Of a stretch of 62,246 bases of DNA, positions 1 to 62,246 are shown piece by piece. The stretch is from Gammaproteobacteria bacterium (GTDB taxonomy: Bacteria > Pseudomonadota > Gammaproteobacteria > GCA-001735895). The translations under genes and the position numbers were made by a program. The stretch's first letter is position 1, and every line of letters begins with the position of its first letter. Below the pieces are notes generated by a model. It ran no database searches and had not been told where the DNA came from. It saw only the letters and a program-made list of their open reading frames with translations. The stretch lies in NCBI GenBank assembly GCA_029864185.1, contig JAOTTY010000001.1, positions 1 to 62,246 on the forward strand. The letters are read 5' to 3'.

Positions 1-1
1 G

Positions 2-2290
2 CAGCAGCTGGTCAGGGCCAAGCCAAGGGTCGTCGGTTTTACGACTCCGTTCGATACCGGGCAATACGAGGCGGGCATTGCCTCGTTGGCGGACCTGCGC
101 AAGATTCTGAAAAGCGAAAAGAAGCTGAGTAGGCGCGTCAACCAGGCACTGCGCGTCACCGAGTCGACCCTGCATGGCGATAACAATCTCGCCGCCACCT
201 TCAAATCGGGTGGTCGCATCGTGCTCTCGATGCAGTATATCCCGACCACCGAGCCTCCCTCCGGGCTGTCTCCGACGCTGCCGAAGTACATGCAGAAGTT
301 TGCTCTGCCCAAGGTCAGCATCAACGGCAGCGGCAGCCGTGGATTTGGCTGGCCCTCGCCAAAGGTACCGCGGGCTTCGGAGATATTTCCACCCATCGAG
401 AAGCTGGCGAATCAGGTCGGCGGCATAGGCGTGTTCAGCTTTGCCGAGCATTTCAATAACGAACCGGTGATCATACAGTACGGTAGCGATTACCTGCCGT
501 CTTTTGCGCTGATGCTCGCTACCCGCAGCAAGGGCCTGTCGATGCAGCATATCGAATCCCGTGCCGGCACCAGCCCGATGCTCGGCGGCAAGGATCTGGG
601 TGCCGATAACGAGTTCAGGATCTACCCGCGCTTCTACGAGGGCAAGGACGGGAAATCGGCCTTCAAGGTTTTCTCGCTGATCGACGTGCTGGACGAAACC
701 GTTTCGAAAAATGCATTCCACAACAAGATTGTCATCATCGGAATTACCTCGCCGCGCCTGGCGCAACCGAGGATGACGCCATCCGGGCATCCGATATCCC
801 CGACCCTTGCGACAGCGCATACCGTATCGAGCCTGCTGAACGGCGAGTCGTATCAGCTACCCGAGTGGTCTGGCTGGGCCCTGCGCGGAATCATCGCTGC
901 GCTCGGAATCTACCTGATGTTCGTACTGTGCCGCTTCCGCGCCAATACCGCTTTTTTCCTGAGCCTGTTCCTGCTGCTGGTGATTTTCAACGCCCACTTC
1001 GTATTGATGAGTTCGCAGGCGCTGTGGTTACCCATGATGTCTGCCGTGGTGATGCTCATAGTCGGCCATCTGATACTCGGTACCAGGCAGTCATTCAACG
1101 CCAGGCTGGGGCTGGTACGGGCAAATCTTTCGGCCGCCAACCGTCAGCTCGGCCAGTCGTTGCACGCCCAGGGTAACCTCGACCAGGCCTTCGAGAAGCT
1201 GCGCAGCTGTAACGTCGATGACCCGCTGCTCGGGCAGATTTACAACATCGGTCTCGATTACGAGCGCAAGAGGCAGTTCAACAAGGCGGTTGCGGTGTTC
1301 AAGTTCATACTGCAGCATGATCCGAAGTACGGCGATGTCGAAGAACGCGTCCAGCAAAACGAACAGGCGTCGAAGACCGTTGTGCTGGGTGGCGGCAATA
1401 CCAAGGGCCCGGGTCCGACCCTGATTTCGAGCAAGGGAGGGATTTCGAAGCCAAAACTCGGGCGCTACCAGATCGATAGCGAAATCGGTCGCGGCGCGAT
1501 GGGCATGGTTTACCTCGGGCATGACGACAAGATCGGACGCACCGTTGCCATCAAGACCATGGTGCTGTCGGACGAGTTCGAGGAAGACATGCGCGATGAA
1601 ATAAAAAGCCGCTTTTTCCGCGAGGCCGAGGCCGCCGGTCGCCTCAACCATCCGAATATCGTCACCGTCTACGATGTCGGCGACGAACAGGACCTGGCCT
1701 ATATCGCAATGGATTACCTGAAAGGCAAGGACCTGACCGCCTACGCGAGCCCGAAGACGCTGCTGCCGGTAAGCCAGGTCTGGGAAATCATCATCAGCAT
1801 CGCGCTTGCGCTCGACTATGCCCATCAGCAGCACGTGGTGCACCGGGATATCAAGCCCGCCAACATTATTTACGATAAAATCAAGCGCGTGGCAAAGATT
1901 ACCGATTTCGGCGTTGCCTGCCTGACCGATGCCAGCAAAACCAAAACCGGCACCGTGCTCGGCAGTCCCTACTACATGTCGCCTGAACAGCTTGCCGGCA
2001 AGAAGGTCGACGGGCGAGCGGACCTGTTCTCGCTCGGCGTAACGATGTACCAGATGCTCGCCGGCGAGCTGCCGTTCAAGGGCGAGTCGATCGCCAACCT
2101 GATGTACAACATCGCCAACGAGAAACATCCCGATATTCGCCGCTACCGCTCCGACTTACCTAATTGCGTCAACAATATCATTAACAAGTCGCTACAGAAG
2201 GATGCCGGTTCGCGTTACGAGACCGGCAAGCAAATGGCGGCCGCGATGAAACGCTGCCAGGAGCATATCAACGAGATGGACGCAGCCTAG
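2..2290 (+). CDS. CHASE2 sensor / TPR-like / Hanks-type Ser/Thr protein kinase (5' end runs off the window)
   Basis: The frame is open from nt 2 with no stop (QQLVRAKPRVVGF...), so the TTG at 86 in the ORF track need not be the start. Hydrophobic helices lie mid-protein (GIIAALGIYLMFVLC..., FFLSLFLLLVIF..., LWLPMMSAVVMLIVGHLIL). A TPR-like segment follows (GNLDQAFEKLRSC...YERKRQFNKAVAVFKFILQHDPKY). Kinase subdomains: GRGAMGMVY, VAIK, HRDIKPANI, DFG, SPEQ. Confidence 0.85.
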   Translation, partial: QQLVRAKPRVVGFTTPFDTGQYEAGIASLADLRKILKSEKKLSRRVNQALRVTESTLHGDNNLAATFKSGGRIVLSMQYIPTTEPPSGLSPTLPKYMQKFALPKVSINGSGSRGFGWPSPKVPRASEIFPPIEKLANQVGGIGVFSFAEHFNNEPVIIQYGSDYLPSFALMLATRSKGLSMQHIESRAGTSPMLGGKDLGADNEFRIYPRFYEGKDGKSAFKVFSLIDVLDETVSKNAFHNKIVIIGITSPRLAQPRMTPSGHPISPTLATAHTVSSLLNGESYQLPEWSGWALRGIIAALGIYLMFVLCRFRANTAFFLSLFLLLVIFNAHFVLMSSQALWLPMMSAVVMLIVGHLILGTRQSFNARLGLVRANLSAANRQLGQSLHAQGNLDQAFEKLRSCNVDDPLLGQIYNIGLDYERKRQFNKAVAVFKFILQHDPKYGDVEERVQQNEQASKTVVLGGGNTKGPGPTLISSKGGISKPKLGRYQIDSEIGRGAMGMVYLGHDDKIGRTVAIKTMVLSDEFEEDMRDEIKSRFFREAEAAGRLNHPNIVTVYDVGDEQDLAYIAMDYLKGKDLTAYASPKTLLPVSQVWEIIISIALALDYAHQQHVVHRDIKPANIIYDKIKRVAKITDFGVACLTDASKTKTGTVLGSPYYMSPEQLAGKKVDGRADLFSLGVTMYQMLAGELPFKGESIANLMYNIANEKHPDIRRYRSDLPNCVNNIINKSLQKDAGSRYETGKQMAAAMKRCQEHINEMDAA

Positions 2291-2302
2291 TATCCCGCCG
2301 AT

Positions 2303-3730
2303 TCAGGCGAGCGCCTTGAAGCGGGCGAGCGCGCGCGCGCGCGTTGTTTTCAGATCAAGAACCGGCCTGGGGTAGTCTATCCCAAGCTCGATGCCAGCCT
2401 TTCGCAGAACCTCGTCGCTGGCCTCCCATGGCTTATGCCTGAATCTTGCCGGCAGCGGCGCGAGTTCGGGACAGTAGCGGATCAGGTATTCTCCGTCGGG
2501 GTCGAATTTCTCGCTCTGCAACACCGGGTTGAAGATACGGAAGTAGGGCGCGGCATCGGCGCCCGAGCCGGCGCACCATTGCCAGCTGGCGCTATTGCTA
2601 GCCAGGTCGGCGTCGACCAGGCAATCCCAGAACCATTCCTCGCCGGCGCGCCAGTGAATCAGCATGTTTTTGATCAGAAACGATGCGACGATCATCCTGA
2701 CCCGATTGTGCATGTAGCCGGTTTGCCAGAGTTCGCGCATCCCGGCATCGACGATCGGGAAGCCGGTCTTGCCCTGTTGCCAGGTTTTCAGGGCCGCGTC
2801 GTCGTCAAGCCACTGGAAGCTGTCGAAGCGGGTGTTGAAATTTGCCTCGGGTAATCGAGGGAAGTGATATAGCAGGTGATAAGAGAATTCACGCCACGCG
2901 ATTTCGCGCAGGTAATGCGGAGGGCCATCGCCGGTGACGTTCATCGCTGCGTTCTCGATGCGATGCCAGACCTGGTGCGGCGAGACTTCACCGAAGTGCA
3001 AATGCGGCGACAACCGCGAAGTCGCATCCAGCGCCGGAAAATCGCGGCCTTCACGATAGCTTGCGAGGCTATCCTCGCAAAATGCTTCGAGCCTGTGCTG
3101 CGCGGCGATTTCGCCGATCTGCCAGTGGGCGAGCAGCGAGCGGTGCCAGTCGTGACGCGGCAGCAGCCCGAGCTGTTCGAGGGCCAGGCCGGGTTCGGCG
3201 GTTGCATCCGCGTACCTCAATCTGGCGGGCGCAGGCAGGGGGCTTCTCGGCGCCGGTCGTGACAGGCAGCCTTTCTGGTAAAACGGCGTGAAAACCCGGT
3301 ACGGGGAACCATCGCCCTTGCAAACCGTCCAGGGTTCCCACAGCAGAGAGGCATTGAAACTCTCGATCCGGATATTCCGCGACGTCAGCACGGTCCTGAT
3401 TCTTGCATCGCGCTCGATACGCCAGGGTTCGTAACAGCGATTCCAGAAAACCGCATCGACCTGAAATACCTCGATCAGATGCGCAATAATCGCGGTCGCG
3501 TCACCGCTGAAGAAAAGCAGGCTGCCGTTGAGCGATTCGTCTAGCGCCGCCAGCGACTGATGCAGCCAGCTGCGGCTCGCCGCACCCGCAGACCAGTCAC
3601 CGGCGTTGACGTCATCGAGGATATAGATCGGCAGTACGCAACCCGATTCGGCCGCGGCATTAAGCGCCGGGTTATCGGCAACTCTCAGGTCCTGGCGAAA
3701 CCAGACGATGGAAACTGCATCATTTTTCAT
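2303..3730 (-). CDS. phrB: deoxyribodipyrimidine photolyase
   Basis: N-terminus SIVWFRQDLRVADNPAL. FAD-binding block WQTGYMHNRVRMIVASFL and SWQWCAGSGADAAPYFRIFNP. Confidence 0.93.
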   Translation of the reverse strand: MKNDAVSIVWFRQDLRVADNPALNAAAESGCVLPIYILDDVNAGDWSAGAASRSWLHQSLAALDESLNGSLLFFSGDATAIIAHLIEVFQVDAVFWNRCYEPWRIERDARIRTVLTSRNIRIESFNASLLWEPWTVCKGDGSPYRVFTPFYQKGCLSRPAPRSPLPAPARLRYADATAEPGLALEQLGLLPRHDWHRSLLAHWQIGEIAAQHRLEAFCEDSLASYREGRDFPALDATSRLSPHLHFGEVSPHQVWHRIENAAMNVTGDGPPHYLREIAWREFSYHLLYHFPRLPEANFNTRFDSFQWLDDDAALKTWQQGKTGFPIVDAGMRELWQTGYMHNRVRMIVASFLIKNMLIHWRAGEEWFWDCLVDADLASNSASWQWCAGSGADAAPYFRIFNPVLQSEKFDPDGEYLIRYCPELAPLPARFRHKPWEASDEVLRKAGIELGIDYPRPVLDLKTTRARALARFKALA

Positions 3731-3752
3731 ATTGATTTGTGAAGTATCGGTA

Positions 3753-4712
3753 TTAAAGCGAGTTCAGCAGCATCAGCTCGTCGGGATGCGGCCGCATGTA
3801 ATACGAGCGTTCGATATATTCATTTGGATTCTTACGGAAATGGTGCCGCAGCAGCGTGATCGGAACGATCAGCGGTAACAGGCCGAGCCGGTAATTTTCG
3901 ATGCTTTCGGTCAATTCTCGCTTGTCGTCCTGGTCGAGATCATGCTTGAGATAGCCGCGCACGTGCTCGAGCACGTTGACGTGATTCGATCGTTTGGCGT
4001 AGATCCTGAGAATCCGCATCAGTTCGACAAGATAACGGTCGGCATATTCTTCGACGGGTTCGCGGTGAGCCTCGGACAATTCGCGCCCGAGTCGGCGGCC
4101 GAGCGCCTGGTCGTGGCTGTACAGGATCAGTTTATGACGGGCGTGGAAATCCGTCAGCGCGGCCCAGTCCAGGCCTCGGGCCAGCATTTCGTGCCAGCGC
4201 CTGTAAATGAAAACCCGCTTGACGAAGCTCTCGCGCAGCACCGGATCGCCGAGACGTCCCTCTTCTTCCACCGGCAATGTCGGGAAGTTCTGCATCATGG
4301 TTGCGGTGTACAAACCCGCACCGCTGCGCTGCGGGTGGTCCCCGCGGTAAACCTTGACGCGCTCCATACCGCAGCTTGGCGAATCTTTCTTGACGATATA
4401 ACCGAAAACCTGCCGCTGCCAGCACCGCTGGTCGTGCGCGCTCTGGATGAGCGCGTCGGTCACGTTCAAATCCTCGCGCCTGCTGCCGACCGCGTTTATC
4501 GCGCCGCCGTCATCGACGAGGCGAATCGATTCACGCGGCACGCCGAGCCCGATGGCCAGTTCGGGGCAAAAGGGGCGGAAGCTGAAGTAGTGTCCGAGCG
4601 TATCGAGGATGTAACGGTTTTGCTTATGGCCACCGTCGAAGCGAACCTTTTCCCCGATCAGACAGCTGCTGATGCCTATGAGAATCTTGGTGTGCCCGTT
4701 ATTCACGGGCAC
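3753..4712 (-). CDS. YbgA-like DUF523/DUF1722 protein
   Basis: N-terminus ISSCLIGEKVRFDGGHK (DUF523-like). C-terminal half HKLILYSHDQALGRRLG (DUF1722-like). It sits directly upstream of the photolyase gene, as ybgA-phr does in E. coli. Confidence 0.8.
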   Translation of the reverse strand: MPVNNGHTKILIGISSCLIGEKVRFDGGHKQNRYILDTLGHYFSFRPFCPELAIGLGVPRESIRLVDDGGAINAVGSRREDLNVTDALIQSAHDQRCWQRQVFGYIVKKDSPSCGMERVKVYRGDHPQRSGAGLYTATMMQNFPTLPVEEEGRLGDPVLRESFVKRVFIYRRWHEMLARGLDWAALTDFHARHKLILYSHDQALGRRLGRELSEAHREPVEEYADRYLVELMRILRIYAKRSNHVNVLEHVRGYLKHDLDQDDKRELTESIENYRLGLLPLIVPITLLRHHFRKNPNEYIERSYYMRPHPDELMLLNSL

Positions 4713-4741
4713 GCGTTATGGACCTCGGGCAGGGGCTACTC

Positions 4742-5404
4742 TCACGCATAGCTGCGACGGATTAACGGATTCAACAACCTGCTGATCGGGCCGGTAAACT
4801 GTATCGGCCCCTCGGTAACCGCGAGGCAGATGCACTCGCTGTCACGAGTGGCTACCGGCGTATGCTTGTCATTCTTGTCCTTGACCACGAAATCACCCTT
4901 GCGGTACAGCCCGGACTCGTCCGAGAAACTGCCTTCGAGAATGACCGTGTACTCGTCGCCGAGATGGGTATGCGTCGTCGCGGAACCGCCTGGCTTTATC
5001 TTCAGCAGCTCGACCTTGGCTCCATTGCTGTCGCGGCATAGCTCGACGCTGTGAATGTCGGCGGAAATCCGCTTCCAGCGCAGGCCGCCATAGCTGCTGT
5101 CGACGAACTGGCGCAGGCAGCGCGGAATAGACGAATCGACCCTGGCCGACTCATGTCTCGGAGTTTCGGCCTCGAGCGAATCGAGTCGTTCGAGCAACCG
5201 ATTTTTAAGTTCGTCCGAAGCCTTCGATGGCGTCAGCTGCTGCATCAGTTCCGTACCGACACGGTTCAAGTGTTGCAGCTGGCGCGCGCAGGAATCGCAA
5301 TGCTCCAGGTGCGCGGAGATGCATAACGCCTGGCTCAGCGGCAGGCTGCCGGCCGAATAAGCTGCCAGCAATTCGCCGAAGGGATGATTTTGTGGTTTAT
5401 CCAT
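4742..5404 (-). CDS. chrR: anti-sigma factor ChrR (zinc-binding anti-sigma domain plus cupin)
   Basis: HLEHCDSC zinc motif near the N-terminus. C-terminal cupin KPGGSATTHTHLGDEYTVILEG. There is a 2-nt gap to the upstream ECF sigma gene. Confidence 0.88.
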   Translation of the reverse strand: MDKPQNHPFGELLAAYSAGSLPLSQALCISAHLEHCDSCARQLQHLNRVGTELMQQLTPSKASDELKNRLLERLDSLEAETPRHESARVDSSIPRCLRQFVDSSYGGLRWKRISADIHSVELCRDSNGAKVELLKIKPGGSATTHTHLGDEYTVILEGSFSDESGLYRKGDFVVKDKNDKHTPVATRDSECICLAVTEGPIQFTGPISRLLNPLIRRSYA

Positions 5405-5406
5405 GA

Positions 5407-5994
5407 TTACCTCTCGACCAGTACTTCGAGCTTTTTCAGCGCCAGGCGTACGCGTGATTTCACGGTGCCCAGCGGTAACTTAAGCTCTTCGCTGGCTTGT
5501 TGGTGGCTTTTACCCTCCAGATAGACCTTGGTTAAGATTTCACATTGTTCTCTTGGCAGCTCTTCCAGACCTGCTCTTATACTTTCCTCGGCACGGGTTT
5601 GCTGCGCCAGCTGAAAGGGGCCCGGTCCGTCGTCTTCCATGTCGTTGAAGATGTCGGTCGGGTCGATTTCGGTAACGTAGCGGCTATTGCGCCTCAGGTA
5701 GTCGATGCGGCAGTTTCGTGCCAACGTAAAAATCCAGGTATTCAGATTAGCAAGACGCGGGTTGTACTTGGCAGCTTTCAGCCACACCCGCGTCATGACT
5801 TCCTGTACCAGTTCGTCAGCGACGAGATCGGATCCGGGTTCGCGCGCGAGACTGTAGGCCCGAATCAGCGGCGCGTAATGGTCGAAAAGGCTGGCGAACG
5901 CGGTTTTGTCGCGATCCACGGCGACTTTTTTCATCAGTTCGCCAAGGGCGATCAGCTTGTCGCTGGGCAGTTTTCTATTGGTCATGGCGGGCAT
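5407..5994 (-). CDS. ECF (RpoE/ChrR-type) RNA polymerase sigma factor
   Basis: Region 2: DELVQEVMTRVWLKAAKY...TWIFTLARN. Region 4 HTH: SHQQASEELKLPLGTVKSRVRLALKKL. The ORF-track start (6141) would run through the promoter region, so the ATG at 5994 is chosen (alternative 5985). Confidence 0.88.
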   Translation of the reverse strand: MPAMTNRKLPSDKLIALGELMKKVAVDRDKTAFASLFDHYAPLIRAYSLAREPGSDLVADELVQEVMTRVWLKAAKYNPRLANLNTWIFTLARNCRIDYLRRNSRYVTEIDPTDIFNDMEDDGPGPFQLAQQTRAEESIRAGLEELPREQCEILTKVYLEGKSHQQASEELKLPLGTVKSRVRLALKKLEVLVER

Positions 5995-6025
5995 TATAAG
6001 CGCTCGTCGGCTAAAAGTTGATCTG

Positions 6026-6053
6026 TATACGGTTCCAGGTGGATTGTGGATCA
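6026..6053 (-). promoter_or_regulatory. candidate ECF (ChrR-group) promoter for the sigma/chrR/ybgA/phrB operon
   Basis: On the minus strand: TGATCC (6053-6048), a 16-nt spacer, then CGTATA (6031-6026). This lies about 30 nt upstream of the ATG at 5994. Confidence 0.6.
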
Positions 6054-6059
6054 CCCAGT

Positions 6060-6087
6060 TGATCCGAAGGTGAGTGCCCGGCGTATA
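6060..6087 (+). promoter_or_regulatory. candidate ECF (ChrR-group) promoter for the SnoaL-to-DUF3833 operon
   Basis: On the plus strand: TGATCC (6060-6065), a 16-nt spacer, then CGTATA (6082-6087). This lies about 43 nt upstream of the ATG at 6131. Confidence 0.6.
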
Positions 6088-6130
6088 AAGCTTCCATTGA
6101 ACGCATGCAAGATGAGAGATACCACGACAA

Positions 6131-6559
6131 ATGAACGCCAATAAACCGTTGATCGAGCAATTTAAGAATTATTTCAGAGTGCTGCACGATTCCGATCTGA
6201 CCCAGTTGCGCGAGATTTACGCCCCGAATATCGTATTCAAGGATCCGGTGCATGAAATTCGCGGGCTGGTCGAACTCGAAGATTATTTCACGTCGATGTG
6301 CAGCGACTTGACCGACTGCCGTTTCGAGTATCTCGACGAGCTGATCGGCGAAGGTGCCGCGTACGTCAAGTGGATGATGCACTTCAAGCACCCGAAGCTG
6401 GGCAACCGGCTGATCAGCGTGCGCGGCGTCAGCCATCTCAAGATTGGCGACAGGGTAGAGTTCCACGAGGACTTCTACGATATGGGCGCGATGCTTTACG
6501 AACAACTGCCGGTGCTGGGTAACGTCACGCGCTGGCTTCGACTGCGGCTGGCGAGTTGA
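6131..6559 (+). CDS. SnoaL/NTF2-like small protein
   Basis: A 142-aa alpha+beta-looking protein and the first gene of the divergent operon. The call rests on size, position and general resemblance only. Confidence 0.55.
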   Translation: MNANKPLIEQFKNYFRVLHDSDLTQLREIYAPNIVFKDPVHEIRGLVELEDYFTSMCSDLTDCRFEYLDELIGEGAAYVKWMMHFKHPKLGNRLISVRGVSHLKIGDRVEFHEDFYDMGAMLYEQLPVLGNVTRWLRLRLAS

Positions 6560-6563
6560 TAGC

Positions 6564-7355
6564 ATGGCCAGAAAACCCAACAAAATGATCTGGATTACCG
6601 GTGCCAGTAGCGGGCTGGGTCGGAGCCTGGCGATTGCGCTGGCCGCGAGGGGGAATCGGGTGATCGCCTCGGCACGCGGCGCAGACGAACTGGAAAAGCT
6701 CGTAGCGTTGAACGCAAACATCACCGCGCTGCCCTGCGACATTACAGATGTGGGGTCGCTCGAGGCGGCCGGCGCGAGGATGGCGGGAATCACTCCGCAC
6801 CTGGATCAGGTAATTTTGAACGCGGGTAGCTGCGAATACCTGGATTTCCCCGATCCCGACTGGCTGGCGATACGCCGCGTCATGGAAATCAACTTCTTCG
6901 GAACCGTGAACTGCGTAAGACTGGCGCTGCCTTTGCTGCGTAAGAGCCCCGGAGGCCGGCCTCACATCGTCGGCGTCGCCTCCCAGGTAACCGCGGCGCC
7001 TTTTCCACGGGCCGAAGCCTATGGTGCATCGAAGGCTGCGCTGCAGTATTTTTTCGACAGCCTGCGCATCGATCTTGCCAGCGAGAACATTGACGTGACC
7101 GTGGTCAATCCAGGTTTCGTCGATACCCCGCTGACGCGCAAGAATGACTTTCCGATGCCCTTCCTGATGGATGTCGACGAGGCGGCCTCGCGCATCGTCA
7201 AGAATATCGAAGCCAGGCCACGCAGCTACAGCTTCCCGCTGCGCCTGTCGGCTATGCTTTTCGTATCGAAACTGATGCCGGGGCTGTGGCAAAAAATGGT
7301 CGCACCCGAGAAACAACAGGTGGACGCTCGGTCAAACCAGGGGATTGGTAAATGA
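6564..7355 (+). CDS. short-chain dehydrogenase/reductase (SDR)
   Basis: TGASSGLGRSLA (TGxxxGxG), NAGS and YGASKAAL (YxxxK). Confidence 0.88.
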   Translation: MARKPNKMIWITGASSGLGRSLAIALAARGNRVIASARGADELEKLVALNANITALPCDITDVGSLEAAGARMAGITPHLDQVILNAGSCEYLDFPDPDWLAIRRVMEINFFGTVNCVRLALPLLRKSPGGRPHIVGVASQVTAAPFPRAEAYGASKAALQYFFDSLRIDLASENIDVTVVNPGFVDTPLTRKNDFPMPFLMDVDEAASRIVKNIEARPRSYSFPLRLSAMLFVSKLMPGLWQKMVAPEKQQVDARSNQGIGK

Positions 7356-8650
7356 ATATTGCAATAATCGGCGCCGGAATTTCCGGACTCACTGCAGCTT
7401 ATTATCTTCGCCGCGGGCACGACATTACGATTTACGAATCGGCCCCCCGTATCGGCGGTCACACCGCGACCGTCGATGTTCGTTACGCAGGACGCGATTA
7501 CGCCATAGACACAGGGTTCATCGTCTACAACGACTGGACGTATCCAAAGTTTATCGAACTGATAGCGGAGCTTGGCGTGGAAACCCGGCCCACCGAGATG
7601 AGTTTCAGCGTGCGCTGCGACGACAACGGGCTGGAGTACGGCGGCAATAACCTGAATACCCTGTTCGCGCAGCGTATCAACCTGATGCGGCCATCGTTTC
7701 ATCGTATGCTGCGGGACATTTTGCGCTTCAACCGCGAAGCGGTCAAAGACCTCGACAGTGGCCGCATCTCCGCGACGACGACGCTGGGTGATTACCTGGC
7801 GGCGAACCGTTACTGCGAGGAGTTCACCTATCGGTACCTGCTACCGATGGGTTGCGCGATCTGGTCGGCGTCGACATCGCGCATGATCGATTTCCCGGTA
7901 CTGTTCTTCACGCGGTTTTTCAAGAATCATGGGCTGCTGAGCGTCAACGACCGGCCGCAGTGGCACGTCATCAAGGGCGGCTCGAGAAGCTACCTCGAGC
8001 CATTGACGCGTGAATTCAGCGACTCGATTTGCGTCAATGCACAAATTGTCTCGGTGCGGAGACGTCCTGGAGGGGTGGAACTGGTTATGGCCAACGGGCA
8101 TACCGCGCAATACGATCAGGTTATCTTCGCCTGCCATAGCGACCAGGCACTCGGATTGCTGGCCGATGCCACGATGGCCGAGCGCGACGCGCTGACGGCG
8201 ATCCCCTACCAGTCGAACGAGGTAGTGCTGCACACGGACGAAAGCCTGTTGCCGCGACGCCGACTTGCCTGGTCGAGCTGGAATTACTGGTTGCGCGAGC
8301 GCTACCAGCAGCGTGCTATCCTGACCTATAACATGAATATCCTGCAGGGCATCGAATCGGATACAAACTTCTGCGTTACGCTAAATGCCACCGAATCGAT
8401 TGCGGCAGACAAGATTATCGAAACTTTCAACTACAGTCACCCGGTGTTCTCCCTGGAGTCGGTCGTAGCTGCCGCGAAAATCGATGATTTCAACGGGCTC
8501 AATCGCACCTGGTTTGCCGGTGCTTACCTCGGCAACGGTTTCCATGAAGACGGCGTGGTCAGCGGACGCCGGGTCGCCGATGCGATCAATCGCCTCGCTC
8601 CGTCGGCGCCCCGGGATAGTCTGGCAGCCGCAGAAACGTCCCATGCATAG
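7352..8650 (+). CDS. FAD/NAD(P)-dependent amine-oxidase-like oxidoreductase
   Basis: Dinucleotide-binding motif IAIIGAGISGLTAAYYL. There is a 4-nt overlap with the SDR stop. Confidence 0.85.
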   Translation: MNIAIIGAGISGLTAAYYLRRGHDITIYESAPRIGGHTATVDVRYAGRDYAIDTGFIVYNDWTYPKFIELIAELGVETRPTEMSFSVRCDDNGLEYGGNNLNTLFAQRINLMRPSFHRMLRDILRFNREAVKDLDSGRISATTTLGDYLAANRYCEEFTYRYLLPMGCAIWSASTSRMIDFPVLFFTRFFKNHGLLSVNDRPQWHVIKGGSRSYLEPLTREFSDSICVNAQIVSVRRRPGGVELVMANGHTAQYDQVIFACHSDQALGLLADATMAERDALTAIPYQSNEVVLHTDESLLPRRRLAWSSWNYWLRERYQQRAILTYNMNILQGIESDTNFCVTLNATESIAADKIIETFNYSHPVFSLESVVAAAKIDDFNGLNRTWFAGAYLGNGFHEDGVVSGRRVADAINRLAPSAPRDSLAAAETSHA

Positions 8651-9434
8651 CGCGATTTACCGTGGCTACCTGCGCCATCGCCGCTTCACCCCGAACGCGC
8701 ACAGGTTCAGTTACCAGGTATTCATGATGTACCTGGACCTGGACGAGCTCGATGCCGTGCTGGGAATATCGCCTTTCTGGTCGCGCAAGGCATGGCGGCC
8801 GGCCCGTTTCGATCGCGCCGATTTTCTCGGAGATCCCGCGATCCCGCTGAAACAGGCGGTACGTGAGCGTATTCATGATGAAACCGGAGACTGGCATAAG
8901 GGGCCGGTGCGGATGCTCGCAAACCTGAGGTACTTCGGCTTCAACATCAATCCGATTTGCTGCTACTACTGTTTCGACGACCAGGAAGCCCTGCAGTATA
9001 TCGTGGTCGAGGTGACCAACACGCCGTGGAAAGAGCGCCAGAGCTACGTGCTGCGCTGTGATCCGGGGAAACGCTTCCAACGTATCAAGTTTGCGAAATT
9101 AATGCATGTCTCGCCGTTCAACCCGATGAATATTGGCTACCGGTGGGCCAGCAACAATCCTTCCAGGATCCTGAGCCTGAACCTGGAGACCGAATGTGAT
9201 GACGAAATTCACATGGATGCCACGATGGCGCTGAAGCGACGCGACATAAGCGCCTCAAGCCTTGCGTGGATCTTGCTGCAACATCCTTGGATGACTGCCA
9301 AGGTGGCGGCGGCGATATACTGGCAAGCCCTGAAACTCTGGATCAAGCGTAATCCATTCTACGATCATCCTGGCAATCGGGGCCTGGCCGAGCTGGATCA
9401 ACCGACAATAACGAGACTGAAGACGAAGACATGA
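8643..9434 (+). CDS. DUF1365-family protein (cfa-cluster partner)
   Basis: The start is moved to ATG 8643 (MHSAIYRGYLRHRRF), which overlaps the upstream stop. Its position immediately upstream of cfa is the conserved arrangement. Confidence 0.75.
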   Translation: MHSAIYRGYLRHRRFTPNAHRFSYQVFMMYLDLDELDAVLGISPFWSRKAWRPARFDRADFLGDPAIPLKQAVRERIHDETGDWHKGPVRMLANLRYFGFNINPICCYYCFDDQEALQYIVVEVTNTPWKERQSYVLRCDPGKRFQRIKFAKLMHVSPFNPMNIGYRWASNNPSRILSLNLETECDDEIHMDATMALKRRDISASSLAWILLQHPWMTAKVAAAIYWQALKLWIKRNPFYDHPGNRGLAELDQPTITRLKTKT

Positions 9435-10690
9435 ATACCGTAAATACATCCGCAGTCAAGACTTCCGACAATCCCGGCTGGCTGGGCAACTTTGCCAAGA
9501 GCCAGTTGTTAAAACGCTTGCAGCAATTGCCGCGCGGTTACCTGTTGATCGAAGATGGCGATGATTTGTTCAGCTTCGGCGATCCCGAGAATCATGCCGG
9601 AATCAAGGCCAAGATAGTCATCAAGGATACGAGCGCCTACCGTGATATTGCATTCGGTGGTTCGATCGGCGGGGCGGAGGCCTACATGCTCGACAAGTGG
9701 ACTACGCCGAACCTGGTCGAAGTGGTGCGCCTGATGTCGATCAATATCGATTTTCTGAACGAGATGGACGATGCCAAGCCGTTGCTGCAGCGTATCGGCG
9801 ATAAGCTGTTCCACTGGCTGAACCGCAATACCGAAAAGCAGGCGCGGCAGAATATCGCGAGCCATTACGATTTGAGCAATGATTTCTTCGCGCTGTTCCT
9901 GGACCCGGAAATGATGTACTCGGCGGCGATCTTCCCCCATCCCGATGCCGACCTCGACGAAGCCGCAATCCATAAGCTGGACGTCATTTGCCGTAAGCTC
10001 GATCTGCAACCCGGCGACCACCTGCTCGAAATCGGCACCGGCTGGGGCGGACTCGCCATATACGCGGCGAAGCACTACGGCTGCAGAGTGACGACGACGA
10101 CCATATCGAAGGAACAGTTCGACACAGCGCGCGATCGCGTCCAGGCCGAGAGGCTGGAGCAACAGGTAGAGGTGCTGTTCGAGGATTACCGTAACCTGAC
10201 GGGCCGTTTCGACAAGCTGGTTTCGATCGAAATGATCGAGGCGGTGGGGCACGAGTACTACAAACAGTATTTCAGCGGCTGCGCTGCCCTGTTGAAAGAC
10301 GACGGGCTCATGCTGCTGCAGGCGATTACGGTTCCGGACCAGCGTTTCGAATATGCCCAGAAATCGGTCGATTTCATCCAGCGATACATTTTCCCTGGCG
10401 GTTCGTTGCCGAGCCACGAAGCGATCCTCTCGTCGGTCAAGAAAAACACCGACATGCTAATGATCGAAATGCAGGAAATTGGCGAGGATTACGCCAGAAC
10501 TATCGAAATCTGGCGCGAACGCTTCATGTCGAAACTCGACCAGGTCAGGGCGCTGGGATTCGACGACTACTTCATTCGCATGTGGAATTACTACCTTTGT
10601 TATTGCCAGGGTGGTTTCGAAGAACGTGTCATCGGTACGTCGCAAATGCTGTTCGCAAAGCCTGACTGGCGCAAGACCAGCTGTTCCTGA
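9431..10690 (+). CDS. cfa: cyclopropane-fatty-acyl-phospholipid synthase family methyltransferase
   Basis: SAM motif LLEIGTGWGGLAIYAA. C-terminal YYLCYCQGGFEER. Confidence 0.9.
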   Translation: MNTVNTSAVKTSDNPGWLGNFAKSQLLKRLQQLPRGYLLIEDGDDLFSFGDPENHAGIKAKIVIKDTSAYRDIAFGGSIGGAEAYMLDKWTTPNLVEVVRLMSINIDFLNEMDDAKPLLQRIGDKLFHWLNRNTEKQARQNIASHYDLSNDFFALFLDPEMMYSAAIFPHPDADLDEAAIHKLDVICRKLDLQPGDHLLEIGTGWGGLAIYAAKHYGCRVTTTTISKEQFDTARDRVQAERLEQQVEVLFEDYRNLTGRFDKLVSIEMIEAVGHEYYKQYFSGCAALLKDDGLMLLQAITVPDQRFEYAQKSVDFIQRYIFPGGSLPSHEAILSSVKKNTDMLMIEMQEIGEDYARTIEIWRERFMSKLDQVRALGFDDYFIRMWNYYLCYCQGGFEERVIGTSQMLFAKPDWRKTSCS

Positions 10691-10708
10691 TCGCGCGCAA
10701 ATCCTGCG

Positions 10709-11203
10709 ATGAAAAAAAATCTGATAAACCTGGCCCTGTTCCAGGTCGGCTGGCTAGTCTGCGTTATCGGCGGCAATATCTATGCCGTTGTATTCACCGC
10801 GGCCGCGCTGATTCTGCATGGCTGGCTGGTACTTAGCAGCCAGGCAGAGTGGAAGCTCATCGGGCTCGTGGCTGTAATTGGTAGTCTCTGGGACATTGCA
10901 ATGGCCAATACCGGTGTTATCAGTTACGGCGACGCGACCCTGCTGGGAATTCCGCCGTGGCTGGTGTGCCTGTGGCTGTTGTTCGCGACCACGTTCATGC
11001 ATGGATTATTCTGGTTGAAGCGATACCTCTGGCTTGCCGTCATCTTCGCCGCGGTGATGGGACCGGCAAGCTACTGGGCCGGCACCAATCTTACGGAGGC
11101 CCGGCTGGGCGTGCCGATAATAACCTCGCTTGCGATCATGGCGGCTGGTTGGGCGGTGCTTTTTCCATGCGGTATTTACTATGCGGGAAGATTGAAAACA
11201 TGA
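10709..11203 (+). CDS. small polytopic membrane protein (DUF2878-like)
   Basis: 164 aa with four or five hydrophobic helices, located downstream of cfa. Confidence 0.6.
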   Translation: MKKNLINLALFQVGWLVCVIGGNIYAVVFTAAALILHGWLVLSSQAEWKLIGLVAVIGSLWDIAMANTGVISYGDATLLGIPPWLVCLWLLFATTFMHGLFWLKRYLWLAVIFAAVMGPASYWAGTNLTEARLGVPIITSLAIMAAGWAVLFPCGIYYAGRLKT

Positions 11204-12021
11204 CTTACATTAACCTTAGCAAGAATGTCGTGCTGCTGTTGTTGGCGAGCGCCGGGTTGACGGCTGGCGCCAGTGAGGCCAGCGACACTGTCCAGACGAT
11301 AGGCGAAGCCTACGATCTGAAAAGCGACAAGCTCCTCTATCGTGAAACGCATTGTGTCGACGAAGGCAGTAATGCGCGTAAAGTTGTTTACCAAAGTGAA
11401 GCAGGCGATTTGATCGCACGCAAAGCACTCGATTACAACAGCGGTCGTACGACACCGTCATTCGTACAGCAAAACCTTTATTCTGATGAGAGGATCGAGG
11501 TCAGCCTGAAACAGGGCAAGGTCACGATGTCGGTGTTCGATGCCGAAAATGCCGAACCGAAAAAAAGTACTTCCACCGAGCCGGATGGCAGGATACCGGT
11601 GGTAATCGATGCCGGCTTCGACGAGTTTGTCAGGGAGAACTGGGACGGCCTGGTCGCGGGCCAGACGAGGAGATTCATGTTCCCGTTCGCGGCGCGTTCC
11701 AGCCTGATGGAATTGCGCATCATGGCGACTGCCTGTAGCTACGAAACCACAACTGATCAATGCTTCAGGCTGGAGTTGTCGAACTGGTTTCTGCGCATGG
11801 TCGCGGACCCGATAGAGCTCGGCTATGACGGCGGGCTGCGTCGACTGACCCGGTACCGCGGATTGTCGAATATCGGTGACGAAAACGGGAACGGCCTGGT
11901 GGTCGACATCAAGTATGATTACCAGAATATCCCGGAAATTGCCTGTCGCCTCGATCAGCAGACTTCATCCGTCGAATCCCATGATCTCGATGTCTCGATG
12001 CTCAATGTCGAATCCCGATGA
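11200..12021 (+). CDS. exported protein of unknown function
   Basis: The start is moved to ATG 11200 (ATGA overlap with the upstream stop). This gives the signal peptide MTYINLSKNVVLLLLASAGLTAGASEA. Confidence 0.65.
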   Translation: MTYINLSKNVVLLLLASAGLTAGASEASDTVQTIGEAYDLKSDKLLYRETHCVDEGSNARKVVYQSEAGDLIARKALDYNSGRTTPSFVQQNLYSDERIEVSLKQGKVTMSVFDAENAEPKKSTSTEPDGRIPVVIDAGFDEFVRENWDGLVAGQTRRFMFPFAARSSLMELRIMATACSYETTTDQCFRLELSNWFLRMVADPIELGYDGGLRRLTRYRGLSNIGDENGNGLVVDIKYDYQNIPEIACRLDQQTSSVESHDLDVSMLNVESR

Positions 12022-12551
12022 AGACGTTTACCAAATCAGTATTGATCATCGCTGGCATGATTACGCTCGTTGCCTGTTCGTCTGTTTCTGTCGACGACTA
12101 TGCCGATAACAAACCGAAGCTGGTCGCAGAGGAATTTTTCGATGGCAAGCTTGCCGCACATGGCATTGTCAAGAACCGTGGTGGGCAGGTCATCCGTTAC
12201 TTCAGCGCCACTATCAATGCCTCCTGGAGCGATGGTGTCGGTACGCTTGACGAGCAGTTTGTATTCGATGATGGCGAGCAACAGACCAGGGTCTGGAAAC
12301 TGAAGCCCATGGGAGGTGGCAGCTATATCGCGACCGCGGGAGATGTGATTGGCGAAGGCTCGATGAAGGTCGCCGGCAACAGTGTTTTCCTGGATTACGT
12401 GCTGCGTATCCCCTACGGTGAGAGCACTATTGATCTGCACATCGATGATCGCATGTACCTGGTAACCGAGCGCATTTTGCTGAACGAGTCGATTATGACC
12501 AAGTTCGGCTTCGAGGTCGGCGAGATTACCCTCGTTATCGAAAAAATCTAG
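12018..12551 (+). CDS. lipoprotein, DUF3833-like
   Basis: Lipobox MITLVAC-SS. There is a 4-nt overlap with the upstream gene. It is the last gene of the operon. Confidence 0.65.
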   Translation: MKTFTKSVLIIAGMITLVACSSVSVDDYADNKPKLVAEEFFDGKLAAHGIVKNRGGQVIRYFSATINASWSDGVGTLDEQFVFDDGEQQTRVWKLKPMGGGSYIATAGDVIGEGSMKVAGNSVFLDYVLRIPYGESTIDLHIDDRMYLVTERILLNESIMTKFGFEVGEITLVIEKI

Positions 12552-12555
12552 CTCG

Positions 12556-14724
12556 CTACTCGCGCGGCGGCAACCCGGTGTGCTGTGTAAGCAACCGGCC
12601 CTGGCCCGGGCGTTTCTGCCGGTTGCTGTTCTTGCGCCGCGGGCTCTTGTAATCGGACCTGTCGCGCGGCTGGGACGCCGGCACCAGTTGCTGTTTACCG
12701 TTTCCGATCAGGTCTTCGCGTCCCATCACCTTTAGCGCCTCGCGCAGCAATGGCCAGTTTGCCGGGTCGTGGTAGCGCAGAAACGCCTTGTGCAGCCGGC
12801 GTTGCCTTTCACCTTTGGCGGTATCGACCGTTTCGCTATCGCGGCGCACCCGCTTGAGCGGGTTCTTGCCGCTGTGATACATCGCGGTCGCGGTCGCCAT
12901 TGGCGACGGGTAGAAATTCTGCACCTGGTCAGCGCGAAATCCGTTCTGCTTCAGCCAGATCGCGAGATTCATCATGTCTTCGTCGGTGGTACCCGGATGC
13001 GCGGCGATAAAGTAGGGAATCAGGTACTGCTTCTTGCCGGCCTTGCGCGAGTATTTCTCGAACAGTGCCTTGAAGCGATCATAGCTGCCCATGCCCGGTT
13101 TCATCATCTTCGATAACGGGCCCTGCTCGGTATGCTCGGGCGCAATCTTGAGGTAGCCACCAACGTGATGGCTGACCAGTTCTTCGACGTAAGCGGGCGA
13201 TTCGACCGCAAGGTCATAGCGCAAACCCGAGCTGATCAGGACTTTCTTCACGCCATCGGTGTTGCGCGCGTTACGATACAACTCGATCAACGCCGAATGA
13301 TCGGTGTTCAGGTTTTCGCAAATTCCCGGGTACACGCAAGAAGGGCGTCGGCACGCGGTTTCGATGGCCTTAGACTTGCAGGCGATGCGGTACATGTTCG
13401 CGGTCGGCCCGCCGAGATCCGATATGACGCCGGTGAAACCTGGCACCCGGTCGCGAATGGTCTCGATCTCGCGCAGGATCGAAGCCTGCGAGCGGTTCTG
13501 AATGATGCGTCCCTCGTGCTCGGTAATCGAGCAAAAGGTGCAGCCACCAAAACAGCCGCGCATGATGTTGATCGAAAAGCGGATCATTTCGTAGGCCGGG
13601 ATGCGGGCACCGCCGTAGGCGGGGTGCGGTATGCGCGCGTAGTCGAAGCCGAACACGTAATCCATTTCCTCGGTGGTCAGCGGGATTGGTGGCGGGTTGA
13701 GCCAGATCTTTTTCCCACCCTGGTTTTGTACCAGCGCGCGCGCGTTACCCGGGTTGGTTTCGAGATGCAGCACACGGCTTGCATGCGCGTAGAGAACCGG
13801 GTCGCGGCTGACGTCGTTGAACGACGGCAGGCGCACCACGGTGTTGAGACGCTGCGCCAGTTTTTGCTGCACCCTGGCGAGCTTGCCGTCGAGCCGAATA
13901 TCGGCGCTCGGCGCCTGGTCGTTGTCGGGACTCGCAGCGCAGACCGTTTCGTCGATGATCGCGTAAGGGCTTAGCGGTTTTTCGACGCGGCCGGGCTTGT
14001 CGACGTTGGTCGAATCGATAACGGTCCAGTCGGCTGGCAGATCCTTGATGAAAAACGCGCTGCCGCGGACATCGGTGATTTGATCCACGGCTTCACCGCT
14101 GGCCAGGCGATGCGCGATTTCGACCAGCGCGCGCTCGGCGTTGCCGTACAGCAGCAGGTCTGCCTTCGCATCGGCCAGGATCGAACGCCGCACCTTGTCC
14201 TGCCAGTAATCGTAATGCGCGATGCGGCGCAGCGAGGCCTCGATACCGCCGATGATGACAGGGACGTCTTTATAGGCCTCGCGGCAGCGCTGCGAGTAAA
14301 CGATCGAACAGCGGTCGGGGCGTTTACCGCCTATATCATCAGGTGAATAGGCGTCGTCGCTGCGGATCTTTCGATCGGCGGTATAGCGGTTGATCATCGA
14401 ATCCATGTTGCCAGCGGTGACGCCGAAGAACAGATTGGGTTTACCCAGCACTCTGAATGGGTCGGCCGAGTGCCAATCGGGCTGAGCGATGATGCCGACG
14501 CGAAATCCCTGTGCCTCGAGCAGCCTCCCGACGATCGCCATACCGAAACTCGGGTGGTCGACGTAGGCGTCGCCGGTGACGACGATGATGTCGCAGCTGT
14601 CCCAGCCGAGCAGCTCCATTTCGGCGCGCGACATCGGCAGGAACGGAGCCGTGCCAAAGCATTCCGCCCAGTAAAGCGGATACTGGTTCAATGGCCTGGC
14701 TTTTGCTGACAGTTCGATTTGCAT
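12556..14724 (-). CDS. ygiQ: YgiQ-family radical SAM protein (UPF0313)
   Basis: Radical-SAM cluster motif CFGGCTFCS, a long N-terminal YgiQ-type domain and a basic C-terminal tail. Confidence 0.88.
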
Positions 14725-14857
14725 GGCGGATTCCGGTAGGGGCGCGATTCTACCCGATATCGCCAGTTATTGTTCGGGATTCTGTGCGCGGTGCAGATGG
14801 CTTGATGATCGGCTCAGGTGCTCGAGTTCAGCCCCTTATTCAGGGTATACGGTATAC

Positions 14858-14911
14858 GGGGACAGTTTACTTATATCGCGCAAAATGGATTGAATTAAGT
14901 AAACTGTCCCC
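14858..14911. repeat. palindromic intergenic element, copy A
   Basis: Arms GGGGACAGTTTACTTA (14858-14873) and TAAGTAAACTGTCCCC (14896-14911), with the 22-nt spacer TATCGCGCAAAATGGATTGAAT. Confidence 0.9.
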
Positions 14912-14967
14912 TTAAATCCAACGTGAAAAATGGACCGTGGTCTTCGATCAGCGCTTACCCTGTGATT

Positions 14968-16011
14968 CTAGAATTTATTATTTTCTACCAGGGTCTGTAG
15001 CCGGTCGGCGAAATCGTCGGGATTCGCCCGGTAGATTTCGAGCATCTGACTGGCCAGCGCGCTCCAGTGGGCTTCGCTCGCAGATACCAGTTCAGCGATG
15101 GCTGCGCGCCTGCCCTGCGATACCCAGGTTTCGTAACCGTGCATGATCGCGGGAAACAGGTACTTTCGCGTGTTCGTCAGATTCGCAAAAAAGAAATGCA
15201 ATGAGGCGTCGCTCCCGCTGGCGAGCAGGCCGGGAAGCGTCGTCAGCGAGTCGGCCAGCAGATCACGTACTGCGCGGATCATGATCTCGGACTTCGACCG
15301 TGGCAGACTGGCGAGCATCTGTTCCCATTCCGGCCCCAGTAATTTTCCCGCGAGTACCTCTCCCTTCTCGTGCAACAGAACGGAGTCGAACAGCATATCG
15401 GTCATATGACCCAGCGCGGTCTCGGTATTGCTTGCGAAATCAAAGTCCCGAATCGCTCGCCCCATGGCATTGTCCTTTTTGTGCCAGCGCCATTCCTCGA
15501 TCTTTTCCCAGATCATCCGCCGCAGCGACTCGCGCCGAACAAAGATCGTGTTGTCCAGTGCCATTGCCGGCGGGGCTGTCAGGTCGCGTGCATATTCGTT
15601 TTCCGAGACGAAGACCGTAAATTCCGGTTGCCTCTCCTGATGATCGAGCCGACCCAGAAAAAAATGCGGCGTGCACTGGTTGCCGAGCCCGCCGCTGTAA
15701 ACCAGGCCGTGCGGATTAAGCGCCGCGTTTACCGCCTCGTTATCGAATGGGTCGAAACAGTTGCCGTCAACCGGCAGCGTGGTAAAGGACTCGTCTTCGA
15801 TGGTTTGCCAGAAGTTCTCCCGCTCCCTGAGCCAGTCACCGACATCGCCCTCGGGAAGCTTGTCCTGAAAGGCGTAGCCCTTTTCCCAGCGAAAGTACTC
15901 GCGCATTTTCAGCAGGTAGACGCACAGGGTATAGTCTCCGGCGTAGCGCGCATCGGCAATATGGCAATTGCGCTGGACGGCTGTCAGAAGTGGCTGCAAA
16001 TTGTCATGCAT
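14968..16011 (-). CDS. conserved-looking hypothetical protein, no domain recognised
   Basis: A 347-aa ORF with codon bias like its neighbours. I could identify no motif. Confidence 0.7.
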   Translation of the reverse strand: MHDNLQPLLTAVQRNCHIADARYAGDYTLCVYLLKMREYFRWEKGYAFQDKLPEGDVGDWLRERENFWQTIEDESFTTLPVDGNCFDPFDNEAVNAALNPHGLVYSGGLGNQCTPHFFLGRLDHQERQPEFTVFVSENEYARDLTAPPAMALDNTIFVRRESLRRMIWEKIEEWRWHKKDNAMGRAIRDFDFASNTETALGHMTDMLFDSVLLHEKGEVLAGKLLGPEWEQMLASLPRSKSEIMIRAVRDLLADSLTTLPGLLASGSDASLHFFFANLTNTRKYLFPAIMHGYETWVSQGRRAAIAELVSASEAHWSALASQMLEIYRANPDDFADRLQTLVENNKF

Positions 16012-16125
16012 CGATTCAATTAGCGGTGGATATATATTCTTCGGAGTTTCTTCCCCGTTACGATCCTACCACGTGGCGCGACAACACTACCAGGCAGGGA
16101 TTTTTTTAGGACAAACTTACAATAC

Positions 16126-16179
16126 GGGGACAGTTTACCCATATCGCAGAAAATGGATTGAACCAAGTAAACTGTCGCC
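16126..16179. repeat. palindromic intergenic element, copy B (degenerate)
   Basis: GGGGACAGTTTACCC...ATATCGCAGAAAATGGATTGAA...CAAGTAAACTGTCGCC. It is collinear with copy A, spacer included, and in the same orientation. Confidence 0.85.
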
Positions 16180-16184
16180 GGATT

Positions 16185-16910
16185 TCAGCTCACCAGGTTG
16201 AACAGCGAAAGCGCCAGCAGCGTCGCGATCGCGGCACGGCGAAACAGCTTTTCGCTGGATTTGCGGAATCCGTGCGAACCCATCCAGGTGCCCAGAAGGT
16301 AGGTGGCCGCGCCCGGCAACGCGGTGATCACGTCATCGACGCCGGTGGTGCCGCTGACTGCGGATATCAGCGCGAAGCCCAGCACCGTGAAAAACGACCA
16401 GGAAATGATCAGCGTTCGCCCCTCATCCTTGTCGTAGGGACCGAGCAGGATAAAGACGACTGCCACCAGCGCGATATAGGTGCCGCCGAAAACAACACCA
16501 GCGCAGATGCCGACGAAAACCAGCCAGCTCCGGGTCATCGGGTGCCGGTAGCGAAATCCGACCAGCATCATCACGCAGGCGGCCGCGATGATCATCGCTA
16601 TCGCGCGTTTCATCCACACGGGATCGAGTTCGATGAGCAGCCAGTGACCAAGGGGCATGAACACCAGCGTCGGCACCAGCATGGTAATTGTTGCACGCCA
16701 GTCGATCTGCCGATAACAGAGCTTGAACAGGTAGAGGCTCGCGAAAAAATCGACCACGAGTATTTTCGATACGATACTGACCGGGGTAAAGAACAGGGTC
16801 AGAATCGCGAGCATGAATGCCGGGCCGCCGAAACCGGTGAAGCCCCGGATCAGCCCGGCGCCGAAGGCGACCAGTGCGACAACCAGTATACCTGGTTCGT
16901 CACCAGTCAA
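16185..16910 (-). CDS. TauE/SafE-family membrane transporter
   Basis: Polytopic, with FGAGLIRGFTGFGGPAFMLAIL near the N-terminus. Its start overlaps the upstream gene by 11 nt. Confidence 0.6.
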   Translation of the reverse strand: MTGDEPGILVVALVAFGAGLIRGFTGFGGPAFMLAILTLFFTPVSIVSKILVVDFFASLYLFKLCYRQIDWRATITMLVPTLVFMPLGHWLLIELDPVWMKRAIAMIIAAACVMMLVGFRYRHPMTRSWLVFVGICAGVVFGGTYIALVAVVFILLGPYDKDEGRTLIISWSFFTVLGFALISAVSGTTGVDDVITALPGAATYLLGTWMGSHGFRKSSEKLFRRAAIATLLALSLFNLVS

Positions 16911-18264
16911 AATAATCTCGCAGCCGGTAAACGCTCAAACCGACACGGAGGTACTGCCGGCGCAATCCGGCCAGCGGAAATCTTGGCGGCCTGCCGCGTA
17001 CGATGGCGGGCAGGTGTCCTGGCAGAATACTATTGCCCGATTCTTTTCCGGCCAGCCATTTAGCCAGCTCGCGGCCGCTCCAGGTCGCACTGTTGACGCC
17101 GTTGCCATGGTAGCCGTAGGCGAAGTAAATCGATCTGTCCTCGGGCATGCGGCCGATCGAGGGCCGCAGGTTCATCGCGAAACAGACCAGCCCGCGCCAC
17201 TGGTGGGTGTATTCGAGATCGGCGAACTGCGGCCACATGCAGGCGATCGACCGTTTCATTCCGGCATATGTTTTCTCGGCGCCTGCCGGAGCTCCGCTAT
17301 GATCGGCGCGTGCTCCGAGCAGGAAGCGCCTGTCGCTGAGCAGGCGGTAGTAGAAAAACATGTGTTTCGAGTTGATGATCGGACTCTCGGTGTGCCAGCC
17401 CTTTTGCCGCAGCTCGTCATCGCTCATCGGCCTGGTGACGACGATCGCGCTTTGCAACGGCAGCGGCCGGCCCTGCACGCCGCGGTGCAGGTGCTCGGGC
17501 ATGAAGCCGTTACCGGTCAGGATCACCTGTTTCGCGGTCAGGCTGCCGCCTGCGGTTTCGAGACGATGGCTATCGCCGTCTTTATGCCAGCGAATGACCT
17601 CGCTACGCGGATGAATTCTCGCACCACGCCGTTCCGCGGCTGCGGCAAGACCCTGTGCGTAGCGCAGCGGGTGCAGCGCGAAAGAGGGTCTGAGCGCCAT
17701 CGCGCCGTGCTGATGCGGTGAGTCGTAACCGATCTCGCGAAATTCATCCTGGCCATGGATGGTGACATCGAGGCCCAGTAGCGTGCGTTTCATGTCGGCG
17801 CTTTTCTGCATTTTGGCGAAATGCGCATCGCTGTCGGCGACGACGAATTCGCAATCGCCCTGCGCGAGAAAATCGATGCCTTCGTCCTCGCCGATCCGGC
17901 GCACCAGGTTGACCGCATCGGCCTGGCTCTGGTGAAACTGCCGGGTCTGCTCGACGCCGAATTTTCTGAGCTGCGCCTCGAGCGAGACCTTGGTCATGCC
18001 CATCGTGCAAAAGCCGCCGTTGCGACCGGAAGCGCCCCAGCCGATGTGACCCGCTTCCAGCAGGCAGACATCGATGTCGTAATCACGCGCGAGGTGCAGC
18101 GCCGCCGATAGCCCGGTGTAGCCACCGCCGATAATCGCAACGTCGCAGCTTTGCGATTCGACTAGCGGTTCGTTCTTCAGGTTGTTCGCGCCTGCGGTCG
18201 CCTCCCAGTAGGACGGCTGCGGTTTATCGAATTCATACAGGCTTGAATGGAATAGAGGTTTCAT
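16900..18264 (-). CDS. FAD-dependent oxidoreductase (DAO family, PuuB/OrdL-like)
   Basis: VAIIGGGYTGLSAALHLA dinucleotide-binding motif; 454 aa. Confidence 0.85.
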   Translation of the reverse strand: MKPLFHSSLYEFDKPQPSYWEATAGANNLKNEPLVESQSCDVAIIGGGYTGLSAALHLARDYDIDVCLLEAGHIGWGASGRNGGFCTMGMTKVSLEAQLRKFGVEQTRQFHQSQADAVNLVRRIGEDEGIDFLAQGDCEFVVADSDAHFAKMQKSADMKRTLLGLDVTIHGQDEFREIGYDSPHQHGAMALRPSFALHPLRYAQGLAAAAERRGARIHPRSEVIRWHKDGDSHRLETAGGSLTAKQVILTGNGFMPEHLHRGVQGRPLPLQSAIVVTRPMSDDELRQKGWHTESPIINSKHMFFYYRLLSDRRFLLGARADHSGAPAGAEKTYAGMKRSIACMWPQFADLEYTHQWRGLVCFAMNLRPSIGRMPEDRSIYFAYGYHGNGVNSATWSGRELAKWLAGKESGNSILPGHLPAIVRGRPPRFPLAGLRRQYLRVGLSVYRLRDYFDW

Positions 18265-18269
18265 GCTCG

Positions 18270-18524
18270 TCAGGTCTTGTTTTTAAATGCCTGGGTCGCA
18301 ATCACGCCCGCGACCAGTCCCCAGAATGCGGAGCCAATGCCGGAAGCGGTGACTGCGAAGGTGATGAACGCGGCCGCGCGCGCAGTGCTGTCGGCTAGCG
18401 CAGTATAGAGGCTGTTGGCGATCGTGGATAGCCGCGCGAGCCCGACCAGCGCGAACCCGAATCTGGCGCATTGTTTCGCAGCACGAAATGCCAGAATAAC
18501 GCCGCTCGCTTTGGGCCCGCGCAA
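18270..18524 (-). CDS. possible small membrane protein
   Basis: An 84-aa ORF packed between the hutG stop and the oxidoreductase start. It has two hydrophobic segments. The start is uncertain. Confidence 0.35.
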   Translation of the reverse strand: MRGPKASGVILAFRAAKQCARFGFALVGLARLSTIANSLYTALADSTARAAAFITFAVTASGIGSAFWGLVAGVIATQAFKNKT

Positions 18525-18545
18525 AACTTCGAAGGCATTCGGGCT

Positions 18546-19325
18546 CTAATACAGGTACTGGATTTCTGCGAGAACCCGGGCAAGCTGCTGGCGCAGCCCG
18601 GCGGCGAGCGTTTCATCGTAGGACCAGGGTGGCGATTCCTGCATGTAGCGACGCTGTGCCAGCTCCATCTGGATCGCGTGACAGCCCTGTTCAGGAGTGC
18701 CGTAATGGCGGGTGGTCCAGCCGCCCTTGAAGCGGCCGTTGGTCACCGCGGTATATCCGTCGGCGGCAGCGCAGATCTGCTGCACCGCGGCTTCGAGCGA
18801 GGCATCGCAGCTGCTTCCCCCGTTTGTGCCGATATTGAAATCGGGCAGCCTGCCGTCGAATAAGTAGGGCACGAGTGAGCGGATGGAATGGCAATCGTAG
18901 AGAATGACGTAGCCGTGTTTTTGCCGGATACGCTCGAGTTCGTCTCGCAGTGCATCATGGTAGGGCTGGTGATACTGGTGCTGGCGTTGCCGGATCTCGT
19001 CGGTTGAGGGCGCCTGCCCGGGGAGGTATATTTCGGTGCCATCGAAGGTCGTGGTCGGGCACAGGCTGGTGGTATTCTGCCCGGGGTAAAGCGACTGGTC
19101 CGCCGGATCGCGATTCGCGTCGATGACGTAGCGATGGATAGGCGTGCTGACGATACTGACGTCGTCGACCAGGTCCGCGTAGAGCCGGCCGATATGCCAG
19201 TCGGTATCGGCGCGCTCCAGCCCATGACTGTTGAGCCGCGCAAGTATTGCTTCGGGAATGTCGGTGCCGCCGTGCGGTTGCGCCAGCAACAGCGGGCTGT
19301 CGCCGCGAACGATGCCCGGTTTCAT
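18546..19325 (-). CDS. hutG: N-formylglutamate amidohydrolase
   Basis: [11 protein letters not shown] motif, 259 aa, with a 4-nt overlap with hutH. Confidence 0.85.
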
Positions 19326-20869
19326 GATTCGAGCTGCGGTAGCAGGCCGGGCTCACCGAGCGAGGTGATAATGCCGCGTTCCATCACCAGCTGTTTGATC
19401 GCGGCGATATCGTCGGCCAGGTAACGATCGTCGCCGAGCGGCGCTACCTGCGCGCGCACCGCTGCCATGATCAGGGCGAGACGCCCGCTGGTCTTGACCG
19501 GGGCGCGGAACTCGATTCCCTGTACCGCGATCAGCAGTTCGATCGCGATGATGAAGGCGAGGTTGTGATTCATCTCGCCGAGGCGTCGTGCCGCGTGACA
19601 GGCCATAGAAACGTGATCCTCCTGGTTGGCGCTGGTCGGCGTCGAATCGATCGAGCAGGGCATTGCGCGCTGCTTGTTCTCGGCCATCAGCGCCGCCGCG
19701 GTGACCTCGGCGATCATGAACCCGGAGTTGAGCCCCGGGTCGGGCGAGATAAACGCCGGCAGGCCGAAGTTCTGCACCGGGTCCACCGCGGTGGCGATAC
19801 GGCGCTCGGCGATCGAACCGATCTCCGCGATCGCTAGCGCACACTGGTCGGCGCCGAAGGCGACGGGCTCGGCGTGGAAATTTCCGCCCGACAGTATCGA
19901 GCCGTCCTCGACGACGACGATCGGGTTGTCGGTGACGGCGTTGGCTTCGATTTCGAGCATTTGCGCGACCTGCCGAAATTGATCGAGGCAGGCTCCCATA
20001 ACCTGGGGCTGGCAGCGGAAACTGTAGGGATCCTGCACGCGTTCGTCGTTTTCGAGGTGGGATTCGCGAATTTCGGAACCCTCGAGCAGCGTGCGCAGGC
20101 ACTGCGCGGCGTCGATCTGACCCCTGAGCCCGCGCAGGGCATGAATTTCGGGGCGAAATGGCCGCGTCGAGCCCATCAGCGCGTCGGTCGTCATCGCGCC
20201 CGATATCAGCGCGGTCTGCGCCAGGTTCCACGCGTCGAACAGGCCCGCGAGCGCGAGCGCGGTCGACACCTGGGTGCCGTTGATCATGCCCAGACCTTCC
20301 TTGGGCCCGAGTTCCAGCGGCTCGAGGTTTTCCATGCGCAGGGCTTCGCTTGCCGATATTTTAGCGCCTTCGTAAAACACGTGACCTTCGCCGATCATCG
20401 CCGCTGTCAGGTGCGCCAGCGGCGCGAGGTCGCCCGAGGCGCCAACCGAACCCTGCGCCGGGATCAACGGGATCATTTCGAGCCGCAACAGGGTCTGCAG
20501 CCTTTCGATAATTTCCCAGCGCACCCCGGAAGCACCGCGGCCCAGCGACAGCATCTTCAGCGTGATGACCAGCCGCACCACCGCGGCGGGCAGGGGATCG
20601 CCGACCCCGCAACAGTGCGACAGGATCAGGTTGCGTTGCAGCTGGGAGGTCTGGTCGGCCGGAATCCGGGTCGACGCCAGCTTGCCGAAGCCGGTGTTGA
20701 TGCCGTAGACCGGCGCCTCGCCGCACGCCGCCTCGGCGACGATTCTGGCGGCGGCTTCGACGCGGGGTCTGCAGGCGAGATCGATCTCGGCGCAGAGTTC
20801 TTCGCGGTAAATACGGCGCAGCTCGGCGAGGCGCGTTTTGCCAGGTGTCAGCGTTAATGCCTTTGCCAC
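19322..20869 (-). CDS. hutH: histidine ammonia-lyase
   Basis: MIO-forming [14 protein letters not shown]. Confidence 0.95.
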
Positions 20870-20878
20870 GGTTTTCTC

Positions 20879-22243
20879 CTAAGCGGCCAGTTGATCGAGC
20901 GTAGCACGATAATTTCGCGCAATCGCATCTTCATCGGCATGGTGACCGTTCTCGATCAGCTTGCGCCCGCCGATATAGACGTCGCGCACGAGGTTATCGT
21001 TGCCGGAAAAGATCCAGCTGTCGATCAACTCGTCGCGATTGCGCCCGTAGAGGCGCGGATGATCGCAATCGAGCACGACGAAGTCGGCGCGGTATCCCGG
21101 CTGGATGCTGCCGATGCTGCGGCCGCAGGCCCGCGCCCCGCCGGCGAGCGCGGCTGCGAACAGATTACGGCCGGTGTTAGCGGTCGTCGGCGAGGCCAGC
21201 ACGTTGCGCCGCCGGGTCTGCAGGCGCACGCCGTATTCGAGCCAGCGCAGCTCCTCGACCGGGTCGATCGAGATATGACTATCGGAACCGATTGCCCAGC
21301 TGCCGTGCCGCTCGAAATAGTCGACCGCGTTGAAAAAACCGTCACCGAGATTGGCCTCGGTAGTCGGGCACAGTCCCGCGATACAGCCGCTTGCAGCCAT
21401 GCGTGCGGTTTCCGTATCATCCAGGTGCGTCGCATGGACCAGGCACCAGTCCGGGCCGACATCGAAATGCTCGAACAGCCATTCCACCGGGCGCAGACCG
21501 CTCCACGCGATGCAGTCGTCGACCTCTCTGGTTTGCTCGGCGATATGGATATGGATTGCCGCGAGGTCGTCGAGACCGGCGATAACCTCTGCCAGTAAAC
21601 CCTGGTCGATAGCCCGCAGCGAATGCGGTGCGATGCCGACCGCGCAATTGGCGTCGCCGGCGCTGGCCTGTTGCAGGGTCTCGACGATATCGATGAATCC
21701 CCCGGTCTCGTTGAGAAAGCGCTTTTGCCCGTCGAGCGGGGGTGCCGCGCCGAAACCGCCGTAACGGTAAAGCACCGGCAGCGCGGTAAAGCCGAGACCG
21801 ACGTCGCGCGCCGCGCTCATGCACTGCAGGCTCATCTCGGCGCGGCTCTGGTAGGCGCTACCGTCGATGTCGTGATGCAGGTACTGGAATTCGCCGACAC
21901 AACCATAGCCGGCCTTGAGCATTTCGACGTAGAGCTGCGCCGCGATGTGGTAGAGGTGTTGCGGCTGGATGCGTTCCAGGTAGTGATACATGACCTTGCG
22001 CCAGGTCCAGAAGCTATCGGCGCTCGCACTGGCACGTTCGCCGAGGCCCGCCATCGCGCGTTGATGCGCGTGCGAATGCACGTTCGGCATCGCCGGAAGC
22101 AGCAGTTCGACCCGTTCCCCCGATACCCGGACCGTGTCCGGCGCGATGCCGTCGATATTGCCGTCATCGTCGATGGTGATTTCGACCGAGTCGGCCCAGC
22201 CGCCGGTCAGCAGGGCGGAGGCAGCCCAGATTTTAGTGGTCAT
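20879..22243 (-). CDS. hutF: formimidoylglutamate deiminase
   Basis: Amidohydrolase metal motif NVHSHAHQ, in hut context. Confidence 0.88.
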   Translation of the reverse strand: MTTKIWAASALLTGGWADSVEITIDDDGNIDGIAPDTVRVSGERVELLLPAMPNVHSHAHQRAMAGLGERASASADSFWTWRKVMYHYLERIQPQHLYHIAAQLYVEMLKAGYGCVGEFQYLHHDIDGSAYQSRAEMSLQCMSAARDVGLGFTALPVLYRYGGFGAAPPLDGQKRFLNETGGFIDIVETLQQASAGDANCAVGIAPHSLRAIDQGLLAEVIAGLDDLAAIHIHIAEQTREVDDCIAWSGLRPVEWLFEHFDVGPDWCLVHATHLDDTETARMAASGCIAGLCPTTEANLGDGFFNAVDYFERHGSWAIGSDSHISIDPVEELRWLEYGVRLQTRRRNVLASPTTANTGRNLFAAALAGGARACGRSIGSIQPGYRADFVVLDCDHPRLYGRNRDELIDSWIFSGNDNLVRDVYIGGRKLIENGHHADEDAIARNYRATLDQLAA

Positions 22244-22292
22244 ACCCGATTACCGATGATCCGTGTTGCGTTTGTTGTGGAATCAGCGTAAC

Positions 22293-22312
22293 ATACTTGT
22301 ATATACAAGTAT
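22293..22312. promoter_or_regulatory. HutC-type operator in the hutF / hutI divergent region
   Basis: Perfect 20-bp palindrome ATACTTGTATATACAAGTAT. Confidence 0.8.
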
Positions 22313-22330
22313 AGTGTGCGGCCTGAAATA

Positions 22331-23539
22331 ATGTCTCAAACTCTTTTCGTCAATGCAACCCTGGCCTCGATGCAGGGCAACAGCGGCTACGGGCTGCAAC
22401 AGCAGGCTGCGCTGCTGGTAGACGGCGATCGTATAGCCTGGATCGGGGACATGACCGCACGGCCGAGGGATGACAGCATCGAAATCGTCGACTGCGAGCA
22501 GCGCCTGCTGACCCCGGGGCTGGTCGATTGCCATACCCACCTGATTTACGGTGGTGACCGCGCCGACGAATTCGAAATGCGCCTGGAGGGAGCGAGTTAC
22601 GCAGAGATTGCTGCGCGCGGCGGTGGCATTCTTGCCACCGTCCATGCCACTCGGCAGGCAAGTGAAGAAGAGTTGTTTGCCGAGGCGTTGCCGCGCATTC
22701 GGGCGTTGCTTGGTGAAGGGGTTACCACGCTCGAGATAAAATCGGGTTACGGGCTCGACAGCGCAACCGAGATCAAGATGCTGCGTGTCGCGGCCAGACT
22801 CGAGCGCGACCTCGGCGTTCGCATCCAGAAGACATTTCTCGGCGCGCACGCGTTGCCGCCGGAATACGAGGGACACGCCGATGCCTACATCGACCTGGTG
22901 TGCGAGGAAATGTTGCCGCAGGCGCAGCACGAGGGTCTCGTCGACGCGGTCGACGTGTTCATCGAATCGATCGCCTTCAGCCTCGAGCAGGGCGAAAGAG
23001 TGCTCGCCCGTGCGCAGGACCTCGGGCTGCCGGTCAAGGCACACGTCGAGCAGCTCAGCGATCTTGGCGGCGCCGCGATGGCGGCCGCGCGCGGCGCGCT
23101 GTCGGTAGATCATCTGGAGTATCTGGCGCCTGCCGATGTAGCCCACCTGGCAGACAACGGCACGGTGGCGGTGTTGCTGCCGGGCGCATTCTACGTGCTG
23201 CGCGAGACGCAGCTGCCGCCGATCGCGGCGTTGCGCGAGCGGCGGGTTCCGATGGCGCTCGCGACCGACGCCAACCCGGGCAGCTCGCCGCTGCACTCGT
23301 TGCTGTTGATCATGAACATGGCCTGCACGCTGTTTCGCATGACTCCGGCAGAAGCGCTGCGCGGCGTGACCGTCAACGCGGCCCGGGCGCTCGGCATGGA
23401 CAGGGAAATCGGCACGCTGGAAACCGGCAAAAAGGCGGATATCGTCGTCTGGAACCTGCAGCGGCCGGCGATGCTGAGCTATCGTGTCGGGGTCAACCCC
23501 TGTCGGGCCGTGATGCAGGCCGGCCGCTGGCGGTCATGA
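22331..23539 (+). CDS. hutI: imidazolonepropionase
   Basis: GLVDCHTHLIYGG motif. ATG 22331 (MSQTLFVNATL) is preferred over the tracked GTG 22316, which lies 3 nt after the operator. Confidence 0.9.
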   Translation: MSQTLFVNATLASMQGNSGYGLQQQAALLVDGDRIAWIGDMTARPRDDSIEIVDCEQRLLTPGLVDCHTHLIYGGDRADEFEMRLEGASYAEIAARGGGILATVHATRQASEEELFAEALPRIRALLGEGVTTLEIKSGYGLDSATEIKMLRVAARLERDLGVRIQKTFLGAHALPPEYEGHADAYIDLVCEEMLPQAQHEGLVDAVDVFIESIAFSLEQGERVLARAQDLGLPVKAHVEQLSDLGGAAMAAARGALSVDHLEYLAPADVAHLADNGTVAVLLPGAFYVLRETQLPPIAALRERRVPMALATDANPGSSPLHSLLLIMNMACTLFRMTPAEALRGVTVNAARALGMDREIGTLETGKKADIVVWNLQRPAMLSYRVGVNPCRAVMQAGRWRS

Positions 23540-23558
23540 CGATGAGGGAAGGGACAAA

Positions 23559-24320
23559 ATGAGCGCAATCCTCGACAGTTTCGATGACGTCAGCAAGGCC
23601 GCCCCCGAGCCGATATACCAGCAGATCAAGCGCGTCATCCAGCAGCGCATCGCCAGCGGAGAATGGCAGCCGGGGCAGAAACTGCCGTCCGAAAACGACC
23701 TGGTCGTGGCGCTCGATGTCAGCCGCATGACGATCAACCGCGCCCTGCGCGAACTAACGCAGCAGGGCCTGATCAAGCGCATTCACGGGCTGGGTTCGTT
23801 CGTCGCCGAAACGCCACGCCATGCCAGCTTGATCGAACTGCAGGATATCGCACTCGAAATCGAGCAGGACGGCAGGCGCCACGGTTCGAAGATACTGCAG
23901 CTTGCATCGGTAGCGGCGCCGGCCGATATCGCGGCGCAGATGGGGCTCCCTGCGGCCAACCAGGTATACCTGCTGCGCGCCGTCCATTACCAGGACGAGT
24001 TGCCGATCCAGCTCGAGACGCGCTATGTCAATCCGGCCGCGATGCCCGATTTTCTGCAGCAGGATTTTACCCGCATGACCGCGACCGCCTACCTGCTCGG
24101 CCGCTTCAAGCCGGACGAAATGGAGCACCGCGTGCGCGCCGTGATGCCGGACCGGGAATGCCGCGAGTTGCTGCAGATGCCGGCGGATCAACCCTGCCTG
24201 CAGCTGACCCGGCGCACCTGGAAGGACAACCGGGTCGTGACTCATGTAACCCTGACATATCCGGGGGACCGTTACCAACTCGGTGCGCGTTACGCCACCA
24301 ACGAATATCAACTGCGCTAG
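23559..24320 (+). CDS. hutC: histidine utilization repressor (GntR/HutC family)
   Basis: w[44 protein letters not shown], plus a UTRA-like C-terminus. Confidence 0.92.
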
Positions 24321-24343
24321 CAGAGCTTAACGAGGAAACCAAT

Positions 24344-26017
24344 ATGCCTTTAGACAGAACCGACACAAGCCGCAAGATCCGCGCCCCGCGCGGCAGCGAA
24401 CTGAGCTGCAAGAGCTGGCTCACCGAAGCCCCTTATCGCATGATTCAGAACAACCTCGATCCCGAGGTTGCCGAGAAGCCGGAGCAATTGATCGTCTACG
24501 GCGGCATCGGCCGCGCGGCGCGCAACTGGGAGTGCTTCGACAAGATTCTCGAATGCCTGCGCCAACTCGACGATGACGAGAGCCTGTTGATCCAGTCCGG
24601 CAAGCCCGTCGGCGTTTTCAAGACGCACGCCGATGCGCCGCGGGTGTTGATCGCCAACTCCAACCTGGTGCCGCACTGGGCCACCTGGGAGCACTTCAAC
24701 GAACTCGACCGCAAGGGATTGATGATGTTCGGACAGATGACCGCGGGTTCGTGGATATATATCGGTAGCCAGGGCATTGTGCAGGGCACCTACGAAACCT
24801 TCGTCGAGGCGGGCCGGCAGCATTTCGGTGGCGATACCCGCGGTAAGTGGATCCTGACCTCGGGCCTTGGCGGCATGGGCGGGGCGCAGCCGCTCGCCGC
24901 GACCATGGCGGGCTACAGCATGCTCTGTGTCGAATGCGACGAGGCGCGTATCGATTTCCGACTGCGCACGAAGTACCTGGACCGGCGCGCGGGTTCGCTC
25001 GACGAGGCGCTGCAGATGATCGATAGCGCCTGCGCGAAGGGCGAGGCGCTGTCGGTCGGGCTGCTTGGCAACGGTGGTGAAATTCTGCCCGAGCTGGTAC
25101 GGCGCGGCGTCAAGCCCGACATCGTCACCGACCAGACCTCGGCGCACGACCCGGTCAACGGATACCTGCCGATCGGCTGGACCATGGAACAATGGGAAAT
25201 GAAACGCGCAACAGATCCCGAGCTGGTCGCGGCCGAGGCGCGCAAGTCGATGGCGGTGCACGTGCAGGCGATGCTCGATTTTTACGGCCAGGGCATTCCG
25301 ACCGTCGACTATGGCAACAACATCCGCCAGGAAGCCTTCGACCAGGGTGTCAAGCACGCCTTCGATTTCCCCGGATTCGTTCCCGCCTATATAAGACCGC
25401 TGTTCTGCAAGGGCATCGGTCCGTTCCGCTGGGTCGCGTTGTCCGGAGACCCCGAGGACATCTACAGGACCGATGCCAAGGTCAAGGAACTGATTCCCGA
25501 CGATCCCCATTTGCACAACTGGCTCGACATGGCGCAAAGCCGCATCAGTTTCCAGGGCCTGCCGGCACGAATCTGCTGGGTCGGACTCGGCGACCGCGAC
25601 CGCCTCGGGCTCGCCTTCAACGAGATGGTTGCATCGGGAGAACTGAAGGCGCCGGTGGTGATCGGGCGCGATCATCTCGACTCCGGCTCGGTGGCAAGCC
25701 CCAACCGCGAAACCGAAGCGATGCTCGATGGCTCCGACGCGGTTTCCGACTGGGCGCTGCTGAACCTGCTGCTTTCCACCTCGGGTGGCGCGACCTGGGT
25801 CTCGTTCCATCACGGCGGCGGCGTCGGCATGGGCTATGCGCAACACGCAGGGCTGGTTATCTGCTGCGACGGGACCGCTGCGGCTGCGGCGCGCATCAGG
25901 CGCGTGTTGTGGAACGATCCCGCTAGCGGCGTGATGCGCCATGCCGACGCCGGATACGAGATTGCCAAGCAGTGCGCGCGCGAGCACGGGCTGAATCTGG
26001 GCGCGATCGAGTTGTGA
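24344..26017 (+). CDS. hutU: urocanate hydratase
   Basis: The start is moved to ATG 24344 ([25 protein letters not shown]). NAD site: [17 protein letters not shown]. Confidence 0.95.
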
Positions 26018-26071
26018 TTTAGAGGGATCCGTTGGGACATTAAGAGGACACAATACTCGACTCCTTTGGGG

Positions 26072-26866
26072 TCAGGTATTGTGCCCCCGAGACAGGTGTT
26101 TATTGATGGCGTGCGCGGCGGCGATAAAGCCGAAGCAGGCGGTAACGCCGACGAACGAACCGAGACCGGTCGCGCAGTCGAGCGTGGTGCGTTCCGGCAT
26201 TACCGGTTTTTCGTGACTGACCCTGCCGTCACCGACCGGATACAGCGGCTGTTCGCCCGAAAATACGCAATCCATCCCGTAGCGGCGCTTGGGGTTGCGG
26301 CTGTAGCCGAGCTGCTGGCGCAGCGTGGATCGAACCTTGGCGAGCAGCGGGTCATTGAAGCTCTGCGTCAGGTCCTTGACCATAATCTGGGTAGGGTCGG
26401 TCTGACCGCCGGCGCCACCGGTCGAGACGCAGCGAATCTTATGGCGCCTGCAGTAATGCATCAGCGACAGCTTGTGGCTGACGTGATCGATGGCCTCGAT
26501 CACGTAATCGAATTGCCCGAAGTTGAATTTCTCGATGCTGGCGCGCGTCACCAGGTCATCGACCGCGCTGCAGTGACACTCGGGATTAATCGACAGGATA
26601 CGCTCGCGCAGCACCTCGACCTTGGAGCGCCCGATACTATCGATCGTCGTATGCAGTTGACGGTTGGTATTGCCGATATCGATATCGTCGTGATCGATCA
26701 GTGTGATGCTGCCGATTCCGCTACGCGCGCAGGCCTCGGCCGCCCAGGACCCGACCCCGCCGATGCCGACGATACAGAAATGTGCCCGCTGCAGCGGTGC
26801 CAGCGCGGCCTCGCCGTAAACCCGCGCTACGCCTTCGAAGCGTTGACGATAAGATGGACTGAGCAA
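26072..26866 (-). CDS. tcdA: tRNA threonylcarbamoyladenosine dehydratase (ThiF/E1-like)
   Basis: IVGIGGVGSWAAEACARSGIG and TLIDHDDIDIGNTNRQ. Confidence 0.85.
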   Translation of the reverse strand: MLSPSYRQRFEGVARVYGEAALAPLQRAHFCIVGIGGVGSWAAEACARSGIGSITLIDHDDIDIGNTNRQLHTTIDSIGRSKVEVLRERILSINPECHCSAVDDLVTRASIEKFNFGQFDYVIEAIDHVSHKLSLMHYCRRHKIRCVSTGGAGGQTDPTQIMVKDLTQSFNDPLLAKVRSTLRQQLGYSRNPKRRYGMDCVFSGEQPLYPVGDGRVSHEKPVMPERTTLDCATGLGSFVGVTACFGFIAAAHAINKHLSRGHNT

Positions 26867-27066
26867 CTGTTTATGCAGGGTTTTTCTGAATGTGGGCTTA
26901 TCCTAACCCATCAATCGTGAAACTGTAACCGGCTTGTCAAAAGCCGCCACAGGACGAACCAGGTTGCATTAATATTTCTAAAACGAGAAACCGGTTTGGT
27001 CTCGACGCTAACTGTCATTACAATAGGTCGCCCCGACCAGTCGAAGCTGAGCAAACCCGGAACCCT

Positions 27067-27690
27067 GTGAGTAGCGCCTGCCTGTTTACCATCTCGGCCC
27101 CTTCGGGCGCCGGCAAGACCAGCCTGGTCAAGGCGCTGCTGGAAAAGCGCGCCGGATCGCTCGCGGTTTGCGTGTCGCATTCGACGCGCACGAAGCGGCC
27201 CGGGGAGATCGATGGCGACGCTTATCACTTCGTCTCGCCGGAGCGCTTTCGGCGAATGGTCGACAACGATGAGTTTCTCGAGCACGCGCAGGTATTCGAT
27301 AATTACTACGGCACCGCGCGCGCGTCAGTTGAAAAGCTGCTCGCCAGCGGTAAAGACGTCATTCTCGAAATCGACTGGCAGGGCGCGCGCCAGGTCAAGG
27401 CCGGAAACCCGGAGACGGTGGCTATTTTTATTTTGCCGCCTTCGCGCGAGGAGCTCGAGCAGCGCCTGCGCGCCCGCGGCACCGACGACGAGGCTACCAT
27501 CGCGCGGCGCATGCGCGACGCCGATCGCGAAATGTCGCATTTTAATGACGCCGAGTACCTGGTAATCAACGATACCTTCGAACAGGCGCTGTTCGACCTC
27601 GACGCGATCATTCACTGTCAGGGTTTGACGCTGGCGCGGCAATCGCTTAAATACAGGGCGCTGATCGACTCGATTCCGCCGGAAATCTAA
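27067..27690 (+). CDS. gmk: guanylate kinase
   Basis: P-loop SAPSGAGKTS. GTG start. Confidence 0.93.
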   Translation: MSSACLFTISAPSGAGKTSLVKALLEKRAGSLAVCVSHSTRTKRPGEIDGDAYHFVSPERFRRMVDNDEFLEHAQVFDNYYGTARASVEKLLASGKDVILEIDWQGARQVKAGNPETVAIFILPPSREELEQRLRARGTDDEATIARRMRDADREMSHFNDAEYLVINDTFEQALFDLDAIIHCQGLTLARQSLKYRALIDSIPPEI

Positions 27691-27773
27691 CAGTTCTTTT
27701 TACCAATTAAGCCTTTAGGTTTAAGGCTTTTTTAGCTATGATTGCGCCCCGTTTTTGGATCAAGAGCACAAGC

Positions 27774-28070
27774 ATGGCGCGAATCACCGTAGAAGACTGT
27801 CTCGAGCACGTAGAAAACCGTTTCGACCTGGTACTGCTGGCGGCGCGGCGCGCACGGCAGATTGCCCAGGGCGCCGATCCGCTAGTCCCCCCCGAAAACG
27901 ACAAGCCCACCGTGCTGGCGTTGCGTGAAATCGCCGAAAACCTGATTACCGATTCGTCCATGGACGAAATGGAAGCCAAGGCCGAAATTGAAAAGATCGC
28001 GACCGATGACGACCTGATACGGCAGATCGCACAGGCCAGTATGCAGGCCGACGACAACGACCAGGCCTGA
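27774..28070 (+). CDS. rpoZ: RNA polymerase omega subunit
   Basis: The start is moved to ATG 27774 ([30 protein letters not shown]). Confidence 0.93.
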
Positions 28071-28208
28071 CGACAACGACCAGGCGCCTTACCTCCTGAA
28101 AGCTCCTTCGAGCGGGCCCTGTGAAAGGTTCGTGCAAGACGCGCCTGCGTCTTGTAAATGTGTTATAAAACCCCATTGTGATATCGTGAAAAGGCTTATT
28201 GAAACGTA

Positions 28209-30374
28209 ATGGGGGCGAACTACGCCAATCTCTTCGAAGTTATCGCCGGGGACGTCGGTGCCAATGATGCCGAAACCCGCATTGCGGAACTTTGCAGCGA
28301 ACTCGAGTCGTATCTCGAGCCCGTGCAGGTTGAAGAGATTTACAAGGCATACCTGGTAGGCGCGGAGGCGCACGACGGGCAGAACCGCATATCGGGCGAG
28401 CCCTATATCAGCCACCCGGTAGCGGTCGCCCGCATCCTCGCGGAAATGCACATGGATAGCAAAAGCATTATCGCCGCAATCCTGCATGACGTTATCGAAG
28501 ACACGCCCACGGCCAAGGAGCAGATCGCCGAGCGGTTCGGCGCGGAAGTGGCCGAGCTCGTCGACGGCGTCAGCAAGCTGACGCAGATCGATTTTCGCAG
28601 CAAAGCCGAGGCACAGGCCGAAAACTTTCGCAAGATGATGCTGGCGATGGTCAAGGACATCCGCGTGATCATCATCAAGCTTGCCGATCGCCTGCACAAC
28701 ATGCGTACCCTCGACGCGATGCGCCCGGACAAGCGCCGCCGTATCGCGCACGAAACCATGGACATCTACGCACCGATCGCAAATCGGCTCGGTATCTTCA
28801 AGATGCGCCACGAGCTGCTCGACCTTTCGATCAAGGCGGCTTACCCGATGCGCTACCGCGCGCTGGAAAGCGCCTGCAGGGAAGTGGTCGGCTACCGCAA
28901 GGAAATTTTCAACACGATCGAAGCCGCGATCAAGCAGCGCCTCAAGGAAACCAATATCGAGGCCACCGTCAAGTACCGGCAGAAAAACATCCACAGTATC
29001 TACCGCAAAATGAAAGAGAAAAAGCTCAGCTTCAAGGAGCTTACCGACGTATTCGGCGTGCGCATCCTAACCCGGTCGGTGGATGATTGTTACCGCGTGC
29101 TCGGCGTCATGCACAACCTGTACAAGCCGCTGCCGGGCCGCTTCAAGGATTACCTCGCGATTCCGAAAACCAATGGCTACCAGTCGCTTCACAGCAGCCT
29201 GTTCGGCCCCCACGGCGTCGCCATCGAGGTGCAGATCCGCACCGAGGAAATGGATCATTTCGCCGAGTCGGGCATCGCCGCGCACTGGATATACAAGGAA
29301 GGCGAAAGTGGCGGCAGCAGCGCGCAGGGGCGGGCGCTCGAATGGCTCAAGAGCCTGCTCGAAATGCAGCAGAAATCGGGCAGCTCCCAGGAGTTCCTGG
29401 AAAGTGTCAAGGTCGACCTGTTCCCGGACGAAATTTATGTATTCACACCCAAGGGCGACATCAAGAAACTGCCGCGGGGTGCGACCGTGGTCGATTTTGC
29501 CTACGCGGTGCATACCGATGTCGGTAATACCTGCGTCGCCGCGCGTATTGACCATCACATGTCGCCGCTCGGCAGCAGGCTTTATAACGGGCAGACTATC
29601 GAAATCATTTGTTCCGAATCCAGCCGACCGCATCCAAGCTGGCTCGATTTCGTCAATACCGCCAAGGCGCGAACCAATATCCGCCATTTTCTGAAGTCGC
29701 TGCAGAAAACCGAGGCGATTTCGCTGGGACGGCGCCTGTTGCAGCAATCGGTCAGCCAGATCAAGGGAGGCGACGTCAACATTTCGAAAGGCAAGTTCAA
29801 GAAAGTGCTCGACCAGTACCATATGTCGGATCCGGAAGAGTTACTCGCCGAAATTGGCCTCGGCAACCGCAACTCCAGCCTGGTGGCGAAAGCCATGTAC
29901 GATGTCGAGGACGACACCACCGTTTTCGATGACTCCGGCAAGCCGCTCGCGATCAAGGGCACCGAGGGCATGGTCGTTTCCTTTGCCAGGTGTTGCCGGC
30001 CAGTGCCGGGCGACGCAATCTCGGGTTTCGTGTCGTCGGGAAAGGGTATCGTGATTCACCAGCGCGGCTGTCCCAATATTACCGAGCGTAGCAAGGAGGA
30101 CCGCCAGCTGTCGGTGCAGTGGTCCGATCATGTCGAAGGCGAATTCCTGGCCTACATGAGAGTCCAGGTCGCCAACCAGCGCGGCGTCCTCGCAACCCTG
30201 GCCGCGACCATCGCCAACATGTCCTCCAATATCGAGAACGTCAACCTGACCGAGAAAGACGGCCGTATTTCGACGATCGAGTTTGTCGTCACCGTAACGG
30301 ATCGCATCCACCTGGCGCGTATCATGAAGAAACTGCGCTCGCTGCCGGTGGTAAACCGCATCTGGCGCAGATAG
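28209..30374 (+). CDS. spoT: bifunctional (p)ppGpp synthetase/hydrolase
   Basis: HD motif ILHDVIEDT. Synthetase block [18 protein letters not shown] and C-terminal ACT-like regions. gmk-rpoZ-spoT-recG synteny. Confidence 0.93.
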
Positions 30375-30432
30375 CTGTTGCGAGCGCGGGGAATACCCGC
30401 ATAATCCGGAATCTTTGAGCTGGAGGAACGAA

Positions 30433-30816
30433 ATGGCAAAAACCATAATCCACACCGATGACGCGCCACAGGCCATCGGCACCTACTCGCAGGCGGTAAA
30501 ATCCGGCGACACGGTTTACATCTCCGGCCAGATCCCGCTCGACCCGGTCAGCATGGAAGTCGTATCCGGTGGCGTCGAGGCCGAGATAACCCGGGTTTTC
30601 GACAACCTGCAGGCGGTAGCGAGGGCATCCGGCGGCAGTCTTGCCGACGTGGTCAAGCTCAATATCTTCTTGACCGATCTCGGTAATTTTTCGACCGTCA
30701 ACGAAATCATGGCGCGCTATTTTCAACAGCCTTACCCGGCGCGTGCCGCCATCGGCGTCGCCGCGCTGCCCAAGGGAGTGGGCGTCGAAATGGATGCGAT
30801 ACTGGTCATCGACTAG
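30433..30816 (+). CDS. ridA: RidA/YjgF-family reactive-intermediate deaminase
   Basis: The start is moved to ATG 30433 ([22 protein letters not shown]...GQIPL). Confidence 0.9.
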
Positions 30817-30986
30817 CCTGGTACCGCCCGCCGGCAACCATCCCGGACGCGCTGCCCTGCAGGTGCGGGAAGCGCGCCTGTGGCGGTTGCTCGAGGCGCG
30901 CTCGGGACCCGGGCCCGCGCGAAACGATATGCCTGAGTACCTTAGCGATCCCCTGACCCCTGTTGCCAATGCCGGCATCGTGCGAC

Positions 30987-33098
30987 ATGCCTGTCGACAA
31001 TAAACCTGCGCACTGGTCCGAGCAGGGCCTGCGCTACCTGAAAGGCGTCGGTCCAAAAGTCGCCGAAAAACTGCAAAAGCTCGGCCTCAAGACCCAGCGC
31101 GACCTATTGTTCCACCTGCCGCTGCGTTACGAGGATCGCACCTTCGTCTCGCCGCTCGGTTCGCTGCAGGCAGGACAGCGCGGCCAGATCGAGGCCGAGG
31201 TCCTGCACGCGGGGATTCACTTTCGTCGTCAGGGACGATCGCGCCGGATGCTGGTGGCCAAGCTTGCCGATAACACCGGCGTGATTACGGTGCGCCTGTT
31301 TTACTTCAACGCCAACCAGCAAAAGCAGTTCGAAAAAGGAAACTGGCTGCGCTGTTATGGCGAGGTCAGGTCGGCGCTGGGCGAGCTCGAAATGATTCAC
31401 CCGGAAACCGAGGTGATCGATATCGATGACCCGCCGCCACTACCGCAGACGCTGACGCCGGTTTACCCAACCACGGAAGGATTACACCAGATTTCGATGA
31501 AGCGTGTGCTGCGGCAGGTGATCGAGAAACTGAAAACCGACGGAATCGCCGAAACCCTGCCGCAGGAATGGCTCGATAGCAACGGATTTCCCGATATCAC
31601 TTCGGCGATGATCGACCTGCACCTCCCCGGGAGCAGGCAAGACAGCGACCTGATCGCACATAACCGGCATCCGGCGCAGTATCGATTCATCGTCGAGGAG
31701 CTGGCCGCGCATCGGCTTGCGCTGCTCGAGCGCCGGCGCGAGATCCGCAGCCGCAAAACCCCCGCGATCAATGCGAACGGCGGCTTGTCGCGAAAGCTGA
31801 AGCTAGCGTTACCGTTCGCGCTGACCGGCGCGCAACTGCGCGTGCTGACGGAGCTTACCGCCGACTTCGCCGCCGCAAAACCGATGATACGGCTGGTACA
31901 GGGCGACGTCGGCTCTGGTAAAACCGTGGTCGCCGCGCTGGCTTGCCTGCCGGTGATCGAATCGGGCTACCAGGCGGCGCTGATGGCGCCGACCGAAATC
32001 CTCGCGGAGCAGCACTATCAGAATTTCGCGCTGTGGCTCGAACCGCTAGGCGTGGGCGTGGTCAACCTGGTGGGCGCGGACAAGGGCAGGAAGCGCGCGC
32101 TCAAGCTTTCGATGATCGCCTCTGGCGAAGCGCAGGTCGTCATCGGAACCCACGCGTTATTCCAGGCCAGCGTCGAGTTCAACCGCCTCGGTTTTATCAT
32201 CTTCGACGAGCAGCATCGTTTCGGCGTCGATCAGCGCCTGGCGCTGCAGCGCAAGACCCGTGACGACGAGATGCCGCACCAGCTGATCATGACCGCAACT
32301 CCGATCCCGCGCACCATGGCGATGTCGATATACGCCGATCTCGACTATTCGCAGATCGATGAATTGCCGCCTGGGCGCAAGCCGGTAACCACGTCGATCG
32401 TCTCGGAACAGCAGCGCGACAGCCTGATCCAGCGGGTTGCGAGATCCTGCCGCGAGGGCGGGCAGGTTTACTGGGTTTGCACCCTGATAGAGGAATCCGA
32501 GGCGCTACAATGCGAAGCCGCGGAGTTGACCTACGAATCGCTATGCCGGCAGCTGCCGCAACTGTCGGTGGGCCTGGTGCACGGGCGCATGAAACCGGCG
32601 CAAAAGGAAGCCATTGTTGCTGCCTTCAAAAACGGAGATACGCACATCCTGGTAGCGACCACCGTAATCGAGGTCGGCGTAGACGTGCCCAACGCAAATA
32701 TCATGATTATCGAAAACCCGGAACGGCTCGGTCTGGCTCAAATCCACCAGCTACGCGGGCGGGTAGGGCGAGGTGCACGCGAGAGCTTCTGCATACTGCT
32801 GGTCAGGAACAGCCTGTCCGAGCTGGCGCGCAAACGGCTCGAAATCATTCGTAGCACGCAGGATGGTTTCACGATTGCCGAGAAGGACCTGGAAATACGC
32901 GGCGCCGGCGAAGTGCTCGGCACTCGCCAGACCGGCGATATGAGCTTTCGGATAGCCGACCTGATGCGTGATCAGAAATGGTTTGCCCAGGTCGAGGATC
33001 TGGCCGAGCTGATGCAGCGGCCGGAGTATGCGGCGGTGCGAGTCGAGTTGCTGCGCAACTGGATTGGCGACCGCCAGGATTACACCGATGTCGGATGA
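30987..33098 (+). CDS. recG: ATP-dependent DNA helicase RecG
   Basis: Walker A GDVGSGKT and FDEQHRFG. Of the possible starts (30963 TTG, 30969 ATG, 30987 ATG), 30987 gives spacing to LPLRYEDRT most like E. coli RecG. Confidence 0.9.
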   Translation: MPVDNKPAHWSEQGLRYLKGVGPKVAEKLQKLGLKTQRDLLFHLPLRYEDRTFVSPLGSLQAGQRGQIEAEVLHAGIHFRRQGRSRRMLVAKLADNTGVITVRLFYFNANQQKQFEKGNWLRCYGEVRSALGELEMIHPETEVIDIDDPPPLPQTLTPVYPTTEGLHQISMKRVLRQVIEKLKTDGIAETLPQEWLDSNGFPDITSAMIDLHLPGSRQDSDLIAHNRHPAQYRFIVEELAAHRLALLERRREIRSRKTPAINANGGLSRKLKLALPFALTGAQLRVLTELTADFAAAKPMIRLVQGDVGSGKTVVAALACLPVIESGYQAALMAPTEILAEQHYQNFALWLEPLGVGVVNLVGADKGRKRALKLSMIASGEAQVVIGTHALFQASVEFNRLGFIIFDEQHRFGVDQRLALQRKTRDDEMPHQLIMTATPIPRTMAMSIYADLDYSQIDELPPGRKPVTTSIVSEQQRDSLIQRVARSCREGGQVYWVCTLIEESEALQCEAAELTYESLCRQLPQLSVGLVHGRMKPAQKEAIVAAFKNGDTHILVATTVIEVGVDVPNANIMIIENPERLGLAQIHQLRGRVGRGARESFCILLVRNSLSELARKRLEIIRSTQDGFTIAEKDLEIRGAGEVLGTRQTGDMSFRIADLMRDQKWFAQVEDLAELMQRPEYAAVRVELLRNWIGDRQDYTDVG

Positions 33099-33154
33099 GG
33101 CGAACGGCAGGGCCGGGTTGCCTGATCCAGCCCCGTGGGTTCTAATGATGCACT

Positions 33155-34387
33155 ATGAACAGCTGTGACACGACACCGCTACTGCCCTACGACGAGGCGC
33201 TGCTGCAATTGACCGGCGCCATCACACCGGTCGCGAGAATTGTCGAGACCGAATTGCGCCAGGCGCTGGGTTCGGTGCTGGCGCGAAGCATAGAATCCGA
33301 AATCGATGTTCCCGGATGCGCAATGTCGGCGATGGATGGCTATGCAGTCAACACCGCGGACCTGGCGGCCGAAGGTCTGACTCGGCTGCCGCTGTCGCAG
33401 CGTATTCCAGCTGGTGGTGTCGCCGCGGCGCTGGCCGCGGGCAGCGCCGCGCGGATATTCACCGGCGCGCCGGTTCCGCAGGGCGCCGATGCGGTCATCA
33501 TGCAGGAACAGGTCGAGGTCGACGAGCAGGGCATCCGTTTCGAATCGCGACCGTCCGGCGGCAGCAATATTCGACCCGCCGGCAACGATATTCGACGCGG
33601 CACTACGATACTCGAAAAAGGTTGTCGACTGCGTGCCCAGGACATTGGACTGGCGGCATCGGTGGGCCTCAATAGCCTGCCGGTATTCGAAGCGGTAAAG
33701 GTCGGCATGTTTTTTACCGGCGACGAACTGGTCGAGCCGGGCCAGGCGCTGGCGCCCGGCAAGATTTACGATTCCAATCGATATACCCTGCACGGGCTGC
33801 TCGCATCGATGGGTTGCGAAATTGTCGACCTCGGTCTGGTCGGCGATACCCTGGAGGCGACCGTGGAGGCGATGTCGCGGGCCTGCGCGGAGGCAGACCT
33901 GGTCGTGACCTGCGGCGGGGTTTCGGTGGGCGAAGAGGATTACGTGCGCGCCGCGATCGAGCGGCTGGGTGAGCTGCGCATGTGGCGTATCGGTATCAAA
34001 CCGGGCAAGCCGCTTGCCTATGGGCAAATCGAGGGTACCGCGTTTATGGGCCTGCCCGGCAACCCGGTTTCGGTATTTGCGACCTTTTGCCTGTTCGTGG
34101 TTCCGGTGATCCAGGTGATGCAGGGCCGTGCCTGGCGCAAGCCGGTGTCACTGCCGGTAGTGGCCGATTTCGACTGGCCGACACCCGATAGCAGGCGCGA
34201 ATTCCTGCGCGCCCGGCTGGTTAGGCAGGGGAGCGACGAGGCGGTCGTGCAGATATATCCGAACCAGGACTCCGGGGTATTGACGTCGACGGTCTGGGCC
34301 GACGGATTTGTCGAAATTGCGGAAAACAAGACGGTGCGCGCGGGTGACCTGGTCAGCTATCTTCCATTTGCGCAGTTTTTCGGCTGA
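33155..34387 (+). CDS. moeA: molybdopterin molybdotransferase
   Basis: MSAMDGYAV and GGVSVGEEDYV motifs. Confidence 0.9.
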   Translation: MNSCDTTPLLPYDEALLQLTGAITPVARIVETELRQALGSVLARSIESEIDVPGCAMSAMDGYAVNTADLAAEGLTRLPLSQRIPAGGVAAALAAGSAARIFTGAPVPQGADAVIMQEQVEVDEQGIRFESRPSGGSNIRPAGNDIRRGTTILEKGCRLRAQDIGLAASVGLNSLPVFEAVKVGMFFTGDELVEPGQALAPGKIYDSNRYTLHGLLASMGCEIVDLGLVGDTLEATVEAMSRACAEADLVVTCGGVSVGEEDYVRAAIERLGELRMWRIGIKPGKPLAYGQIEGTAFMGLPGNPVSVFATFCLFVVPVIQVMQGRAWRKPVSLPVVADFDWPTPDSRREFLRARLVRQGSDEAVVQIYPNQDSGVLTSTVWADGFVEIAENKTVRAGDLVSYLPFAQFFG

Positions 34388-34395
34388 ATCGACGC

Positions 34396-34845
34396 ATGAT
34401 TATCAGGGTTCAAAACGAGGATTTCGACAGCGTCGCGGTGCAGCGGGAGCTGGTGACCGGGCGTAGCGATATCGGCGCCATTGCCAGTTTTATCGGTCTG
34501 GTGCGGGACCTCGCAGACGACCCTTTGCTGCAAATGACGCTGCAACACTACCCGGGCATGACCGAAAAGGCGCTCGAGCGGATTGCCGACCTGGCCTGCC
34601 AGCGCTGGCAGGTACTGGACCTGGCGATCATACACCGGGTCGGGGCGCTGCGGCCGGCCGACCAGATCGTGCTCGTCATGGTCGCGAGCGCCCATCGCGG
34701 CGACGCGTTTGCCGCCTGCGAATTCATTATGGATTACCTCAAGAACGAGGCGCCATTCTGGAAAAAGGAAGCCAGTCGCGGAGGCGAAAAATGGGTCGAG
34801 GCGCGAAAAAGCGACCAATCAGCGCAAAAAAAATGGAATAAGTGA
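34396..34845 (+). CDS. moaE: molybdopterin synthase catalytic subunit
   Basis: 149 aa, GAIASFIGLVRD near the N-terminus, adjacent to moeA. Confidence 0.85.
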   Translation: MIIRVQNEDFDSVAVQRELVTGRSDIGAIASFIGLVRDLADDPLLQMTLQHYPGMTEKALERIADLACQRWQVLDLAIIHRVGALRPADQIVLVMVASAHRGDAFAACEFIMDYLKNEAPFWKKEASRGGEKWVEARKSDQSAQKKWNK

Positions 34846-34927
34846 CCGCAACCGACAAAAATTTGACGCTTTATTCATATAATTTTGCGAGAATCGTCAT
34901 TTGAGCTATAAGCTGCGAGCATGAACC

Positions 34928-35221
34928 GTGAATTACATTTTCACAGCTAGACCCATGCATCTCCCGTCCGTGCTGGAGCGGCCGATAACGCGGCCCGTGA
35001 CGTCCGTTTCGGATAGCGCCGCGGGTTTTCGCGACGCCAGCAGGCAGCAACCGTCTACCCGTGTTTACCGGGGAGAATTGCTCGACACGGTGACCGACCG
35101 ATCGTATCGGCCCGAACCCAATCTGCAGATCAGCCCGCAAAACCGGCGCGCGATCAGTACTTATCGAAATACCGCGAATCCGCAGCCGATCATCGGCAGG
35201 ATCCTGAACGGATATATTTGA
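34928..35221 (+). CDS. possible small hypothetical protein
   Basis: A 97-aa ORF (GTG 34928, alternative ATG 34955). Third-codon-position G+C is high like real genes here. No motif recognised. Confidence 0.35.
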   Translation: MNYIFTARPMHLPSVLERPITRPVTSVSDSAAGFRDASRQQPSTRVYRGELLDTVTDRSYRPEPNLQISPQNRRAISTYRNTANPQPIIGRILNGYI

Positions 35222-35228
35222 GATATTC

Positions 35229-35307
35229 GGGGACAGTTTACTTAATTCGGCCTGTCGAATTAAGTAAACTGTCCCCTTTATGGCGCCGAATTAAGTAAAC
35301 TGTCCCC
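35229..35307. repeat. palindromic intergenic element, copy C (one left arm, two right arms)
   Basis: Left arm GGGGACAGTTTACTTAATTCG (35229-35249), loop GCCTGT, then right arm CGAATTAAGTAAACTGTCCCC at 35256-35276 and again at 35287-35307. Confidence 0.92.
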
Positions 35308-35310
35308 TTT

Positions 35311-37485
35311 ATGGACGTATCCCACTTAATCGATCCTCTGAACGAACCTCAGCGCGAAGCGGTGAGCGCCGAACCGGGCCCGATACTGGTGCTCGCCGGC
35401 GCCGGCAGCGGCAAGACGCGGGTATTGACCCATCGCGTCGCCTGGGTTTGCGAAGTCAACGGCCTGTCTCCTTATAGCGTGCTCGCGGTTACCTTTACCA
35501 ACAAGGCGGCCAGCGAGATGCGCTCGCGGGTCGAATCCCTGCTCGGCATATCGGCGGCAGCAATGTGGGTCGGAACTTTTCACGGGCTCACGCATCGCAT
35601 GCTGCGCCTGCACTACGAGGCCGCCGGTCTGCCGCAGGGGTTTCAAATCCTCGACAGCGACGACCAGTTGCGCATGGTCAAGCGCGTCATACGGCAACTC
35701 GACCTCGACGAGGCGCGCTGGCCGCCCAAGCAGGCGCAGTGGTTTATCAATCACAACAAGGATGAAGGCCTGCGCCCGGCGCATATCGATCCCGGTCAGG
35801 ATCCTATCCAGCAGCAAATGCTCGAAATTTACCGGCTCTACCAGGACCTGTGCGACCGCGCCGGGGTCGTCGATTTCGCCGAGTTACTGCTGCGGGTGCT
35901 CGAATTGATCCGTGACAACGACGACATTCGCGAGCACTATCAGCGCCGGTTTCGGCACATCCTGGTCGACGAGTTTCAGGACACCAACGCGATCCAATAC
36001 GCCTGGCTGCGGCTCATGGCGGGCGCCGAAACCCCGGTGTTCGTGGTTGGCGACGATGACCAGTCGATCTACGGCTGGCGCGGCGCGCGCATCGAGAATA
36101 TCCATCATTTCGAAAAAGACTTCGCCGCGACCAGGGTGATCAGGCTGGAGCAGAACTATCGCTCCACCGGCACCATCCTGAAGGCCGCCAACGCGTTGAT
36201 CGACAACAATAATTCGCGTCTCGGCAAGGAATTATGGACGCAGAGCGATGCCGGCGAACCGATCCTGTTCTACTCGGCCTACAACGAGAAAGACGAGGCG
36301 CGTTTCGTCGTCGATCGCATCGAAAGCTGGGTTGAACAGGGGCGTAGCCGCAAAGAAATCGCGGTGCTTTACCGTTCCAACGCGCAGTCGCGCCAGTTTG
36401 AAGAAAGCCTGGTGACGCGTGGCGTGCCCTATCGCGTCTACGGCGGGTTACGCTTTTTCGAGCGCGCCGAGATCAAGGATACGCTCGCCTACCTGCGCAT
36501 GATATCGAGCCCGACCGCGGACAACGCCTTCGAGCGCACGGTCAATCACCCGCCGCGCGGCATCGGGCAAAAAACCATCGACGAAATCCGTAACTATGCG
36601 CGCGAACAATCGGCGTCGCTGTGGACCGCGGCGCGCGAACTGGTGAAATCGCCCGATCGGCTGACCTCGCGCGCGCGCGGCGCGCTGCAGGCATACCTCG
36701 ACCTGGTACAGCGCATGACAGACCAGCTGGCCGAACTGCCGCTCGGCGAGCAGATAAAATCGAGCATCGAAATGAGCGGGCTGGACGCTCATTTCAAGAA
36801 AGACAGCAGCGAAAAAGGCCAGTCTCGAATCGAAAACCTGCAGGAACTGGTCGGTGCCGGCAAGAGCTACGAATACGACGCGGTGATCGAAGAAAGCATG
36901 ACGACGCTCGACGCCTTCCTGGCGCATGCCGCGCTTGAAGCAGGGGAAGGCCAGGCCGACGCCTGGGAAGATTGTGTGCAATTGATGACCATGCATTCGG
37001 TCAAGGGGCTGGAGTTTCCGCTGGTGTTTCTGGTCGGCATGGAGGAGGGACTGTTCCCGCACCAGCGGTCCAGCGAGGAGCCCGGCCGCATGGAGGAAGA
37101 GCGCCGCCTTTGTTATGTCGGAATCACGCGCGCGCGCGAACAGCTGGTGGTAACCAGTGCCGAAGTACGGCGCCTGTTCGGTGGCGAAAGCTATAATATG
37201 CTGTCACGATTCGTGCGCGAAATTCCGCACGAACTGATCCAGGAAATCCGCCCCAGGGCGCAGTTCACGCGTCCCGGGTTGCAGGCGACGCCCGCGGTGC
37301 ACCGCGAGCTGGCCGAGCAGGATACGGGCCTCTTCGTCGGACAGCGCGTCAACCATGCGCGCTTCGGCGACGGGGTCGTGCTGAATCTCGAGGGGCAGGG
37401 ATCGCAGTCGCGGGTCCAGGTCAATTTCGAAGCCGCCGGCAGCAAATGGCTGATCGCGAGCATGGCAAATCTGCAGCCCGCCTGA
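35311..37485 (+). CDS. uvrD: DNA helicase II
   Basis: MDVSHLIDPLNEPQREAV aligns with the E. coli UvrD N-terminus. AGAGSGKTRVL and DEFQDTN. Confidence 0.95.
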   Translation: MDVSHLIDPLNEPQREAVSAEPGPILVLAGAGSGKTRVLTHRVAWVCEVNGLSPYSVLAVTFTNKAASEMRSRVESLLGISAAAMWVGTFHGLTHRMLRLHYEAAGLPQGFQILDSDDQLRMVKRVIRQLDLDEARWPPKQAQWFINHNKDEGLRPAHIDPGQDPIQQQMLEIYRLYQDLCDRAGVVDFAELLLRVLELIRDNDDIREHYQRRFRHILVDEFQDTNAIQYAWLRLMAGAETPVFVVGDDDQSIYGWRGARIENIHHFEKDFAATRVIRLEQNYRSTGTILKAANALIDNNNSRLGKELWTQSDAGEPILFYSAYNEKDEARFVVDRIESWVEQGRSRKEIAVLYRSNAQSRQFEESLVTRGVPYRVYGGLRFFERAEIKDTLAYLRMISSPTADNAFERTVNHPPRGIGQKTIDEIRNYAREQSASLWTAARELVKSPDRLTSRARGALQAYLDLVQRMTDQLAELPLGEQIKSSIEMSGLDAHFKKDSSEKGQSRIENLQELVGAGKSYEYDAVIEESMTTLDAFLAHAALEAGEGQADAWEDCVQLMTMHSVKGLEFPLVFLVGMEEGLFPHQRSSEEPGRMEEERRLCYVGITRAREQLVVTSAEVRRLFGGESYNMLSRFVREIPHELIQEIRPRAQFTRPGLQATPAVHRELAEQDTGLFVGQRVNHARFGDGVVLNLEGQGSQSRVQVNFEAAGSKWLIASMANLQPA

Positions 37486-37550
37486 CCGGGCAATGCGCAT
37501 CCTGGCAGGCTCGTGTAGAATCGTCGCAGCCAAAATCAACAGGAGCAAAA

Positions 37551-38417
37551 ATGAGCAAGCAAAAAGTTGCCTTTATCGGGCTCGGGGTCATGGGTTATCC
37601 GATGGCCGGTCATCTCGCCAAGGCCGGTTACCCGACCCGGGTATACAATCGCACCAGCGCGAAAGCCGAAAAATGGTGCCAGGAATACGGCGGTGATTTC
37701 GCGACAACCCCGCGCGAGGCCGCCGAGGGCGCCGACTTCGTCTTCATGTGCGTCGGTAACGACGATGACCTGCGTTCGGTCGTATTCGGTAACGATGGAG
37801 TACTGGCCGGGTGCAAGGACGGCTCGATCCTGATCGATCACACGACGGCATCGGCTAATGTCGCGCGCGAGATCGCCGAAAAATCCGAGGTGCCATTTCT
37901 GGATGCGCCCGTGTCGGGCGGGCAGGCCGGCGCCGAGAACGGCGTGCTTACCGTCATGATTGGCGGCGAGCAGGCCGCTTTCGACGCTGCACGACCGGTC
38001 ATCATGAGTTACGCGCGCGCCGCGGAACTGATGGGCGGTGCCGGTGCCGGGCAGTTGACCAAGATGGTCAACCAGATCTGTATCGCCGGGCTGGTCCAGG
38101 GGCTGTCGGAAGGTCTCAATTTTGCACAGCGCGCCGGGCTCGACGGTCACAAGGTGGTCGAAGTCATCTCCAAGGGCGCCGCGGGGTCCTGGCAAATGGA
38201 AAATCGTGGCGACACGATGCTCGACGATAAATTCGATTTTGGTTTCGCGGTCGACTGGATGCGCAAGGACCTCGCGATTTGCCTCGAGGAAGCCGAGAAA
38301 AACGGCGCGCAATTGCCGGTTACCCGTATCGTCAACGATTTTTACGGTGAAATTCAGCAAATGGGCGGTGGTCGCTGGGATACTTCGAGCCTGATTCGGC
38401 GACTGACCCGGAAATAA
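37551..38417 (+). CDS. NAD(P)-dependent oxidoreductase, 3-hydroxyisobutyrate dehydrogenase family
   Basis: The start is moved to ATG 37551, preceded by AGGAG. VAFIGLGVMGYPMAGHL. Confidence 0.85.
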   Translation: MSKQKVAFIGLGVMGYPMAGHLAKAGYPTRVYNRTSAKAEKWCQEYGGDFATTPREAAEGADFVFMCVGNDDDLRSVVFGNDGVLAGCKDGSILIDHTTASANVAREIAEKSEVPFLDAPVSGGQAGAENGVLTVMIGGEQAAFDAARPVIMSYARAAELMGGAGAGQLTKMVNQICIAGLVQGLSEGLNFAQRAGLDGHKVVEVISKGAAGSWQMENRGDTMLDDKFDFGFAVDWMRKDLAICLEEAEKNGAQLPVTRIVNDFYGEIQQMGGGRWDTSSLIRRLTRK

Positions 38418-38705
38418 AAAAATTGCAAATATTTCTAATCTGTTCAAATCGCGAATATCGAACAATTAATATATATAAATCAAAAACTTAAGAGAGGTAA
38501 ATGATAAAAAAGATCACAAAGTGCGCCCATATACACTGTTTTTTATACCGTTTATCGTAAAAAAACTGGATTTTCTGAAATTATGTCCTATAAAGTTAAT
38601 CGTGTTAAAGGTTAAGAACACCTAACCTCTCTCACGATGTCCTCCTTTGGTTATAATTGTCGATTACGACTTTATGGCTGGTCTTACGACCAGCCATTTT
38701 TTTTG
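38418..38705 (+). other. AT-rich orphan intergenic island: candidate sRNA / micro-ORF locus
   Basis: A hand count of 38421-38640 gives 64 G+C in 220 nt (about 29%), against roughly 60% in the flanks. It ends in an intrinsic terminator. It contains CCTCTCTC and CCTCCTTT tracts and two micro-ORFs. Confidence 0.5.
38674..38704 (+). terminator. rho-independent terminator
   Basis: ATGGCTGGTC-TTAC-GACCAGCCAT: a 10-bp stem and 4-nt loop, followed by TTTTTTT. Confidence 0.85.
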
Positions 38706-38740
38706 GTTTCGAGCTGCTGCGCCTGCAATGGTCGCGGTGG

Positions 38741-38827
38741 AATTCCGGGGACACATTACTTAACTTAATTCGCGATTTAATCAGGACTGGTCGAAGTTCC
38801 TGAATTAAGTAATGTGTCCCCGGAATT
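38741..38827. repeat. palindromic intergenic element, copy D (sequence variant)
   Basis: 23-bp perfect inverted arms AATTCCGGGGACACATTACTTAA (38741-38763) and TTAAGTAATGTGTCCCCGGAATT (38805-38827), with a 41-nt spacer. Confidence 0.9.
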
Positions 38828-38905
38828 GTTGCTTGACCGCGGACGACATTTTGTCAATATGACAGGTCGACACCTGGTAACGTGCGGTCAAGCCCGGGAG
38901 GAAAG

Positions 38906-39874
38906 ATGTACGCCTGGAAATGTGTGACCTGGGGTGATCCGAGGCACCTGCAATTGGGCCGTATGCCGGATCCCGTCTGCGAGGCCGGGCAGGTCGAAAT
39001 CACGGTCAAGGCATGCGGCGTAAACTTCGCCGATCTGCTGCTGATTTCAGGACGTTACCAGTTACGGCCCGAACTCCCGTTCATACCGGGAATGGAAGTT
39101 GCGGGATGGGTTACTGCCGTCGGACCCGGCGTTACGGTGCCTCGCGTCGGAGAACATGTTGCTGCTTACGTCAAATACGGCGGTTACGCCGACAAGGTCG
39201 TCGCGCCGACCGCCCAGGTCGCCGTCATTCCGGATTCGATTTCATCGGCGACAGCGGCCGCCTTCCCGGTATCCTACGGCTCTGCAGAACTGGCACTTGA
39301 CCGCGCGCATCTGAGCGCAGGAGAAGTGGTGGTCATAGGTGGTGCCGCGGGCGCGGTGGGCAGCGCGTGCATCGAGCTTGCGAAGCAGCGCGGCGCGACC
39401 GTAATCGCCTGCGTTGGCGACGACGCCAAGGAGCAGGTCGCGCGTGCCTGTGGCGCGGATGAAATCGTGTCGTCGCGTTCGCGGGCCCTGCAGCAAGACC
39501 TGCAAGCGGCCACTGCCGACGGTGTCGACGTGATTATCGACCCGGTAGGCGGAAGCTTCTTCGACGAGTCCCTGCGCGCGCTGAGATTTGGAGGCCGCGT
39601 CGTCGTGCTTGGATTCGCGTCTGGCAAGATCCCTTCGCTACGCCTGAATCAGTTGCTCATCAGGCAGCAGAGCGTCATCGGCGCTTCCTTCGGTCTCACC
39701 TGCATCAAGGACCCCGCGCGTATTTCCGATAAGTGGCCGGAGCTGGTTGCAATGCTCGAGCGCGGCGCTATCAAGCCCAGGATCAGCAAGACATTGCCTT
39801 TCACCGATCTGCCCAGGGCGCTTAATCTGCTGAAGGAGCGCAAGCTCGCCGGAAGGGCGGTTTTAGGCGGCTGA
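38906..39874 (+). CDS. NADPH:quinone oxidoreductase-like MDR-family dehydrogenase
   Basis: The start is moved to ATG 38906, preceded by GGGAGGAAAG. Cofactor motif VVIGGAAGAVGSACIELAK. Confidence 0.85.
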   Translation: MYAWKCVTWGDPRHLQLGRMPDPVCEAGQVEITVKACGVNFADLLLISGRYQLRPELPFIPGMEVAGWVTAVGPGVTVPRVGEHVAAYVKYGGYADKVVAPTAQVAVIPDSISSATAAAFPVSYGSAELALDRAHLSAGEVVVIGGAAGAVGSACIELAKQRGATVIACVGDDAKEQVARACGADEIVSSRSRALQQDLQAATADGVDVIIDPVGGSFFDESLRALRFGGRVVVLGFASGKIPSLRLNQLLIRQQSVIGASFGLTCIKDPARISDKWPELVAMLERGAIKPRISKTLPFTDLPRALNLLKERKLAGRAVLGG

Positions 39875-39917
39875 GGCCGCGTCGAAACTCTATCTCCGCG
39901 GGATGTCGCCCGTGGTG

Positions 39918-40904
39918 TTACTTGACCGGTATATAGAGCGCGGTGCTGATCTCGTTGGAATCGGTCACCCGGTTCGGTTCGTCATGGTAGATCTCGAGCC
40001 ACGGGCGCGCCCGATCGAGTTTTATTTTATGCATGCGGCAATGGCAGAACAGCGCGTACCAGCCCAGCGGGATGAAGCGATGGTCACCGCGTAGCGTCAT
40101 CCTGAAATATCGTCCGCCCCGGAATTCACGCCGCGTATAGTTGGATTGCGGGGTGCTGTCGGTGACCGGAATCGCGACTTCGGCGCGGAAAAGCGATGCC
40201 ATCGGGTCGAACTGCCGGTAAAGGGTAAGCGCCAGGCCGGTTTTCCCCGCGGCGGCGGCCCTGAGCGCCTCGATACTGGACTGGCGGCTCGCCTCGAGCT
40301 GGCGCAGATTGCCGTTGCAGGGAATCGCCCAGTAGCTGAAATCTTCGAGCTCCTGCGTGCCGACAAAAGCGAGCTTCGGATGCGGCGTGGCGTCGTTTAC
40401 GTATCCATTGAGCAGCGCCAGCCCGAGATCATAGTCGCGAACGATCATCGACTCCGTCCGCCTCGTCATAAAACGAAACAGAAACGGCATGCCGCCTTCC
40501 ATCTGCCAGTGCACCAGCGTCTTTCCATTCCGCGATTCGAAGTCCCAGCCAACCTCGCTGACCGACTTGAACGGTCGCGTGAACTCGATTCTTTGGCGTA
40601 TGTTCGTATTTGGCCTGATCGAGACGTGGGTCAGCTTGCCGGCGCCGACTACCTTGCCATCCCAGCTGTAGTAACCGCCTTCACGCTGGTAATCGTCGCC
40701 GTAATCGATGCGGGTGTCGGGTTCGTGCATCAGCCACGGGCTCCAGTGAGGCCAGGACTTGAAATCGACGATCGCTGCAAAAACCACTTCTACCGGCGCC
40801 GCGATCTCGAGGCTACGCCTGACGCGAAACACGCCATCGAGGCTGGCGAGGTAAATCACCGCGACCAGCGGCATGCTGGTAACGATGGCCAGCGCTATCC
40901 ACAT
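39918..40904 (-). CDS. membrane-anchored SRPBCC-domain plus GyrI-like-domain protein
   Basis: The start is moved to ATG 40904 (MWIALAIVTSMPLVAVIYLAS), overlapping the fetB stop by 10 nt. The N-terminal half looks like a polyketide-cyclase/SRPBCC fold. The C-terminal half looks like a GyrI/AraC effector-binding fold (...WLEIYHDEP). Confidence 0.65.
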   Translation of the reverse strand: MWIALAIVTSMPLVAVIYLASLDGVFRVRRSLEIAAPVEVVFAAIVDFKSWPHWSPWLMHEPDTRIDYGDDYQREGGYYSWDGKVVGAGKLTHVSIRPNTNIRQRIEFTRPFKSVSEVGWDFESRNGKTLVHWQMEGGMPFLFRFMTRRTESMIVRDYDLGLALLNGYVNDATPHPKLAFVGTQELEDFSYWAIPCNGNLRQLEASRQSSIEALRAAAAGKTGLALTLYRQFDPMASLFRAEVAIPVTDSTPQSNYTRREFRGGRYFRMTLRGDHRFIPLGWYALFCHCRMHKIKLDRARPWLEIYHDEPNRVTDSNEISTALYIPVK

Positions 40905-41626
40905 CTGTCTGCACCCGCCTGATCGACTTCCTTGTTGCGTTGCGCGCGCAGCAGCCACAGGAACAGCGCGGCCGAAATACCGGCCGAGCTGAAAATCATG
41001 CACATCACGATAATCTGGTAGCGCGCCGCGATTAACGGCGAAGTGCCGGCGAGGATTTGCCCCGTCATCATACCGGGCAGCGAGACCAGGCCGACCGCGA
41101 GCAACGAATTGGTAATCGGTATCAGCGCCGCCTGGAAGGCGGTATTCCTGGCGCGCGCGTAATCGTTGTGGTGCCCCAGCTCGCTGTAAAGCCTTTCGCC
41201 GGCAAGGCTGACGCTGTTCATCGAGTTCGAAAAAATCATGCCGGCCAGCGGAATCATGACCGCCGGCTGGTACCAGGGGTCGGCATGCAGCACGCCCTGG
41301 GTGATCAGTACGAGGTTGAAAATACCGCCGACCGCAATCGACGCCAGGCTATAGCCAAGCAGCGTAGAGCGCTTGACCGGCATCGCACCCAGCGCGATCC
41401 AGCTGGCGGCGAGCAGCATGAAACTCAAAACCGCGAGGATGATCCACTGGTTGTTCGCCCTGAAGATAAATTCCAGCGTATAGCCTATCAACAGCAGCTG
41501 GATCAGCATGCGCAGTATCGCAATACTCGCGTGTTTGAGGCTGTTCGACCAGAAGAATATCAGCACCAGGGTGGCCAGTACCGGGATAAAAGCGACCGCG
41601 ATATCGGCCAGCGTTAGGGCGTACAT
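40895..41626 (-). CDS. fetB: FetB/YbbM (UPF0014) family ABC-type permease
   Basis: Aligns by eye with E. coli FetB: IQLLLIGYTLEFIF, IPLAGMIFSNSMN, ALIPITNSLLAVGLVSLPGMMTGQILAG and YQIIVM. Confidence 0.75.
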   Translation of the reverse strand: MYALTLADIAVAFIPVLATLVLIFFWSNSLKHASIAILRMLIQLLLIGYTLEFIFRANNQWIILAVLSFMLLAASWIALGAMPVKRSTLLGYSLASIAVGGIFNLVLITQGVLHADPWYQPAVMIPLAGMIFSNSMNSVSLAGERLYSELGHHNDYARARNTAFQAALIPITNSLLAVGLVSLPGMMTGQILAGTSPLIAARYQIIVMCMIFSSAGISAALFLWLLRAQRNKEVDQAGADRCG

Positions 41627-42016
41627 CTAGCGGTAATCTTCCCAGTAATGTTCCTGGTCCTGGTGTGGAATTTCGGGGCTCTCGGGATCGTCGTGCTTAT
41701 CCTCGGGCGCTTCGTCCTGCAGCTTGTCGCGAACATTCTCTTCCAGGTAGCAGTAGATCGTTTTGCGCAGTGAATTCAGGAACGAATCCTCCATTTCGAA
41801 TTCGAGTTCCACGAGCAGGTCGATGACGATTTCAAGGGATAGTTTATCCAGAGAGTAGATGATATGGACGCTGTGCTCGCTGTGCGGGGCCGCGAGGACG
41901 ATGCCGTCGATGCCGGCAAGTGCCTGGCAGGCGGCTAAAGCCTGGCAGGCCGGGTCGTCGCTCTGCTTCAGGTAAATGCGGCGACATCGATAGCGGTCCG
42001 CGTCCTCCATGGACAA
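41627..42016 (-). CDS. acidic hypothetical protein
   Basis: 129 aa. Its TAG stop abuts the fetB ATG directly. An internal ACQALA-ACQALA repeat differs only at synonymous positions, which supports real coding. Confidence 0.6.
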   Translation of the reverse strand: MSMEDADRYRCRRIYLKQSDDPACQALAACQALAGIDGIVLAAPHSEHSVHIIYSLDKLSLEIVIDLLVELEFEMEDSFLNSLRKTIYCYLEENVRDKLQDEAPEDKHDDPESPEIPHQDQEHYWEDYR

Positions 42017-42201
42017 AGCCTACGCTCCCGCCCGCCTATTTTCAATTTTTTCTGCCCGCCCTACCGACGGCACCGGGATTCGTGTGGGCCGGGTAAAAGT
42101 ATGGCCTCGGTCAGGTCTCTGCGCCAACCGGAAATCGCCGCTGCTGCGGGTTGCGCGCCCTGGCAACCTGGAGGGTAAGACAAACTGTGTCGGTATTTCC
42201 G

Positions 42202-43056
42202 TCAGCGGCCGGGTTCGTCGAGCCGACCGCGGCTCACGCGTGGCAGGTCGTTATGATCGAAAGCACAGCGGATTTCGACGAAATCCCTTGCTTGCAGCAG
42301 GTCTGCGACCGCCGCCTGCTGGTCATAACCGTGTTCGATCAACAGGACGCCCCCAGGAGCGAGGTAACGCGGCGATTCGCCGACGATGGTATCGATCGCT
42401 TCGAGGCCGCTGTTCCCGGGAGACAGGGCGATGGCGGGCTCGGCCGGCAGATCGCCCTCGGTCAGGAACGGGTGATCAGCGGCAATATAGGGCGGGTTTG
42501 ACACGATCAGGTCGAAAGTCGACCCGGGCGCGAGCCCTGCATACCAGTCCGATTCGATGAAATCTATTTCGACGCCGTGCGTGAGCGCGTTGTCGCGCGC
42601 CAGTGCCAGGCAGGCCGGGTCGACATCGGTGGCGTATACCCGCAGCCTGGGGCGGTTTTTTTTTAACGCGATCGCGATAACACCCGCGCCGGTGCCAAGA
42701 TCGCATACCCGCAGTGGCTGGTCGAGCGGAATCTCGTTCAACGCCAGTTCGACCAGCAATTCGGTCTCGGGCCTTGGCACCAGTGCCGCCGGGCTGGTTG
42801 CGAACTCCATCGAGAAGAACTCGCGCTTGCCGAGCAGGTAGGCGACCGGAGTAGGCTCGAGGCGCCTGTGCACGAGCGCGCGAAAGCTCAGCCAGCAGGA
42901 ATCACTGAGTTTTTCTGCGGGCCAGCTGTACAGGTAACTGCGCGGTTTTTCGAGGCAGTGCGACAGTAATAACTCGGCGTCGAGGCGGGCACTGTCGCTG
43001 CAGGTTTCCATCTGCTCCGCGGCCCAGCGAAGCGCCGTGTCGATTTGTTCACTCAT
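42202..43056 (-). CDS. prmC: release factor glutamine N5-methyltransferase
   Basis: CDLGTGAGVIAIAL and VSNPPYI. Confidence 0.92.
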   Translation of the reverse strand: MSEQIDTALRWAAEQMETCSDSARLDAELLLSHCLEKPRSYLYSWPAEKLSDSCWLSFRALVHRRLEPTPVAYLLGKREFFSMEFATSPAALVPRPETELLVELALNEIPLDQPLRVCDLGTGAGVIAIALKKNRPRLRVYATDVDPACLALARDNALTHGVEIDFIESDWYAGLAPGSTFDLIVSNPPYIAADHPFLTEGDLPAEPAIALSPGNSGLEAIDTIVGESPRYLAPGGVLLIEHGYDQQAAVADLLQARDFVEIRCAFDHNDLPRVSRGRLDEPGR

Positions 43057-43532
43057 GGACTATGAACTGGTTCACTATGGAATTTTCCGGATTAACCTAT
43101 ATATAGCATTGTGTACATCAATACCTCCTCCCCCGAACTATTGATGATATCACGTGGCCAGGGACGGCCTTCCTTTTCTGGCGCCGCGAGGGAATCGAAT
43201 GCGGCGTTAAAATTTCTCGCAAACCGCTCGCATAGTTAAAGGTATTGCTCGCGCTATCGCGAGAAACCTTGCCTTGCATTTGATTCCTTCGCGACATCGG
43301 AAATCCCGATAATCGAACGCCTTGCTCTTGCCGCGCTGGTGGGTCCGGAATTCTTCGACTTGTTGTCATCCTCGCACAAGCGGGGATCTTGTGACGGTGC
43401 CGTCATCTCGATATCCCGCACAAGGGCGTCGCTGCCCCATTCGCAATCAGATTATCGGGGAACATAATACCTATCCTCGCGGTTGGCGAATCCTGCGTTA
43501 GATTGAAAACTGCCTGCCGGGACGGAACCGGG

Positions 43533-44633
43533 TCAGGCAATCCCCAGGTTTTCGTCGCTTAGCCTGGCGAGCTGCTCGGCCTGGTATTCATGCATCAGGG
43601 GATCGACAACCTGCTCGAGGTTACCGTGCATAATTTCATCGAGCTTGTACAAGGTCAGGTTTATGCGGTGATCGGTCATCCGGCCCTGCGGAAAATTATA
43701 GGTGCGGATTCGTTCGGAGCGATCACCGCCACCGACCAGCGATTTGCGCTCGGCGGCCTGTTCCGCGTCCTGCTTCTGTTTCTCGGCGTCGTAGATCCGT
43801 GCCTGCAACAGCGACATCGCGCGCGCCTTGTTTTTGTGTTGTGAGCGCTCGTCCTGGCATTCCACCACGGTGCCGGTCGGGATGTGGGTCAGGCGAATCG
43901 CCGAATCGGTCTTGTTGACATGCTGTCCGCCGGCGCCGGAGGCGCGAAACGTGTCGATACGCAGGTCGGCCGGATTTATCTCGATCATTTGTACCTCCTC
44001 GCTTTCCGGGATTATCGCGACGGTCGCGGCCGAGGTATGCACCCGACCCTGCGATTCGGTCTCCGGCACGCGCTGCACCCGGTGTGCGCCGGATTCGAAT
44101 TTCAGATGCGAGTAAGCGCCATTGCCGATAATGCGCGCGATGATTTCCTTGTAGCCACCATGTTCGCCTTCGCTACTGTTCAGGATCTCGAGCTGCCATT
44201 TCTGCGACTCGGCGTAGCGGCTATACATACGAAACAGATCGCCGGCAAAAATTGCGGCCTCGTCGCCGCCGGTGCCCGCACGAATCTCGAGAAATACGTT
44301 GGCGCTATCGTTGGGATCTTTAGGCAGCAGCAGCCTCTGCAGCTCGACCTCCAGTTTTTCGATTTTTGCGGCGTTCGCGGCAATTTCGTCTTCGGCAAGT
44401 TCGCGCATTTCCGAGTCTTCGTCGGCAAGCATCTCCCTGGCCGAGGCGAGTGACGCTTGCGCCTGCTGGTAGGCGGTAAAGTTTTTCACGAGATCTTCGA
44501 GCTGCGCATACTCCATAGACAGGTTGCGAAATCGATTCTGGTCATTGATCACCTCGATATCCGACAGCAACCCGGCAATTTCCTCGTGCCTGGAGCAAAG
44601 CGTTTCAAGCTTGTTCAGCAGTGATTCTTTCAT
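43533..44633 (-). CDS. prfA: peptide chain release factor 1
   Basis: [11 protein letters not shown] (GGQ) and [18 protein letters not shown]. Confidence 0.96.
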
Positions 44634-44640
44634 CGGGAAT

Positions 44641-45894
44641 TTACGAGTCGGGGCTAATCAGCGATTTCAGCAGCCGGATGCGTTCTTCATCTTCGCTTTG
44701 CAGCGCCTTGCGCATTTCGATGGTGGGCTTGTGCAACAGCTTGTTGGTAATTTCGTTGGCGAGACGCTCCAGCGTCTGCTGTGGATCCGAATCTTTCCTG
44801 AGCTGTGCCAGCGCCTTCTCGATCGCTTGCTGCTTGATCAATTCAGCGCTATCGCGTAGTTGCCGGATCTGGTCCGAGGACTGGTGGGTTTTCAGCCAGC
44901 GATTGAAGGCGGTCACCTCGAGGTTGATGATTTCCTGGGCCGCCTCGGCGGCGAGTTCGCGGCCGCGCAGATTTTCATCCACGACGGTTTTCAGATCGTC
45001 GACGGTATAAAGATAAATATCCTGCAAGTCGCCGACCTCGGGTTCGATATCGCGCGGAACGGCAAGATCGACCATAAAAATGGGGCGACGTTTGCGTTGC
45101 TTAAGCGCCGACTCGGTCGCGCCCTTGCCGAGAATCGGCAGCTGGCTCGCGGTTGACGAAATCACGATATCGGCGCGTACCAGCTGCTCCGGCACAGCGC
45201 TGATCTGCACGACGTCGGCGCCGACCTGATCCGCCAGCGCCAGGGCGCGTCCGGCGCTTCGATTGGCGATCGTCATCGATCCGATTTGCTGGCTTTTCAG
45301 GTGCCGGGATACCAGTTCGATGGTTTCCCCGGCACCAATCAGCAGCGCGTGCAGGTGGTCCAGTTTGCCAAAGATCTGCTTCGACAGGTTCACTGCCGCG
45401 AACGCGACCGACACCGGGTTAGAGCCTATCTCGGTATCGGTGCGCACCCGCTTGGCCACGCTGAACGAGTGCTGAAAGAGCCGGTCGAGGATCGAGTTGA
45501 CGGTATTGTCGTTGCGCGCCTGGTCGTAGGAAGTCTTCAGCTGGCCGAGAATCTGGGGCTCGCCGAGCACCATCGAATCGAGCCCGGAGGCGACGCGGAA
45601 CAGGTGGCGTGCGACTTCCTGATCGCTGTGCCGGTATATATAAGGTGACAGACCGTCGTCGTTGATTCCGTGGTGCGAAGTCAGCCAGTGCGTGATGACC
45701 TCGCTGCAGTCCGACGATGCGTCGCAGTAGATTTCGGTACGGTTACAGGTCGACACGATCACCGATTCATTTATCGCCGGAATGTCCTGCAGCTCGTGCA
45801 ACGCCTTGCTCATCTGCTCGGGTGCAAACGCGACCTTTTCGCGTATGTCGACCGGAGCGGTTAGATGATTGATGCCAAGAGACAGTAAGGCCAT
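44641..45894 (-). CDS. hemA: glutamyl-tRNA reductase
   Basis: [21 protein letters not shown] and STCNRTEIY. Confidence 0.95.
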
Positions 45895-46033
45895 GATTCA
45901 GGTAAGGTTTTCGCCAACGGGAGATTTTCGGGTATACGGCTGCCAAATACAACATCCGTGGAACAAATCTCAGTAAATACAATCATAAATCCAGATGCTA
46001 CACTCCCATTAGTCCACAAAAACGGAGACAAGT

Positions 46034-47770
46034 TTGAGATCTGTCCGTCACAACTTTCGCTTTGCCCTGATCGCCGCATGCTTGCTGTCGGCAGGCTGTG
46101 CCAGCCTGCAGCAGGCGACTTCCGGGGGCAGGAGCCTGCTCGGGCAGCAGCAGACGCAGGTAAATCCCGTCAAATCACAGCAGGATGCGGTTGCCGATGC
46201 CACCTACGAGCTGTTGGTGGCCGAAATTGCCCTGAATCAGGGTGATACGGAGCTTGCGATAAAGCACTACCTGGCGCTTGCGCGCAGCCAGGACAACCCC
46301 GAAATCGCCGAACGCGCGGTGCGGGTTGCGGTATACGGGCAGGATCTGGAGGCCGCGGTGCAATCGGCGCAGCGCTGGATCGAGCTGGACCCGGACCGGG
46401 TCGAGGCACGCCAGGTTATCGCGGCGATATACGTACGCCAGGATAAAATCCAGGAGGCCTTCGATTATATCGACGGCATGATCAGGACCACGGACCTGGA
46501 TGACGCAGACCTGTTCCCGCCGCTGCTCGGTATTCTGGCACGAGAAAAGAACGCCAATACGGTGCTTGCCGTGTCGCAGCGTATCGCCTACGAGTACCCG
46601 GAGCGCGCTTACGCCCAGTATCTGCACGGCATGCTGGCGGCACAAAACGGCCGCTCCGAAGAGGCGCTGAGGTTTCTGAACCGGTCGATCGAAATCGCCG
46701 AAATCGAAGGCGTGCACTCGGCGCGGGCGAAGGTGCTGCTCAGGCTGGGTCGCCCCGACGAGGCCGTGGTCAGCCTGCAGAAGGCCGTGGAGGGCAATCC
46801 CGACGATCAGAGCCTGCGCCTCACCTACGCGCGCCTGCTGGTCGACGTCAAGGAGTATGAAAAAGCACGCGTCGAATTCGAAAAGCTGCACCAGGCGTCG
46901 CCGAACGACGCCGAACTTCTTTATACCCTGGGTCTGCTTTCGCTCGAGTCCCAGCGCCTGGACGATGCGGAAAAATACATGATGATGCTGGTCAGGTTGA
47001 ACCAGCGTGAAGGCGAGGCGCAATATTACCTCGGGCGTATCAATGAAAATCGCAAGGACTATGAGGCCGCGATCGACTGGTACCGGCAGGTGCACGTCGG
47101 CGAGTACAAGTTCGACGCCCGGCTTCGAATCGCGGATATGCTCGGTAACCTGGAGCGCACCGATGAAGCCATCGAGCACCTCGACGCAATGCTCAGGGGC
47201 AGCCAGTCGAACGGATCCCTGGTGCGGATCTACATCACCAAGGGCGAGCTGTTGCGCTCCGCGAGGCGTTACCAGCAGGCGATGGACGTGTTCGACACCG
47301 CGCTCGGAATCGTTCCGGGTAACAGCGACCTGCTGTACGCGCGCGCGCTGGTCGCAGAGAAACTGGGTCGCATCGATCAGCTCGAGGCAGATATTAAAAC
47401 CATACTGAAGACCGAGCCCGACAACGCGCACGCGCTTAATGCGCTCGGGTTTACGCTGGCCGATCAAACCGAACGCTATCAGGAGGCTTACGATTACCTC
47501 AAGCGCGCGATCGAAATAATGCCCGACGATCCCGCCATCATTGACAGCTGGGGCTGGGTTCACTACCGGCTGGGCGACTACGAGACTGCCATCAGCCTGC
47601 TACGCAAGGCACTCTCCCGCTTCGACGATGCCGAGATAGCGGCGCATCTCGGAGAGGTGTTATGGGCCAGCGGCCAGCAGCAGGAAGCTCGCGAGATCTG
47701 GCAAAAGGCGCTGAAAAAATCACCAGACGATCCAATGCTGCAGGAAGTAATGCAGCGATTTATCCCCTGA
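46034..47770 (+). CDS. TPR-repeat lipoprotein (conserved partner upstream of lolB)
   Basis: TTG start, lipobox LLSAGC and many TPR units. Position divergent from hemA and upstream of lolB-ispE. Confidence 0.8.
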   Translation: MRSVRHNFRFALIAACLLSAGCASLQQATSGGRSLLGQQQTQVNPVKSQQDAVADATYELLVAEIALNQGDTELAIKHYLALARSQDNPEIAERAVRVAVYGQDLEAAVQSAQRWIELDPDRVEARQVIAAIYVRQDKIQEAFDYIDGMIRTTDLDDADLFPPLLGILAREKNANTVLAVSQRIAYEYPERAYAQYLHGMLAAQNGRSEEALRFLNRSIEIAEIEGVHSARAKVLLRLGRPDEAVVSLQKAVEGNPDDQSLRLTYARLLVDVKEYEKARVEFEKLHQASPNDAELLYTLGLLSLESQRLDDAEKYMMMLVRLNQREGEAQYYLGRINENRKDYEAAIDWYRQVHVGEYKFDARLRIADMLGNLERTDEAIEHLDAMLRGSQSNGSLVRIYITKGELLRSARRYQQAMDVFDTALGIVPGNSDLLYARALVAEKLGRIDQLEADIKTILKTEPDNAHALNALGFTLADQTERYQEAYDYLKRAIEIMPDDPAIIDSWGWVHYRLGDYETAISLLRKALSRFDDAEIAAHLGEVLWASGQQQEAREIWQKALKKSPDDPMLQEVMQRFIP

Positions 47771-47784
47771 GATCCGTCCGCGGC

Positions 47785-48429
47785 TTGCTACGATTCCTGT
47801 CCCTTGCTGTTGTCGCATTGGCGATCGCCGGTTGCAGCCAGCTGGGTGGTATTTCCGAAAACGACGAGGCGCAGCGACTCTGGCGGAGCCGGCAGGAGGC
47901 CATGCGACTGGTCGACAACTGGAATATTTACGCCCGCGCCGCGATTACCGTTGAAAGCGGAGCCTACAACATAAGCCTGCGCTGGGAGCGTGACGCGCGG
48001 CGCTATATGATGCTGCTGGATGCGCCGTTCGGGCAGGGTGTATTTCGGATCGATGCCGATGCTGCCGATCGCTACCGGCTGCGGCTGCCGGATGGCCAGG
48101 TCTATGACAACAGTACGCCCGAGGCCCTGCTGGAGGAAGTGATCGGCTGGTCCCTGCCGATCAGCGGTCTCGAGTACTGGATCCGTGGCGTACCCCGCCC
48201 GGGCAGCGAATACACCCGACGCATTTACCAGGACGGTCGCGCGCGATCGATCGGCCAGGACCGCTGGGTAATCGATTACCTCGACTATTTTTCCGATACG
48301 CTGGAAGCACCGTTGCCGCGCAGGATAAAATTGGCGCGGGACGAACTGACGCTGAAGCTCGTGATCGAACGCTGGCAGCTACCCGCAGCCGAGCAGACGC
48401 CGTCGGACCTGTTCCCCGAGTTCAACTAG
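47785..48429 (+). CDS. lolB: outer-membrane lipoprotein receptor LolB (start uncertain)
   Basis: Lipobox LAIAGC-SQ. Position between the TPR gene and ispE. The tracked ATG 47662 would overlap the TPR gene by 109 nt, so TTG 47785 (or CTG 47767) is more plausible. Confidence 0.7.
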   Translation: MLRFLSLAVVALAIAGCSQLGGISENDEAQRLWRSRQEAMRLVDNWNIYARAAITVESGAYNISLRWERDARRYMMLLDAPFGQGVFRIDADAADRYRLRLPDGQVYDNSTPEALLEEVIGWSLPISGLEYWIRGVPRPGSEYTRRIYQDGRARSIGQDRWVIDYLDYFSDTLEAPLPRRIKLARDELTLKLVIERWQLPAAEQTPSDLFPEFN

Positions 48430-48430
48430 C

Positions 48431-49279
48431 ATGTCCGAGGTACTGCGCCTGTCCGCCCCGGCAAAGCTCAACCTGATGCTGCATGTGACCGGGCGCCGTG
48501 ACGACGGTTATCACTTGCTCGAGACCGTATTCCAGTTTATCGACCTGTGTGACCGGCTAGAATTCCGCCTTGGCGACGACTCCCGCATCCGCCGCGAGCC
48601 TGGCGGTACGCCGATCGCCGCTGCCGATGATATTCTGGTCAGGGCAGCGAGCCTGCTGCAGGCGCGCTACGAAGTGAGGCAGGGGGTTAGTATCACCGTC
48701 GAAAAACGAATTCCGATCGGCGGAGGGCTGGGCGGCGGCAGTTCCGATGCGGCCACCTGCCTGCTTGCGCTTAACCGGCTCTGGGGCCTCGGGCTCGCGC
48801 TCGACGAGCTTGCCGCGACAGGACTCGAAATCGGGGCCGACGTCCCGGTTTTCGTGCGCGGCAGGGCGGCCTGGGCGAGCGGCATCGGCGAACAGCTGCA
48901 GAGTATCGAGCTGGATGAACCGGTTTACGTCGTAATCGACCCCGGGGTCGCGGTTTCTACCGCCCAAATATTTGCCGCTCAAGAATTGACACGAAACTGC
49001 GATCCGCTCACAATACGCGCCTTTCTGCGGGGCTCGGGCACCAATGTATGCGAGCCGGTGGTGCGAAACCGGTACCCGGAGGTCGGCGCTGCGATCGACT
49101 GGTTAGGCCGTTACGGGGATGCCAGGATGAGCGGAAGCGGCGCCTGCGTATTCACCGTCTTCGATAGCCTTGAGCTGGCGGAAGAGGTAAAATCGAGGGT
49201 TCCGAAAAAATGGACAGGATTTGTTGCCAGGGCAATGAATCGCAATCCGGTACACCGGCAGCTGGGGCTGCAGGAGTAA
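48431..49279 (+). CDS. ispE: 4-diphosphocytidyl-2-C-methyl-D-erythritol kinase
   Basis: GHMP kinase motif IPIGGGLGGGSSDAA. Confidence 0.93.
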   Translation: MSEVLRLSAPAKLNLMLHVTGRRDDGYHLLETVFQFIDLCDRLEFRLGDDSRIRREPGGTPIAAADDILVRAASLLQARYEVRQGVSITVEKRIPIGGGLGGGSSDAATCLLALNRLWGLGLALDELAATGLEIGADVPVFVRGRAAWASGIGEQLQSIELDEPVYVVIDPGVAVSTAQIFAAQELTRNCDPLTIRAFLRGSGTNVCEPVVRNRYPEVGAAIDWLGRYGDARMSGSGACVFTVFDSLELAEEVKSRVPKKWTGFVARAMNRNPVHRQLGLQE

Positions 49280-49378
49280 AGCGAATTATCGGATCGCCGC
49301 AGGCCCTGCAGTAGTTTGCGGAAAATGGACAGCAACTTGAATCCGGGCAACTGGAATTGCCGATTGAAAGAGAATTAT

Positions 49379-49453
49379 TGGGCCGTCGCCAAGTGGTAAG
49401 GCACCAGGTTTTGATCCTGGCATTCGTTGGTTCGAATCCAGCCGGCCCAGCCA
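49379..49453 (+). tRNA. tRNA-Gln (anticodon TTG)
   Basis: TGGGCCG acceptor stem pairs with CGGCCCA. Anticodon arm is CCAGG-TTTTGAT-CCTGG. T arm has GGTTCGAATCC. CCA is encoded. Close to E. coli tRNA-Gln. Confidence 0.93.
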
Positions 49454-49537
49454 AATTAAGGCGTTGTCAGCCGAGGTAGTGCAGAGCGCACCACCCGGCG
49501 GGCTGGCCACAGGAATTTCAGTAGACGAGAGAATCCG

Positions 49538-50503
49538 ATGATCGGCAGCGTAATCCCGGACGACTTGATGGTTTTCACCGGGAATGCCAATACGGAGTTG
49601 GCGCGTACCATCGTGCGGCATCTCGACATCCCGCTTGGCATCGCCTCCGTTGGTACCTTCAGCGATGGCGAAATCTCGGTCGAGATCGGCGAAAACGTGC
49701 GTGGCAAGGATGTTTTTATAATCCAGCCGACCTGCGCGCCTACCAACGATCATCTGATGGAATTGCTGGTGATGATCGATGCGATCAACCGGGCATCATC
49801 GGACCGGGTAACCGCGGTAATTCCCTATTTCGGGTATGCGCGCCAGGACCGGCGGGTACGCTCGCAGCGGGTGCCGATTACCGCCAAGGTGGTGGCGAAC
49901 ATGCTGACCTGCGTCGGCGTGGATCGCGTGCTCACCGTTGATTTGCACGCGGACCAGATCCAGGGCTTTTTCGAATGCCCGGTGGATAACGTGTATGCAT
50001 CGCCGATCCTGATGGGCGATATCTGGAAGCAGAAGTACCCGGATATGATCGTGGTTTCTCCCGATGTCGGCGGCGTGGTGCGGGCCCGGGCTATCGCAAA
50101 GCAGCTCGACGAGGCCGAACTTGCGATTATCGATAAACGTCGACCGCAGCCGAATATGGCCAAGGTCATGAATATTATCGGTGAAGTAGAAGGCCACAGC
50201 TGTATCATCGTCGACGACATGGTGGACACCGCGGGCACGCTTTGCGAGGCCGCCGCCGCGCTGAAAGGCGAGGGCGCAAAAGGCGTATTCGCCTATTGTA
50301 CCCATCCGGTGCTGTCGGGCAGGGCGATAGAGAACATCGAAAACTCGGTCATGGACGAGCTGGTGGTTACCGATACGATTCCGCTGTCGGCCGAGGCCGC
50401 GGCCTGTACGCGGATTCGCCAGGTATCGGTGGCGGGGATGCTCGCGGAGACGATCCGCCGCGTCCACAATGAAGAATCGGTCAGTTCCCTGTATATGGAC
50501 TGA
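49538..50503 (+). CDS. prs: ribose-phosphate pyrophosphokinase
   Basis: [19 protein letters not shown] and [11 protein letters not shown]. Confidence 0.95.
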
Positions 50504-50555
50504 CGATGGCCGTGTGAGCGGCTTTTTCAGCCCTGTCTGGTCGCAAGACAGGCCT

Positions 50556-50580
50556 CCGTCTGCGGACGGTTTTTTATTTT
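50556..50580 (+). terminator. rho-independent terminator after prs
   Basis: CCGTC-TGCG-GACGG followed by TTTTTTATTTT. It is preceded by a second hairpin, CCTGTCT...AGACAGG, at 50532-50552. Confidence 0.7.
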
Positions 50581-50592
50581 TGGAGTACAGCA

Positions 50593-51312
50593 ATGTCGGA
50601 CCTTATACATTTGAATGCTGAACTGCGCTCTGACTCGGGGAAAGGTGCGAGCCGCCGCCTGAGACACCAGGGCATGGTGCCAGCAATCGTTTACGGCGGC
50701 GAGCGAGATCCCGCCATGATCAGTATCGCGCACAACGAGTTCATCCATGAGCTCGAAAACGAGTCGATCTACACGCAGGTCATCGAGCTGCGCGTCGGCG
50801 ACCGCAAACAGGAAGTGATTCTGCGCGATCTGCAGCGTCACCCGTTCAAGAACAAGGTGCTGCACGCAGACTTCTACCGCATCGACCAGAACAAGCCGAT
50901 CCATATCACGGTGCCGATTCATGTCGAAAATGCCGAGACCTGCGTCGGGGTCAAGCAGGATGGCGGCATGCTCACGCAACTGGTTTCGGAAATCGAGATC
51001 CTGGCGCTGCCGAAAAACCTGCCCGAATACCTGTCGGTGGACGCGGCAAACCTGCATCTCGGCGAAATCCTGCACCTGACCGACATTCTGATGCCGGAAG
51101 GTGTACAGCTGGTTACGTTGGCGCACATCGACGTCGAAGACGAGGAAGAGTTCGACCAGCACAATATCGGTGTGTTGTCGGTGGTCAAGACCCGCGAGGA
51201 GCGGATCGACGAAGAGGCGCCCGAAGCACCTGAGGTCGAGGTGGGCGGAGAAGGTGAAGTCGCCGAAGGTGGTGCTGGAGAGGCTGAAGGCGAAGCAGGC
51301 GACGAAGATTAG
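50593..51312 (+). CDS. rplY: 50S ribosomal protein L25 / general stress protein Ctc
   Basis: GKGASRRLR...VPAIVYGG N-terminus and an acidic C-terminal tail. Confidence 0.93.
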   Translation: MSDLIHLNAELRSDSGKGASRRLRHQGMVPAIVYGGERDPAMISIAHNEFIHELENESIYTQVIELRVGDRKQEVILRDLQRHPFKNKVLHADFYRIDQNKPIHITVPIHVENAETCVGVKQDGGMLTQLVSEIEILALPKNLPEYLSVDAANLHLGEILHLTDILMPEGVQLVTLAHIDVEDEEEFDQHNIGVLSVVKTREERIDEEAPEAPEVEVGGEGEVAEGGAGEAEGEAGDED

Positions 51313-51320
51313 CTCTTTCC

Positions 51321-51905
51321 ATGGCTGCGCTGACCGCAGATATCCGTTTGATCGTCGGCCTCGGTAACCCCGGGGCCGATTACGTTGATACGCGCCATAA
51401 CGCCGGTTTCTGGCTGGTCGACCTGCTCGCGCAGGATCGCGGACTCAACTTTCGTTTCGAAAAACGCTACAACGCGGAAGAGTGCAAGTTCAAAGCAGCG
51501 GAAAGGGACGTATTTTTGCTGAAGCCGCAGACCTTCATGAATCGCAGCGGCCAGTCGGTCGCGGGGCTGGCGCGCTTCTACAAAATCGCGCCGGAACAGA
51601 TCCTGGTGCTGCACGACGAGCTCGATTTGCCGCCCGGCACCAACCGCATCAAGCAGGCTGGCGGTCACGGCGGGCACAACGGATTACGCGACATCATCAA
51701 TCATCTCGGCAGCCGCGAGTTCTTCCGCATCCGTATCGGTATCGGTCATCCCGGGGACAGCAGCCAGGTAATCAACTACGTATTGCACAAGCCATCGGCG
51801 ACGGACCTGAAAGCGATCGAGGCGGCCAACCTCGATACGCTCGAGGTCATGCCGCTGGTGATCGAAGGGCGCATCGACAAGGCGATGCAGGCCCTGCATA
51901 GCTGA
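51321..51905 (+). CDS. pth: peptidyl-tRNA hydrolase
   Basis: [22 protein letters not shown]. Confidence 0.95.
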
Positions 51906-51915
51906 AGGAAATATC

Positions 51916-53007
51916 ATGGGATTCAAATGTGGCATCGTCGGACTGCCGAACGTCGGCAAGTCGACCCTGTTCAACTCGCTGACCAGGGCCGGCATCGCTG
52001 CCGAAAACTATCCGTTCTGCACTATCGATCCGAACATCGGCGTGGTCGAGGTACCCGACCCGCGTCTGCAGCAGCTGGCCGACATCGTCAAGCCGAAGAA
52101 AGTCATTCCCACGACGATGGAGTTCGTCGATATCGCGGGACTAGTCGCGGGCGCGTCCAAAGGCGAGGGCCTCGGCAACCAGTTCCTCGGGCATATCCGC
52201 GAGACCGACGCGATCGCGCAAGTGGTGCGCTGTTTCGAGAACGACGATATCGCGCATGTCAGCAACCGGATTCATCCGCTGTCCGATATCGAAACGATCA
52301 ATACCGAGTTGCTGCTGGCCGACATGGAGTCGATTGCGCGCCAGACCGAGCGCGCCGCGAAGCTGGCCAAGTCCAACGAAAAAGAAGCGAAAGCCAGGTA
52401 TGAATTCATGCAGGCGGTGCAGGCGCATGTCGAGGCCGGTAACGCGGCGCGCGTCTTCGCCGTGACCGATCAGCAGCGCCCGTGGATGAAGGAGCTGCAC
52501 CTGATTACCGCGAAACCGGTGCTTTATATCGCCAACGTGTCCGAGGACGGCTTCGGCAACAATCCCCATCTGGACGCGGTGCGCGAGCATGCCGAGGGCG
52601 AAGGCGCGGAGGTGGTCGCGGTCTGCGCCGCGATCGAGTCCGATATTGCCGAACTCGACGCCGCCGAGGCCGCGGAGTTTCTTGCCGAAATGGGACTCGA
52701 GGAGCCGGGCCTCGACCGCGTAATCCACGCCGGCTACCGGCTATTGCATCTGCAGACCTTTTTCACCGCGGGGCCGCAGGAAGTGCGCGCCTGGACCATC
52801 CGCGTCGGCGACACCGCGCCGCGCGCAGCCGGCAGGATTCATACCGATTTCGAGAAAGGATTCATCCGCGCCGAGGTGGTCGCCTTCGATGACTTCATCG
52901 CCTGCAACGGCGAGCAGGGCGCCAAGGATGCCGGCAAGTGGCGCCTCGAAGGCAAGGATTACGTGATGCAGGAAGGCGACGTGGTACACTTCCGTTTCAA
53001 CGTCTAG
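51916..53007 (+). CDS. ychF: redox-regulated ATPase YchF
   Basis: [15 protein letters not shown], 363 aa, pth-ychF synteny. Confidence 0.95.
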
Positions 53008-53020
53008 GCGACGCACCGGC

Positions 53021-53049
53021 TTGACAGCGCCGGATGTTCAAGCGAAAAT
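53021..53049 (+). promoter_or_regulatory. possible sigma70 promoter for tRNA-Met
   Basis: TTGACA (53021-53026), a 17-nt spacer, then GAAAAT (53044-53049), about 45 nt upstream of the tRNA. Confidence 0.3.
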
Positions 53050-53095
53050 CGCGCGCTCTTCATGGCCGGGCAACCCGGTCGACAGAAAACACGAT

Positions 53096-53172
53096 GGCTA
53101 CGTAGCTCAGTTGGTTAGAGCACATCACTCATAATGATGGGGTCCCCTGTTCAAATCAGGGCGTAGCCACCA
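53096..53172 (+). tRNA. tRNA-Met, elongator type (anticodon CAT)
   Basis: GGCTACGTAGCTCAGTTGGTTAGAGCACATCACTCATAATGATGGGGTC is nearly identical to the first 50 nt of E. coli metT. CCA is encoded. Confidence 0.93.
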
Positions 53173-53188
53173 TTTTCGGACGCTGTGA

Positions 53189-53482
53189 GCACGCCGATTG
53201 CGGCGTTGGATCTCGCAGCGAGCCGCTCGCGTACCAAGACGCCAGCGGCCGGGTGCATAGCTGGTGTCGCGCTTCGTTGCCAGGGCAGCGGTCGCCAGGG
53301 CGCTCGGCACCGGTATCGGCGAGCGCTTCGGCCTCCATTCGGTGCAGGTCGATCACGATGACCAGGGCAGGCCGGTATTGAGTTTCCGAGCGCATGCCGC
53401 GGATCTGATCGCCGAACTCGGTATCGGCAACGCGATGATTTCGCTGTCCATTGAGTTGATTGTCACCATATTTCGAAAGTGA
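53189..53482 (+). pseudogene. holo-ACP synthase (AcpS-like) gene remnant lacking its N-terminus
   Basis: 53264-53482 translates to RFVARAAVARALGTGIGERFGLHSVQVDHDDQGRPVLSFRAHAADLIAELGIGNAMISLS. This aligns with E. coli AcpS residues from about 55 to the end (RFAVKEAAAKAFGTGI...ELGKPRL...). In-frame TAG (53258) and TGA (53186) lie upstream, and no N-terminal half is present. Confidence 0.7.
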
Positions 53483-53980
53483 AAGCCGGCCCGGCGCTGC
53501 CTCATCCTGGCAAATTGGCAGGGTGTGACTGTGTTATACTGGGGACCCGTCGTTGTCCCGCCACCTGTTGCCCTGGCCATCCTTCCAGGTGTCACCTGGC
53601 CGAACAATCTCGGCTTTGGGCATCTCGCGCCCACACTCGCCAATCGGCTATAGCCATGAATGTTGATATGAAACCATACTTGTACGCGCAAAAAATCCGC
53701 CCGCCGGCCGCGTTGTCGTGCCTGCAGAACGGCTCGTTGCACGCCTTTGCGGCAACTGGAATCCCCGCTATTCAGAACCCGGCGACAGCTTATCGAAACG
53801 GTCATGGCTGGCGTGACGGCGCTGGTTTTCAGGAGTCGAGGGCGCGGTGTCTTGCGCTGGAGATGCCCGACAACACCCGCCTCGATCATTCGGCCGGGCG
53901 TCGGGCGAATGATCGGTCCCATGCGCAACGAGCCACTGATTGCGCGGTGACTGGATCTTTCGGTTGCTCGAGGACATCCA

Positions 53981-54793
53981 GTGGACTTTAGGGCCGGCTT
54001 CGAACTGAAGTATCACTTCCCGAATCCGACGCCGGTGGTTTCGATCCTGAATATCCACTTTTCTCGTGTTTCGGACCTGGCGGCGCCAGATCATCTCGTG
54101 CTGGAACCATCCGTCGAGGTCTGCGGCTATCGCGATTCGTTTGGTAACTGGTGCACGCGATTCCTGGCGCCTGCCGGCATGTTTCGGATGTTCTCCGACT
54201 TTACGATCCGGGACAGCGGGCTGCCGGATGCAAGGGTCGACGAACGCCAGACGCCGGTCGAGGAAATCCCTGCGGAAGCCATCGTGTATCTGTTACCGAG
54301 CCGTTTCTGCGACAGCGATCGCTTTCAGGATCTCGCCTGGCAACTTTTTGGCAGTGCGACGCCGGGATCCGGTCGGGTGCAGGCGATCTGCGATTTTGTG
54401 CATCGGCACATCGAGTTTGGTTATCACCATGCACGTGTGAGTCGAACGGCTACCGAGACTTACCAGGAAGGTCGAGGAGTTTGCCGTGACTATGCACACC
54501 TGGCGATTGCATTCTGTCGCGCGTTGAATATTCCCGCACGATACTGCACCGGCTACCTCAGCGATGTCGGCACTCCGCCGCCGTTGCCAGTCGGTGATTT
54601 CGCCGCATGGTTCGAGGCTTATCTCGGTAACGGCTGGTATACATTCGATCCCCGGAACAACGAGCCAAAAATCGGCCGCTTCCTGATTGCCCGGGGCCGG
54701 GATGCGGCGGATGTCGCCATCACCACGACCTTCGGGCCCAATACGCTGGAAGTCTTCCGCGTATGGACCGATTTGATTGCCGACGAGACCTGA
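53981..54793 (+). CDS. transglutaminase-like cysteine peptidase family protein
   Basis: GTG start. Core GRGVCRDYAHLAIAFCRALNIPARYCTGY (catalytic Cys), downstream WFEAYL...WYTFDP (His/Asp region), and an N-terminal Bact_transglu_N-like beta region. Confidence 0.85.
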   Translation: MDFRAGFELKYHFPNPTPVVSILNIHFSRVSDLAAPDHLVLEPSVEVCGYRDSFGNWCTRFLAPAGMFRMFSDFTIRDSGLPDARVDERQTPVEEIPAEAIVYLLPSRFCDSDRFQDLAWQLFGSATPGSGRVQAICDFVHRHIEFGYHHARVSRTATETYQEGRGVCRDYAHLAIAFCRALNIPARYCTGYLSDVGTPPPLPVGDFAAWFEAYLGNGWYTFDPRNNEPKIGRFLIARGRDAADVAITTTFGPNTLEVFRVWTDLIADET

Positions 54794-54936
54794 AATTCCG
54801 GGCTTCAATCCCGGTTGATTCGATGTGGGAGATTTGTGGGGATCAGTCATGTCCTGTTATGCTTGGTTGTGCGCAGTTTGCAACGAGTGCCCAGATAAGT
54901 TATTGAATAATAATTAAAAAATTCTACCTTTCCATT

Positions 54937-54981
54937 CTCATAATGATGGGGTCCCCTGTTCAAATCAGGGCGTAGCCACCA
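54937..54981 (+). repeat. direct repeat: exact copy of the tRNA-Met 3' 45 nt (att-like)
   Basis: CTCATAATGATGGGGTCCCCTGTTCAAATCAGGGCGTAGCCACCA is identical to 53128-53172. Weaker homology continues to about 55042, matching 53173-53234. Confidence 0.95.
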
Positions 54982-55221
54982 TTTTCGGGCTGCTGCGCAC
55001 CACGATTGCAGCGTTGGATTTCGTAACGAGCCGCTCGTGCACGGGTCTTTACAGCTCCCGGCATCGCTGCGAAATCTGCCTTGCACTCGACGTACTCATG
55101 ACGCCCAAAAAGCGTCTGCTCTGTTCAGTGTTGGTTTCGAGCGCGGGTTATTCCGATCAGGGCTGCACGCAACTCGAGTCGCCGGTAGGCGTTTGCCGCA
55201 GAATATCAGGCATTCTTCGGG

Positions 55222-58200
55222 CTAGAATGAAACCGATGCATTGGCACAGTTTGTTACGACGACCGTCTCACAGACTTCGTAGAGATAAGTGCCTGATACG
55301 CTCTTGCCGAGGTTATCCTGCCAGTTGCCGTCGTTCGGCTCATCATTCGCCGCCAGGACACCGTTACGATAAATGTCGACCGTGCTACCGGTATGCCCGC
55401 TCCATTGCAGCGTTACCAGGTTATTGCCCCTGTTCTTTGACGTGGAAAGAATCAGGCTGCGTTCGACCGGGGGTTCGCCGACCGTTATGGTGACCGTCGC
55501 AGAAGAACTGTCACCATTCCCATCGGTGAGCGTGTAGGTAAACGAGTCTGTGCCGATAAAGCCGCCGCTGGGCAAATAGGTGAAAGATCCGTCGCTGGCG
55601 GTGCTGGTCAGACTCCCGCCCGTCAGGCTACTGGTACCCCAGGCCGTGACCGTGGTCGGGGCTTCACCAACCGTATCGTTGGACATGACGTTTTCATTGA
55701 GCACAGTGTCGACCGGAGTCGCGAAGAAATCGTCGGCAGCCTGGGGCAGCAGGTTGGGCTGGGGCTTACCGACCACGATGCTCGTCCCTACCGTGTTCGC
55801 ATTTTCGTCGTAGCTATGGCCGGTTAGCGTAAGCGCGTCGACGCTAAACGTCACGCTGTCGGTATTATTCCTGATATCCAACTTGTTAACGATACAGTCG
55901 CCCGAATTATCAGTCGTGCAACTCGCCGAGCCATTGGCGCCATTACTCCAGGAACCATCCACGAGCACGCCCGCCAGAGCCTGCCCCAGGTCGTCGGCGA
56001 CAGATATCGTGACCGCGGCATCCCAGCGACCCCGCGACGCCTCGGCGGAATCGGCGCTCAGGCCATCGAGGTGCATCGTGACCGCCGTTACCGGGTCGGC
56101 GGTCTGAAAACTCCAGACTGGCCCCAGGGTCGTGCCATAGGGGTTAACCTCGTCGATGCGCCAGTAATAGGTGGTCGAATCGGCCAGGGTGCCGGGATCG
56201 AAACTCGTCGAAGGCTGATTTCCCCGGAATTCCGCGATCCCGGGCGTCGGGTTGATGCCGAAATAGACATCATGGGAATCGGCATCCACGGCCGCGCCCC
56301 AGGCAAGCTGAGTATTCACGTCGACGTCAATGGCACTATCGATGGGCGAGGGGTTGCTCGCGGGACCCGGCGGATTCTCGGAACCGGAACCACCGCCGAT
56401 ACCATCGAGGACCAGCGTATCGATCTGCCAGTAGTTGCCGTTACTGTCACCCCCGGAATCGAATCGCCAACGCAGCATGACCGATGTTTCTCCGGCGAGC
56501 GACGACAGGTCGAGCGCGTATTGAGTCGGGCAGTGAACCACTCCCAGTTGTGACCAGATATTGGTCCAGTTTTGGCCGCCATCGGTACTGGCATCGATGT
56601 TGATGGATTCGAGTAGGTCGAACAGAAAGCAGCTGTCAAAGGTCAGAATCAACCCTGCGTAGCCAGAAAGATCCATGACCGGAGACTGCAGCGATGTCCG
56701 GGTGACCGCGTAGAGGTTATCGACCATGGCGAAATCGCCACTGCCCGGGGTGAAATTGTCGTAGCGATTGCTGCCGGGTTGTGGCGTGAAGATTTCCCAG
56801 TCCTTGCCGTAATCCGTCTGCACGCTCCAGCCGGTCGGCAGTCCGCCGCTGAAATCCACGTTGAAGACATTGTTCGATCCGGTTGGCGGAGCGGGCAATA
56901 CGCTGACGATAAGGGAAAAATCCTGGGCGCCGGGAACCAGTTGCTCGAGTTCGTCCAGTTCCAGTAACTGGCCCTTGTGGGTGACCTCCACCGTGTAGCT
57001 GCCGGCACCAAGCGCATCGGTAACGACCTGTTCGACATTGTCGCGAACATTATCGCCTCGCGTCGCCACCGCGGCGGGCGCGGCCGGGTCGAGTACCCAG
57101 GGCGCGTATTCGGTCTGGCCGACGACGACGCGTAAATCGAGATCGTTGACGAGCATCGAATCGGTCGGATCCAGCGCATAGGGTACCGGGTTTGCCGGCG
57201 GGTCCGCCCAGACGAGCGACGCCCGAATGACCGAACCGGCTTCCAGCACCTGCACCGGTACCGAGAAATTGCCGCCATCGGCCAACGTGTTTTCGATGAT
57301 CTGATGGTCGATGCCGATATGCGCATCGGATATCAGTTCAGCAGCCTTGCGCGTATTCAGCAGACCCCAGCCGTGCCGATAGTCCGGCCCGTCGCCGTCG
57401 CCGGCCTCGTCCGCGGTGTGGATCGCGACCGCTTTTAAACTTGCGGCGCGCAGGAAATTTCCCGGGCCCTTCAGATCTTCATGGTGTTCCTGGAGCAGCA
57501 GCAATGATCCCGTCACGTTGGGCGCCGACATGGAGGTACCCGACGCGATGGCATAGGGCGAAAACTCATCGATCCAGGTCGACAGGAGCAACACGCCGTT
57601 GGCTACCAGGTCCGGCTTGATACGCCCGTCATCGGTCGGCCCCCAGGCGCTGAAGGGCGCCATCGAGACCTGCGCGGGCCCGACGAGCGGCGAATAACCG
57701 CCCTGTATATCGTCCACGGCGCCGATCGTCAGTATGTTTTTCGCAACGCTGTGCAACGCCAGGCAGTCGAAACCCAGCGGCGCGCAATCCGCCGGCCGCT
57801 GCTGCGTCGACGTGCCGAGTGGATTGCCGTTATCATCGACGATGGTATAGGTCTCACCCGGAGCAGGGCCGAAGTCGGTGCGATCGTTGCCCGCCGATTT
57901 GACTACCAGGTAATCGGGCGCCTGATAGGCGATCAGATCCCAGTCCCGGCTAATCTGGCCGTAAAAACCGAATTTCGGATCCTCGTCGCCGCTGCCGCCG
58001 ATCCACCACCATTGGTTCGGCTCGGCATCTCCGATATATACCCAACCGGCGGCCGCGCCGTAAGAATGGTTGGATAGCAGCAATCCGCCGGCCGCCGCGG
58101 TCGCCATTTCGCCGGCATCGTTATTCCAGTCGTAGGCGTGCAGGCCGGCGGCCGAAGCCATGCCTCGCGCCGGCGGGTAGGAACCGGCGCCGACCAGGGT

Positions 58201-58683
58201 GCCGGCAACATGGGTTGCGTGGCCGCTGATTTCGGTTGCGCCGTCAACCTGGGTTACATTGGGCAAATCGCCGTGCAGCGGATGAACCGCGCCGCCATCC
58301 CATTGGCCGACGATAAGGCCTGAACCTTCCAGGTTGAATCCGGCCAGGCCACCGGGCCAGACATCGTCGGTGGATACGGTATCCGCGGCGCCGAGATTAT
58401 TGGTCACGTAGAATATGGGACCCATGCCGGGCACCAGACGCTGAAGTTCGAGAGCTCGGCCGTTTGGCAGGGCGCGCCGCAGCGGAATGCCCGCTCGATT
58501 GGCAAATTCGATAGCCCTGGCCCTTTCCGACTGTGCGCGATCCTGAAATTTTTCGGCGAGCTGCTGTAACTGCTCATCGCCTGCGGCTGACAGCTTGCCC
58601 GTTGCAAGTGCCGCCAGGAGTAGCAAAATTAGCAGGATCAGGCGATGTGGTCTGTCATCGACAGGTCGGTTCCAATACCCCAT
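55222..58683 (-). CDS. secreted multidomain subtilisin-like (S8) serine protease
   Basis: Signal peptide HRLILLILLLLAALATGKLSAAG. Triad contexts: VGQWDGG (Asp), SGHATHVAGT (His), SGTSMSAPNVTG (Ser). C-terminal jelly-roll/MAM-like, Ig/cadherin-like (TDSFTYTLTDGNGDSSSATVTITV) and pre-peptidase-C-terminal-like modules. Confidence 0.9.
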   Translation of the reverse strand: MGYWNRPVDDRPHRLILLILLLLAALATGKLSAAGDEQLQQLAEKFQDRAQSERARAIEFANRAGIPLRRALPNGRALELQRLVPGMGPIFYVTNNLGAADTVSTDDVWPGGLAGFNLEGSGLIVGQWDGGAVHPLHGDLPNVTQVDGATEISGHATHVAGTLVGAGSYPPARGMASAAGLHAYDWNNDAGEMATAAAGGLLLSNHSYGAAAGWVYIGDAEPNQWWWIGGSGDEDPKFGFYGQISRDWDLIAYQAPDYLVVKSAGNDRTDFGPAPGETYTIVDDNGNPLGTSTQQRPADCAPLGFDCLALHSVAKNILTIGAVDDIQGGYSPLVGPAQVSMAPFSAWGPTDDGRIKPDLVANGVLLLSTWIDEFSPYAIASGTSMSAPNVTGSLLLLQEHHEDLKGPGNFLRAASLKAVAIHTADEAGDGDGPDYRHGWGLLNTRKAAELISDAHIGIDHQIIENTLADGGNFSVPVQVLEAGSVIRASLVWADPPANPVPYALDPTDSMLVNDLDLRVVVGQTEYAPWVLDPAAPAAVATRGDNVRDNVEQVVTDALGAGSYTVEVTHKGQLLELDELEQLVPGAQDFSLIVSVLPAPPTGSNNVFNVDFSGGLPTGWSVQTDYGKDWEIFTPQPGSNRYDNFTPGSGDFAMVDNLYAVTRTSLQSPVMDLSGYAGLILTFDSCFLFDLLESINIDASTDGGQNWTNIWSQLGVVHCPTQYALDLSSLAGETSVMLRWRFDSGGDSNGNYWQIDTLVLDGIGGGSGSENPPGPASNPSPIDSAIDVDVNTQLAWGAAVDADSHDVYFGINPTPGIAEFRGNQPSTSFDPGTLADSTTYYWRIDEVNPYGTTLGPVWSFQTADPVTAVTMHLDGLSADSAEASRGRWDAAVTISVADDLGQALAGVLVDGSWSNGANGSASCTTDNSGDCIVNKLDIRNNTDSVTFSVDALTLTGHSYDENANTVGTSIVVGKPQPNLLPQAADDFFATPVDTVLNENVMSNDTVGEAPTTVTAWGTSSLTGGSLTSTASDGSFTYLPSGGFIGTDSFTYTLTDGNGDSSSATVTITVGEPPVERSLILSTSKNRGNNLVTLQWSGHTGSTVDIYRNGVLAANDEPNDGNWQDNLGKSVSGTYLYEVCETVVVTNCANASVSF

Positions 58684-59220
58684 GTGAAAATCCGTTTACT
58701 TTGCAATCCTGGTATTATAGTCGATGTCGAGCTTGCTATTTTTCGTACTAGTTCAAATTCCGCCGCTTTATTCAGGGTTTTTCGATAAGGTGAATTTATC
58801 ACTGGGGAGTATTTGATTGCATGGTAACAGGCCGGTCTCAGAATAGGGCGTAGCCGCCTTGTCCAGTTTGAAGACATATTCCTTTTAATTCAATGAGCTA
58901 CGCTCGGAACTTCAAACGTGATCTGGATGATGGGCTCCAAGGACACGGACGGACTTTTGTCCGATGACTTCGCCGCCCCACTGGTGGCCACATATTTCCC
59001 CGTGAGGATGAGGCCGTGCCGTTCGTACAGGTGGGCTGCCATGCGGGTTCGGGGGGAACAGCTTATATCAATTGAACTGATTTCATGCGTATGATTAAGC
59101 TTGCCGGTGTAGGAAAATTGGAGGAATCAGATGTGCATTGTTGTGTTCAATGGTGCAATCGCTGCAACGGGCGCCCCGTTAAACTATTGAGTAATAGTTA
59201 TAAATTAGTCGCCACATCAT

Positions 59221-59266
59221 ACTCATAATGATGGGGTCCCCTGTTCAAATCAGGGCGTAGCCACCA
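59221..59266 (+). repeat. direct repeat: exact copy of the tRNA-Met 3' 46 nt (att-like)
   Basis: ACTCATAATGATGGGGTCCCCTGTTCAAATCAGGGCGTAGCCACCA is identical to 53127-53172. The upstream CACATCAT also resembles tRNA CACATCA, with a 2-nt indel. Confidence 0.95.
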
Positions 59267-59347
59267 TTTTTTCAATGACCTGGCGCCAGTTTTTAATCTC
59301 CATGGTTTCAACGCCGGATATTATGGGAAACGGCACGGGTAATCTAT

Positions 59348-60850
59348 TTATTCTCTGACCAGTAACTCGACTCGATCCTCGAAATAGGCATAGTTCGCCA
59401 GCGCTATGATTGCCCGGGTTTTAAAATTGTCCCGCAGGTATTGAAAAAAGCGACGCGTACCGCAGCTACGCGGTTGGCCGTTGTCATCGGCGGGCTCTCC
59501 GACAAGCACCAGTTTTTGTCCGGCCCCGATCTGATTCAACAATCGCTCGATGGAAGAATCAGCGGCCTCCGCGGGCAGCCATGCGAGAAAGATTGTATCT
59601 TCCAGGTCGATAGTGGCCTCGGAATGCAGCACTTTCTTCATCGGAGTAAACCGGTGGCGAAGCATCATATCGTGGCAGGATACTTCGATGCCGTAGTACC
59701 TGGCGAGCAGGTATTCCCAGTAGGCGGTACCGGAGCCGAAAGAGGCCAGGCGCTTTCCGGCAAAGGCTGCTATCTCGTCCAGCGCCTGTCGGCATGGCAA
59801 CGACCAGCTGTAAACCGTGGAGTAAATACTGCGCAACGCCGTATCGGATGCCTGTCGGCGATCTCCGAATTGCATCAAGGCATCAGTCCACCATTCGACG
59901 GGGTACAGTTGCGAGGGATCATATTCATCGAAAAACCGGACCAGCGCCTGGTCCACCGCGGTATCCCCATATTGGAAGTCTTTCGCCAGTTCTTTCGCGA
60001 TGTCGCAAGCCTCATCGATGTCGTGATACCGATGATCCTGCTGCACCTGCTCTACCAGTCGCCAGTGTCTTGCAGAGTTGCTCGGCAGCAGGACCTTACC
60101 CAGCTCGAAATGTACCCGGGGACAGGCAGGATTGAGCTCCCTGGATTTCCGGTACAGGCCTAAGGCCTGCGACACTTCTTCCTTCGCGGCCTTGATTTCT
60201 CCCAGTGCGCAGTAAGCGGCCGCATTATTCGGTTCCAGTCGTATGGTTCTCGTCAAACAATTCTCTGCCTCCGGTATCTGTCCCAGAGCCTTGAATGCGA
60301 GTCCGAGGCTGTGCCATATTCCCGCATGCGCCGGACCATCCTGTTCGATGCTTTTGCACAAAGCGACTGCCTCGTCCTGCTGTTGCTGCGATATCAGCGC
60401 ATTAACCAGATTGATTTTAGGTTCAGCAACCCCGGGTAATAGTCTTATCGCGGTGCGGCTGGCTTGTTCCGCCTGCTGCAACAGGCCGGCATCAGCATAA
60501 AGGCTACCCAACGCCAACCATGCCTCTCCATGCTCGGCATCCAGCTCGACCACGGTGCCAGCCTGGGCAATCGCTTCGGCGAGGTTACCCCGCGATAGAT
60601 AAAGTTTGCATAAAGTAAAATGCGCCTGGATATTCGCCGGGTCGAGCCGTACCGCGGTCCTCAGATATTCGATTGCCCTGTTCGTATCACCATGTTCAAC
60701 CCGAATCACGCCCCGCATAAACCAGGCTTTGTCATTCTCCGCGTTTTGTTGGCAGAGCTGCACAAACAGCCGTTCGGCATCGACCAGTTTGCCCTGTCTC
60801 ACCAAAGCGAACGCCTCGGCCATCAAATTCTCGGTCCCGCTTGCACCCAT
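59348..60850 (-). CDS. TPR-repeat protein with an uncharacterised Rossmann-like C-terminal domain
   Basis: The N-terminal ~250 aa are TPR units. The C-terminal ~240 aa contain LASFGSGTAYWEYLLARYYGIEVSCHDM, resembling a class I methyltransferase motif I / acidic post-I residue. That assignment is tentative. Confidence 0.75.
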   Translation of the reverse strand: MGASGTENLMAEAFALVRQGKLVDAERLFVQLCQQNAENDKAWFMRGVIRVEHGDTNRAIEYLRTAVRLDPANIQAHFTLCKLYLSRGNLAEAIAQAGTVVELDAEHGEAWLALGSLYADAGLLQQAEQASRTAIRLLPGVAEPKINLVNALISQQQQDEAVALCKSIEQDGPAHAGIWHSLGLAFKALGQIPEAENCLTRTIRLEPNNAAAYCALGEIKAAKEEVSQALGLYRKSRELNPACPRVHFELGKVLLPSNSARHWRLVEQVQQDHRYHDIDEACDIAKELAKDFQYGDTAVDQALVRFFDEYDPSQLYPVEWWTDALMQFGDRRQASDTALRSIYSTVYSWSLPCRQALDEIAAFAGKRLASFGSGTAYWEYLLARYYGIEVSCHDMMLRHRFTPMKKVLHSEATIDLEDTIFLAWLPAEAADSSIERLLNQIGAGQKLVLVGEPADDNGQPRSCGTRRFFQYLRDNFKTRAIIALANYAYFEDRVELLVRE

Positions 60851-60956
60851 ATATAATCCTGTATTCGTGATATGTTTCGGGAATCAGCTTACCAATCACC
60901 CAGGGAACGATTAACAAGATATCGATCTGACCAAGGTGGGCGCATCTATGACGTTG

Positions 60957-61532
60957 TTACCGGCCCATGCCGGCGAAGCCCATGAAGGTCATTGACAGCA
61001 CGCCCGCCACCATCAATGTCACCGCCGCGCCCTTTGCCACCGACGACACGTCTGCCAGCTCCAGTCTTTCCCTTATGCCAGACATCATCAGCAGTGCCAG
61101 GGTGAACCCGATACCGGCGCCGCTGGCGAAGGCCAGGCTCTGGATAAAATCATATTCCCTGTTCGTCTGGAACAGGGCGACTCCCAGGATTGCGCAGTTG
61201 GTTGTTATTAACGGCAAAAAGATTCCCAGGGTGCGAAACAGGGCGGGGCTGAACTTCTTGATAAACATCTCCACCAGCTGCACCGACGAGGCTATGACGA
61301 CGATGTAAGATATCAGGTGCAGATAGGGGGCATTGATATAGACGAGGGCCAGGTGAATGCCGTAGGCGCTGGCGGAGGCAACCAGCATCACGAAGATCAC
61401 CGCGGCACCCATGCGGAAGGCCGTATCCGTCTTGGTCGAGACTCCAAGGAAAGGACACAGGCCCAGGAAGTAGGCCAGGACGAAATTGTTGATCAGGCAG
61501 GCGTCGATGAAAATCTGCAACGGCGAACTCAT
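60957..61532 (-). CDS. rnfA: Rnf electron-transport complex subunit A
   Basis: Aligns by eye with E. coli RsxA/RnfA: NNFVLAYFLGLCPFLGVS, LGIFLPLITTNCAILGVAL and IRERLELADV. Confidence 0.88.
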   Translation of the reverse strand: MSSPLQIFIDACLINNFVLAYFLGLCPFLGVSTKTDTAFRMGAAVIFVMLVASASAYGIHLALVYINAPYLHLISYIVVIASSVQLVEMFIKKFSPALFRTLGIFLPLITTNCAILGVALFQTNREYDFIQSLAFASGAGIGFTLALLMMSGIRERLELADVSSVAKGAAVTLMVAGVLSMTFMGFAGMGR

Positions 61533-62212
61533 GCGCCCATCTCCTTCGAGGTCTTACCGTCCCCGAATCGGGTCCTCGAAAACTTGTCCGCCCGCTCCCT
61601 GCGTTCGCGTAGCCAGTTGAACAGCAGTAGCCAGGCGCCGAGCACGAAGAAGGCGCCGCCCGGGAGAATCATGATCGACCAGCTGGCGAAGCTGGGACCG
61701 AACAGCGGAATACCGGCAAAGGTGCCGGCGCCCAGCACTTCTCGCACACCGCCCATGCATAAGCAGGCGATGGTAAAACCGCCGCCGAAACCCAGGGCGT
61801 CGAGCATGGATTTTCCGACATTGTTTCGCGAGGCGAAGGCCTCCGAGCGGCCAAGGATGGCGCAGTTAGCAACGATCAGGGCGATGAATGCGCCGAGTGC
61901 CCGATGGACTTCGAGGCTGATCGCCTGCAACAGGTAATCGACCACGGTTACGAAGGTGGCTATGACGAGGATGAAGCAGGCGATGCGCACCTGTTTCGGA
62001 ATCAATTTGCGCACCAGCGACACCACGGTGCTGGCCATGAACAGCACGAATGTCGTTGCCAGCCCCATGGCCAGGGCATTGACTACGGAATTGGTTACGG
62101 CCAGTACCGGGCACAGTCCGAGCAGCATGATGAACACCGGGTTTTCGCGCCAGATGCCGCGCGTCAATATATCCCGGGTTTCGTGATTCGCCTGATTATT
62201 TTCTTCTGTCAT
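61529..62212 (-). CDS. rnfE: Rnf electron-transport complex subunit E
   Basis: Aligns by eye with E. coli RsxE/RnfE: LLGLCPVLAVTNSVVNALAMGLATTFVL, LGAFIALIVANCAILGRSEAFA and ILPGGAFFVLG. Confidence 0.88.
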   Translation of the reverse strand: MTEENNQANHETRDILTRGIWRENPVFIMLLGLCPVLAVTNSVVNALAMGLATTFVLFMASTVVSLVRKLIPKQVRIACFILVIATFVTVVDYLLQAISLEVHRALGAFIALIVANCAILGRSEAFASRNNVGKSMLDALGFGGGFTIACLCMGGVREVLGAGTFAGIPLFGPSFASWSIMILPGGAFFVLGAWLLLFNWLRERRERADKFSRTRFGDGKTSKEMGA

Positions 62213-62246
62213 GAGTGGTTCACCTTGCTAAGGCATCCAGATTCTT
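62209..62246 (-). CDS. 3' end of the upstream gene (probably rnfG); partial at the window edge
   Basis: An open frame ends in a TGA that overlaps the rnfE ATG (ATGA). Only 12 codons are visible, so identity is inferred from operon logic alone. Confidence 0.3.
   Translation of the reverse strand, partial: ESGCLSKVNHS

Follow-up and report, generated by a model that had tools for sequence, protein, structure and literature searches.

Judging by its sequence, the perfect hairpin that abuts the start codon of uvrD in this gammaproteobacterial genome is one locus of a REP/REPIN-type family of elements, an assignment made because about 140 arms, almost all of them extragenic, were found together with a RAYT-type gene that is flanked by the same arms, both here and in congeners. 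Very probably, the copy at uvrD replaced the promoter region of the gene and then gained 31 nt by local duplication, as an accident of repeat dynamics.

The window, that is, the whole stretch of 62,246 nt analysed, contains every feature that a sequence-only reading had described at this locus, namely a 21-bp perfect hairpin with a duplicated right arm (Table 1). The left arm (35229-35249, GGGGACAGTTTACTTAATTCG) can indeed pair with either right arm, over 21 nt with the first and 23 nt with the second, and the tandem repeat said to include the initiation codon consists of exact 28-nt copies (CGAATTAAGTAAACTGTCCCCTTTATGG) at 35256-35283 and 35287-35314, with a spacing of 31. The upstream ATG at 35280 is present, and opens the MAPN-stop frame that had been reported. 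The element begins 7 nt after the stop of a small gene of 97 aa, and 3 nt separate the end of right arm 2 from the uvrD ATG. With 6 matches observed and 0 expected from dinucleotide-preserving shuffling of the window, chance is ruled out. The absence of a purine-rich Shine-Dalgarno sequence before uvrD was also borne out; congeners without the element have no clear one either, so that this absence is not peculiar to the element. Likewise, no CTGT-N8-ACAG box of the LexA type occurs between moaE and uvrD (34846 to 35310, allowing up to one mismatch), in agreement with the earlier observation.

Table 1. Features of the uvrD locus, and further copies of the repeat family, in the 62,246-nt window.
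Feature	Position	Strand	Remarks
Family copy	14858..14911	.	22-nt-spacer subtype
Family copy	16126..16179	.	22-nt-spacer subtype, diverged core
Small gene, 97 aa, GTG start	34928..35221	+	Conserved: tblastn in 10 congeners
ATATTC, outer flank of left arm	35223..35228	+	Matches family flank consensus AAWTNC
Left arm, REP-type element	35229..35251	+	35229-35249, 21 nt with right arm 1; 23 nt with right arm 2
Loop GCCTGT	35250-35255		Between left arm and right arm 1
31-nt extra unit	35252..35282	+	Spans CTGT (rest of the loop), right arm 1, TTT and a copied ATG; missing in G001 and metagenome contig L090
Right arm 1	35256..35276	-	Perfect 21-bp hairpin with left arm, 6-nt loop
Decoy start and 4-codon mini-ORF	35280..35294	+	ATG GCG CCG AAT TAA (MAPN-stop); read from sequence
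Right arm 2	35285..35307 (35287-35307 as 21-nt arm)	-	23 bp with left arm, 33-nt loop
TTTATGG	35308..35314	+	Off outer-flank consensus (outward CCATAAA vs AAWTNC); ATGG is ancestral uvrD start plus first base of codon 2
uvrD, UvrD/PcrA-type helicase, 724 aa	35311..37485	+	Pfam PF00580, PF13361, PF21196
Variant family copy	38747..38821	.	Core GGGGACACATTACTTA, both arms

The core GGGGACAGTTTACTTA occurs about 140 times in the 4.35-Mb genome, in 81 clusters (loci), and the 21-mer arm has 119 matches at up to 3 mismatches, compared with 0 for the reversed control. The family arm can be written as AAWTNC-GGGGACAGTTTACTTAWTTCG, and an inverted pair of arms forms a hairpin of about 21-24 bp. Loops of 0-10 nt characterise the commonest spacer subtype; elsewhere in the family the spacer measures about 22 nt or about 40-45 nt. 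With genes called crudely as longest ORFs (90% coding), nearly every cluster falls outside an ORF and many are 0-25 nt past a stop codon; the few overlaps concern doubtful ORF ends. The inner stem is free to vary, with compensating changes on the partner arm. A single arm gave no sign of being a palindrome of its own, as no covariation was found between its outer flank and its inner end; on these grounds the doublet was rejected as a classical REPIN of palindromic REPs, in which single arms form small hairpins. No GTAG or CGTC terminal tetranucleotide is present, the outer positions being AAWTNC followed by GGGG.

A Y1_Tnp protein of 216 aa is encoded at 8189-8836 of contig C35 of this genome (G000), with a Pfam score of 47.8 bits (cut-off 23), and its gene is flanked by inverted arms at 8085(+), 8114(+) and 8845(-). 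The protein aligns to E. coli TnpA_REP (PDB 4er8, E=2.8e-5) with HVH opposite HMH and the two Tyr residues in register; its NCBIfam REP_Tyr_transpos score, 59.3 bits, falls under the equivalog cut-off of 80. Orthologous RAYTs with 53-59% identity were found in 10 congeners, each flanked by inverted, lineage-specific variants of the arm, and a contig scan with the C35 protein returned only distant matches (45-66% identity) from other phyla. By analogy with known REP-RAYT systems, the mobility and maintenance of the family may be attributed to this single RAYT-type Y1/HUH transposase. Arm copy number ranges from 0 to 119 across congeners, and this genome and its closest relative, G001, have counts among the highest in the genus. 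No close RAYT orthologue was found in G001, which carries 62 arms yet is only 81% complete.

The comparison of related strains suggested earlier places the repeat at the ATG only in sequences of the G000/G001 type, with the duplication absent from G001. In the 18 of 18 congeners that have no repeat abutting the ATG, an extended -10 motif, TGnTAcAAT, lies 35-46 nt upstream of uvrD; the motif is missing in G000, in G001 and in a metagenome contig, L090. In both G001 and L090, a single perfect palindrome of 48 nt leads directly into TCT-ATG. Pairwise alignment of G000 with G001 shows a 31-nt insertion in G000, and right arm 2 is the orthologue of the single right arm in G001. At this site the arm is 100% identical between the two genomes, compared with about 88% for the flanks. 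A metagenome scan for the junction between the repeat and uvrD yielded L090 as its one contig, of the G001 type. No exact match of the UvrD protein was found in other assemblies, and the 31-nt duplication is known from one metagenome-type assembly only. All relatives keep the ATGGAYGT start, which encodes the N-terminus MDVSH. In G035, an independent '+--' copy lies 4 nt after the stop of the same small gene with the TGGTACAAT block retained, a case that, as far as sequence can tell, shows the usual outcome of insertion in the spacer between the small gene and uvrD. The sequence-only reading had overlooked the weightier point that the element stands in place of the conserved, presumed promoter/5'UTR block that uvrD has in other species of the genus.

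The following order of events is proposed. In the common ancestor of G000 and G001, an element would have been placed 7 nt past the stop of the small gene, a position favoured by the family. The ATATTC on its left is probably a pre-existing target sequence, since the relatives G002 and G014, whose site is empty, have a similar TATTC after the stop codon. A stretch of about 70 nt separating the element from the uvrD ATG would then have been lost, including the TGnTAcAAT extended -10 and the short 5'UTR of the other congeners; presumably this block had served as the promoter of uvrD. Subsequently, in the G000 lineage, a local tandem duplication of 31 nt would have copied the right arm, TTT and ATG(G), probably through slipped-strand or hairpin-promoted template switching, which left an additional right arm and, with the decoy ATG, a mini-ORF of 4 codons. 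Sequence comparison indicates that the 31 nt extra in G000 are best read as such an in-situ duplication, because the duplicated TTTATGG departs from the AAWTNC consensus and therefore contains uvrD sequence and not element sequence. In the first copy, 3 of the 4 loop positions deviate from what an exact tandem duplication would give (CTGT vs GCGC); hence, either the duplication took more than one simple step or the loop was altered later. Alternatively, the direction of the change could be the opposite, with deletion of one unit in G001.

With its own promoter presumably lost, uvrD would now be transcribed by read-through from the small gene. The sequence makes this gene the likely source, and the only support for this role is a conserved TATAAT upstream of it; the 97-aa product has no Pfam or NCBIfam match. 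A simple scan found no sigma-70-like promoter between moaE and uvrD, and no rho-independent terminator (a G+C-rich stem with at least 5 T in 8) was found in 34700-35450, where only TTT follows the stem. A promoter within the element was considered and discarded: for the -10-like TAAACT of the right arm, no suitable -35 or TG extension was seen at any spacing checked by eye, and the promoter scan was negative. The hairpin or hairpins in a read-through transcript might reduce the translation of uvrD or tie it to the conformer adopted, which would be a by-product rather than evolved control. Effects on uvrD expression through read-through transcription, two near-isoenergetic hairpins and a decoy ATG are plausible on sequence grounds.

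The first account had left two possibilities, an accident of element insertion or a translational control or attenuation device. The former is favoured by our results: the repeat is dispersed and associated with a RAYT, it is absent from the uvrD ATG in 18 of 18 congeners other than the closest relative, and G001 is without the duplication. The latter finds nothing specific to uvrD, no conservation with the gene and no terminator- or promoter-like signal. In its fuller form, this alternative proposes a dedicated post-transcriptional control of uvrD, in which the left arm switches between the two right arms. Pairing with arm 1 would leave the start free with an open leader of 34 nt, and pairing with arm 2 would put a 23-bp stem only 3 nt away from the start; the balance would possibly be set by ribosomes translating the MAPN mini-ORF, and UvrD would be tuned by temperature, translation status or a helicase. 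The alternative pairing of the left arm is physically sound, and the conformers are near in energy (-35.5 kcal/mol with arm 1 and -39.4 kcal/mol with arm 2). The minimum free energy fold shifts with context, from pairing with arm 2 in 220 nt to pairing with arm 1 in 151 nt, and the hairpin is probably in the mRNA, given that uvrD's own promoter appears to be gone. For positions -20 to -1, the average probability of being unpaired is about 0.10-0.12 in single-hairpin versions and increases to 0.20 when the duplication is present. The idea that the duplication thereby relieves the start codon thermodynamically was dismissed, the change at equilibrium being small (0.20 vs about 0.11 unpaired), and it is retained only for the low-probability variant described below. 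Against such control stand the presence of the same element beside unrelated genes at 80 other loci, the lack of the duplication in G001 and in the sole metagenome contig with the junction, and the occurrence of tandem arms at many loci whatever gene adjoins. A gene-specific 5'UTR riboregulator should be conserved with uvrD across orthologues; the element is not at uvrD in 18 congeners, and an Rfam search gave nothing above any gathering score. The perfect stem drew Rfam hits from eukaryotic miRNA hairpin models, all of them sub-threshold, and these were set aside as meaningless. We therefore regard a dedicated control device as improbable.

The same low credence is given to a variant in which the 31-nt duplication was selected after loss of the promoter and leader, producing a REP-derived two-state leader that sets UvrD levels. 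If so, co-transcriptional pairing of the left arm with the proximal right arm would free the real start, and the MAPN mini-ORF would be part of the switch. A selfish palindrome would then have been caught in the middle of recruitment, or of repair, into a translational switch for a DNA-repair helicase. In E. coli uvrD mutants, low UvrD raises slippage and precise excision at repeats and palindromes; hence, a changed UvrD level could in turn affect how the repeat family itself behaves.

Somewhat less probable again is that the 31-nt duplication is an assembly artefact and that the real sequence has a single hairpin, as in G001. The genome is in 439 contigs, many of which end in copies of the same repeat, and no second assembly with the duplication was found. 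However, the 31-nt tandem unit is far below read length and lies 35 kb inside a 62-kb contig, and the first-unit loop, GCCTGT, is unlike that of G001, which a collapse or expansion error would not produce. Moreover, comparable tandem arms in the same orientation, repeated every 23-37 nt, are found at 15 other loci of the 81, and also in the uvrD spacer of G035; several of these loci include flanking sequence (C415, 31 nt at period 32; C171, 39 nt at period 37).

The arms might instead serve as operators for a DNA-binding regulator, forming a palindromic box shared across a regulon in which uvrD is one target, as their identity at uvrD in G000 and G001 beside diverged flanks would allow. The copies are found mainly just after stops, between convergent or co-directional genes and not at promoters, the inner stem varies freely with compensation, the arms flank a Y1 transposase gene here and in 10 other genomes, and copy number goes from 0 to 119 among congeners, all of which makes this reading very unlikely. 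Equally hard to credit is that the element is a MITE derived from a classical (DDE) insertion sequence and that TTTATGG is its target-site duplication: the terminal inverted repeats do begin with GGGG and TTTATGG does occur twice, but it follows each right arm whereas the left flank is GATATTC, so that it does not flank the element, the '+...-' clusters have no consistent flanking direct repeat, and the arm-flanked gene encodes a Y1 and not a DDE transposase.

Taken together, a dispersed repeat copy with a later local duplication is the reading that we prefer, and it carries a lesson for annotation: a conspicuous hairpin that abuts a start codon need not be a regulator specific to that gene, and can instead belong to a dispersed REP-type repeat. 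Together, the 216-aa Y1 protein and the arm AAWTNC-GGGGACAGTTTACTTAWTTCG would make up a REP-RAYT pair not described before, from a gammaproteobacterial genus that is large and for the most part uncultured. At uvrD, a REP copy stands in place of a presumed promoter/leader block that is otherwise invariant in the genus, ahead of a core repair gene. The literature on REPs has dealt mostly with effects on the upstream gene, at mRNA 3' ends. The three natural states seen here, an empty site, a single perfect palindrome and a palindrome with duplicated arm and ATG, offer an allelic series for effects on the downstream gene.

Several known systems resemble this family. The REP/BIME elements of E. 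coli and their TnpA_REP (PMC3333891, PMC3479197, PMC8266576) share with it high-copy extragenic palindromes, clusters of direct and inverted arms, and a repeat-flanked Y1/HUH gene in which the HUH motif and Tyr are aligned (4er8). In contrast to E. coli REPs, the arm is unrelated in sequence, A+T-rich in a genome of 58.6% G+C and without a GTAG head; a single arm forms no hairpin, and it takes a pair of arms to build one, with a perfectly matched stem of 21-24 bp. Compared with TnpA_REP, the RAYT is longer (216 vs 165 aa), and it scores below the NCBIfam equivalog cut-off. REPINs and RAYTs of P. fluorescens SBW25 (PMC3116915, PMC3337134, PMC5581495) likewise have two inverted units that form one long hairpin, apparently the evolving unit, and a RAYT flanked by units; there too, repeat and RAYT co-diverge and orthologous copies persist between species. 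Unlike in SBW25, the spacer of the commonest subtype is much shorter (loops of 0-10 nt), with the doublet as the candidate mobile unit. The superfamilies tagged by GTAG or CGTC (PMC3733652) are also small, high-copy palindromic repeats that are often linked to a RAYT, but their defining tetranucleotide is missing here, where AAWTNC-GGGG bounds the arms. Finally, as in IS200/IS605 (PMC6006769), a short motif (AAWTNC) lies just outside the hairpin, a similar motif is found at the empty site of relatives, and there is no target-site duplication; the present element differs in having no transposase and in that both ends are the same sequence inverted.

The sequence-only reading had described, at the start of uvrD, a hairpin with its loop and two right arms, and a 28-nt direct repeat that includes the uvrD ATG; all of these are present in the sequence, as are the MAPN-stop mini-ORF opened by the upstream ATG (35280) and the ability of the left arm to pair with either right arm, over 23 nt with right arm 2 and two fewer with right arm 1. 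The second ATG is the uvrD start, the 5′ end of the gene being ATGGAYGT (encoding MDVSH) in all relatives, and the protein that begins there contains the UvrD helicase domains. No LexA-type box was found near uvrD, in line with that reading. The lack of a Shine-Dalgarno sequence before the gene was also borne out, but it is common to the element-free leaders of congeners, so it is not specific to the element. Codons 5–8 of uvrD (CACTTAATCGA, 35323–35333) resemble the arm segment ACTTAATTCG and pair with right arm 2 in predicted RNA folds; this likeness looks coincidental, because these codons are ancestral and present in congeners without the element.

Shuffled sequences gave an expectation of zero arm-type matches in the window. 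With up to three mismatches, the 21-mer arm has 119 matches in the 4.35-Mb assembly of this genome (G000) and the reversed control pattern none, and arm counts range from 0 to 119 across 41 genomes of the genus. The 16-nt core GGGGACAGTTTACTTA (up to two mismatches) has 140 matches in 81 clusters, among them 33 simple convergent pairs, 32 solo arms and 15 clusters with same-orientation tandem arms. Almost every cluster lies outside genes as judged by crude ORF calls, and many begin 0–25 nt past a stop codon. In a tight subtype of 22 pairs, with loops of 0–10 nt, the stem is prolonged inward by variable, mutually complementary bases (attcg/cgaat, attcc/ggaat, tatcg/cgata, attgc/gcaat); in further subtypes the spacer measures about 22 nt or 40–45 nt. 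Pairs of the ~22-nt-spacer subtype, found alongside the fully palindromic and the longer-spaced ones, are asymmetric at their inner ends (TATCG ... TTGAAT), and their spacer adds nothing to the stem. Outside the GGGG of the arm there is a strong AAWTNC consensus, in a genome of 58.6% G+C. Single arms form no hairpin of their own, no target-site duplication was seen around the copies, and Rfam gave no meaningful match for the uvrD-site hairpin. Many G000 contigs have a copy no more than about 100 nt from an end; the family is therefore a major cause of the break-up of the assembly into 439 contigs, and the actual copy number is probably higher than that counted.

Three Y1_Tnp (PF01797) matches were found in G000. 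The candidate REP-associated Y1/HUH transposase (RAYT) on contig C35 clears the Pfam cut-off, falls under the NCBIfam equivalog cut-off for REP-associated tyrosine transposases, and aligns with E. coli TnpA_REP (PDB 4er8) with the HUH motif and tyrosine in register. Its orthologues in ten congeners (53–59% identity) each lie between inverted copies of their own arm variant, e.g. GGGGACAGTATACCTA, GGTGACAGTTAACTTA and GGGGACAGTTTACTTT. The closest relative, G001, has 62 arm cores; no close orthologue was found in its assembly, which is missing 19% (best match, 30% identity), so that either the RAYT lies in the missing part or the repeats persist without it. Other Y1_Tnp-like genes or fragments in G000 are 32–48% identical to the C35 RAYT, and congeners have up to 11 such matches per genome. 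Several RAYT lineages seem to coexist in the genus, and each may have a repeat family of its own.

Coordinates of the features (window positions unless a G000 contig, C, is named)
Feature	Position	Remarks
Left arm	35229-35249	
Hairpin loop	between left arm and right arm 1	GCCTGT
Right arm 1	35256-35276	
Right arm 2	35287-35307	
Exact 28-nt direct repeat	35256-35283, 35287-35314	includes TTTATGG; period 31
uvrD start	35311	second ATG; relatives' N-terminus, UvrD helicase domains
Small upstream gene	34928-35221 (+)	97 aa; conserved across genus; precedes uvrD in at least 10 congeners
C35 RAYT	C35 8189-8836	216-aa ORF; between arms 8085(+), 8114(+) and 8845(-)
Other Y1_Tnp-like genes/fragments	C60:5630-6055, C305:3596-4066, C148:9302-9649	
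Three-arm arrays	C436:3321-3401, C404:15595-15702, C199:4606-4711, C296:717-805, C47:641-756, C415:375-453	
~22-nt-spacer copies, window	14858-14911, 16126-16179	
~22-nt-spacer copies, G000	C114:7020, C129:525, C240:3193 and 3688, C296:752, C329:765, C436:3321	
Contigs beginning/ending near a copy		examples: C9, C283, C287, C405, C418, C161, C306, C314, C333, C356, C410

Comparison of the moaE-uvrD region with relatives, a check named in the sequence-only reading, revealed three natural states of the site, which are available for experiment. In 18 of 18 congeners in which no repeat adjoins the uvrD ATG, TGnTAcAAT begins 35–46 nt before it; this extended −10 by sequence belongs to a conserved ~50-nt block, which is wholly missing before uvrD in G000, G001 and the metagenome contig L090. 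In these three the element starts 7 nt past the stop of the small upstream gene and ends 3 nt short of the ATG. The left flank, (GA)TATTC, equals what follows this stop codon in congeners G002 and G014, where the site is empty, and it agrees with AAWTNC; the right flank, CCATAAA read outward, departs from that consensus. We read this as insertion just past the stop, after which the right flank would have been lost together with about 70 nt of sequence reaching to the ATG. An independent three-arm copy in congener G035, 4 nt past the same stop with TGGTACAAT and the leader kept downstream, shows the ordinary outcome of insertion in this spacer. G000 and G001 are 97% identical over the N-terminal 230 aa of UvrD, and 94% in uvrD DNA against about 88% in its flanks. 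The arms (35229–35307) are 100% identical to those of the G001 locus (L035) and L090, the small gene and spacers only about 88%; conservation or homogenisation of the repeat thus far exceeds that of the neighbouring sequence.

G001 and L090 have a single 48-nt perfect palindrome (GGGGACAGTTTACTTAATTCGGCG/CGCCGAATTAAGTAAACTGTCCCC) followed by TCT-ATGG, and G000 is longer than G001 by 31 nt (35252–35282). The extra arm appears to have formed in place and not through a new insertion, since the repeated 28 nt hold the ATGG of uvrD and a flank off the family consensus. Both G000 copies are identical, with TTT where G001 reads TCT, which tips the balance mildly towards a recent duplication on the G000 branch and away from a deletion in G001. 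The event does not seem a clean single step, as three of four loop positions are different in the first unit. Tandem arms with periods of 23–37 nt occur at 15 other loci, several including flank; the family thus duplicates its arms habitually, with no particular tie to uvrD. The suggestion of a control device specific to uvrD finds no support, and the alternative of an accident of insertion is supported. Where a three-arm array separates the end of one gene from the beginning of the next, the doubled arm usually lies towards the beginning of the downstream gene (by crude gene calls, in 5 of the 7 cases that could be determined, uvrD among them), likewise in the G035 copy (L094). This bias, seen in a small sample, may stem from a duplication mechanism that is asymmetric with respect to strand or replication.

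The small upstream gene, which has no Pfam or NCBIfam match, starts with GTG/TTG (MNYI...), carries the motifs YRGELLD and NLQI-PQNRRAI-TY, and ends in GRILNGYI. Before it, a TATAAT is conserved (34878–34883, within 34846–34927), and TAAGCTGCGAGCATGAWCC is a nucleotide-conserved stretch immediately 5′ of its start codon. The −10 block is lost, no sigma-70-like site or terminator was found in the moaE-uvrD interval, and the stem is followed only by TTT; transcription of uvrD therefore probably comes from read-through out of the small gene, which would place the hairpin inside the uvrD mRNA. The conformer with right arm 1 is predicted at −35.5 kcal/mol, leaving 34 nt unpaired before the ATG, and that with right arm 2 at −39.4 kcal/mol, leaving 3 nt between a 23-bp stem and the ATG; which has minimum free energy varies with the sequence context folded. 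Predicted unpaired probability from −20 to −1 is 0.61 in the G002 empty-site leader, 0.10 in G001 and 0.20 in G000. It is plausible that the hairpin depresses UvrD synthesis, that the duplication gives partial relief, and that the mini-ORF interferes with or couples to uvrD translation. What is noteworthy is that the repeat took the place of the probable promoter and the leader, conserved throughout the genus, of a core repair gene.

To our knowledge, no REP/REPIN-RAYT system had been described in the lineage of G000. Dispersed repeats together with an arm-flanked Y1 gene are the signature of REP-RAYT or REPIN-RAYT systems (PMC2817692, PMC3116915, PMC3333891, PMC5581495). Unlike the best-known REP families, that of G000 is without the GTAG/CGTC head (PMC3733652) and its single arms are non-palindromic. 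The element at uvrD belongs to a REP/REPIN-type family that comes with a candidate RAYT of its own, and systems of this kind are already known.

Follow-up and report, generated by a model that had tools for sequence, protein, structure and literature searches.

C/U-rich sequences that pair with Shine-Dalgarno (SD) regions are known from several small RNAs (sRNAs), CyaR and RsaE among them. CyaR (RF00112) is an enterobacterial Hfq-dependent sRNA of ~87 nt, and its CCUCCUU-containing region pairs with the SD sequences of ompX, nadE, and luxS. An Hfq-binding module consists of an internal hairpin, a U-rich stretch, and a U-tailed terminator. Other sRNAs, such as DapZ and MicL, share the terminator of the upstream gene and have their promoter inside the upstream coding sequence. 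The anti-SD sequence has a 5'-CCUCC-3' core (PMC10783764). Among alphaproteobacterial sRNAs, NfeR1 and the Hfq-binding AbcR1/2 are documented to pair with ribosome-binding sites through CU-rich anti-SD motifs, and the Hfq-dependent MmgR is predicted to do so (PMC7143759). MmgR and AbcR1/2 are 77 to 120 nt long and end in a terminator, and MmgR (alpha-r8, RF00519) carries its anti-SD motif in the loop of the first hairpin (PMC7143759). The Betaproteobacteria toxic sRNAs are also terminator ended (57 to 92 nt), with four copies in B. cenocepacia J2315 (PMC4603805).

The locus described here lies in a 62,246-nt stretch of gammaproteobacterial DNA (the window). The best explanation of its AT-rich island would be one single-copy sRNA gene (38601-38704, plus strand) together with ~185 nt of AT-rich DNA that probably serves its regulation. 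That the RNA is an independently transcribed, trans-acting anti-SD sRNA is a reading we favor with some reserve, judging from comparative sequence analysis and predicted structure. The features of the locus are the following.

35311-37485: UvrD gene
37551-38417: 3-hydroxyisobutyrate dehydrogenase (3-HIBDH)-like NAD(P) oxidoreductase gene
38418-38600, plus strand: AT-rich spacer from the 3-HIBDH-like stop codon to the RNA start, holding the putative regulatory region and both micro-ORFs
38478-38490, plus strand: IHF-consensus-like site AATCAAAAACTTA at -123, a candidate judged against WATCAANNNNTTR, which we take to be the IHF consensus
38537-38556, plus strand: T-rich boxes TGTTTTTTATA-CCGTTTATC (-64 to -45), with an A-tract extending from them to CTGG; candidate UP element or activator-binding site
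38566-38594, plus strand: promoter-like core, placed from motif positions, with CTGG at 38566-38569 (-35 to -32), N18, and C-TATAAA at 38588-38594 (-13 to -7)
38601-38704, plus strand: putative sRNA gene of ~104 nt (helix P1, seed, helix P2, terminator), delimited by covariance model R1, conservation, and fold
38601-38636, plus strand: helix P1, with outer stem 38601-38604/38633-38636, inner stem 38609-38614/38623-38628, and internal loops UUAA and CUCU
38636-38654, plus strand: 19-nt seed GAUGUCCUCCUUUGGUUAU with the anti-SD core CCUCCUUU (38641-38648), defined by identity among relatives
38659-38670, plus strand: helix P2, a small hairpin (GUCG-AUUA-CGAC) with a U-rich spacer (38671-38673) on its 3' side
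38674-38704, plus strand: intrinsic terminator with a 10-bp stem, loop UUAC, and U-tail, from a terminator scan
38906-39874: zinc-type alcohol dehydrogenase/quinone oxidoreductase-like gene
flanking the island: SRPBCC/GyrI-like gene, convergent

The collapse in G+C content reported in the initial annotation was reproduced exactly (64 of 220 nt, or 29.1%, at 38421-38640). The value is 29.7% at 38418-38673 and 31.3% at 38418-38705, the window as a whole having 59.0%. When G+C is followed in sliding windows of 200 nt, no other part of the 62 kb is as low as the island, where the minimum is 26%; the second-lowest value is 40.5%, near 58.7 kb. The terminator at 38674-38704 likewise proved to be as first described: the scan places the stem ATGGCTGGTC/GACCAGCCAT (10 pairs, 6 of them G-C) at 38674-38697 around the loop TTAC, and seven further T residues extend to 38704. 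The same scan found no terminator between the 3-HIBDH-like stop codon and 38674, so the upstream 3-HIBDH-like mRNA probably ends at the same terminator (38674-38704) as the RNA. The earlier statement that no open reading frame of at least 60 amino acids exists there holds for the interior of the island. At its edge, the last 48 nt of a 309-amino-acid minus-strand frame (37536-38465), antisense to the 3-HIBDH-like gene, enter it; this is the sole frame of at least 60 amino acids that touches the island. A palindromic repeat element begins 36 nt downstream of the island, outside the conserved block described below, and is missing from several relatives.

Comparison with relatives delimits the conserved element. 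Three loci (L001 to L003) have an identical upstream protein and 100% identical intergenic DNA and are uninformative. A protein search identified many relatives in which the 3-HIBDH-like protein is 87 to 97% identical, and their contigs carry the UvrD gene, the 3-HIBDH-like gene, a long intergenic region, and then a variable neighbor. The intergenic DNA of these relatives is diverged except for one block, 38601-38670, which is identical in all of them. In the more distant L005 (3-HIBDH-like protein, ~80 to 81% identical), the element lies 1.4 kb downstream of the 3-HIBDH-like gene, on the far side of an inserted gene; the 3' module of this copy is unchanged, and its first hairpin has a different sequence at the same place. 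Eleven close sequences and a four-helix structure were used to build a covariance model (R1). A scan of a genome collection with the 3-HIBDH-like protein gave L004 (83%) and L005 (81%) as the best among the matches listed, the other 78 coming from unrelated taxa. Among these genome-collection loci R1 found the RNA in L005 only (57 bits), and it found none in the 79 loci around more distant 3-HIBDH-like homologues. A scan of metagenome contigs with the 19-mer GATGTCCTCCTTTGGTTAT returned 79 loci with 68 distinct sequences over the RNA region. R1 recognized 74 of the 79 (metagenome and metagenome-assembled genome [MAG] loci) as homologues at 45 to 137 bits, while 5 chance matches went unrecognized. 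According to R1 the RNA is single copy in the window and in every locus. The hosts are an uncultured lineage of Gammaproteobacteria for which metagenomes and MAGs are the only source.

In all loci with enough flanking sequence, the RNA is located downstream of and co-oriented with a 3-HIBDH-like gene. The distance between the two is 134 to 316 nt in most loci and grows to 1.1 to 1.9 kb with the insertion of one to four co-oriented genes. In most loci of the main clade the tblastn match to the upstream gene ends 181 to 193 nt before the RNA start; a subset of this clade with an insert after the stop codon has ~280 to 290 nt between the end of the match and the RNA start. The downstream neighbor varies and can be a quinone oxidoreductase-like gene on the plus strand or an SRPBCC or UPF0014 gene on the minus strand.

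These data bear on the suggestion of horizontal origin, which the initial annotation had drawn from composition and had proposed to check by looking for an insertion in relatives. Synteny is kept in all loci with enough flank, AT-richness is common to the homologues, and the signs of a mobile island that were sought (presence/absence polymorphism, a linked mobile element, or phage or plasmid matches) were absent. We give very little credence to the island as the leftover of a horizontal transfer or as a chance feature of composition that lacks any function. Such an origin would fit the strong compositional contrast with the flanks and the palindromic repeat element 36 nt downstream. However, the same syntenic site is occupied in every relative with enough flank, with a similar AT-richness; the RNA has covarying helices and an invariant core; no match was found in the viral contigs or plasmids searched; and the palindromic element is neither part of the conserved block nor present in all relatives. 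Over 64 homologues, the mean G+C content of the 190 nt preceding the RNA is 28.8%, and AT-richness is therefore a conserved property of the putative regulatory region. A sharply bounded AT-rich island in a genome of high G+C content is thus not necessarily foreign and can be the native promoter region of an sRNA.

The existence of a conserved structured RNA element at 38601-38704 can be stated with high confidence. In the window, R1 gives one true, full-length match to these positions (135 bits; E = 2.7e-28), and its weak minus-strand matches overlapping the locus (24.6 to 33 bits) reflect hairpin symmetry. The earlier proposal of an sRNA gene ending at the terminator is supported. Conservation across relatives sets in sharply at 38601. 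The predicted fold of the 104-nt RNA has a free energy of -32.9 kcal/mol, compared with -16.9 ± 2.8 kcal/mol for shuffled sequences (z = -5.7), and none of 200 shuffles folded as well.

Fifty-eight distinct homologues were aligned to the model, a procedure that favors structure, and standard pairs occupy 97.2% of the 1,327 cells of the four helices in that alignment. Changes on both sides occur in 18 of 23 pairs, none of 500 shuffles reached the observed values, and sliding the 3' partners by 1 to 3 columns left only 15 to 44% pairing. In helix P1, 96 to 97% of the cells are paired and 6 of 10 pairs have both-side changes; for instance, the outermost pair switches from C-G to A-U, and within the inner stem a G-C pair gives way to A-U. 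Helix P2 is paired in 99% of the cells, with both-side changes in all 4 of its pairs, and is followed in the homologues by UUU(A)U or AUUUU. The terminator stem shows both-side changes in 8 of 9 modeled pairs, for example, GGCUGGUC replaced by GGCCGGCC or AGCCGGCU; the terminator of L087, with compensatory changes, reads GGCCGGCC...GGCCGGCC. The T-run has at least seven T residues in nearly all homologues, with a single interruption in a few (e.g., L169 and L121). Compensations checked by hand include CGUG/CACG to AGUG/CACU, AGGUUA/UAACCU to AGGAUU/AAUCUU, and GUCG/CGAC to GCCG/UGGC. Because of the size of the effect and these hand-checked examples, the conclusion on structure is robust despite the model-fitted alignment, and all four helices (P1 outer, P1 inner, P2, and terminator) are supported. 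RNAalifold run on a plain MAFFT alignment, in which the diverged hairpins were misaligned, gave only the terminator and an alternative UAACC/GGUUA pairing.

The two micro-ORFs first noted in the island have the coordinates given for them (38501-38560 and 38583-38615), and their start codons are not conserved: among 60 unique homologues, the ATG of the first is present in 22, 5 of which stop at once, and that of the second in 30, with variable peptide lengths. A further frame, opening at an ATG inside the seed and 43 codons long in the window, ranges from 10 to 50 codons in the homologues through 1-nt indels in the linker. None of the three is a conserved coding frame. That the locus encodes one or more micro-peptides from the 19-codon, 10-codon, or 43-codon seed-internal frame is barely credible; the frames do exist in the window and AGAGAGG precedes the first, but this motif is unconserved, the ATGs recur in only part of the homologues, lengths vary, and 1-nt indels break the frame. 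AGAGAGG (38491-38497) had also been assigned a part in a cis element in which the pyrimidine tract CCUCUCUC would sequester it. That idea found no support, as AGAGAGG is located upstream of the conserved block and most of CCUCUCUC is already base-paired inside helix P1. Of the two pyrimidine tracts first noted, CCTCCTTT is indeed at 38641-38648, and CCTCTCTC occupies 38626-38633, its first placement having been one base too far to the left.

With the model start (38601) as the common reference point, the upstream regions of 64 unique homologues, which include the diverged clade and loci with other genes between the 3-HIBDH-like gene and the RNA, contain promoter-like motifs at fixed positions. 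CTGG occurs at -35 (±1) in 61 of the 64 regions and CTATAWA at -13 (±1) in 49 of the 64; where the combined pattern matches (48 sequences), the spacing CTGG-N18-CTATAWA is found in 46, which makes the 18-nt gap nearly invariant. CTATAWA is followed by the start of the conserved block after 5 to 7 nt. Positions -1 to -6 are variable and nearly every position from +1 on is conserved, which looks like the usual signature of a transcription start. The promoter proposed at first, TTCAAA-N18-TAATAT, is present at 38443-38472 but is unconserved there, the conserved motifs being those at 38566-38594. These imply a transcript of ~104 nt instead of the 150 to 250 nt originally expected.

Farther upstream, TGTTTT is located at -64 (±1) in 49 of 50 main-clade sequences and YKTTTRTY at -52 or -51 in 46 of 64 sequences; L005 retains the T-rich box TGTTTTTTATAGCTTTTAT. 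The IHF-like motif at -123 or -122 is found in 32 of 50 main-clade sequences under a strict criterion and 41 of 50 under a relaxed one and in only 1 of 14 sequences of the diverged clade. The -35 element, CTGGnn, is a poor match to sigma-70. Given that C at -13 is invariant and that the diverged clade has the form CTGGAAA, the motifs may be sigma-32-like (CTTGAAA-N13-15-CCCCATNT) or sigma-S-like (C at -13). For CTGG, assignment to sigma-54 or sigma-E was rejected by eye (no GC at -12, no conserved GGAACTT, and no TCTGA). The conserved upstream boxes point to a regulator.

From conservation we infer a transcription start at 38601 and independent transcription of the RNA. Transcription would start at ~38601 from CTGG (-35), the 18-nt gap, and C-TATAAA (-13 to -7), probably aided by the T-rich boxes (-64 and -52), the A-tract, and the IHF-like site (-123), and would stop at the intrinsic terminator (38674-38704). 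Read-through or processing from the upstream gene is also possible because no terminator lies in between and the two are constantly co-oriented. This observation favors a different account, that the conserved block is a 3' untranslated region (3'-UTR) element of the 3-HIBDH-like mRNA, either stabilizing or terminating its 3' end or giving rise to a processed 3'-UTR-derived sRNA with no promoter of its own. The RNA is always found behind, and in the orientation of, the 3-HIBDH-like gene or the co-oriented genes inserted after it, and with no terminator from the stop codon to 38674 the two probably share one. We nevertheless regard a 3'-UTR element as unlikely, since promoter-like motifs stand at a fixed distance from the sharp conservation boundary in 61 to 62 of 64 sequences and travel with the RNA across one to four intervening genes (L005, L159, and L162/L166). 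In addition, the ~185 nt from the stop codon to the block are conserved in patches only, with no RNA-like structure, and a passive 3' end would need no invariant unpaired 19-mer.

The seed is the most conserved part of the element. The 19-mer GAUGUCCUCCUUUGGUUAU is unchanged in 9 of 9 relatives (L084, L086 to L089, L093, L095, L097, and L005) that were reached via the flanking protein and not via the 19-mer; in L098 to L176 its invariance is by construction, as it served as the search pattern. The segment of ~22 nt between P1 and P2 is mostly unpaired in the predicted fold, and CCUCCUUU has a mean predicted unpaired probability of 0.77. A weak mini-hairpin (38637-38654) and an alternative pairing of UAACC (38623-38627) with GGUUA (38649-38653) are also predicted and could partly hide the seed. 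The UAACC/GGUUA pairing fits 97.9% of cells, with its 3' side fixed by the search pattern, and in both of these structures one or both sides never vary.

The seed core CCUCCUU matches the anti-SD sequence, and its complement, CCAAAGGAGGACAUC, is a strong ribosome-binding site. The reverse complements of three of the five chance matches to the 19-mer (L122, L160, and L163) read like an SD sequence with an ATG within ~10 nt behind it (ATAACCAAAGGAGGACATC...ATG); in this respect the complement of the seed is shaped like a natural ribosome-binding site, and it indicates the kind of site with which the seed would pair. The initial annotation had offered an SD-targeting seed as one of several readings, and with CCUCCUUU in the most conserved, largely unpaired part of the RNA this is the best reading.

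The proposed mechanism is as follows. The RNA would fold into the 5' bipartite P1, the largely unpaired segment of ~22 nt, P2, the U-rich spacer, and the terminator hairpin with its U-tail, and the unpaired segment would expose the invariant GAUGUCCUCCUUUGGUUAU with CCUCCUU. It would act most likely in trans, pairing with SD regions like CCAAAGGAGGACAUC and blocking the access of ribosomes, so that translation is repressed. P2, the U-rich spacer, and the U-tailed terminator resemble an Hfq-binding module, and the chaperone probably assists. Traits of Hfq-type sRNAs are present, namely, a terminator with a long U-tail, P2 with a U-rich stretch, and a conserved single-stranded seed. Its reliance on Hfq, its pairing with ribosome-binding sites, and the choice of its targets are likewise points that we infer. 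No Hfq, CsrA, or ProQ signature was found within the 62-kb window, which is uninformative for the whole genome. An RNAduplex scan of the 62-kb window for targets gave best non-self duplexes of -22 to -26 kcal/mol, many of them within coding sequence and none outstanding; the ychF start region (51886-51925), at -22.9 kcal/mol, scored no better than duplexes inside coding sequence.

The length of the seed leaves room for two further readings. In the first, the RNA would bind a protein or the ribosome instead of mRNAs, as a decoy of the 16S rRNA 3' tail, or would be a sponge for another RNA. The seed resembles GAUCACCUCCUUA, which we take to be the usual 16S 3' end, at 10 of 13 positions and beyond the CCUCC core, and 19 nt of absolute invariance exceeds a typical seed length. 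Yet the RNA sequence contains no repeated protein-binding motifs (e.g., GGA repeats), its architecture is that of a base-pairing sRNA, and the C/U-rich anti-SD sRNAs on record target the ribosome-binding sites of mRNAs (PMC7143759), which makes a decoy or sponge rather improbable. The second reading, equally doubtful, is that of a global translation modulator, in which the 19-mer would imitate the 16S 3' tail over an extended stretch (GAU..CCUCCUU) and the promoter, with its invariant CTGG at -35, C at -13, T-rich boxes, and IHF-like site, would be stress specific or activator dependent; the RNA would compete with ribosomes for the strongest SD sites across the transcriptome or titrate a factor that recognizes the 16S 3' end. 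The hosts in which it would do so are abundant, uncultured Gammaproteobacteria in metagenomes. The preferred reading remains the trans-acting anti-SD sRNA, in which the invariant seed provides a directly testable regulatory hypothesis.

A search against known families, as suggested at the outset, placed the RNA in none of them. With Rfam 15 at the gathering threshold, the whole window yielded two tRNAs only, and no family, including CyaR (RF00112), matched the RNA; the region searched at E values up to 10 gave only weak, chance-level matches, and six homologues gave only subthreshold ones. The best match in the region is mmgR/suhB (RF00519), at 25.0 bits against a gathering score of 41, with 28.4, 24.8, and 21.6 bits in L145, L099, and L114, all below 41. 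The cmscan alignment to RF00519 is carried mainly by the terminator, the CCUCCCU of the model is unaligned with the CCUCC of the RNA, and cmscan marks the pairs in the model's first hairpin as nonstandard. The Betaproteobacteria toxic sRNA family (RF02278) scores 26.5 bits in L132 and 25.1 bits in L114 against a gathering score of 50, and it has no match in the window at E values up to 10. No sRNA is described for the host lineage in Rfam 15 or in the literature searched, and the literature on Woeseiaceae sRNAs yielded nothing useful. The RNA thus belongs to no Rfam 15 family, and the best reading is a new family of an already known type, the trans-acting anti-SD sRNA. What it adds is a well-supported sRNA family of validated structure, for which a covariance model is available and the seed and promoter architecture are defined.

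The RNA shares with RF02278 its short length and its terminator, but RF02278 is multicopy per genome, whereas this RNA is single copy per locus. Like DapZ and MicL, it is co-oriented and directly downstream of a protein gene with no intervening terminator; its promoter-like motifs, however, occupy a spacer of their own, ~185 nt long, that follows the stop codon. CCUCCUU is common to CyaR and this RNA, while sequence, structure, promoter, and genomic context differ, and CyaR gave no Rfam match at E values up to 10. The RNA also resembles MmgR (alpha-r8, RF00519 'suhB'), AbcR1/2 (alpha-r15), and NfeR1 (alpha-r14), which are also short and terminator ended and have an unpaired CU-rich anti-SD motif. 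Unlike these alphaproteobacterial sRNAs, the RNA described here has gammaproteobacterial hosts, a bipartite 5' hairpin, and a putative seed that is located between hairpins and not in a hairpin loop; compared with MmgR in particular, its CCUCC lies between P1 and P2, outside the P1 loop (AGAACACC).

The RNA seed, the 19-mer at 38636-38654 that carries the anti-Shine-Dalgarno (anti-SD) core, has chance matches in three metagenome loci (L122, L160, and L163), where its reverse complement reads ATAACCAAAGGAGGACATC and is followed by an ATG within a few bases. Judged from sequence, this arrangement suggests a putative ribosome-binding site of an unrelated gene in each locus, and the seed complement is thus found in nature as a strong SD context. 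Two alternative pairings around the seed, which might form a conformational switch, are both compatible with the homologues, and covariation is impossible in either. UAACC in the 3′ arm of the inner stem of the 5′ helix P1 (38623-38627) can pair with GGUUA just 3′ of the seed (38649-38653), which is predicted to place the anti-SD within a 21-nt loop, and a weak mini-hairpin (38637-38654) is predicted to expose UCCUUU in a 6-nt loop. The covariance model of the sRNA (R1) also gave weak minus-strand matches (24.6 to 33 bits) at 38558-38636 and at the equivalent sites in at least nine relatives. These overlap the promoter and P1 region and are attributed to hairpin symmetry and AT-rich composition.

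The region downstream of the HIBDH-like gene differs among some contigs. Contig L094 (3368-3819) carries the same HIBDH-like allele as contig L093, and the two differ by one mismatch over the 101 nt after the stop codon before the sequences diverge. Beyond this point, L094 encodes an antisense 111-aa open reading frame (ORF) and lacks the sRNA, a difference that reflects either a rearrangement or insertion or else a chimeric assembly. Separately, about 100 extra nucleotides are present in the L086/L088 sub-clade (L086, 3371-3480; L088, 3371-3490), where they separate the AT-rich promoter region from the stop codon of the HIBDH-like gene and contain a hairpin-like CTTAGC...GCTAAG.

Palindromic elements of one family, whose arms read for example GGGGACAGTTTACTTAATTCG / CGAATTAAGTAAACTGTCCCC, occupy intergenic positions in the window:

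14853-14918, palindromic element, intergenic
16121-16186, palindromic element, intergenic
35222-35314, palindromic element, intergenic
38741-38828, palindromic element, intergenic

These elements resemble REP or MITE elements. The last copy lies outside the conserved sRNA block, and in the alignment of relatives the element near the sRNA is present in L084 and absent from L086 and L088.

Repeats of the 3′ part of a tRNA-Met gene flank two segments of the window:

53096-53172, tRNA-Met
53128-53179, 52-nt repeat of the tRNA-Met 3′ part
54937-54988, 52-nt repeat of the tRNA-Met 3′ part
59222-59273, 52-nt repeat of the tRNA-Met 3′ part

The two further downstream copies of the tRNA-Met 3′ part (about 45 nt) have identities of 100% and 94%, and the 52-nt unit extends a few bases beyond the gene. 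Among the cargo of the segments are a transglutaminase-like protein and an S8 subtilase of 1153 aa that carries Big_9 and cadherin-like domains; the ORFs checked revealed no integrase. The stretch at 58619-58900 ranks second lowest in G+C within the window (about 40%) and lies in the second segment, upstream of the minus-strand subtilase gene. The arrangement of the repeats around the two segments is as would be expected of att-site duplications of integrated islands.

Follow-up and report, generated by a model that had tools for sequence, protein, structure and literature searches.

Islets without an integrase stacked behind a tRNA-Met gene in an uncultured gammaproteobacterium, probably left by successive site-specific integrations

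Sublocation classes of tRNA-targeting islands, including crossover at the anticodon loop, were reportedly described by Williams in 2002. P4 integrases carry a DUF4102 arm-binding domain. Cis-mobilizable elements (CIMEs) and tandem accretion have been defined (PMC5704250), and successive integrations at one tRNA are known to leave behind partial tRNAs and fragmented integrases (10.1101/2020.12.28.424599).

Here, we analyzed a stretch of 62,246 nts from a gammaproteobacterium (assembly GCA_029864185.1, contig JAOTTY010000001.1, forward strand), hereafter the window, in which an intact tRNA-Met gene is followed by two small islets, each ending in a displaced copy of the tRNA 3' half (Table 1; loci compared with the window carry L numbers). 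In our judgment, with a probability of roughly 0.78, the islets go back to site-specific integrations in succession, after which the integrase was lost or absent. This is a known kind of genome scar and not a new mechanism, and the current picture of tRNA-linked islands is not overturned by it.

Table 1. Features of the tRNA-Met region and its islets in window coordinates (R1, covariance model of the F repeat)
Feature	Position	Strand	Evidence
F repeat, further copy, intergenic, upstream of prfA, no adjacent tRNA	43175..43308	+	R1 80.9 bits, E=3.6e-19
tRNA-Met(CAT), intact, elongator-type	53096..53172	+	ARAGORN; Rfam tRNA 70.7 bits
Core copy 1, attL-type junction, last 45 nt of tRNA-Met	53128-53172	+	Exact pattern match
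F1, diverged or truncated F copy directly 3' of CCA	53173..53302	+	R1 25.8 bits, E=8e-5
AcpS (holo-ACP synthase) pseudogene fragment, C-terminal ~60%	53264..53482	+	PDB 3qmn E=3.2e-9
170-aa ORF, no Pfam match, coding status doubtful	53479..53991	+	Gene calls in L001/L084
Transglut_core (cysteine-protease-like) protein, 270 aa, islet 1 cargo	53981..54793	+	Pfam 1.2e-23
P arm of islet 1 (~118-nt right end); putative paired arm-type repeat TGTGGGAGATTTGTGGG at 54824-54840	54820..54936	+	73-84% identity, >40 metagenome stretches
Core copy 2, displaced tRNA-Met 3' half, anticodon loop to CCA	54937..54981	+	Exact match
F2, complete F copy after core copy 2	54982..55115	+	R1 121.3 bits, E=1e-29
S8 serine protease, 1153 aa, secreted-type, Big_9 and cadherin-like domains, islet 2 cargo	55222..58683	-	Pfam
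P arm of islet 2; putative paired arm-type repeat TGTAGGAAAATTGGAGG at 59108-59124	59100..59221	+	Homology, consensus alignment
Core copy 3, displaced tRNA-Met 3' half	59222..59266	+	Exact match
Decayed type-B P' arm, remnant of L002-type tyrosine integrase 3' end	59267..59345 (end approximate)	-	Translation, L002 alignment

Displaced tRNA 3' halves and their flanking arms

The 45-nt core (CTCATAATGATGGGGTCCCCTGTTCAAATCAGGGCGTAGCCACCA) occurs in three exact copies in the window, all on the + strand, with 0 expected from shuffles. The original prediction of exact 3'-half copies behind an intact tRNA-Met gene was borne out by ARAGORN, Rfam and pattern matching, and both displaced copies do open at the anticodon loop, as it had claimed. 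Its coordinates for copy 2 (54937-54981) were right; the start of copy 3 had been placed one nt too early, at 59221 instead of 59222. Marginal similarity to the core was also seen at 58838-58858 and 55152-55174, where decayed short cores may lie. Two full tRNA-Met genes stand about 1 kb apart in some metagenome contigs, as in L137.

The two islets are alike only at their ends (57 nts at 83% identity on the left, 42 nts at 79% on the right). The right-hand similarity corresponds to AT-rich tracts that had been noted to the left of copies 2 and 3; these tracts are real, mutually homologous over the same 42 nts, and form the proximal part of a conserved P arm of ~118 nts. In blastn comparison with metagenome loci, P-arm homology begins sharply near 54820 in islet 1, and in islet 2 homology to one relative, L116, reaches back to 59035. 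The distal end of the arm, for which a consensus was derived from an alignment of 34 arms, bears a paired direct repeat (TGTRGG..TGKRGG) with a GTTATGC pair beside it. Within the window this paired repeat is confined to the two P arms (0.36 occurrences expected), and in other loci it was found 19 times at the P position and seven times at the P' position, on the + strand every time. Subfamilies vary both repeat copies in concert, as TGTAGGAG or TGTGGGCA, in P and P' alike. Among public metagenome contigs, the left boundary of displaced cores is exactly the anticodon loop in 38 cases; the arm tail motif precedes 36 of these 38 cores, and the paired repeat is present at 22 of the 32 displaced cores that could be tested. 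Judged from sequence, both islets close in a family-specific P arm with putative paired arm-type repeats.

The P' arm of the family is ~65 nts long and extends into the 3' end of the gene for the integrase; in integrase-bearing loci it bears the paired repeat found in the P arms. Such P' arm-type repeats are absent from the left ends of both islets, where a structured repeat, F, stands instead, an arrangement that is not explained if a canonical element simply lost its integrase.

These boundaries also bear on an origin without any integrase, in which the copies would be the remains of a decayed tandem tRNA-Met array or would have been duplicated by slippage or unequal crossover. The two full tRNA-Met genes of L137 fit such an origin, as do the tandem units, each made of F and the last 23 nts of the tRNA, that occur in L107 and, with short cores, in L003, L116 and L144. 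The original prediction had allowed for such an array, with degenerate 5' halves upstream of each copy; we searched for them, and nothing resembling the 5' half of the tRNA was found upstream of core copies 2 and 3, a conserved P arm lying there instead. This lack of a 5'-half remnant, along with the anticodon-loop boundary in dozens of loci, excludes a tandem tRNA array. Duplication is further opposed by the non-tRNA arm before 36 of the 38 displaced cores that start at the anticodon loop, by the integrase that adjoins the core in relatives, and by the divergence between the F copies: identical cores adjoin an F1 and an F2 that are 17% different, which implies that core and F were not recently duplicated in place. 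Taken as a whole, an integrase-free origin is scarcely credible.

Integrase relatives, the F repeat and the proposed course of events

No intact integrase was detected by tblastn in either islet or elsewhere in the window, and the integrase, AlpA-like and replication proteins of L002 gave only chance-level tblastn matches there. The earlier statement that no integrase exists in any frame is therefore correct for intact ORFs; it missed a decayed integrase 3' end at 59267-~59345, directly behind core copy 3. The translation of this remnant reads ..ITRAVSHNIRR*NHGD*, against ..ITRKISYNSPTLKVVGD* in L002, and its first 35 nts are well preserved, with TTTTTTCAATGAC and then TAATCTCC at equal offset. 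Upon global alignment to six type-B arms, its score was reached by 0 of 2000 shuffles; when the first 13 nts were removed, 0-58 of 2000 shuffles reached it. The blastn match behind core copy 3 runs on to 59301-59302 in L002, L093, L201 and L203.

A tyrosine integrase beside tRNA-Met, for which a search of relatives had been suggested, was indeed found there (L002 and L217), and a P4-type integrase occupies the site in the more distant L007. At the syntenic ychF-tRNA-Met site of L002, a complete 360-aa tyrosine integrase (Phage_integrase 4e-15, phrog_1 4e-44) adjoins the tRNA-Met gene, and the element also encodes a replication initiator. Complete integrases abut the syntenic tRNA-Met in L093, L112, L190, L201 and L217/L218 as well, and in complete relatives the integrase and the replication initiator are accompanied by an AlpA-like protein. 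By Pfam, the L002-type integrase contains Phage_int_SAM_5 and Phage_integrase only, with no DUF4102 arm-binding domain. A match to it adjoins just five of the 21 type-B flanks with enough downstream sequence (four intact, one fragmented, in L203). The contigs that carry close homologues are very short (1.2-7 kb), which is expected for repeated or mobile DNA; three close homologues that were looked up came from GCA_024449465.1, GCA_004566115.1 and JGI, and none from GCA_029863465.1. No exact match to the 45-nt core exists in IMG/VR, where integrase relatives reach 37-42% identity at most and have no tRNA nearby. The P arms of the family and the integrases of relatives uphold the reading that the repeats are att cores left by tyrosine-integrase elements in a tandem stack at the tRNA site.

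The ychF-tRNA-Met junction would accordingly be pictured as an integration hot spot for one family of tyrosine-integrase elements, with an attP consisting of the P arm (~118 nts), the 45-nt core and the P' arm (~65 nts). An element would enter behind the tRNA by crossover within the core, at its anticodon-loop portion; this would restore the tRNA, and the displaced 3' half would end up at the far end of the element. Repeated rounds would stack such units. Two of them (1.8 kb and 4.3 kb) lie in the window, and both retain the P arm and an exact core but no integrase. The P' arm and integrase 3' end behind the last core would represent a third, more decayed trace. The units are presumably non-autonomous, CIME-like remnants, immobile on their own at present, and they appear to be fixed in the species. 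We infer both the order of these events and the origin of the F...P architecture.

The F repeat is an imperfect hairpin of ~134 nts with complementary ends, and its structure shows strong covariation. Homology beyond the CCA of copies 1 and 2, as originally noted, is real (57-58 nts at 83% identity between F1 and F2); it does not extend the att core and belongs to F. Clear homology of F1 ends at about 53235, and F1 matches F copies in L107, L129, L207 and other loci by blastn. F2 is 70-84% identical over ~129-152 nts to F in L003, L116, L144, L107 and others. The copy at 43175-43308, syntenic copies of which exist in L002, L003 and L005, lies 10 kb from any tRNA-Met, which identifies F as a dispersed repeat and no part of the att site. 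A search against Rfam over 48000-62246 gave no family match for F at E<=1; apart from the tRNA, the search reported nothing but a spurious match in antisense. F was also considered as a gene end and rejected, since minus-strand frames through core and F differ among three copies that were translated. Its interpretation, by eye, as the missing N-terminus of AcpS was likewise discarded, since F is a dispersed repeat with a structure of its own and is found without any AcpS gene. The repeat is a separate lead: it may represent a MITE-like family or, alternatively, a structured RNA not described before.

How F came to form the left ends may be explained in three ways: hybrid P-core-flank att sites produced by lambda-bio-type aberrant excision, crossover within the shared core and F, or independent insertion of F beside the CCA. 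Another possibility is that no integrase built the array and that foreign DNA, circular or linear, entered by RecA-dependent (Campbell-type) recombination at core and F homology. The unit repeated at copies 1 and 2, which comprises the core and ~57 nts of F, exceeds an integrase core, and in L085 as many as 23 of 24 differences from the window fall within 520 nts to the left of the tRNA, the array being identical, which hints at a homologous-recombination breakpoint there. However, this clustering may reflect a strain-chimeric contig end. Moreover, copy 3 shares the 45-nt core alone and is followed by the P' arm with no F, and the anticodon loop bounds every displaced copy, which is the signature of a site-specific crossover. 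RecA-dependent insertion is accordingly considered very unlikely, and site-specific integration is preferred.

Cargo, close strains and mobilization

The cargo proved to be as originally named, namely an AcpS remnant (by 3qmn), a transglutaminase-like gene and a Peptidase_S8 protein of 1153 aa (by Pfam), and its G+C content is host-like. The AcpS fragment aligns to residues 54-116 of the 129 in 3qmn, the N-terminal ~50 codons being missing, and its match to Pfam ACPS is weak (E=0.0045, under the family cut-off). Gene calls differ in L083, which has just a 72-aa gene at the position of this fragment. Thousands of S8 protease homologues, up to 77% identical, are present in gammaproteobacterial MAGs, most of the best 120 at 50-67% identity. 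The three S8 homologue contexts examined (L212, L213 and L214) are not att-linked: those of L212 (77%) and L214 (67%) have no core, P arm or F, and the small integrase beside the S8 homologue of L214 is unrelated to that of L002. In L213, an S8 gene relative (96.5% identical), the P arm is broken off after 40 nts, and neither core nor F is present, which, from the sequence, looks like decay and not clean excision. When the cargo was sought in other att-linked loci, blastn and tblastn found no homologues of the AcpS fragment, the 170-aa ORF, the transglutaminase-like gene or the S8 protease in 120 metagenome and 80 genome loci, and no internal homology of the islets to any complete element of the family.

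The same array is present in four near-identical assemblies (99.75-99.96%), and short contigs of a fifth sample are exact matches to it that are interrupted within the repeats. Neither an excision product nor an empty site nor presence/absence polymorphism of an islet was seen among these assemblies and contigs. An identical arrangement in all relatives, which the original prediction had weighed against insertion, is found only among the near-identical assemblies; in more distant relatives the site differs, and at 87% Pth identity L002 has an integrase island and L003 only F and a short core.

Integrase-less units with the same ends occur in many other metagenome contigs and encode HipA, Fic/Doc, a CAAX protease, a regulator-hydrolase, a toxin-antitoxin pair or a cyclase. 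Among the F...P units, that of L207 measures 2.4 kb (Fic), and that shared by L099 and L169 measures 3.3 kb (a cyclase and a dehydrogenase-like protein); in one of the two contigs the latter follows the tRNA, and in the other it follows the P arm-core of another element. Most att-bounded units of the family are very small, at 1.2-10 kb, and have no integrase.

Such units are compatible with the idea that the islets are active satellites, intact but non-autonomous (P arm, core and F), for whose excision and integration in trans an L002-type integrase would be provided from another place in the genome or by a helper element. The recurrence of F...P units with unrelated cargo in L207, L099 and L169, the two settings of the L099/L169 unit, the 100% identity of the cores, the paired arm-type repeats retained in both P arms and the very short contigs carrying close integrase homologues all point in this direction. 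Nevertheless, the left ends lack P' arm-type sites, the near-identical assemblies show no presence/absence polymorphism, the 62-kb window has no integrase, and the truncated P arm of L213, with no core or F, resembles decay. We therefore regard activity as satellites as unlikely, and remnants of successive integrations remain the preferred reading. A broader proposal, which we hold to be distinctly unlikely, is that the tRNA-Met site serves as an integron-like capture platform for integrase-less cassettes of 1-10 kb, each with a ~163-nt P arm-core end. An L002-type integrase, present in a minority of arrays only, would insert, shuffle and excise them in trans. Ordinary chromosomal genes, those for the S8 protease and the transglutaminase-like protein among them, would then have been recruited via hybrid P arm-core-F sites, F being either a functional left end or a restored tRNA trailer.

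Significance and comparison with known systems

The locus shows how, in an uncultured lineage of Gammaproteobacteria, accessory genes accumulate in small blocks at one tRNA gene. In the window these blocks encode a secreted protease and a transglutaminase-like protein; in relatives they include toxin-antitoxin, Fic and regulator genes. For the element family, the recombination site is now delimited well enough to be used in MAG annotation. Short-read assemblies break at these repeats (the L005 contig ends within the tRNA, and Logan contigs end in repeats), and integrase genes of the family are found on contigs of 1.2 kb. The large share of integrase-less units raises the question of whether mini-islets are mobilized in trans.

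Among known systems, the likeness to an integron cassette array is one of layout only, small and promoter-less-looking units ending in a conserved site; the islets have no IntI, and they carry a tRNA-derived core and a lambda-like arm in place of attC. E. coli tyrT-linked rtT repeats are 178-bp tandem units. F, like the rtT repeats, is sometimes tandem, each copy then being followed by the last ~23 nts of the tRNA, and it resembles ERIC, REP and MITE-like repeats in being an imperfect hairpin with dispersed intergenic copies; as far as compared, its sequence is unrelated to any of these. By analogy with lambda-bio and lambda-gal derivatives, a P arm-core-host flank att site could explain both the flank-like starts (F and the AcpS fragment) and the P-arm ends; the islets have no phage functions, and this likeness is purely inferential.

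With P4-like tRNA islands, the family shares the repeat from the anticodon loop to the CCA, the integrase beside the tRNA in complete members and direct-repeat arm motifs that resemble binding sites. It differs in that the L002-type integrase lacks DUF4102, a true P4-type integrase being found at the same site in L007. Compared with a tRNA-targeting tyrosine-integrase island in general, the islets lack an integrase of their own and the P' side; they possess the direct repeats of the tRNA 3' end and the P arm.

Prochlorococcus tycheposons (Hackl et al., 10.1101/2020.12.28.424599) likewise combine a tyrosine integrase, small integration and replication modules and cargo, and likewise integrate repeatedly at the same tRNA, pushing older elements inward. 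The islets differ from them in host clade (uncultured Gammaproteobacteria), integrase family and tRNA, and in having units of 1.2-10 kb that are mostly integrase-less. In comparison with CIMEs, the islets share their P arm with integrase-bearing elements of a family in which no conjugation or mobilization module is known, and their left att side is replaced by the unrelated, structured F repeat. They keep cores on both sides and the P arm, without an integrase or a retained P' arm. Like the products of CIME accretion exemplified by ICESt1/CIME of Streptococcus thermophilus, which arise through successive site-specific integration and decay, they are att-flanked, have lost their integration genes and lie in tandem with related elements at the 3' end of the target gene.

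The tRNA-Met array and its cargo

The intact tRNA-Met gene closes the conserved gene run lolB-ispE-tRNA-Gln-prs-rplY-pth-ychF. The original prediction that it is followed by two exact displaced copies of its 3' part was confirmed by exact matching, ARAGORN and Rfam. The 45-nt core, from CTCATAA through CCA, occurs exactly three times on the + strand of the window (chance expectation, none), and of the predicted coordinates only the start of copy 3 had to be corrected, by one base, to 59222. Degenerate tRNA 5' halves, which would have pointed to a former tRNA array, have left no trace upstream of copies 2 and 3. The calls of an AcpS remnant, a transglutaminase-like gene and an S8 protease as cargo were also upheld.

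Features of the tRNA-Met array and related repeats in the window
Feature	Position	Strand	Evidence or remark
Intact tRNA-Met(CAT)	53096-53172	+	ARAGORN, Rfam
Core copy 1 (in tRNA-Met)	53128-53172	+	exact 45-nt match
Core copy 2	54937-54981	+	exact 45-nt match
Core copy 3	59222-59266	+	exact 45-nt match
P arm, islet 1 right end	54820-54936		match to >40 metagenome stretches
P arm, islet 2 right end	59100-59221		match to >40 metagenome stretches
F1, weak or truncated F copy	53174-53302		covariance model, 26 bits
F2, F copy	54982-55115		covariance model, 121 bits
F copy, intergenic, far from tRNA	43175-43308		covariance model, 81 bits
Possible further F copy	45903-45979	-	
AcpS (holo-ACP synthase) C-terminal pseudogene fragment, orphan, in islet 1	53264-53482		PDB 3qmn, E=3e-9
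Transglut_core protein			islet cargo
S8 protease, 1153 aa		-	islet cargo

The AcpS fragment is annotated as a 72-aa gene in GCA_029863465.1, and its catalytic-region motif reads ISLSIE in the window vs ISLSHE. Comparison of islet 1 (1.8 kb, between copies 1 and 2) with islet 2 (4.3 kb, between copies 2 and 3) revealed 57 nt at 83% identity right after copies 1 and 2 and 42 nt at 79% right before copies 2 and 3, and no homology was found beyond these two ends.

Attachment-site arms and integrase

A scan of JGI metagenome contigs with the 33-nt 3' part of the core gave at least 120 loci. Among the loci listed, 38 displaced cores begin precisely at the anticodon loop, and the same arm sequence precedes 36 of them: the P arm, which the right ends of both islets match at 73-86% identity. 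Alignment of 34 arms yielded a consensus of ~118 nt, with a paired direct repeat (TGTRGG N4-6 TGKRGG) at the far end and a second pair (GTTATGC x2) adjoining it. Within the 62-kb window, the paired repeat is present only at 54824-54840 and 59108-59124 (0.36 expected). In one metagenome locus (L116), an ORF adjoining the P arm (1497-1973, minus strand) resembles, by eye, the zinc-binding N-terminus of an IS91-family transposase; the ~65 nt separating it from the arm have an 83% match in the window (59035-59100), from which the ORF itself is absent.

Among relatives retrieved via Pth, locus L002 (87% Pth identity) encodes a 360-aa tyrosine integrase on the minus strand, with its stop codon 26 nt past the syntenic tRNA-Met, followed by an AlpA-like protein and a replication initiator. 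Similar tRNA-adjoining integrases were detected in L093, L112, L190, L201 and L217/L218, the last with prfA-to-ychF synteny fully kept, and a P4-type integrase occupies the same site in a more distant relative (L007). In integrase loci, the first ~65 nt past the CCA form a conserved P' arm, which carries, inside the integrase 3' end, a paired repeat identical to that of the P arm; the variants TGTAGGAG and TGTGGGCA co-change in both copies and both arms. P arm-core-P' arm has the layout of a lambda-type attP, with the repeats as putative protein-binding sites. A second class of post-CCA flank (L098, L100, L102, L115, L146, L159 and L164) opens with TTTTTTCAATGAC, followed by a different paired repeat (GGGGTTACGC x2), and may represent another arm-specificity subfamily; no integrase lies downstream in the two loci inspected (L098 and L102). 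Close homologues of the L002-type integrase (proteins P0121-P0138, 60-99% identity) were found almost only on very short contigs of 1.2-7 kb, as would be expected of a gene whose flanking sequences recur within communities. As a practical warning, such elements fragment MAG assemblies.

As originally predicted, the window has no intact integrase ORF, but an integrase trace does follow copy 3; no other integrase remnant was found. The 80 nt past this copy start with the 13-nt TTTTTTCAATGAC and contain TAATCTCC at the offset seen in L002, and their minus-strand reading is ITRAVSHNIRR*NHGD* vs ITRKISYNSPTLKVVGD* in L002. Global alignment with six type-B arms (the P' arm type of L002-type loci) gave scores that none of 2000 shuffles reached; when the first 13 nt were left out, 0-58 of 2000 did. 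What follows copy 3 is thus a third element's left end, decayed and integrase-bearing in origin, which breaks off shortly before the TPR gene at 59348.

As a rule, units of this element family lack an integrase. Among the metagenome loci listed, none of the 13 inter-core intervals (each ≥400 nt, 1.0-9.8 kb; one between two full tRNA-Met genes) contains an L002-type integrase; their genes include those for HipA, Fic/Doc, a CAAX protease, a regulator-hydrolase fusion, a nucleotidyltransferase/HTH pair and a cyclase. Moreover, an L002-type integrase match adjoins only 5 of the 21 listed type-B flanks that continue for 1.3 kb or more downstream; four matches are intact and one (L203) consists of fragments only. 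Units starting with F and ending with a P arm, as in the window, include L207 (2.4 kb, Fic) and L099/L169 (3.3 kb), the latter lying behind the tRNA in one contig and behind the P arm-core of another element in the other.

The F repeat

The predicted post-CCA homology of ~60 nt is real, and it belongs to a ~134-nt module, F, rather than to an extended att core. F follows intact tRNAs or displaced cores in about 20 loci. Outside the window, F copies were noted in L003, L107, L116, L129, L141, L142, L144, L181, L186, L207 and L209. The copies are scattered through intergenic DNA, and very often one lies directly 3' of the tRNA-Met CCA. Since one copy in the window, with syntenic counterparts in L002, L003 and L005, lies between genes far from the tRNA, F is a dispersed structured repeat, and an att extension is ruled out. 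RNAalifold analysis of 13 copies predicted a long nested hairpin with 27 pairs, of which 13 show compensatory double changes; 94.9% of cells pair, vs 82% when shuffled and 28-44% with partners slid, and the covariation score (0.32 vs 0.10) was reached by 0 of 500 shuffles. The ends of F are complementary (TTTTTCGCC...GGCGAAAAA), and F has no match in Rfam. Several loci have, after F, a copy of only the last ~23 nt of the tRNA, and F can also form tandem repeats, sometimes together with such copies; this layout is reminiscent of the tyrT-linked repeats of E. coli.

At 58838-58858 and 55152-55174, two sequences weakly similar to the final ~21-23 nt of the tRNA (TCAGAATAGGGCGTAGCCGCC and TTCCGATCAGGGCTGCACGCAAC; marginal statistics) may be decayed short cores of this kind. 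Immediately left of the intergenic F copy, 43130-43175 (CTATTGATGATATCACGTGGCCAGGGACGGCCTTCC) shows a loose similarity to the tail of a P arm plus a decayed 3' end of tRNA-Met. Several relatives conserve this sequence at the syntenic position (including L002 1745-1790 and L146 ~2640-2680), and it may be an ancient att scar.

Variation and origin of the array

The same array was present in four assemblies at 99.75-99.96% identity, including GCA_029863465.1 and two ENA metagenomes, and in a fifth sample Logan contigs match the window exactly and end inside repeats. An arrangement identical in all relatives, proposed as evidence against integration, was not observed: more distant relatives differ at the site. 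At the tRNA-Met, L002 has an integrase island and L003 only F plus a degenerate short core; the L005 contig stops inside the tRNA. The context of the S8 region differs in a slightly more distant strain (L213, Logan ERR10503097, 4429 nt), whose copy is 96.5% identical: only the first ~40 nt of the P arm, paired repeat included, are kept before unrelated DNA, divergence on the other side begins 22 nt beyond the stop codon, and core and F are absent. Homologues of the S8 protease at 67-77% identity have ordinary chromosomal surroundings. Nowhere among the assemblies and relatives compared did a single islet show clean presence/absence. In contig L085 (ENA ERZ27296337, k141_2029729), 23 of 24 differences from the window fall within 52515-53034, the last 520 nt of ychF plus the spacer before the tRNA, mostly with third-codon spacing, and a single base differs over the 9.2 kb from the tRNA onward; either the tRNA marks a homologous-recombination breakpoint or the contig end is a chimera of strains.

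The predicted tandem integration is supported in part: the att logic stands, the extended homology had been misread, and an integrase trace is present. In the best-supported reading, successive rounds of recombination by tyrosine integrases at the anticodon-loop core left two non-autonomous units resembling cis-mobilizable elements (CIMEs) and one integrase stump. If recombination was canonical, the incoming element supplied the sequence right of each core, and every unit would have carried a P arm-core-F att site. This arrangement equals that of an attR junction on a chromosome with F after the tRNA, and it suggests three candidate origins of the left ends: lambda-bio-type aberrant excision, crossover within core plus F, or independent insertion of F by the CCA. 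Mobility of the islets in trans at present is possible and less likely than fixation, because their left ends lack P' repeats and neither an integrase nor polymorphism was found. Two leads of note are F itself and the prevalence of mini-units that lack an integrase. Under successive recombination, the array fits published accretion and decay at att sites (PMC5704250), as well as the build-up of tRNA-linked islands, in which partial tRNAs and fragmented integrases stay behind (10.1101/2020.12.28.424599).
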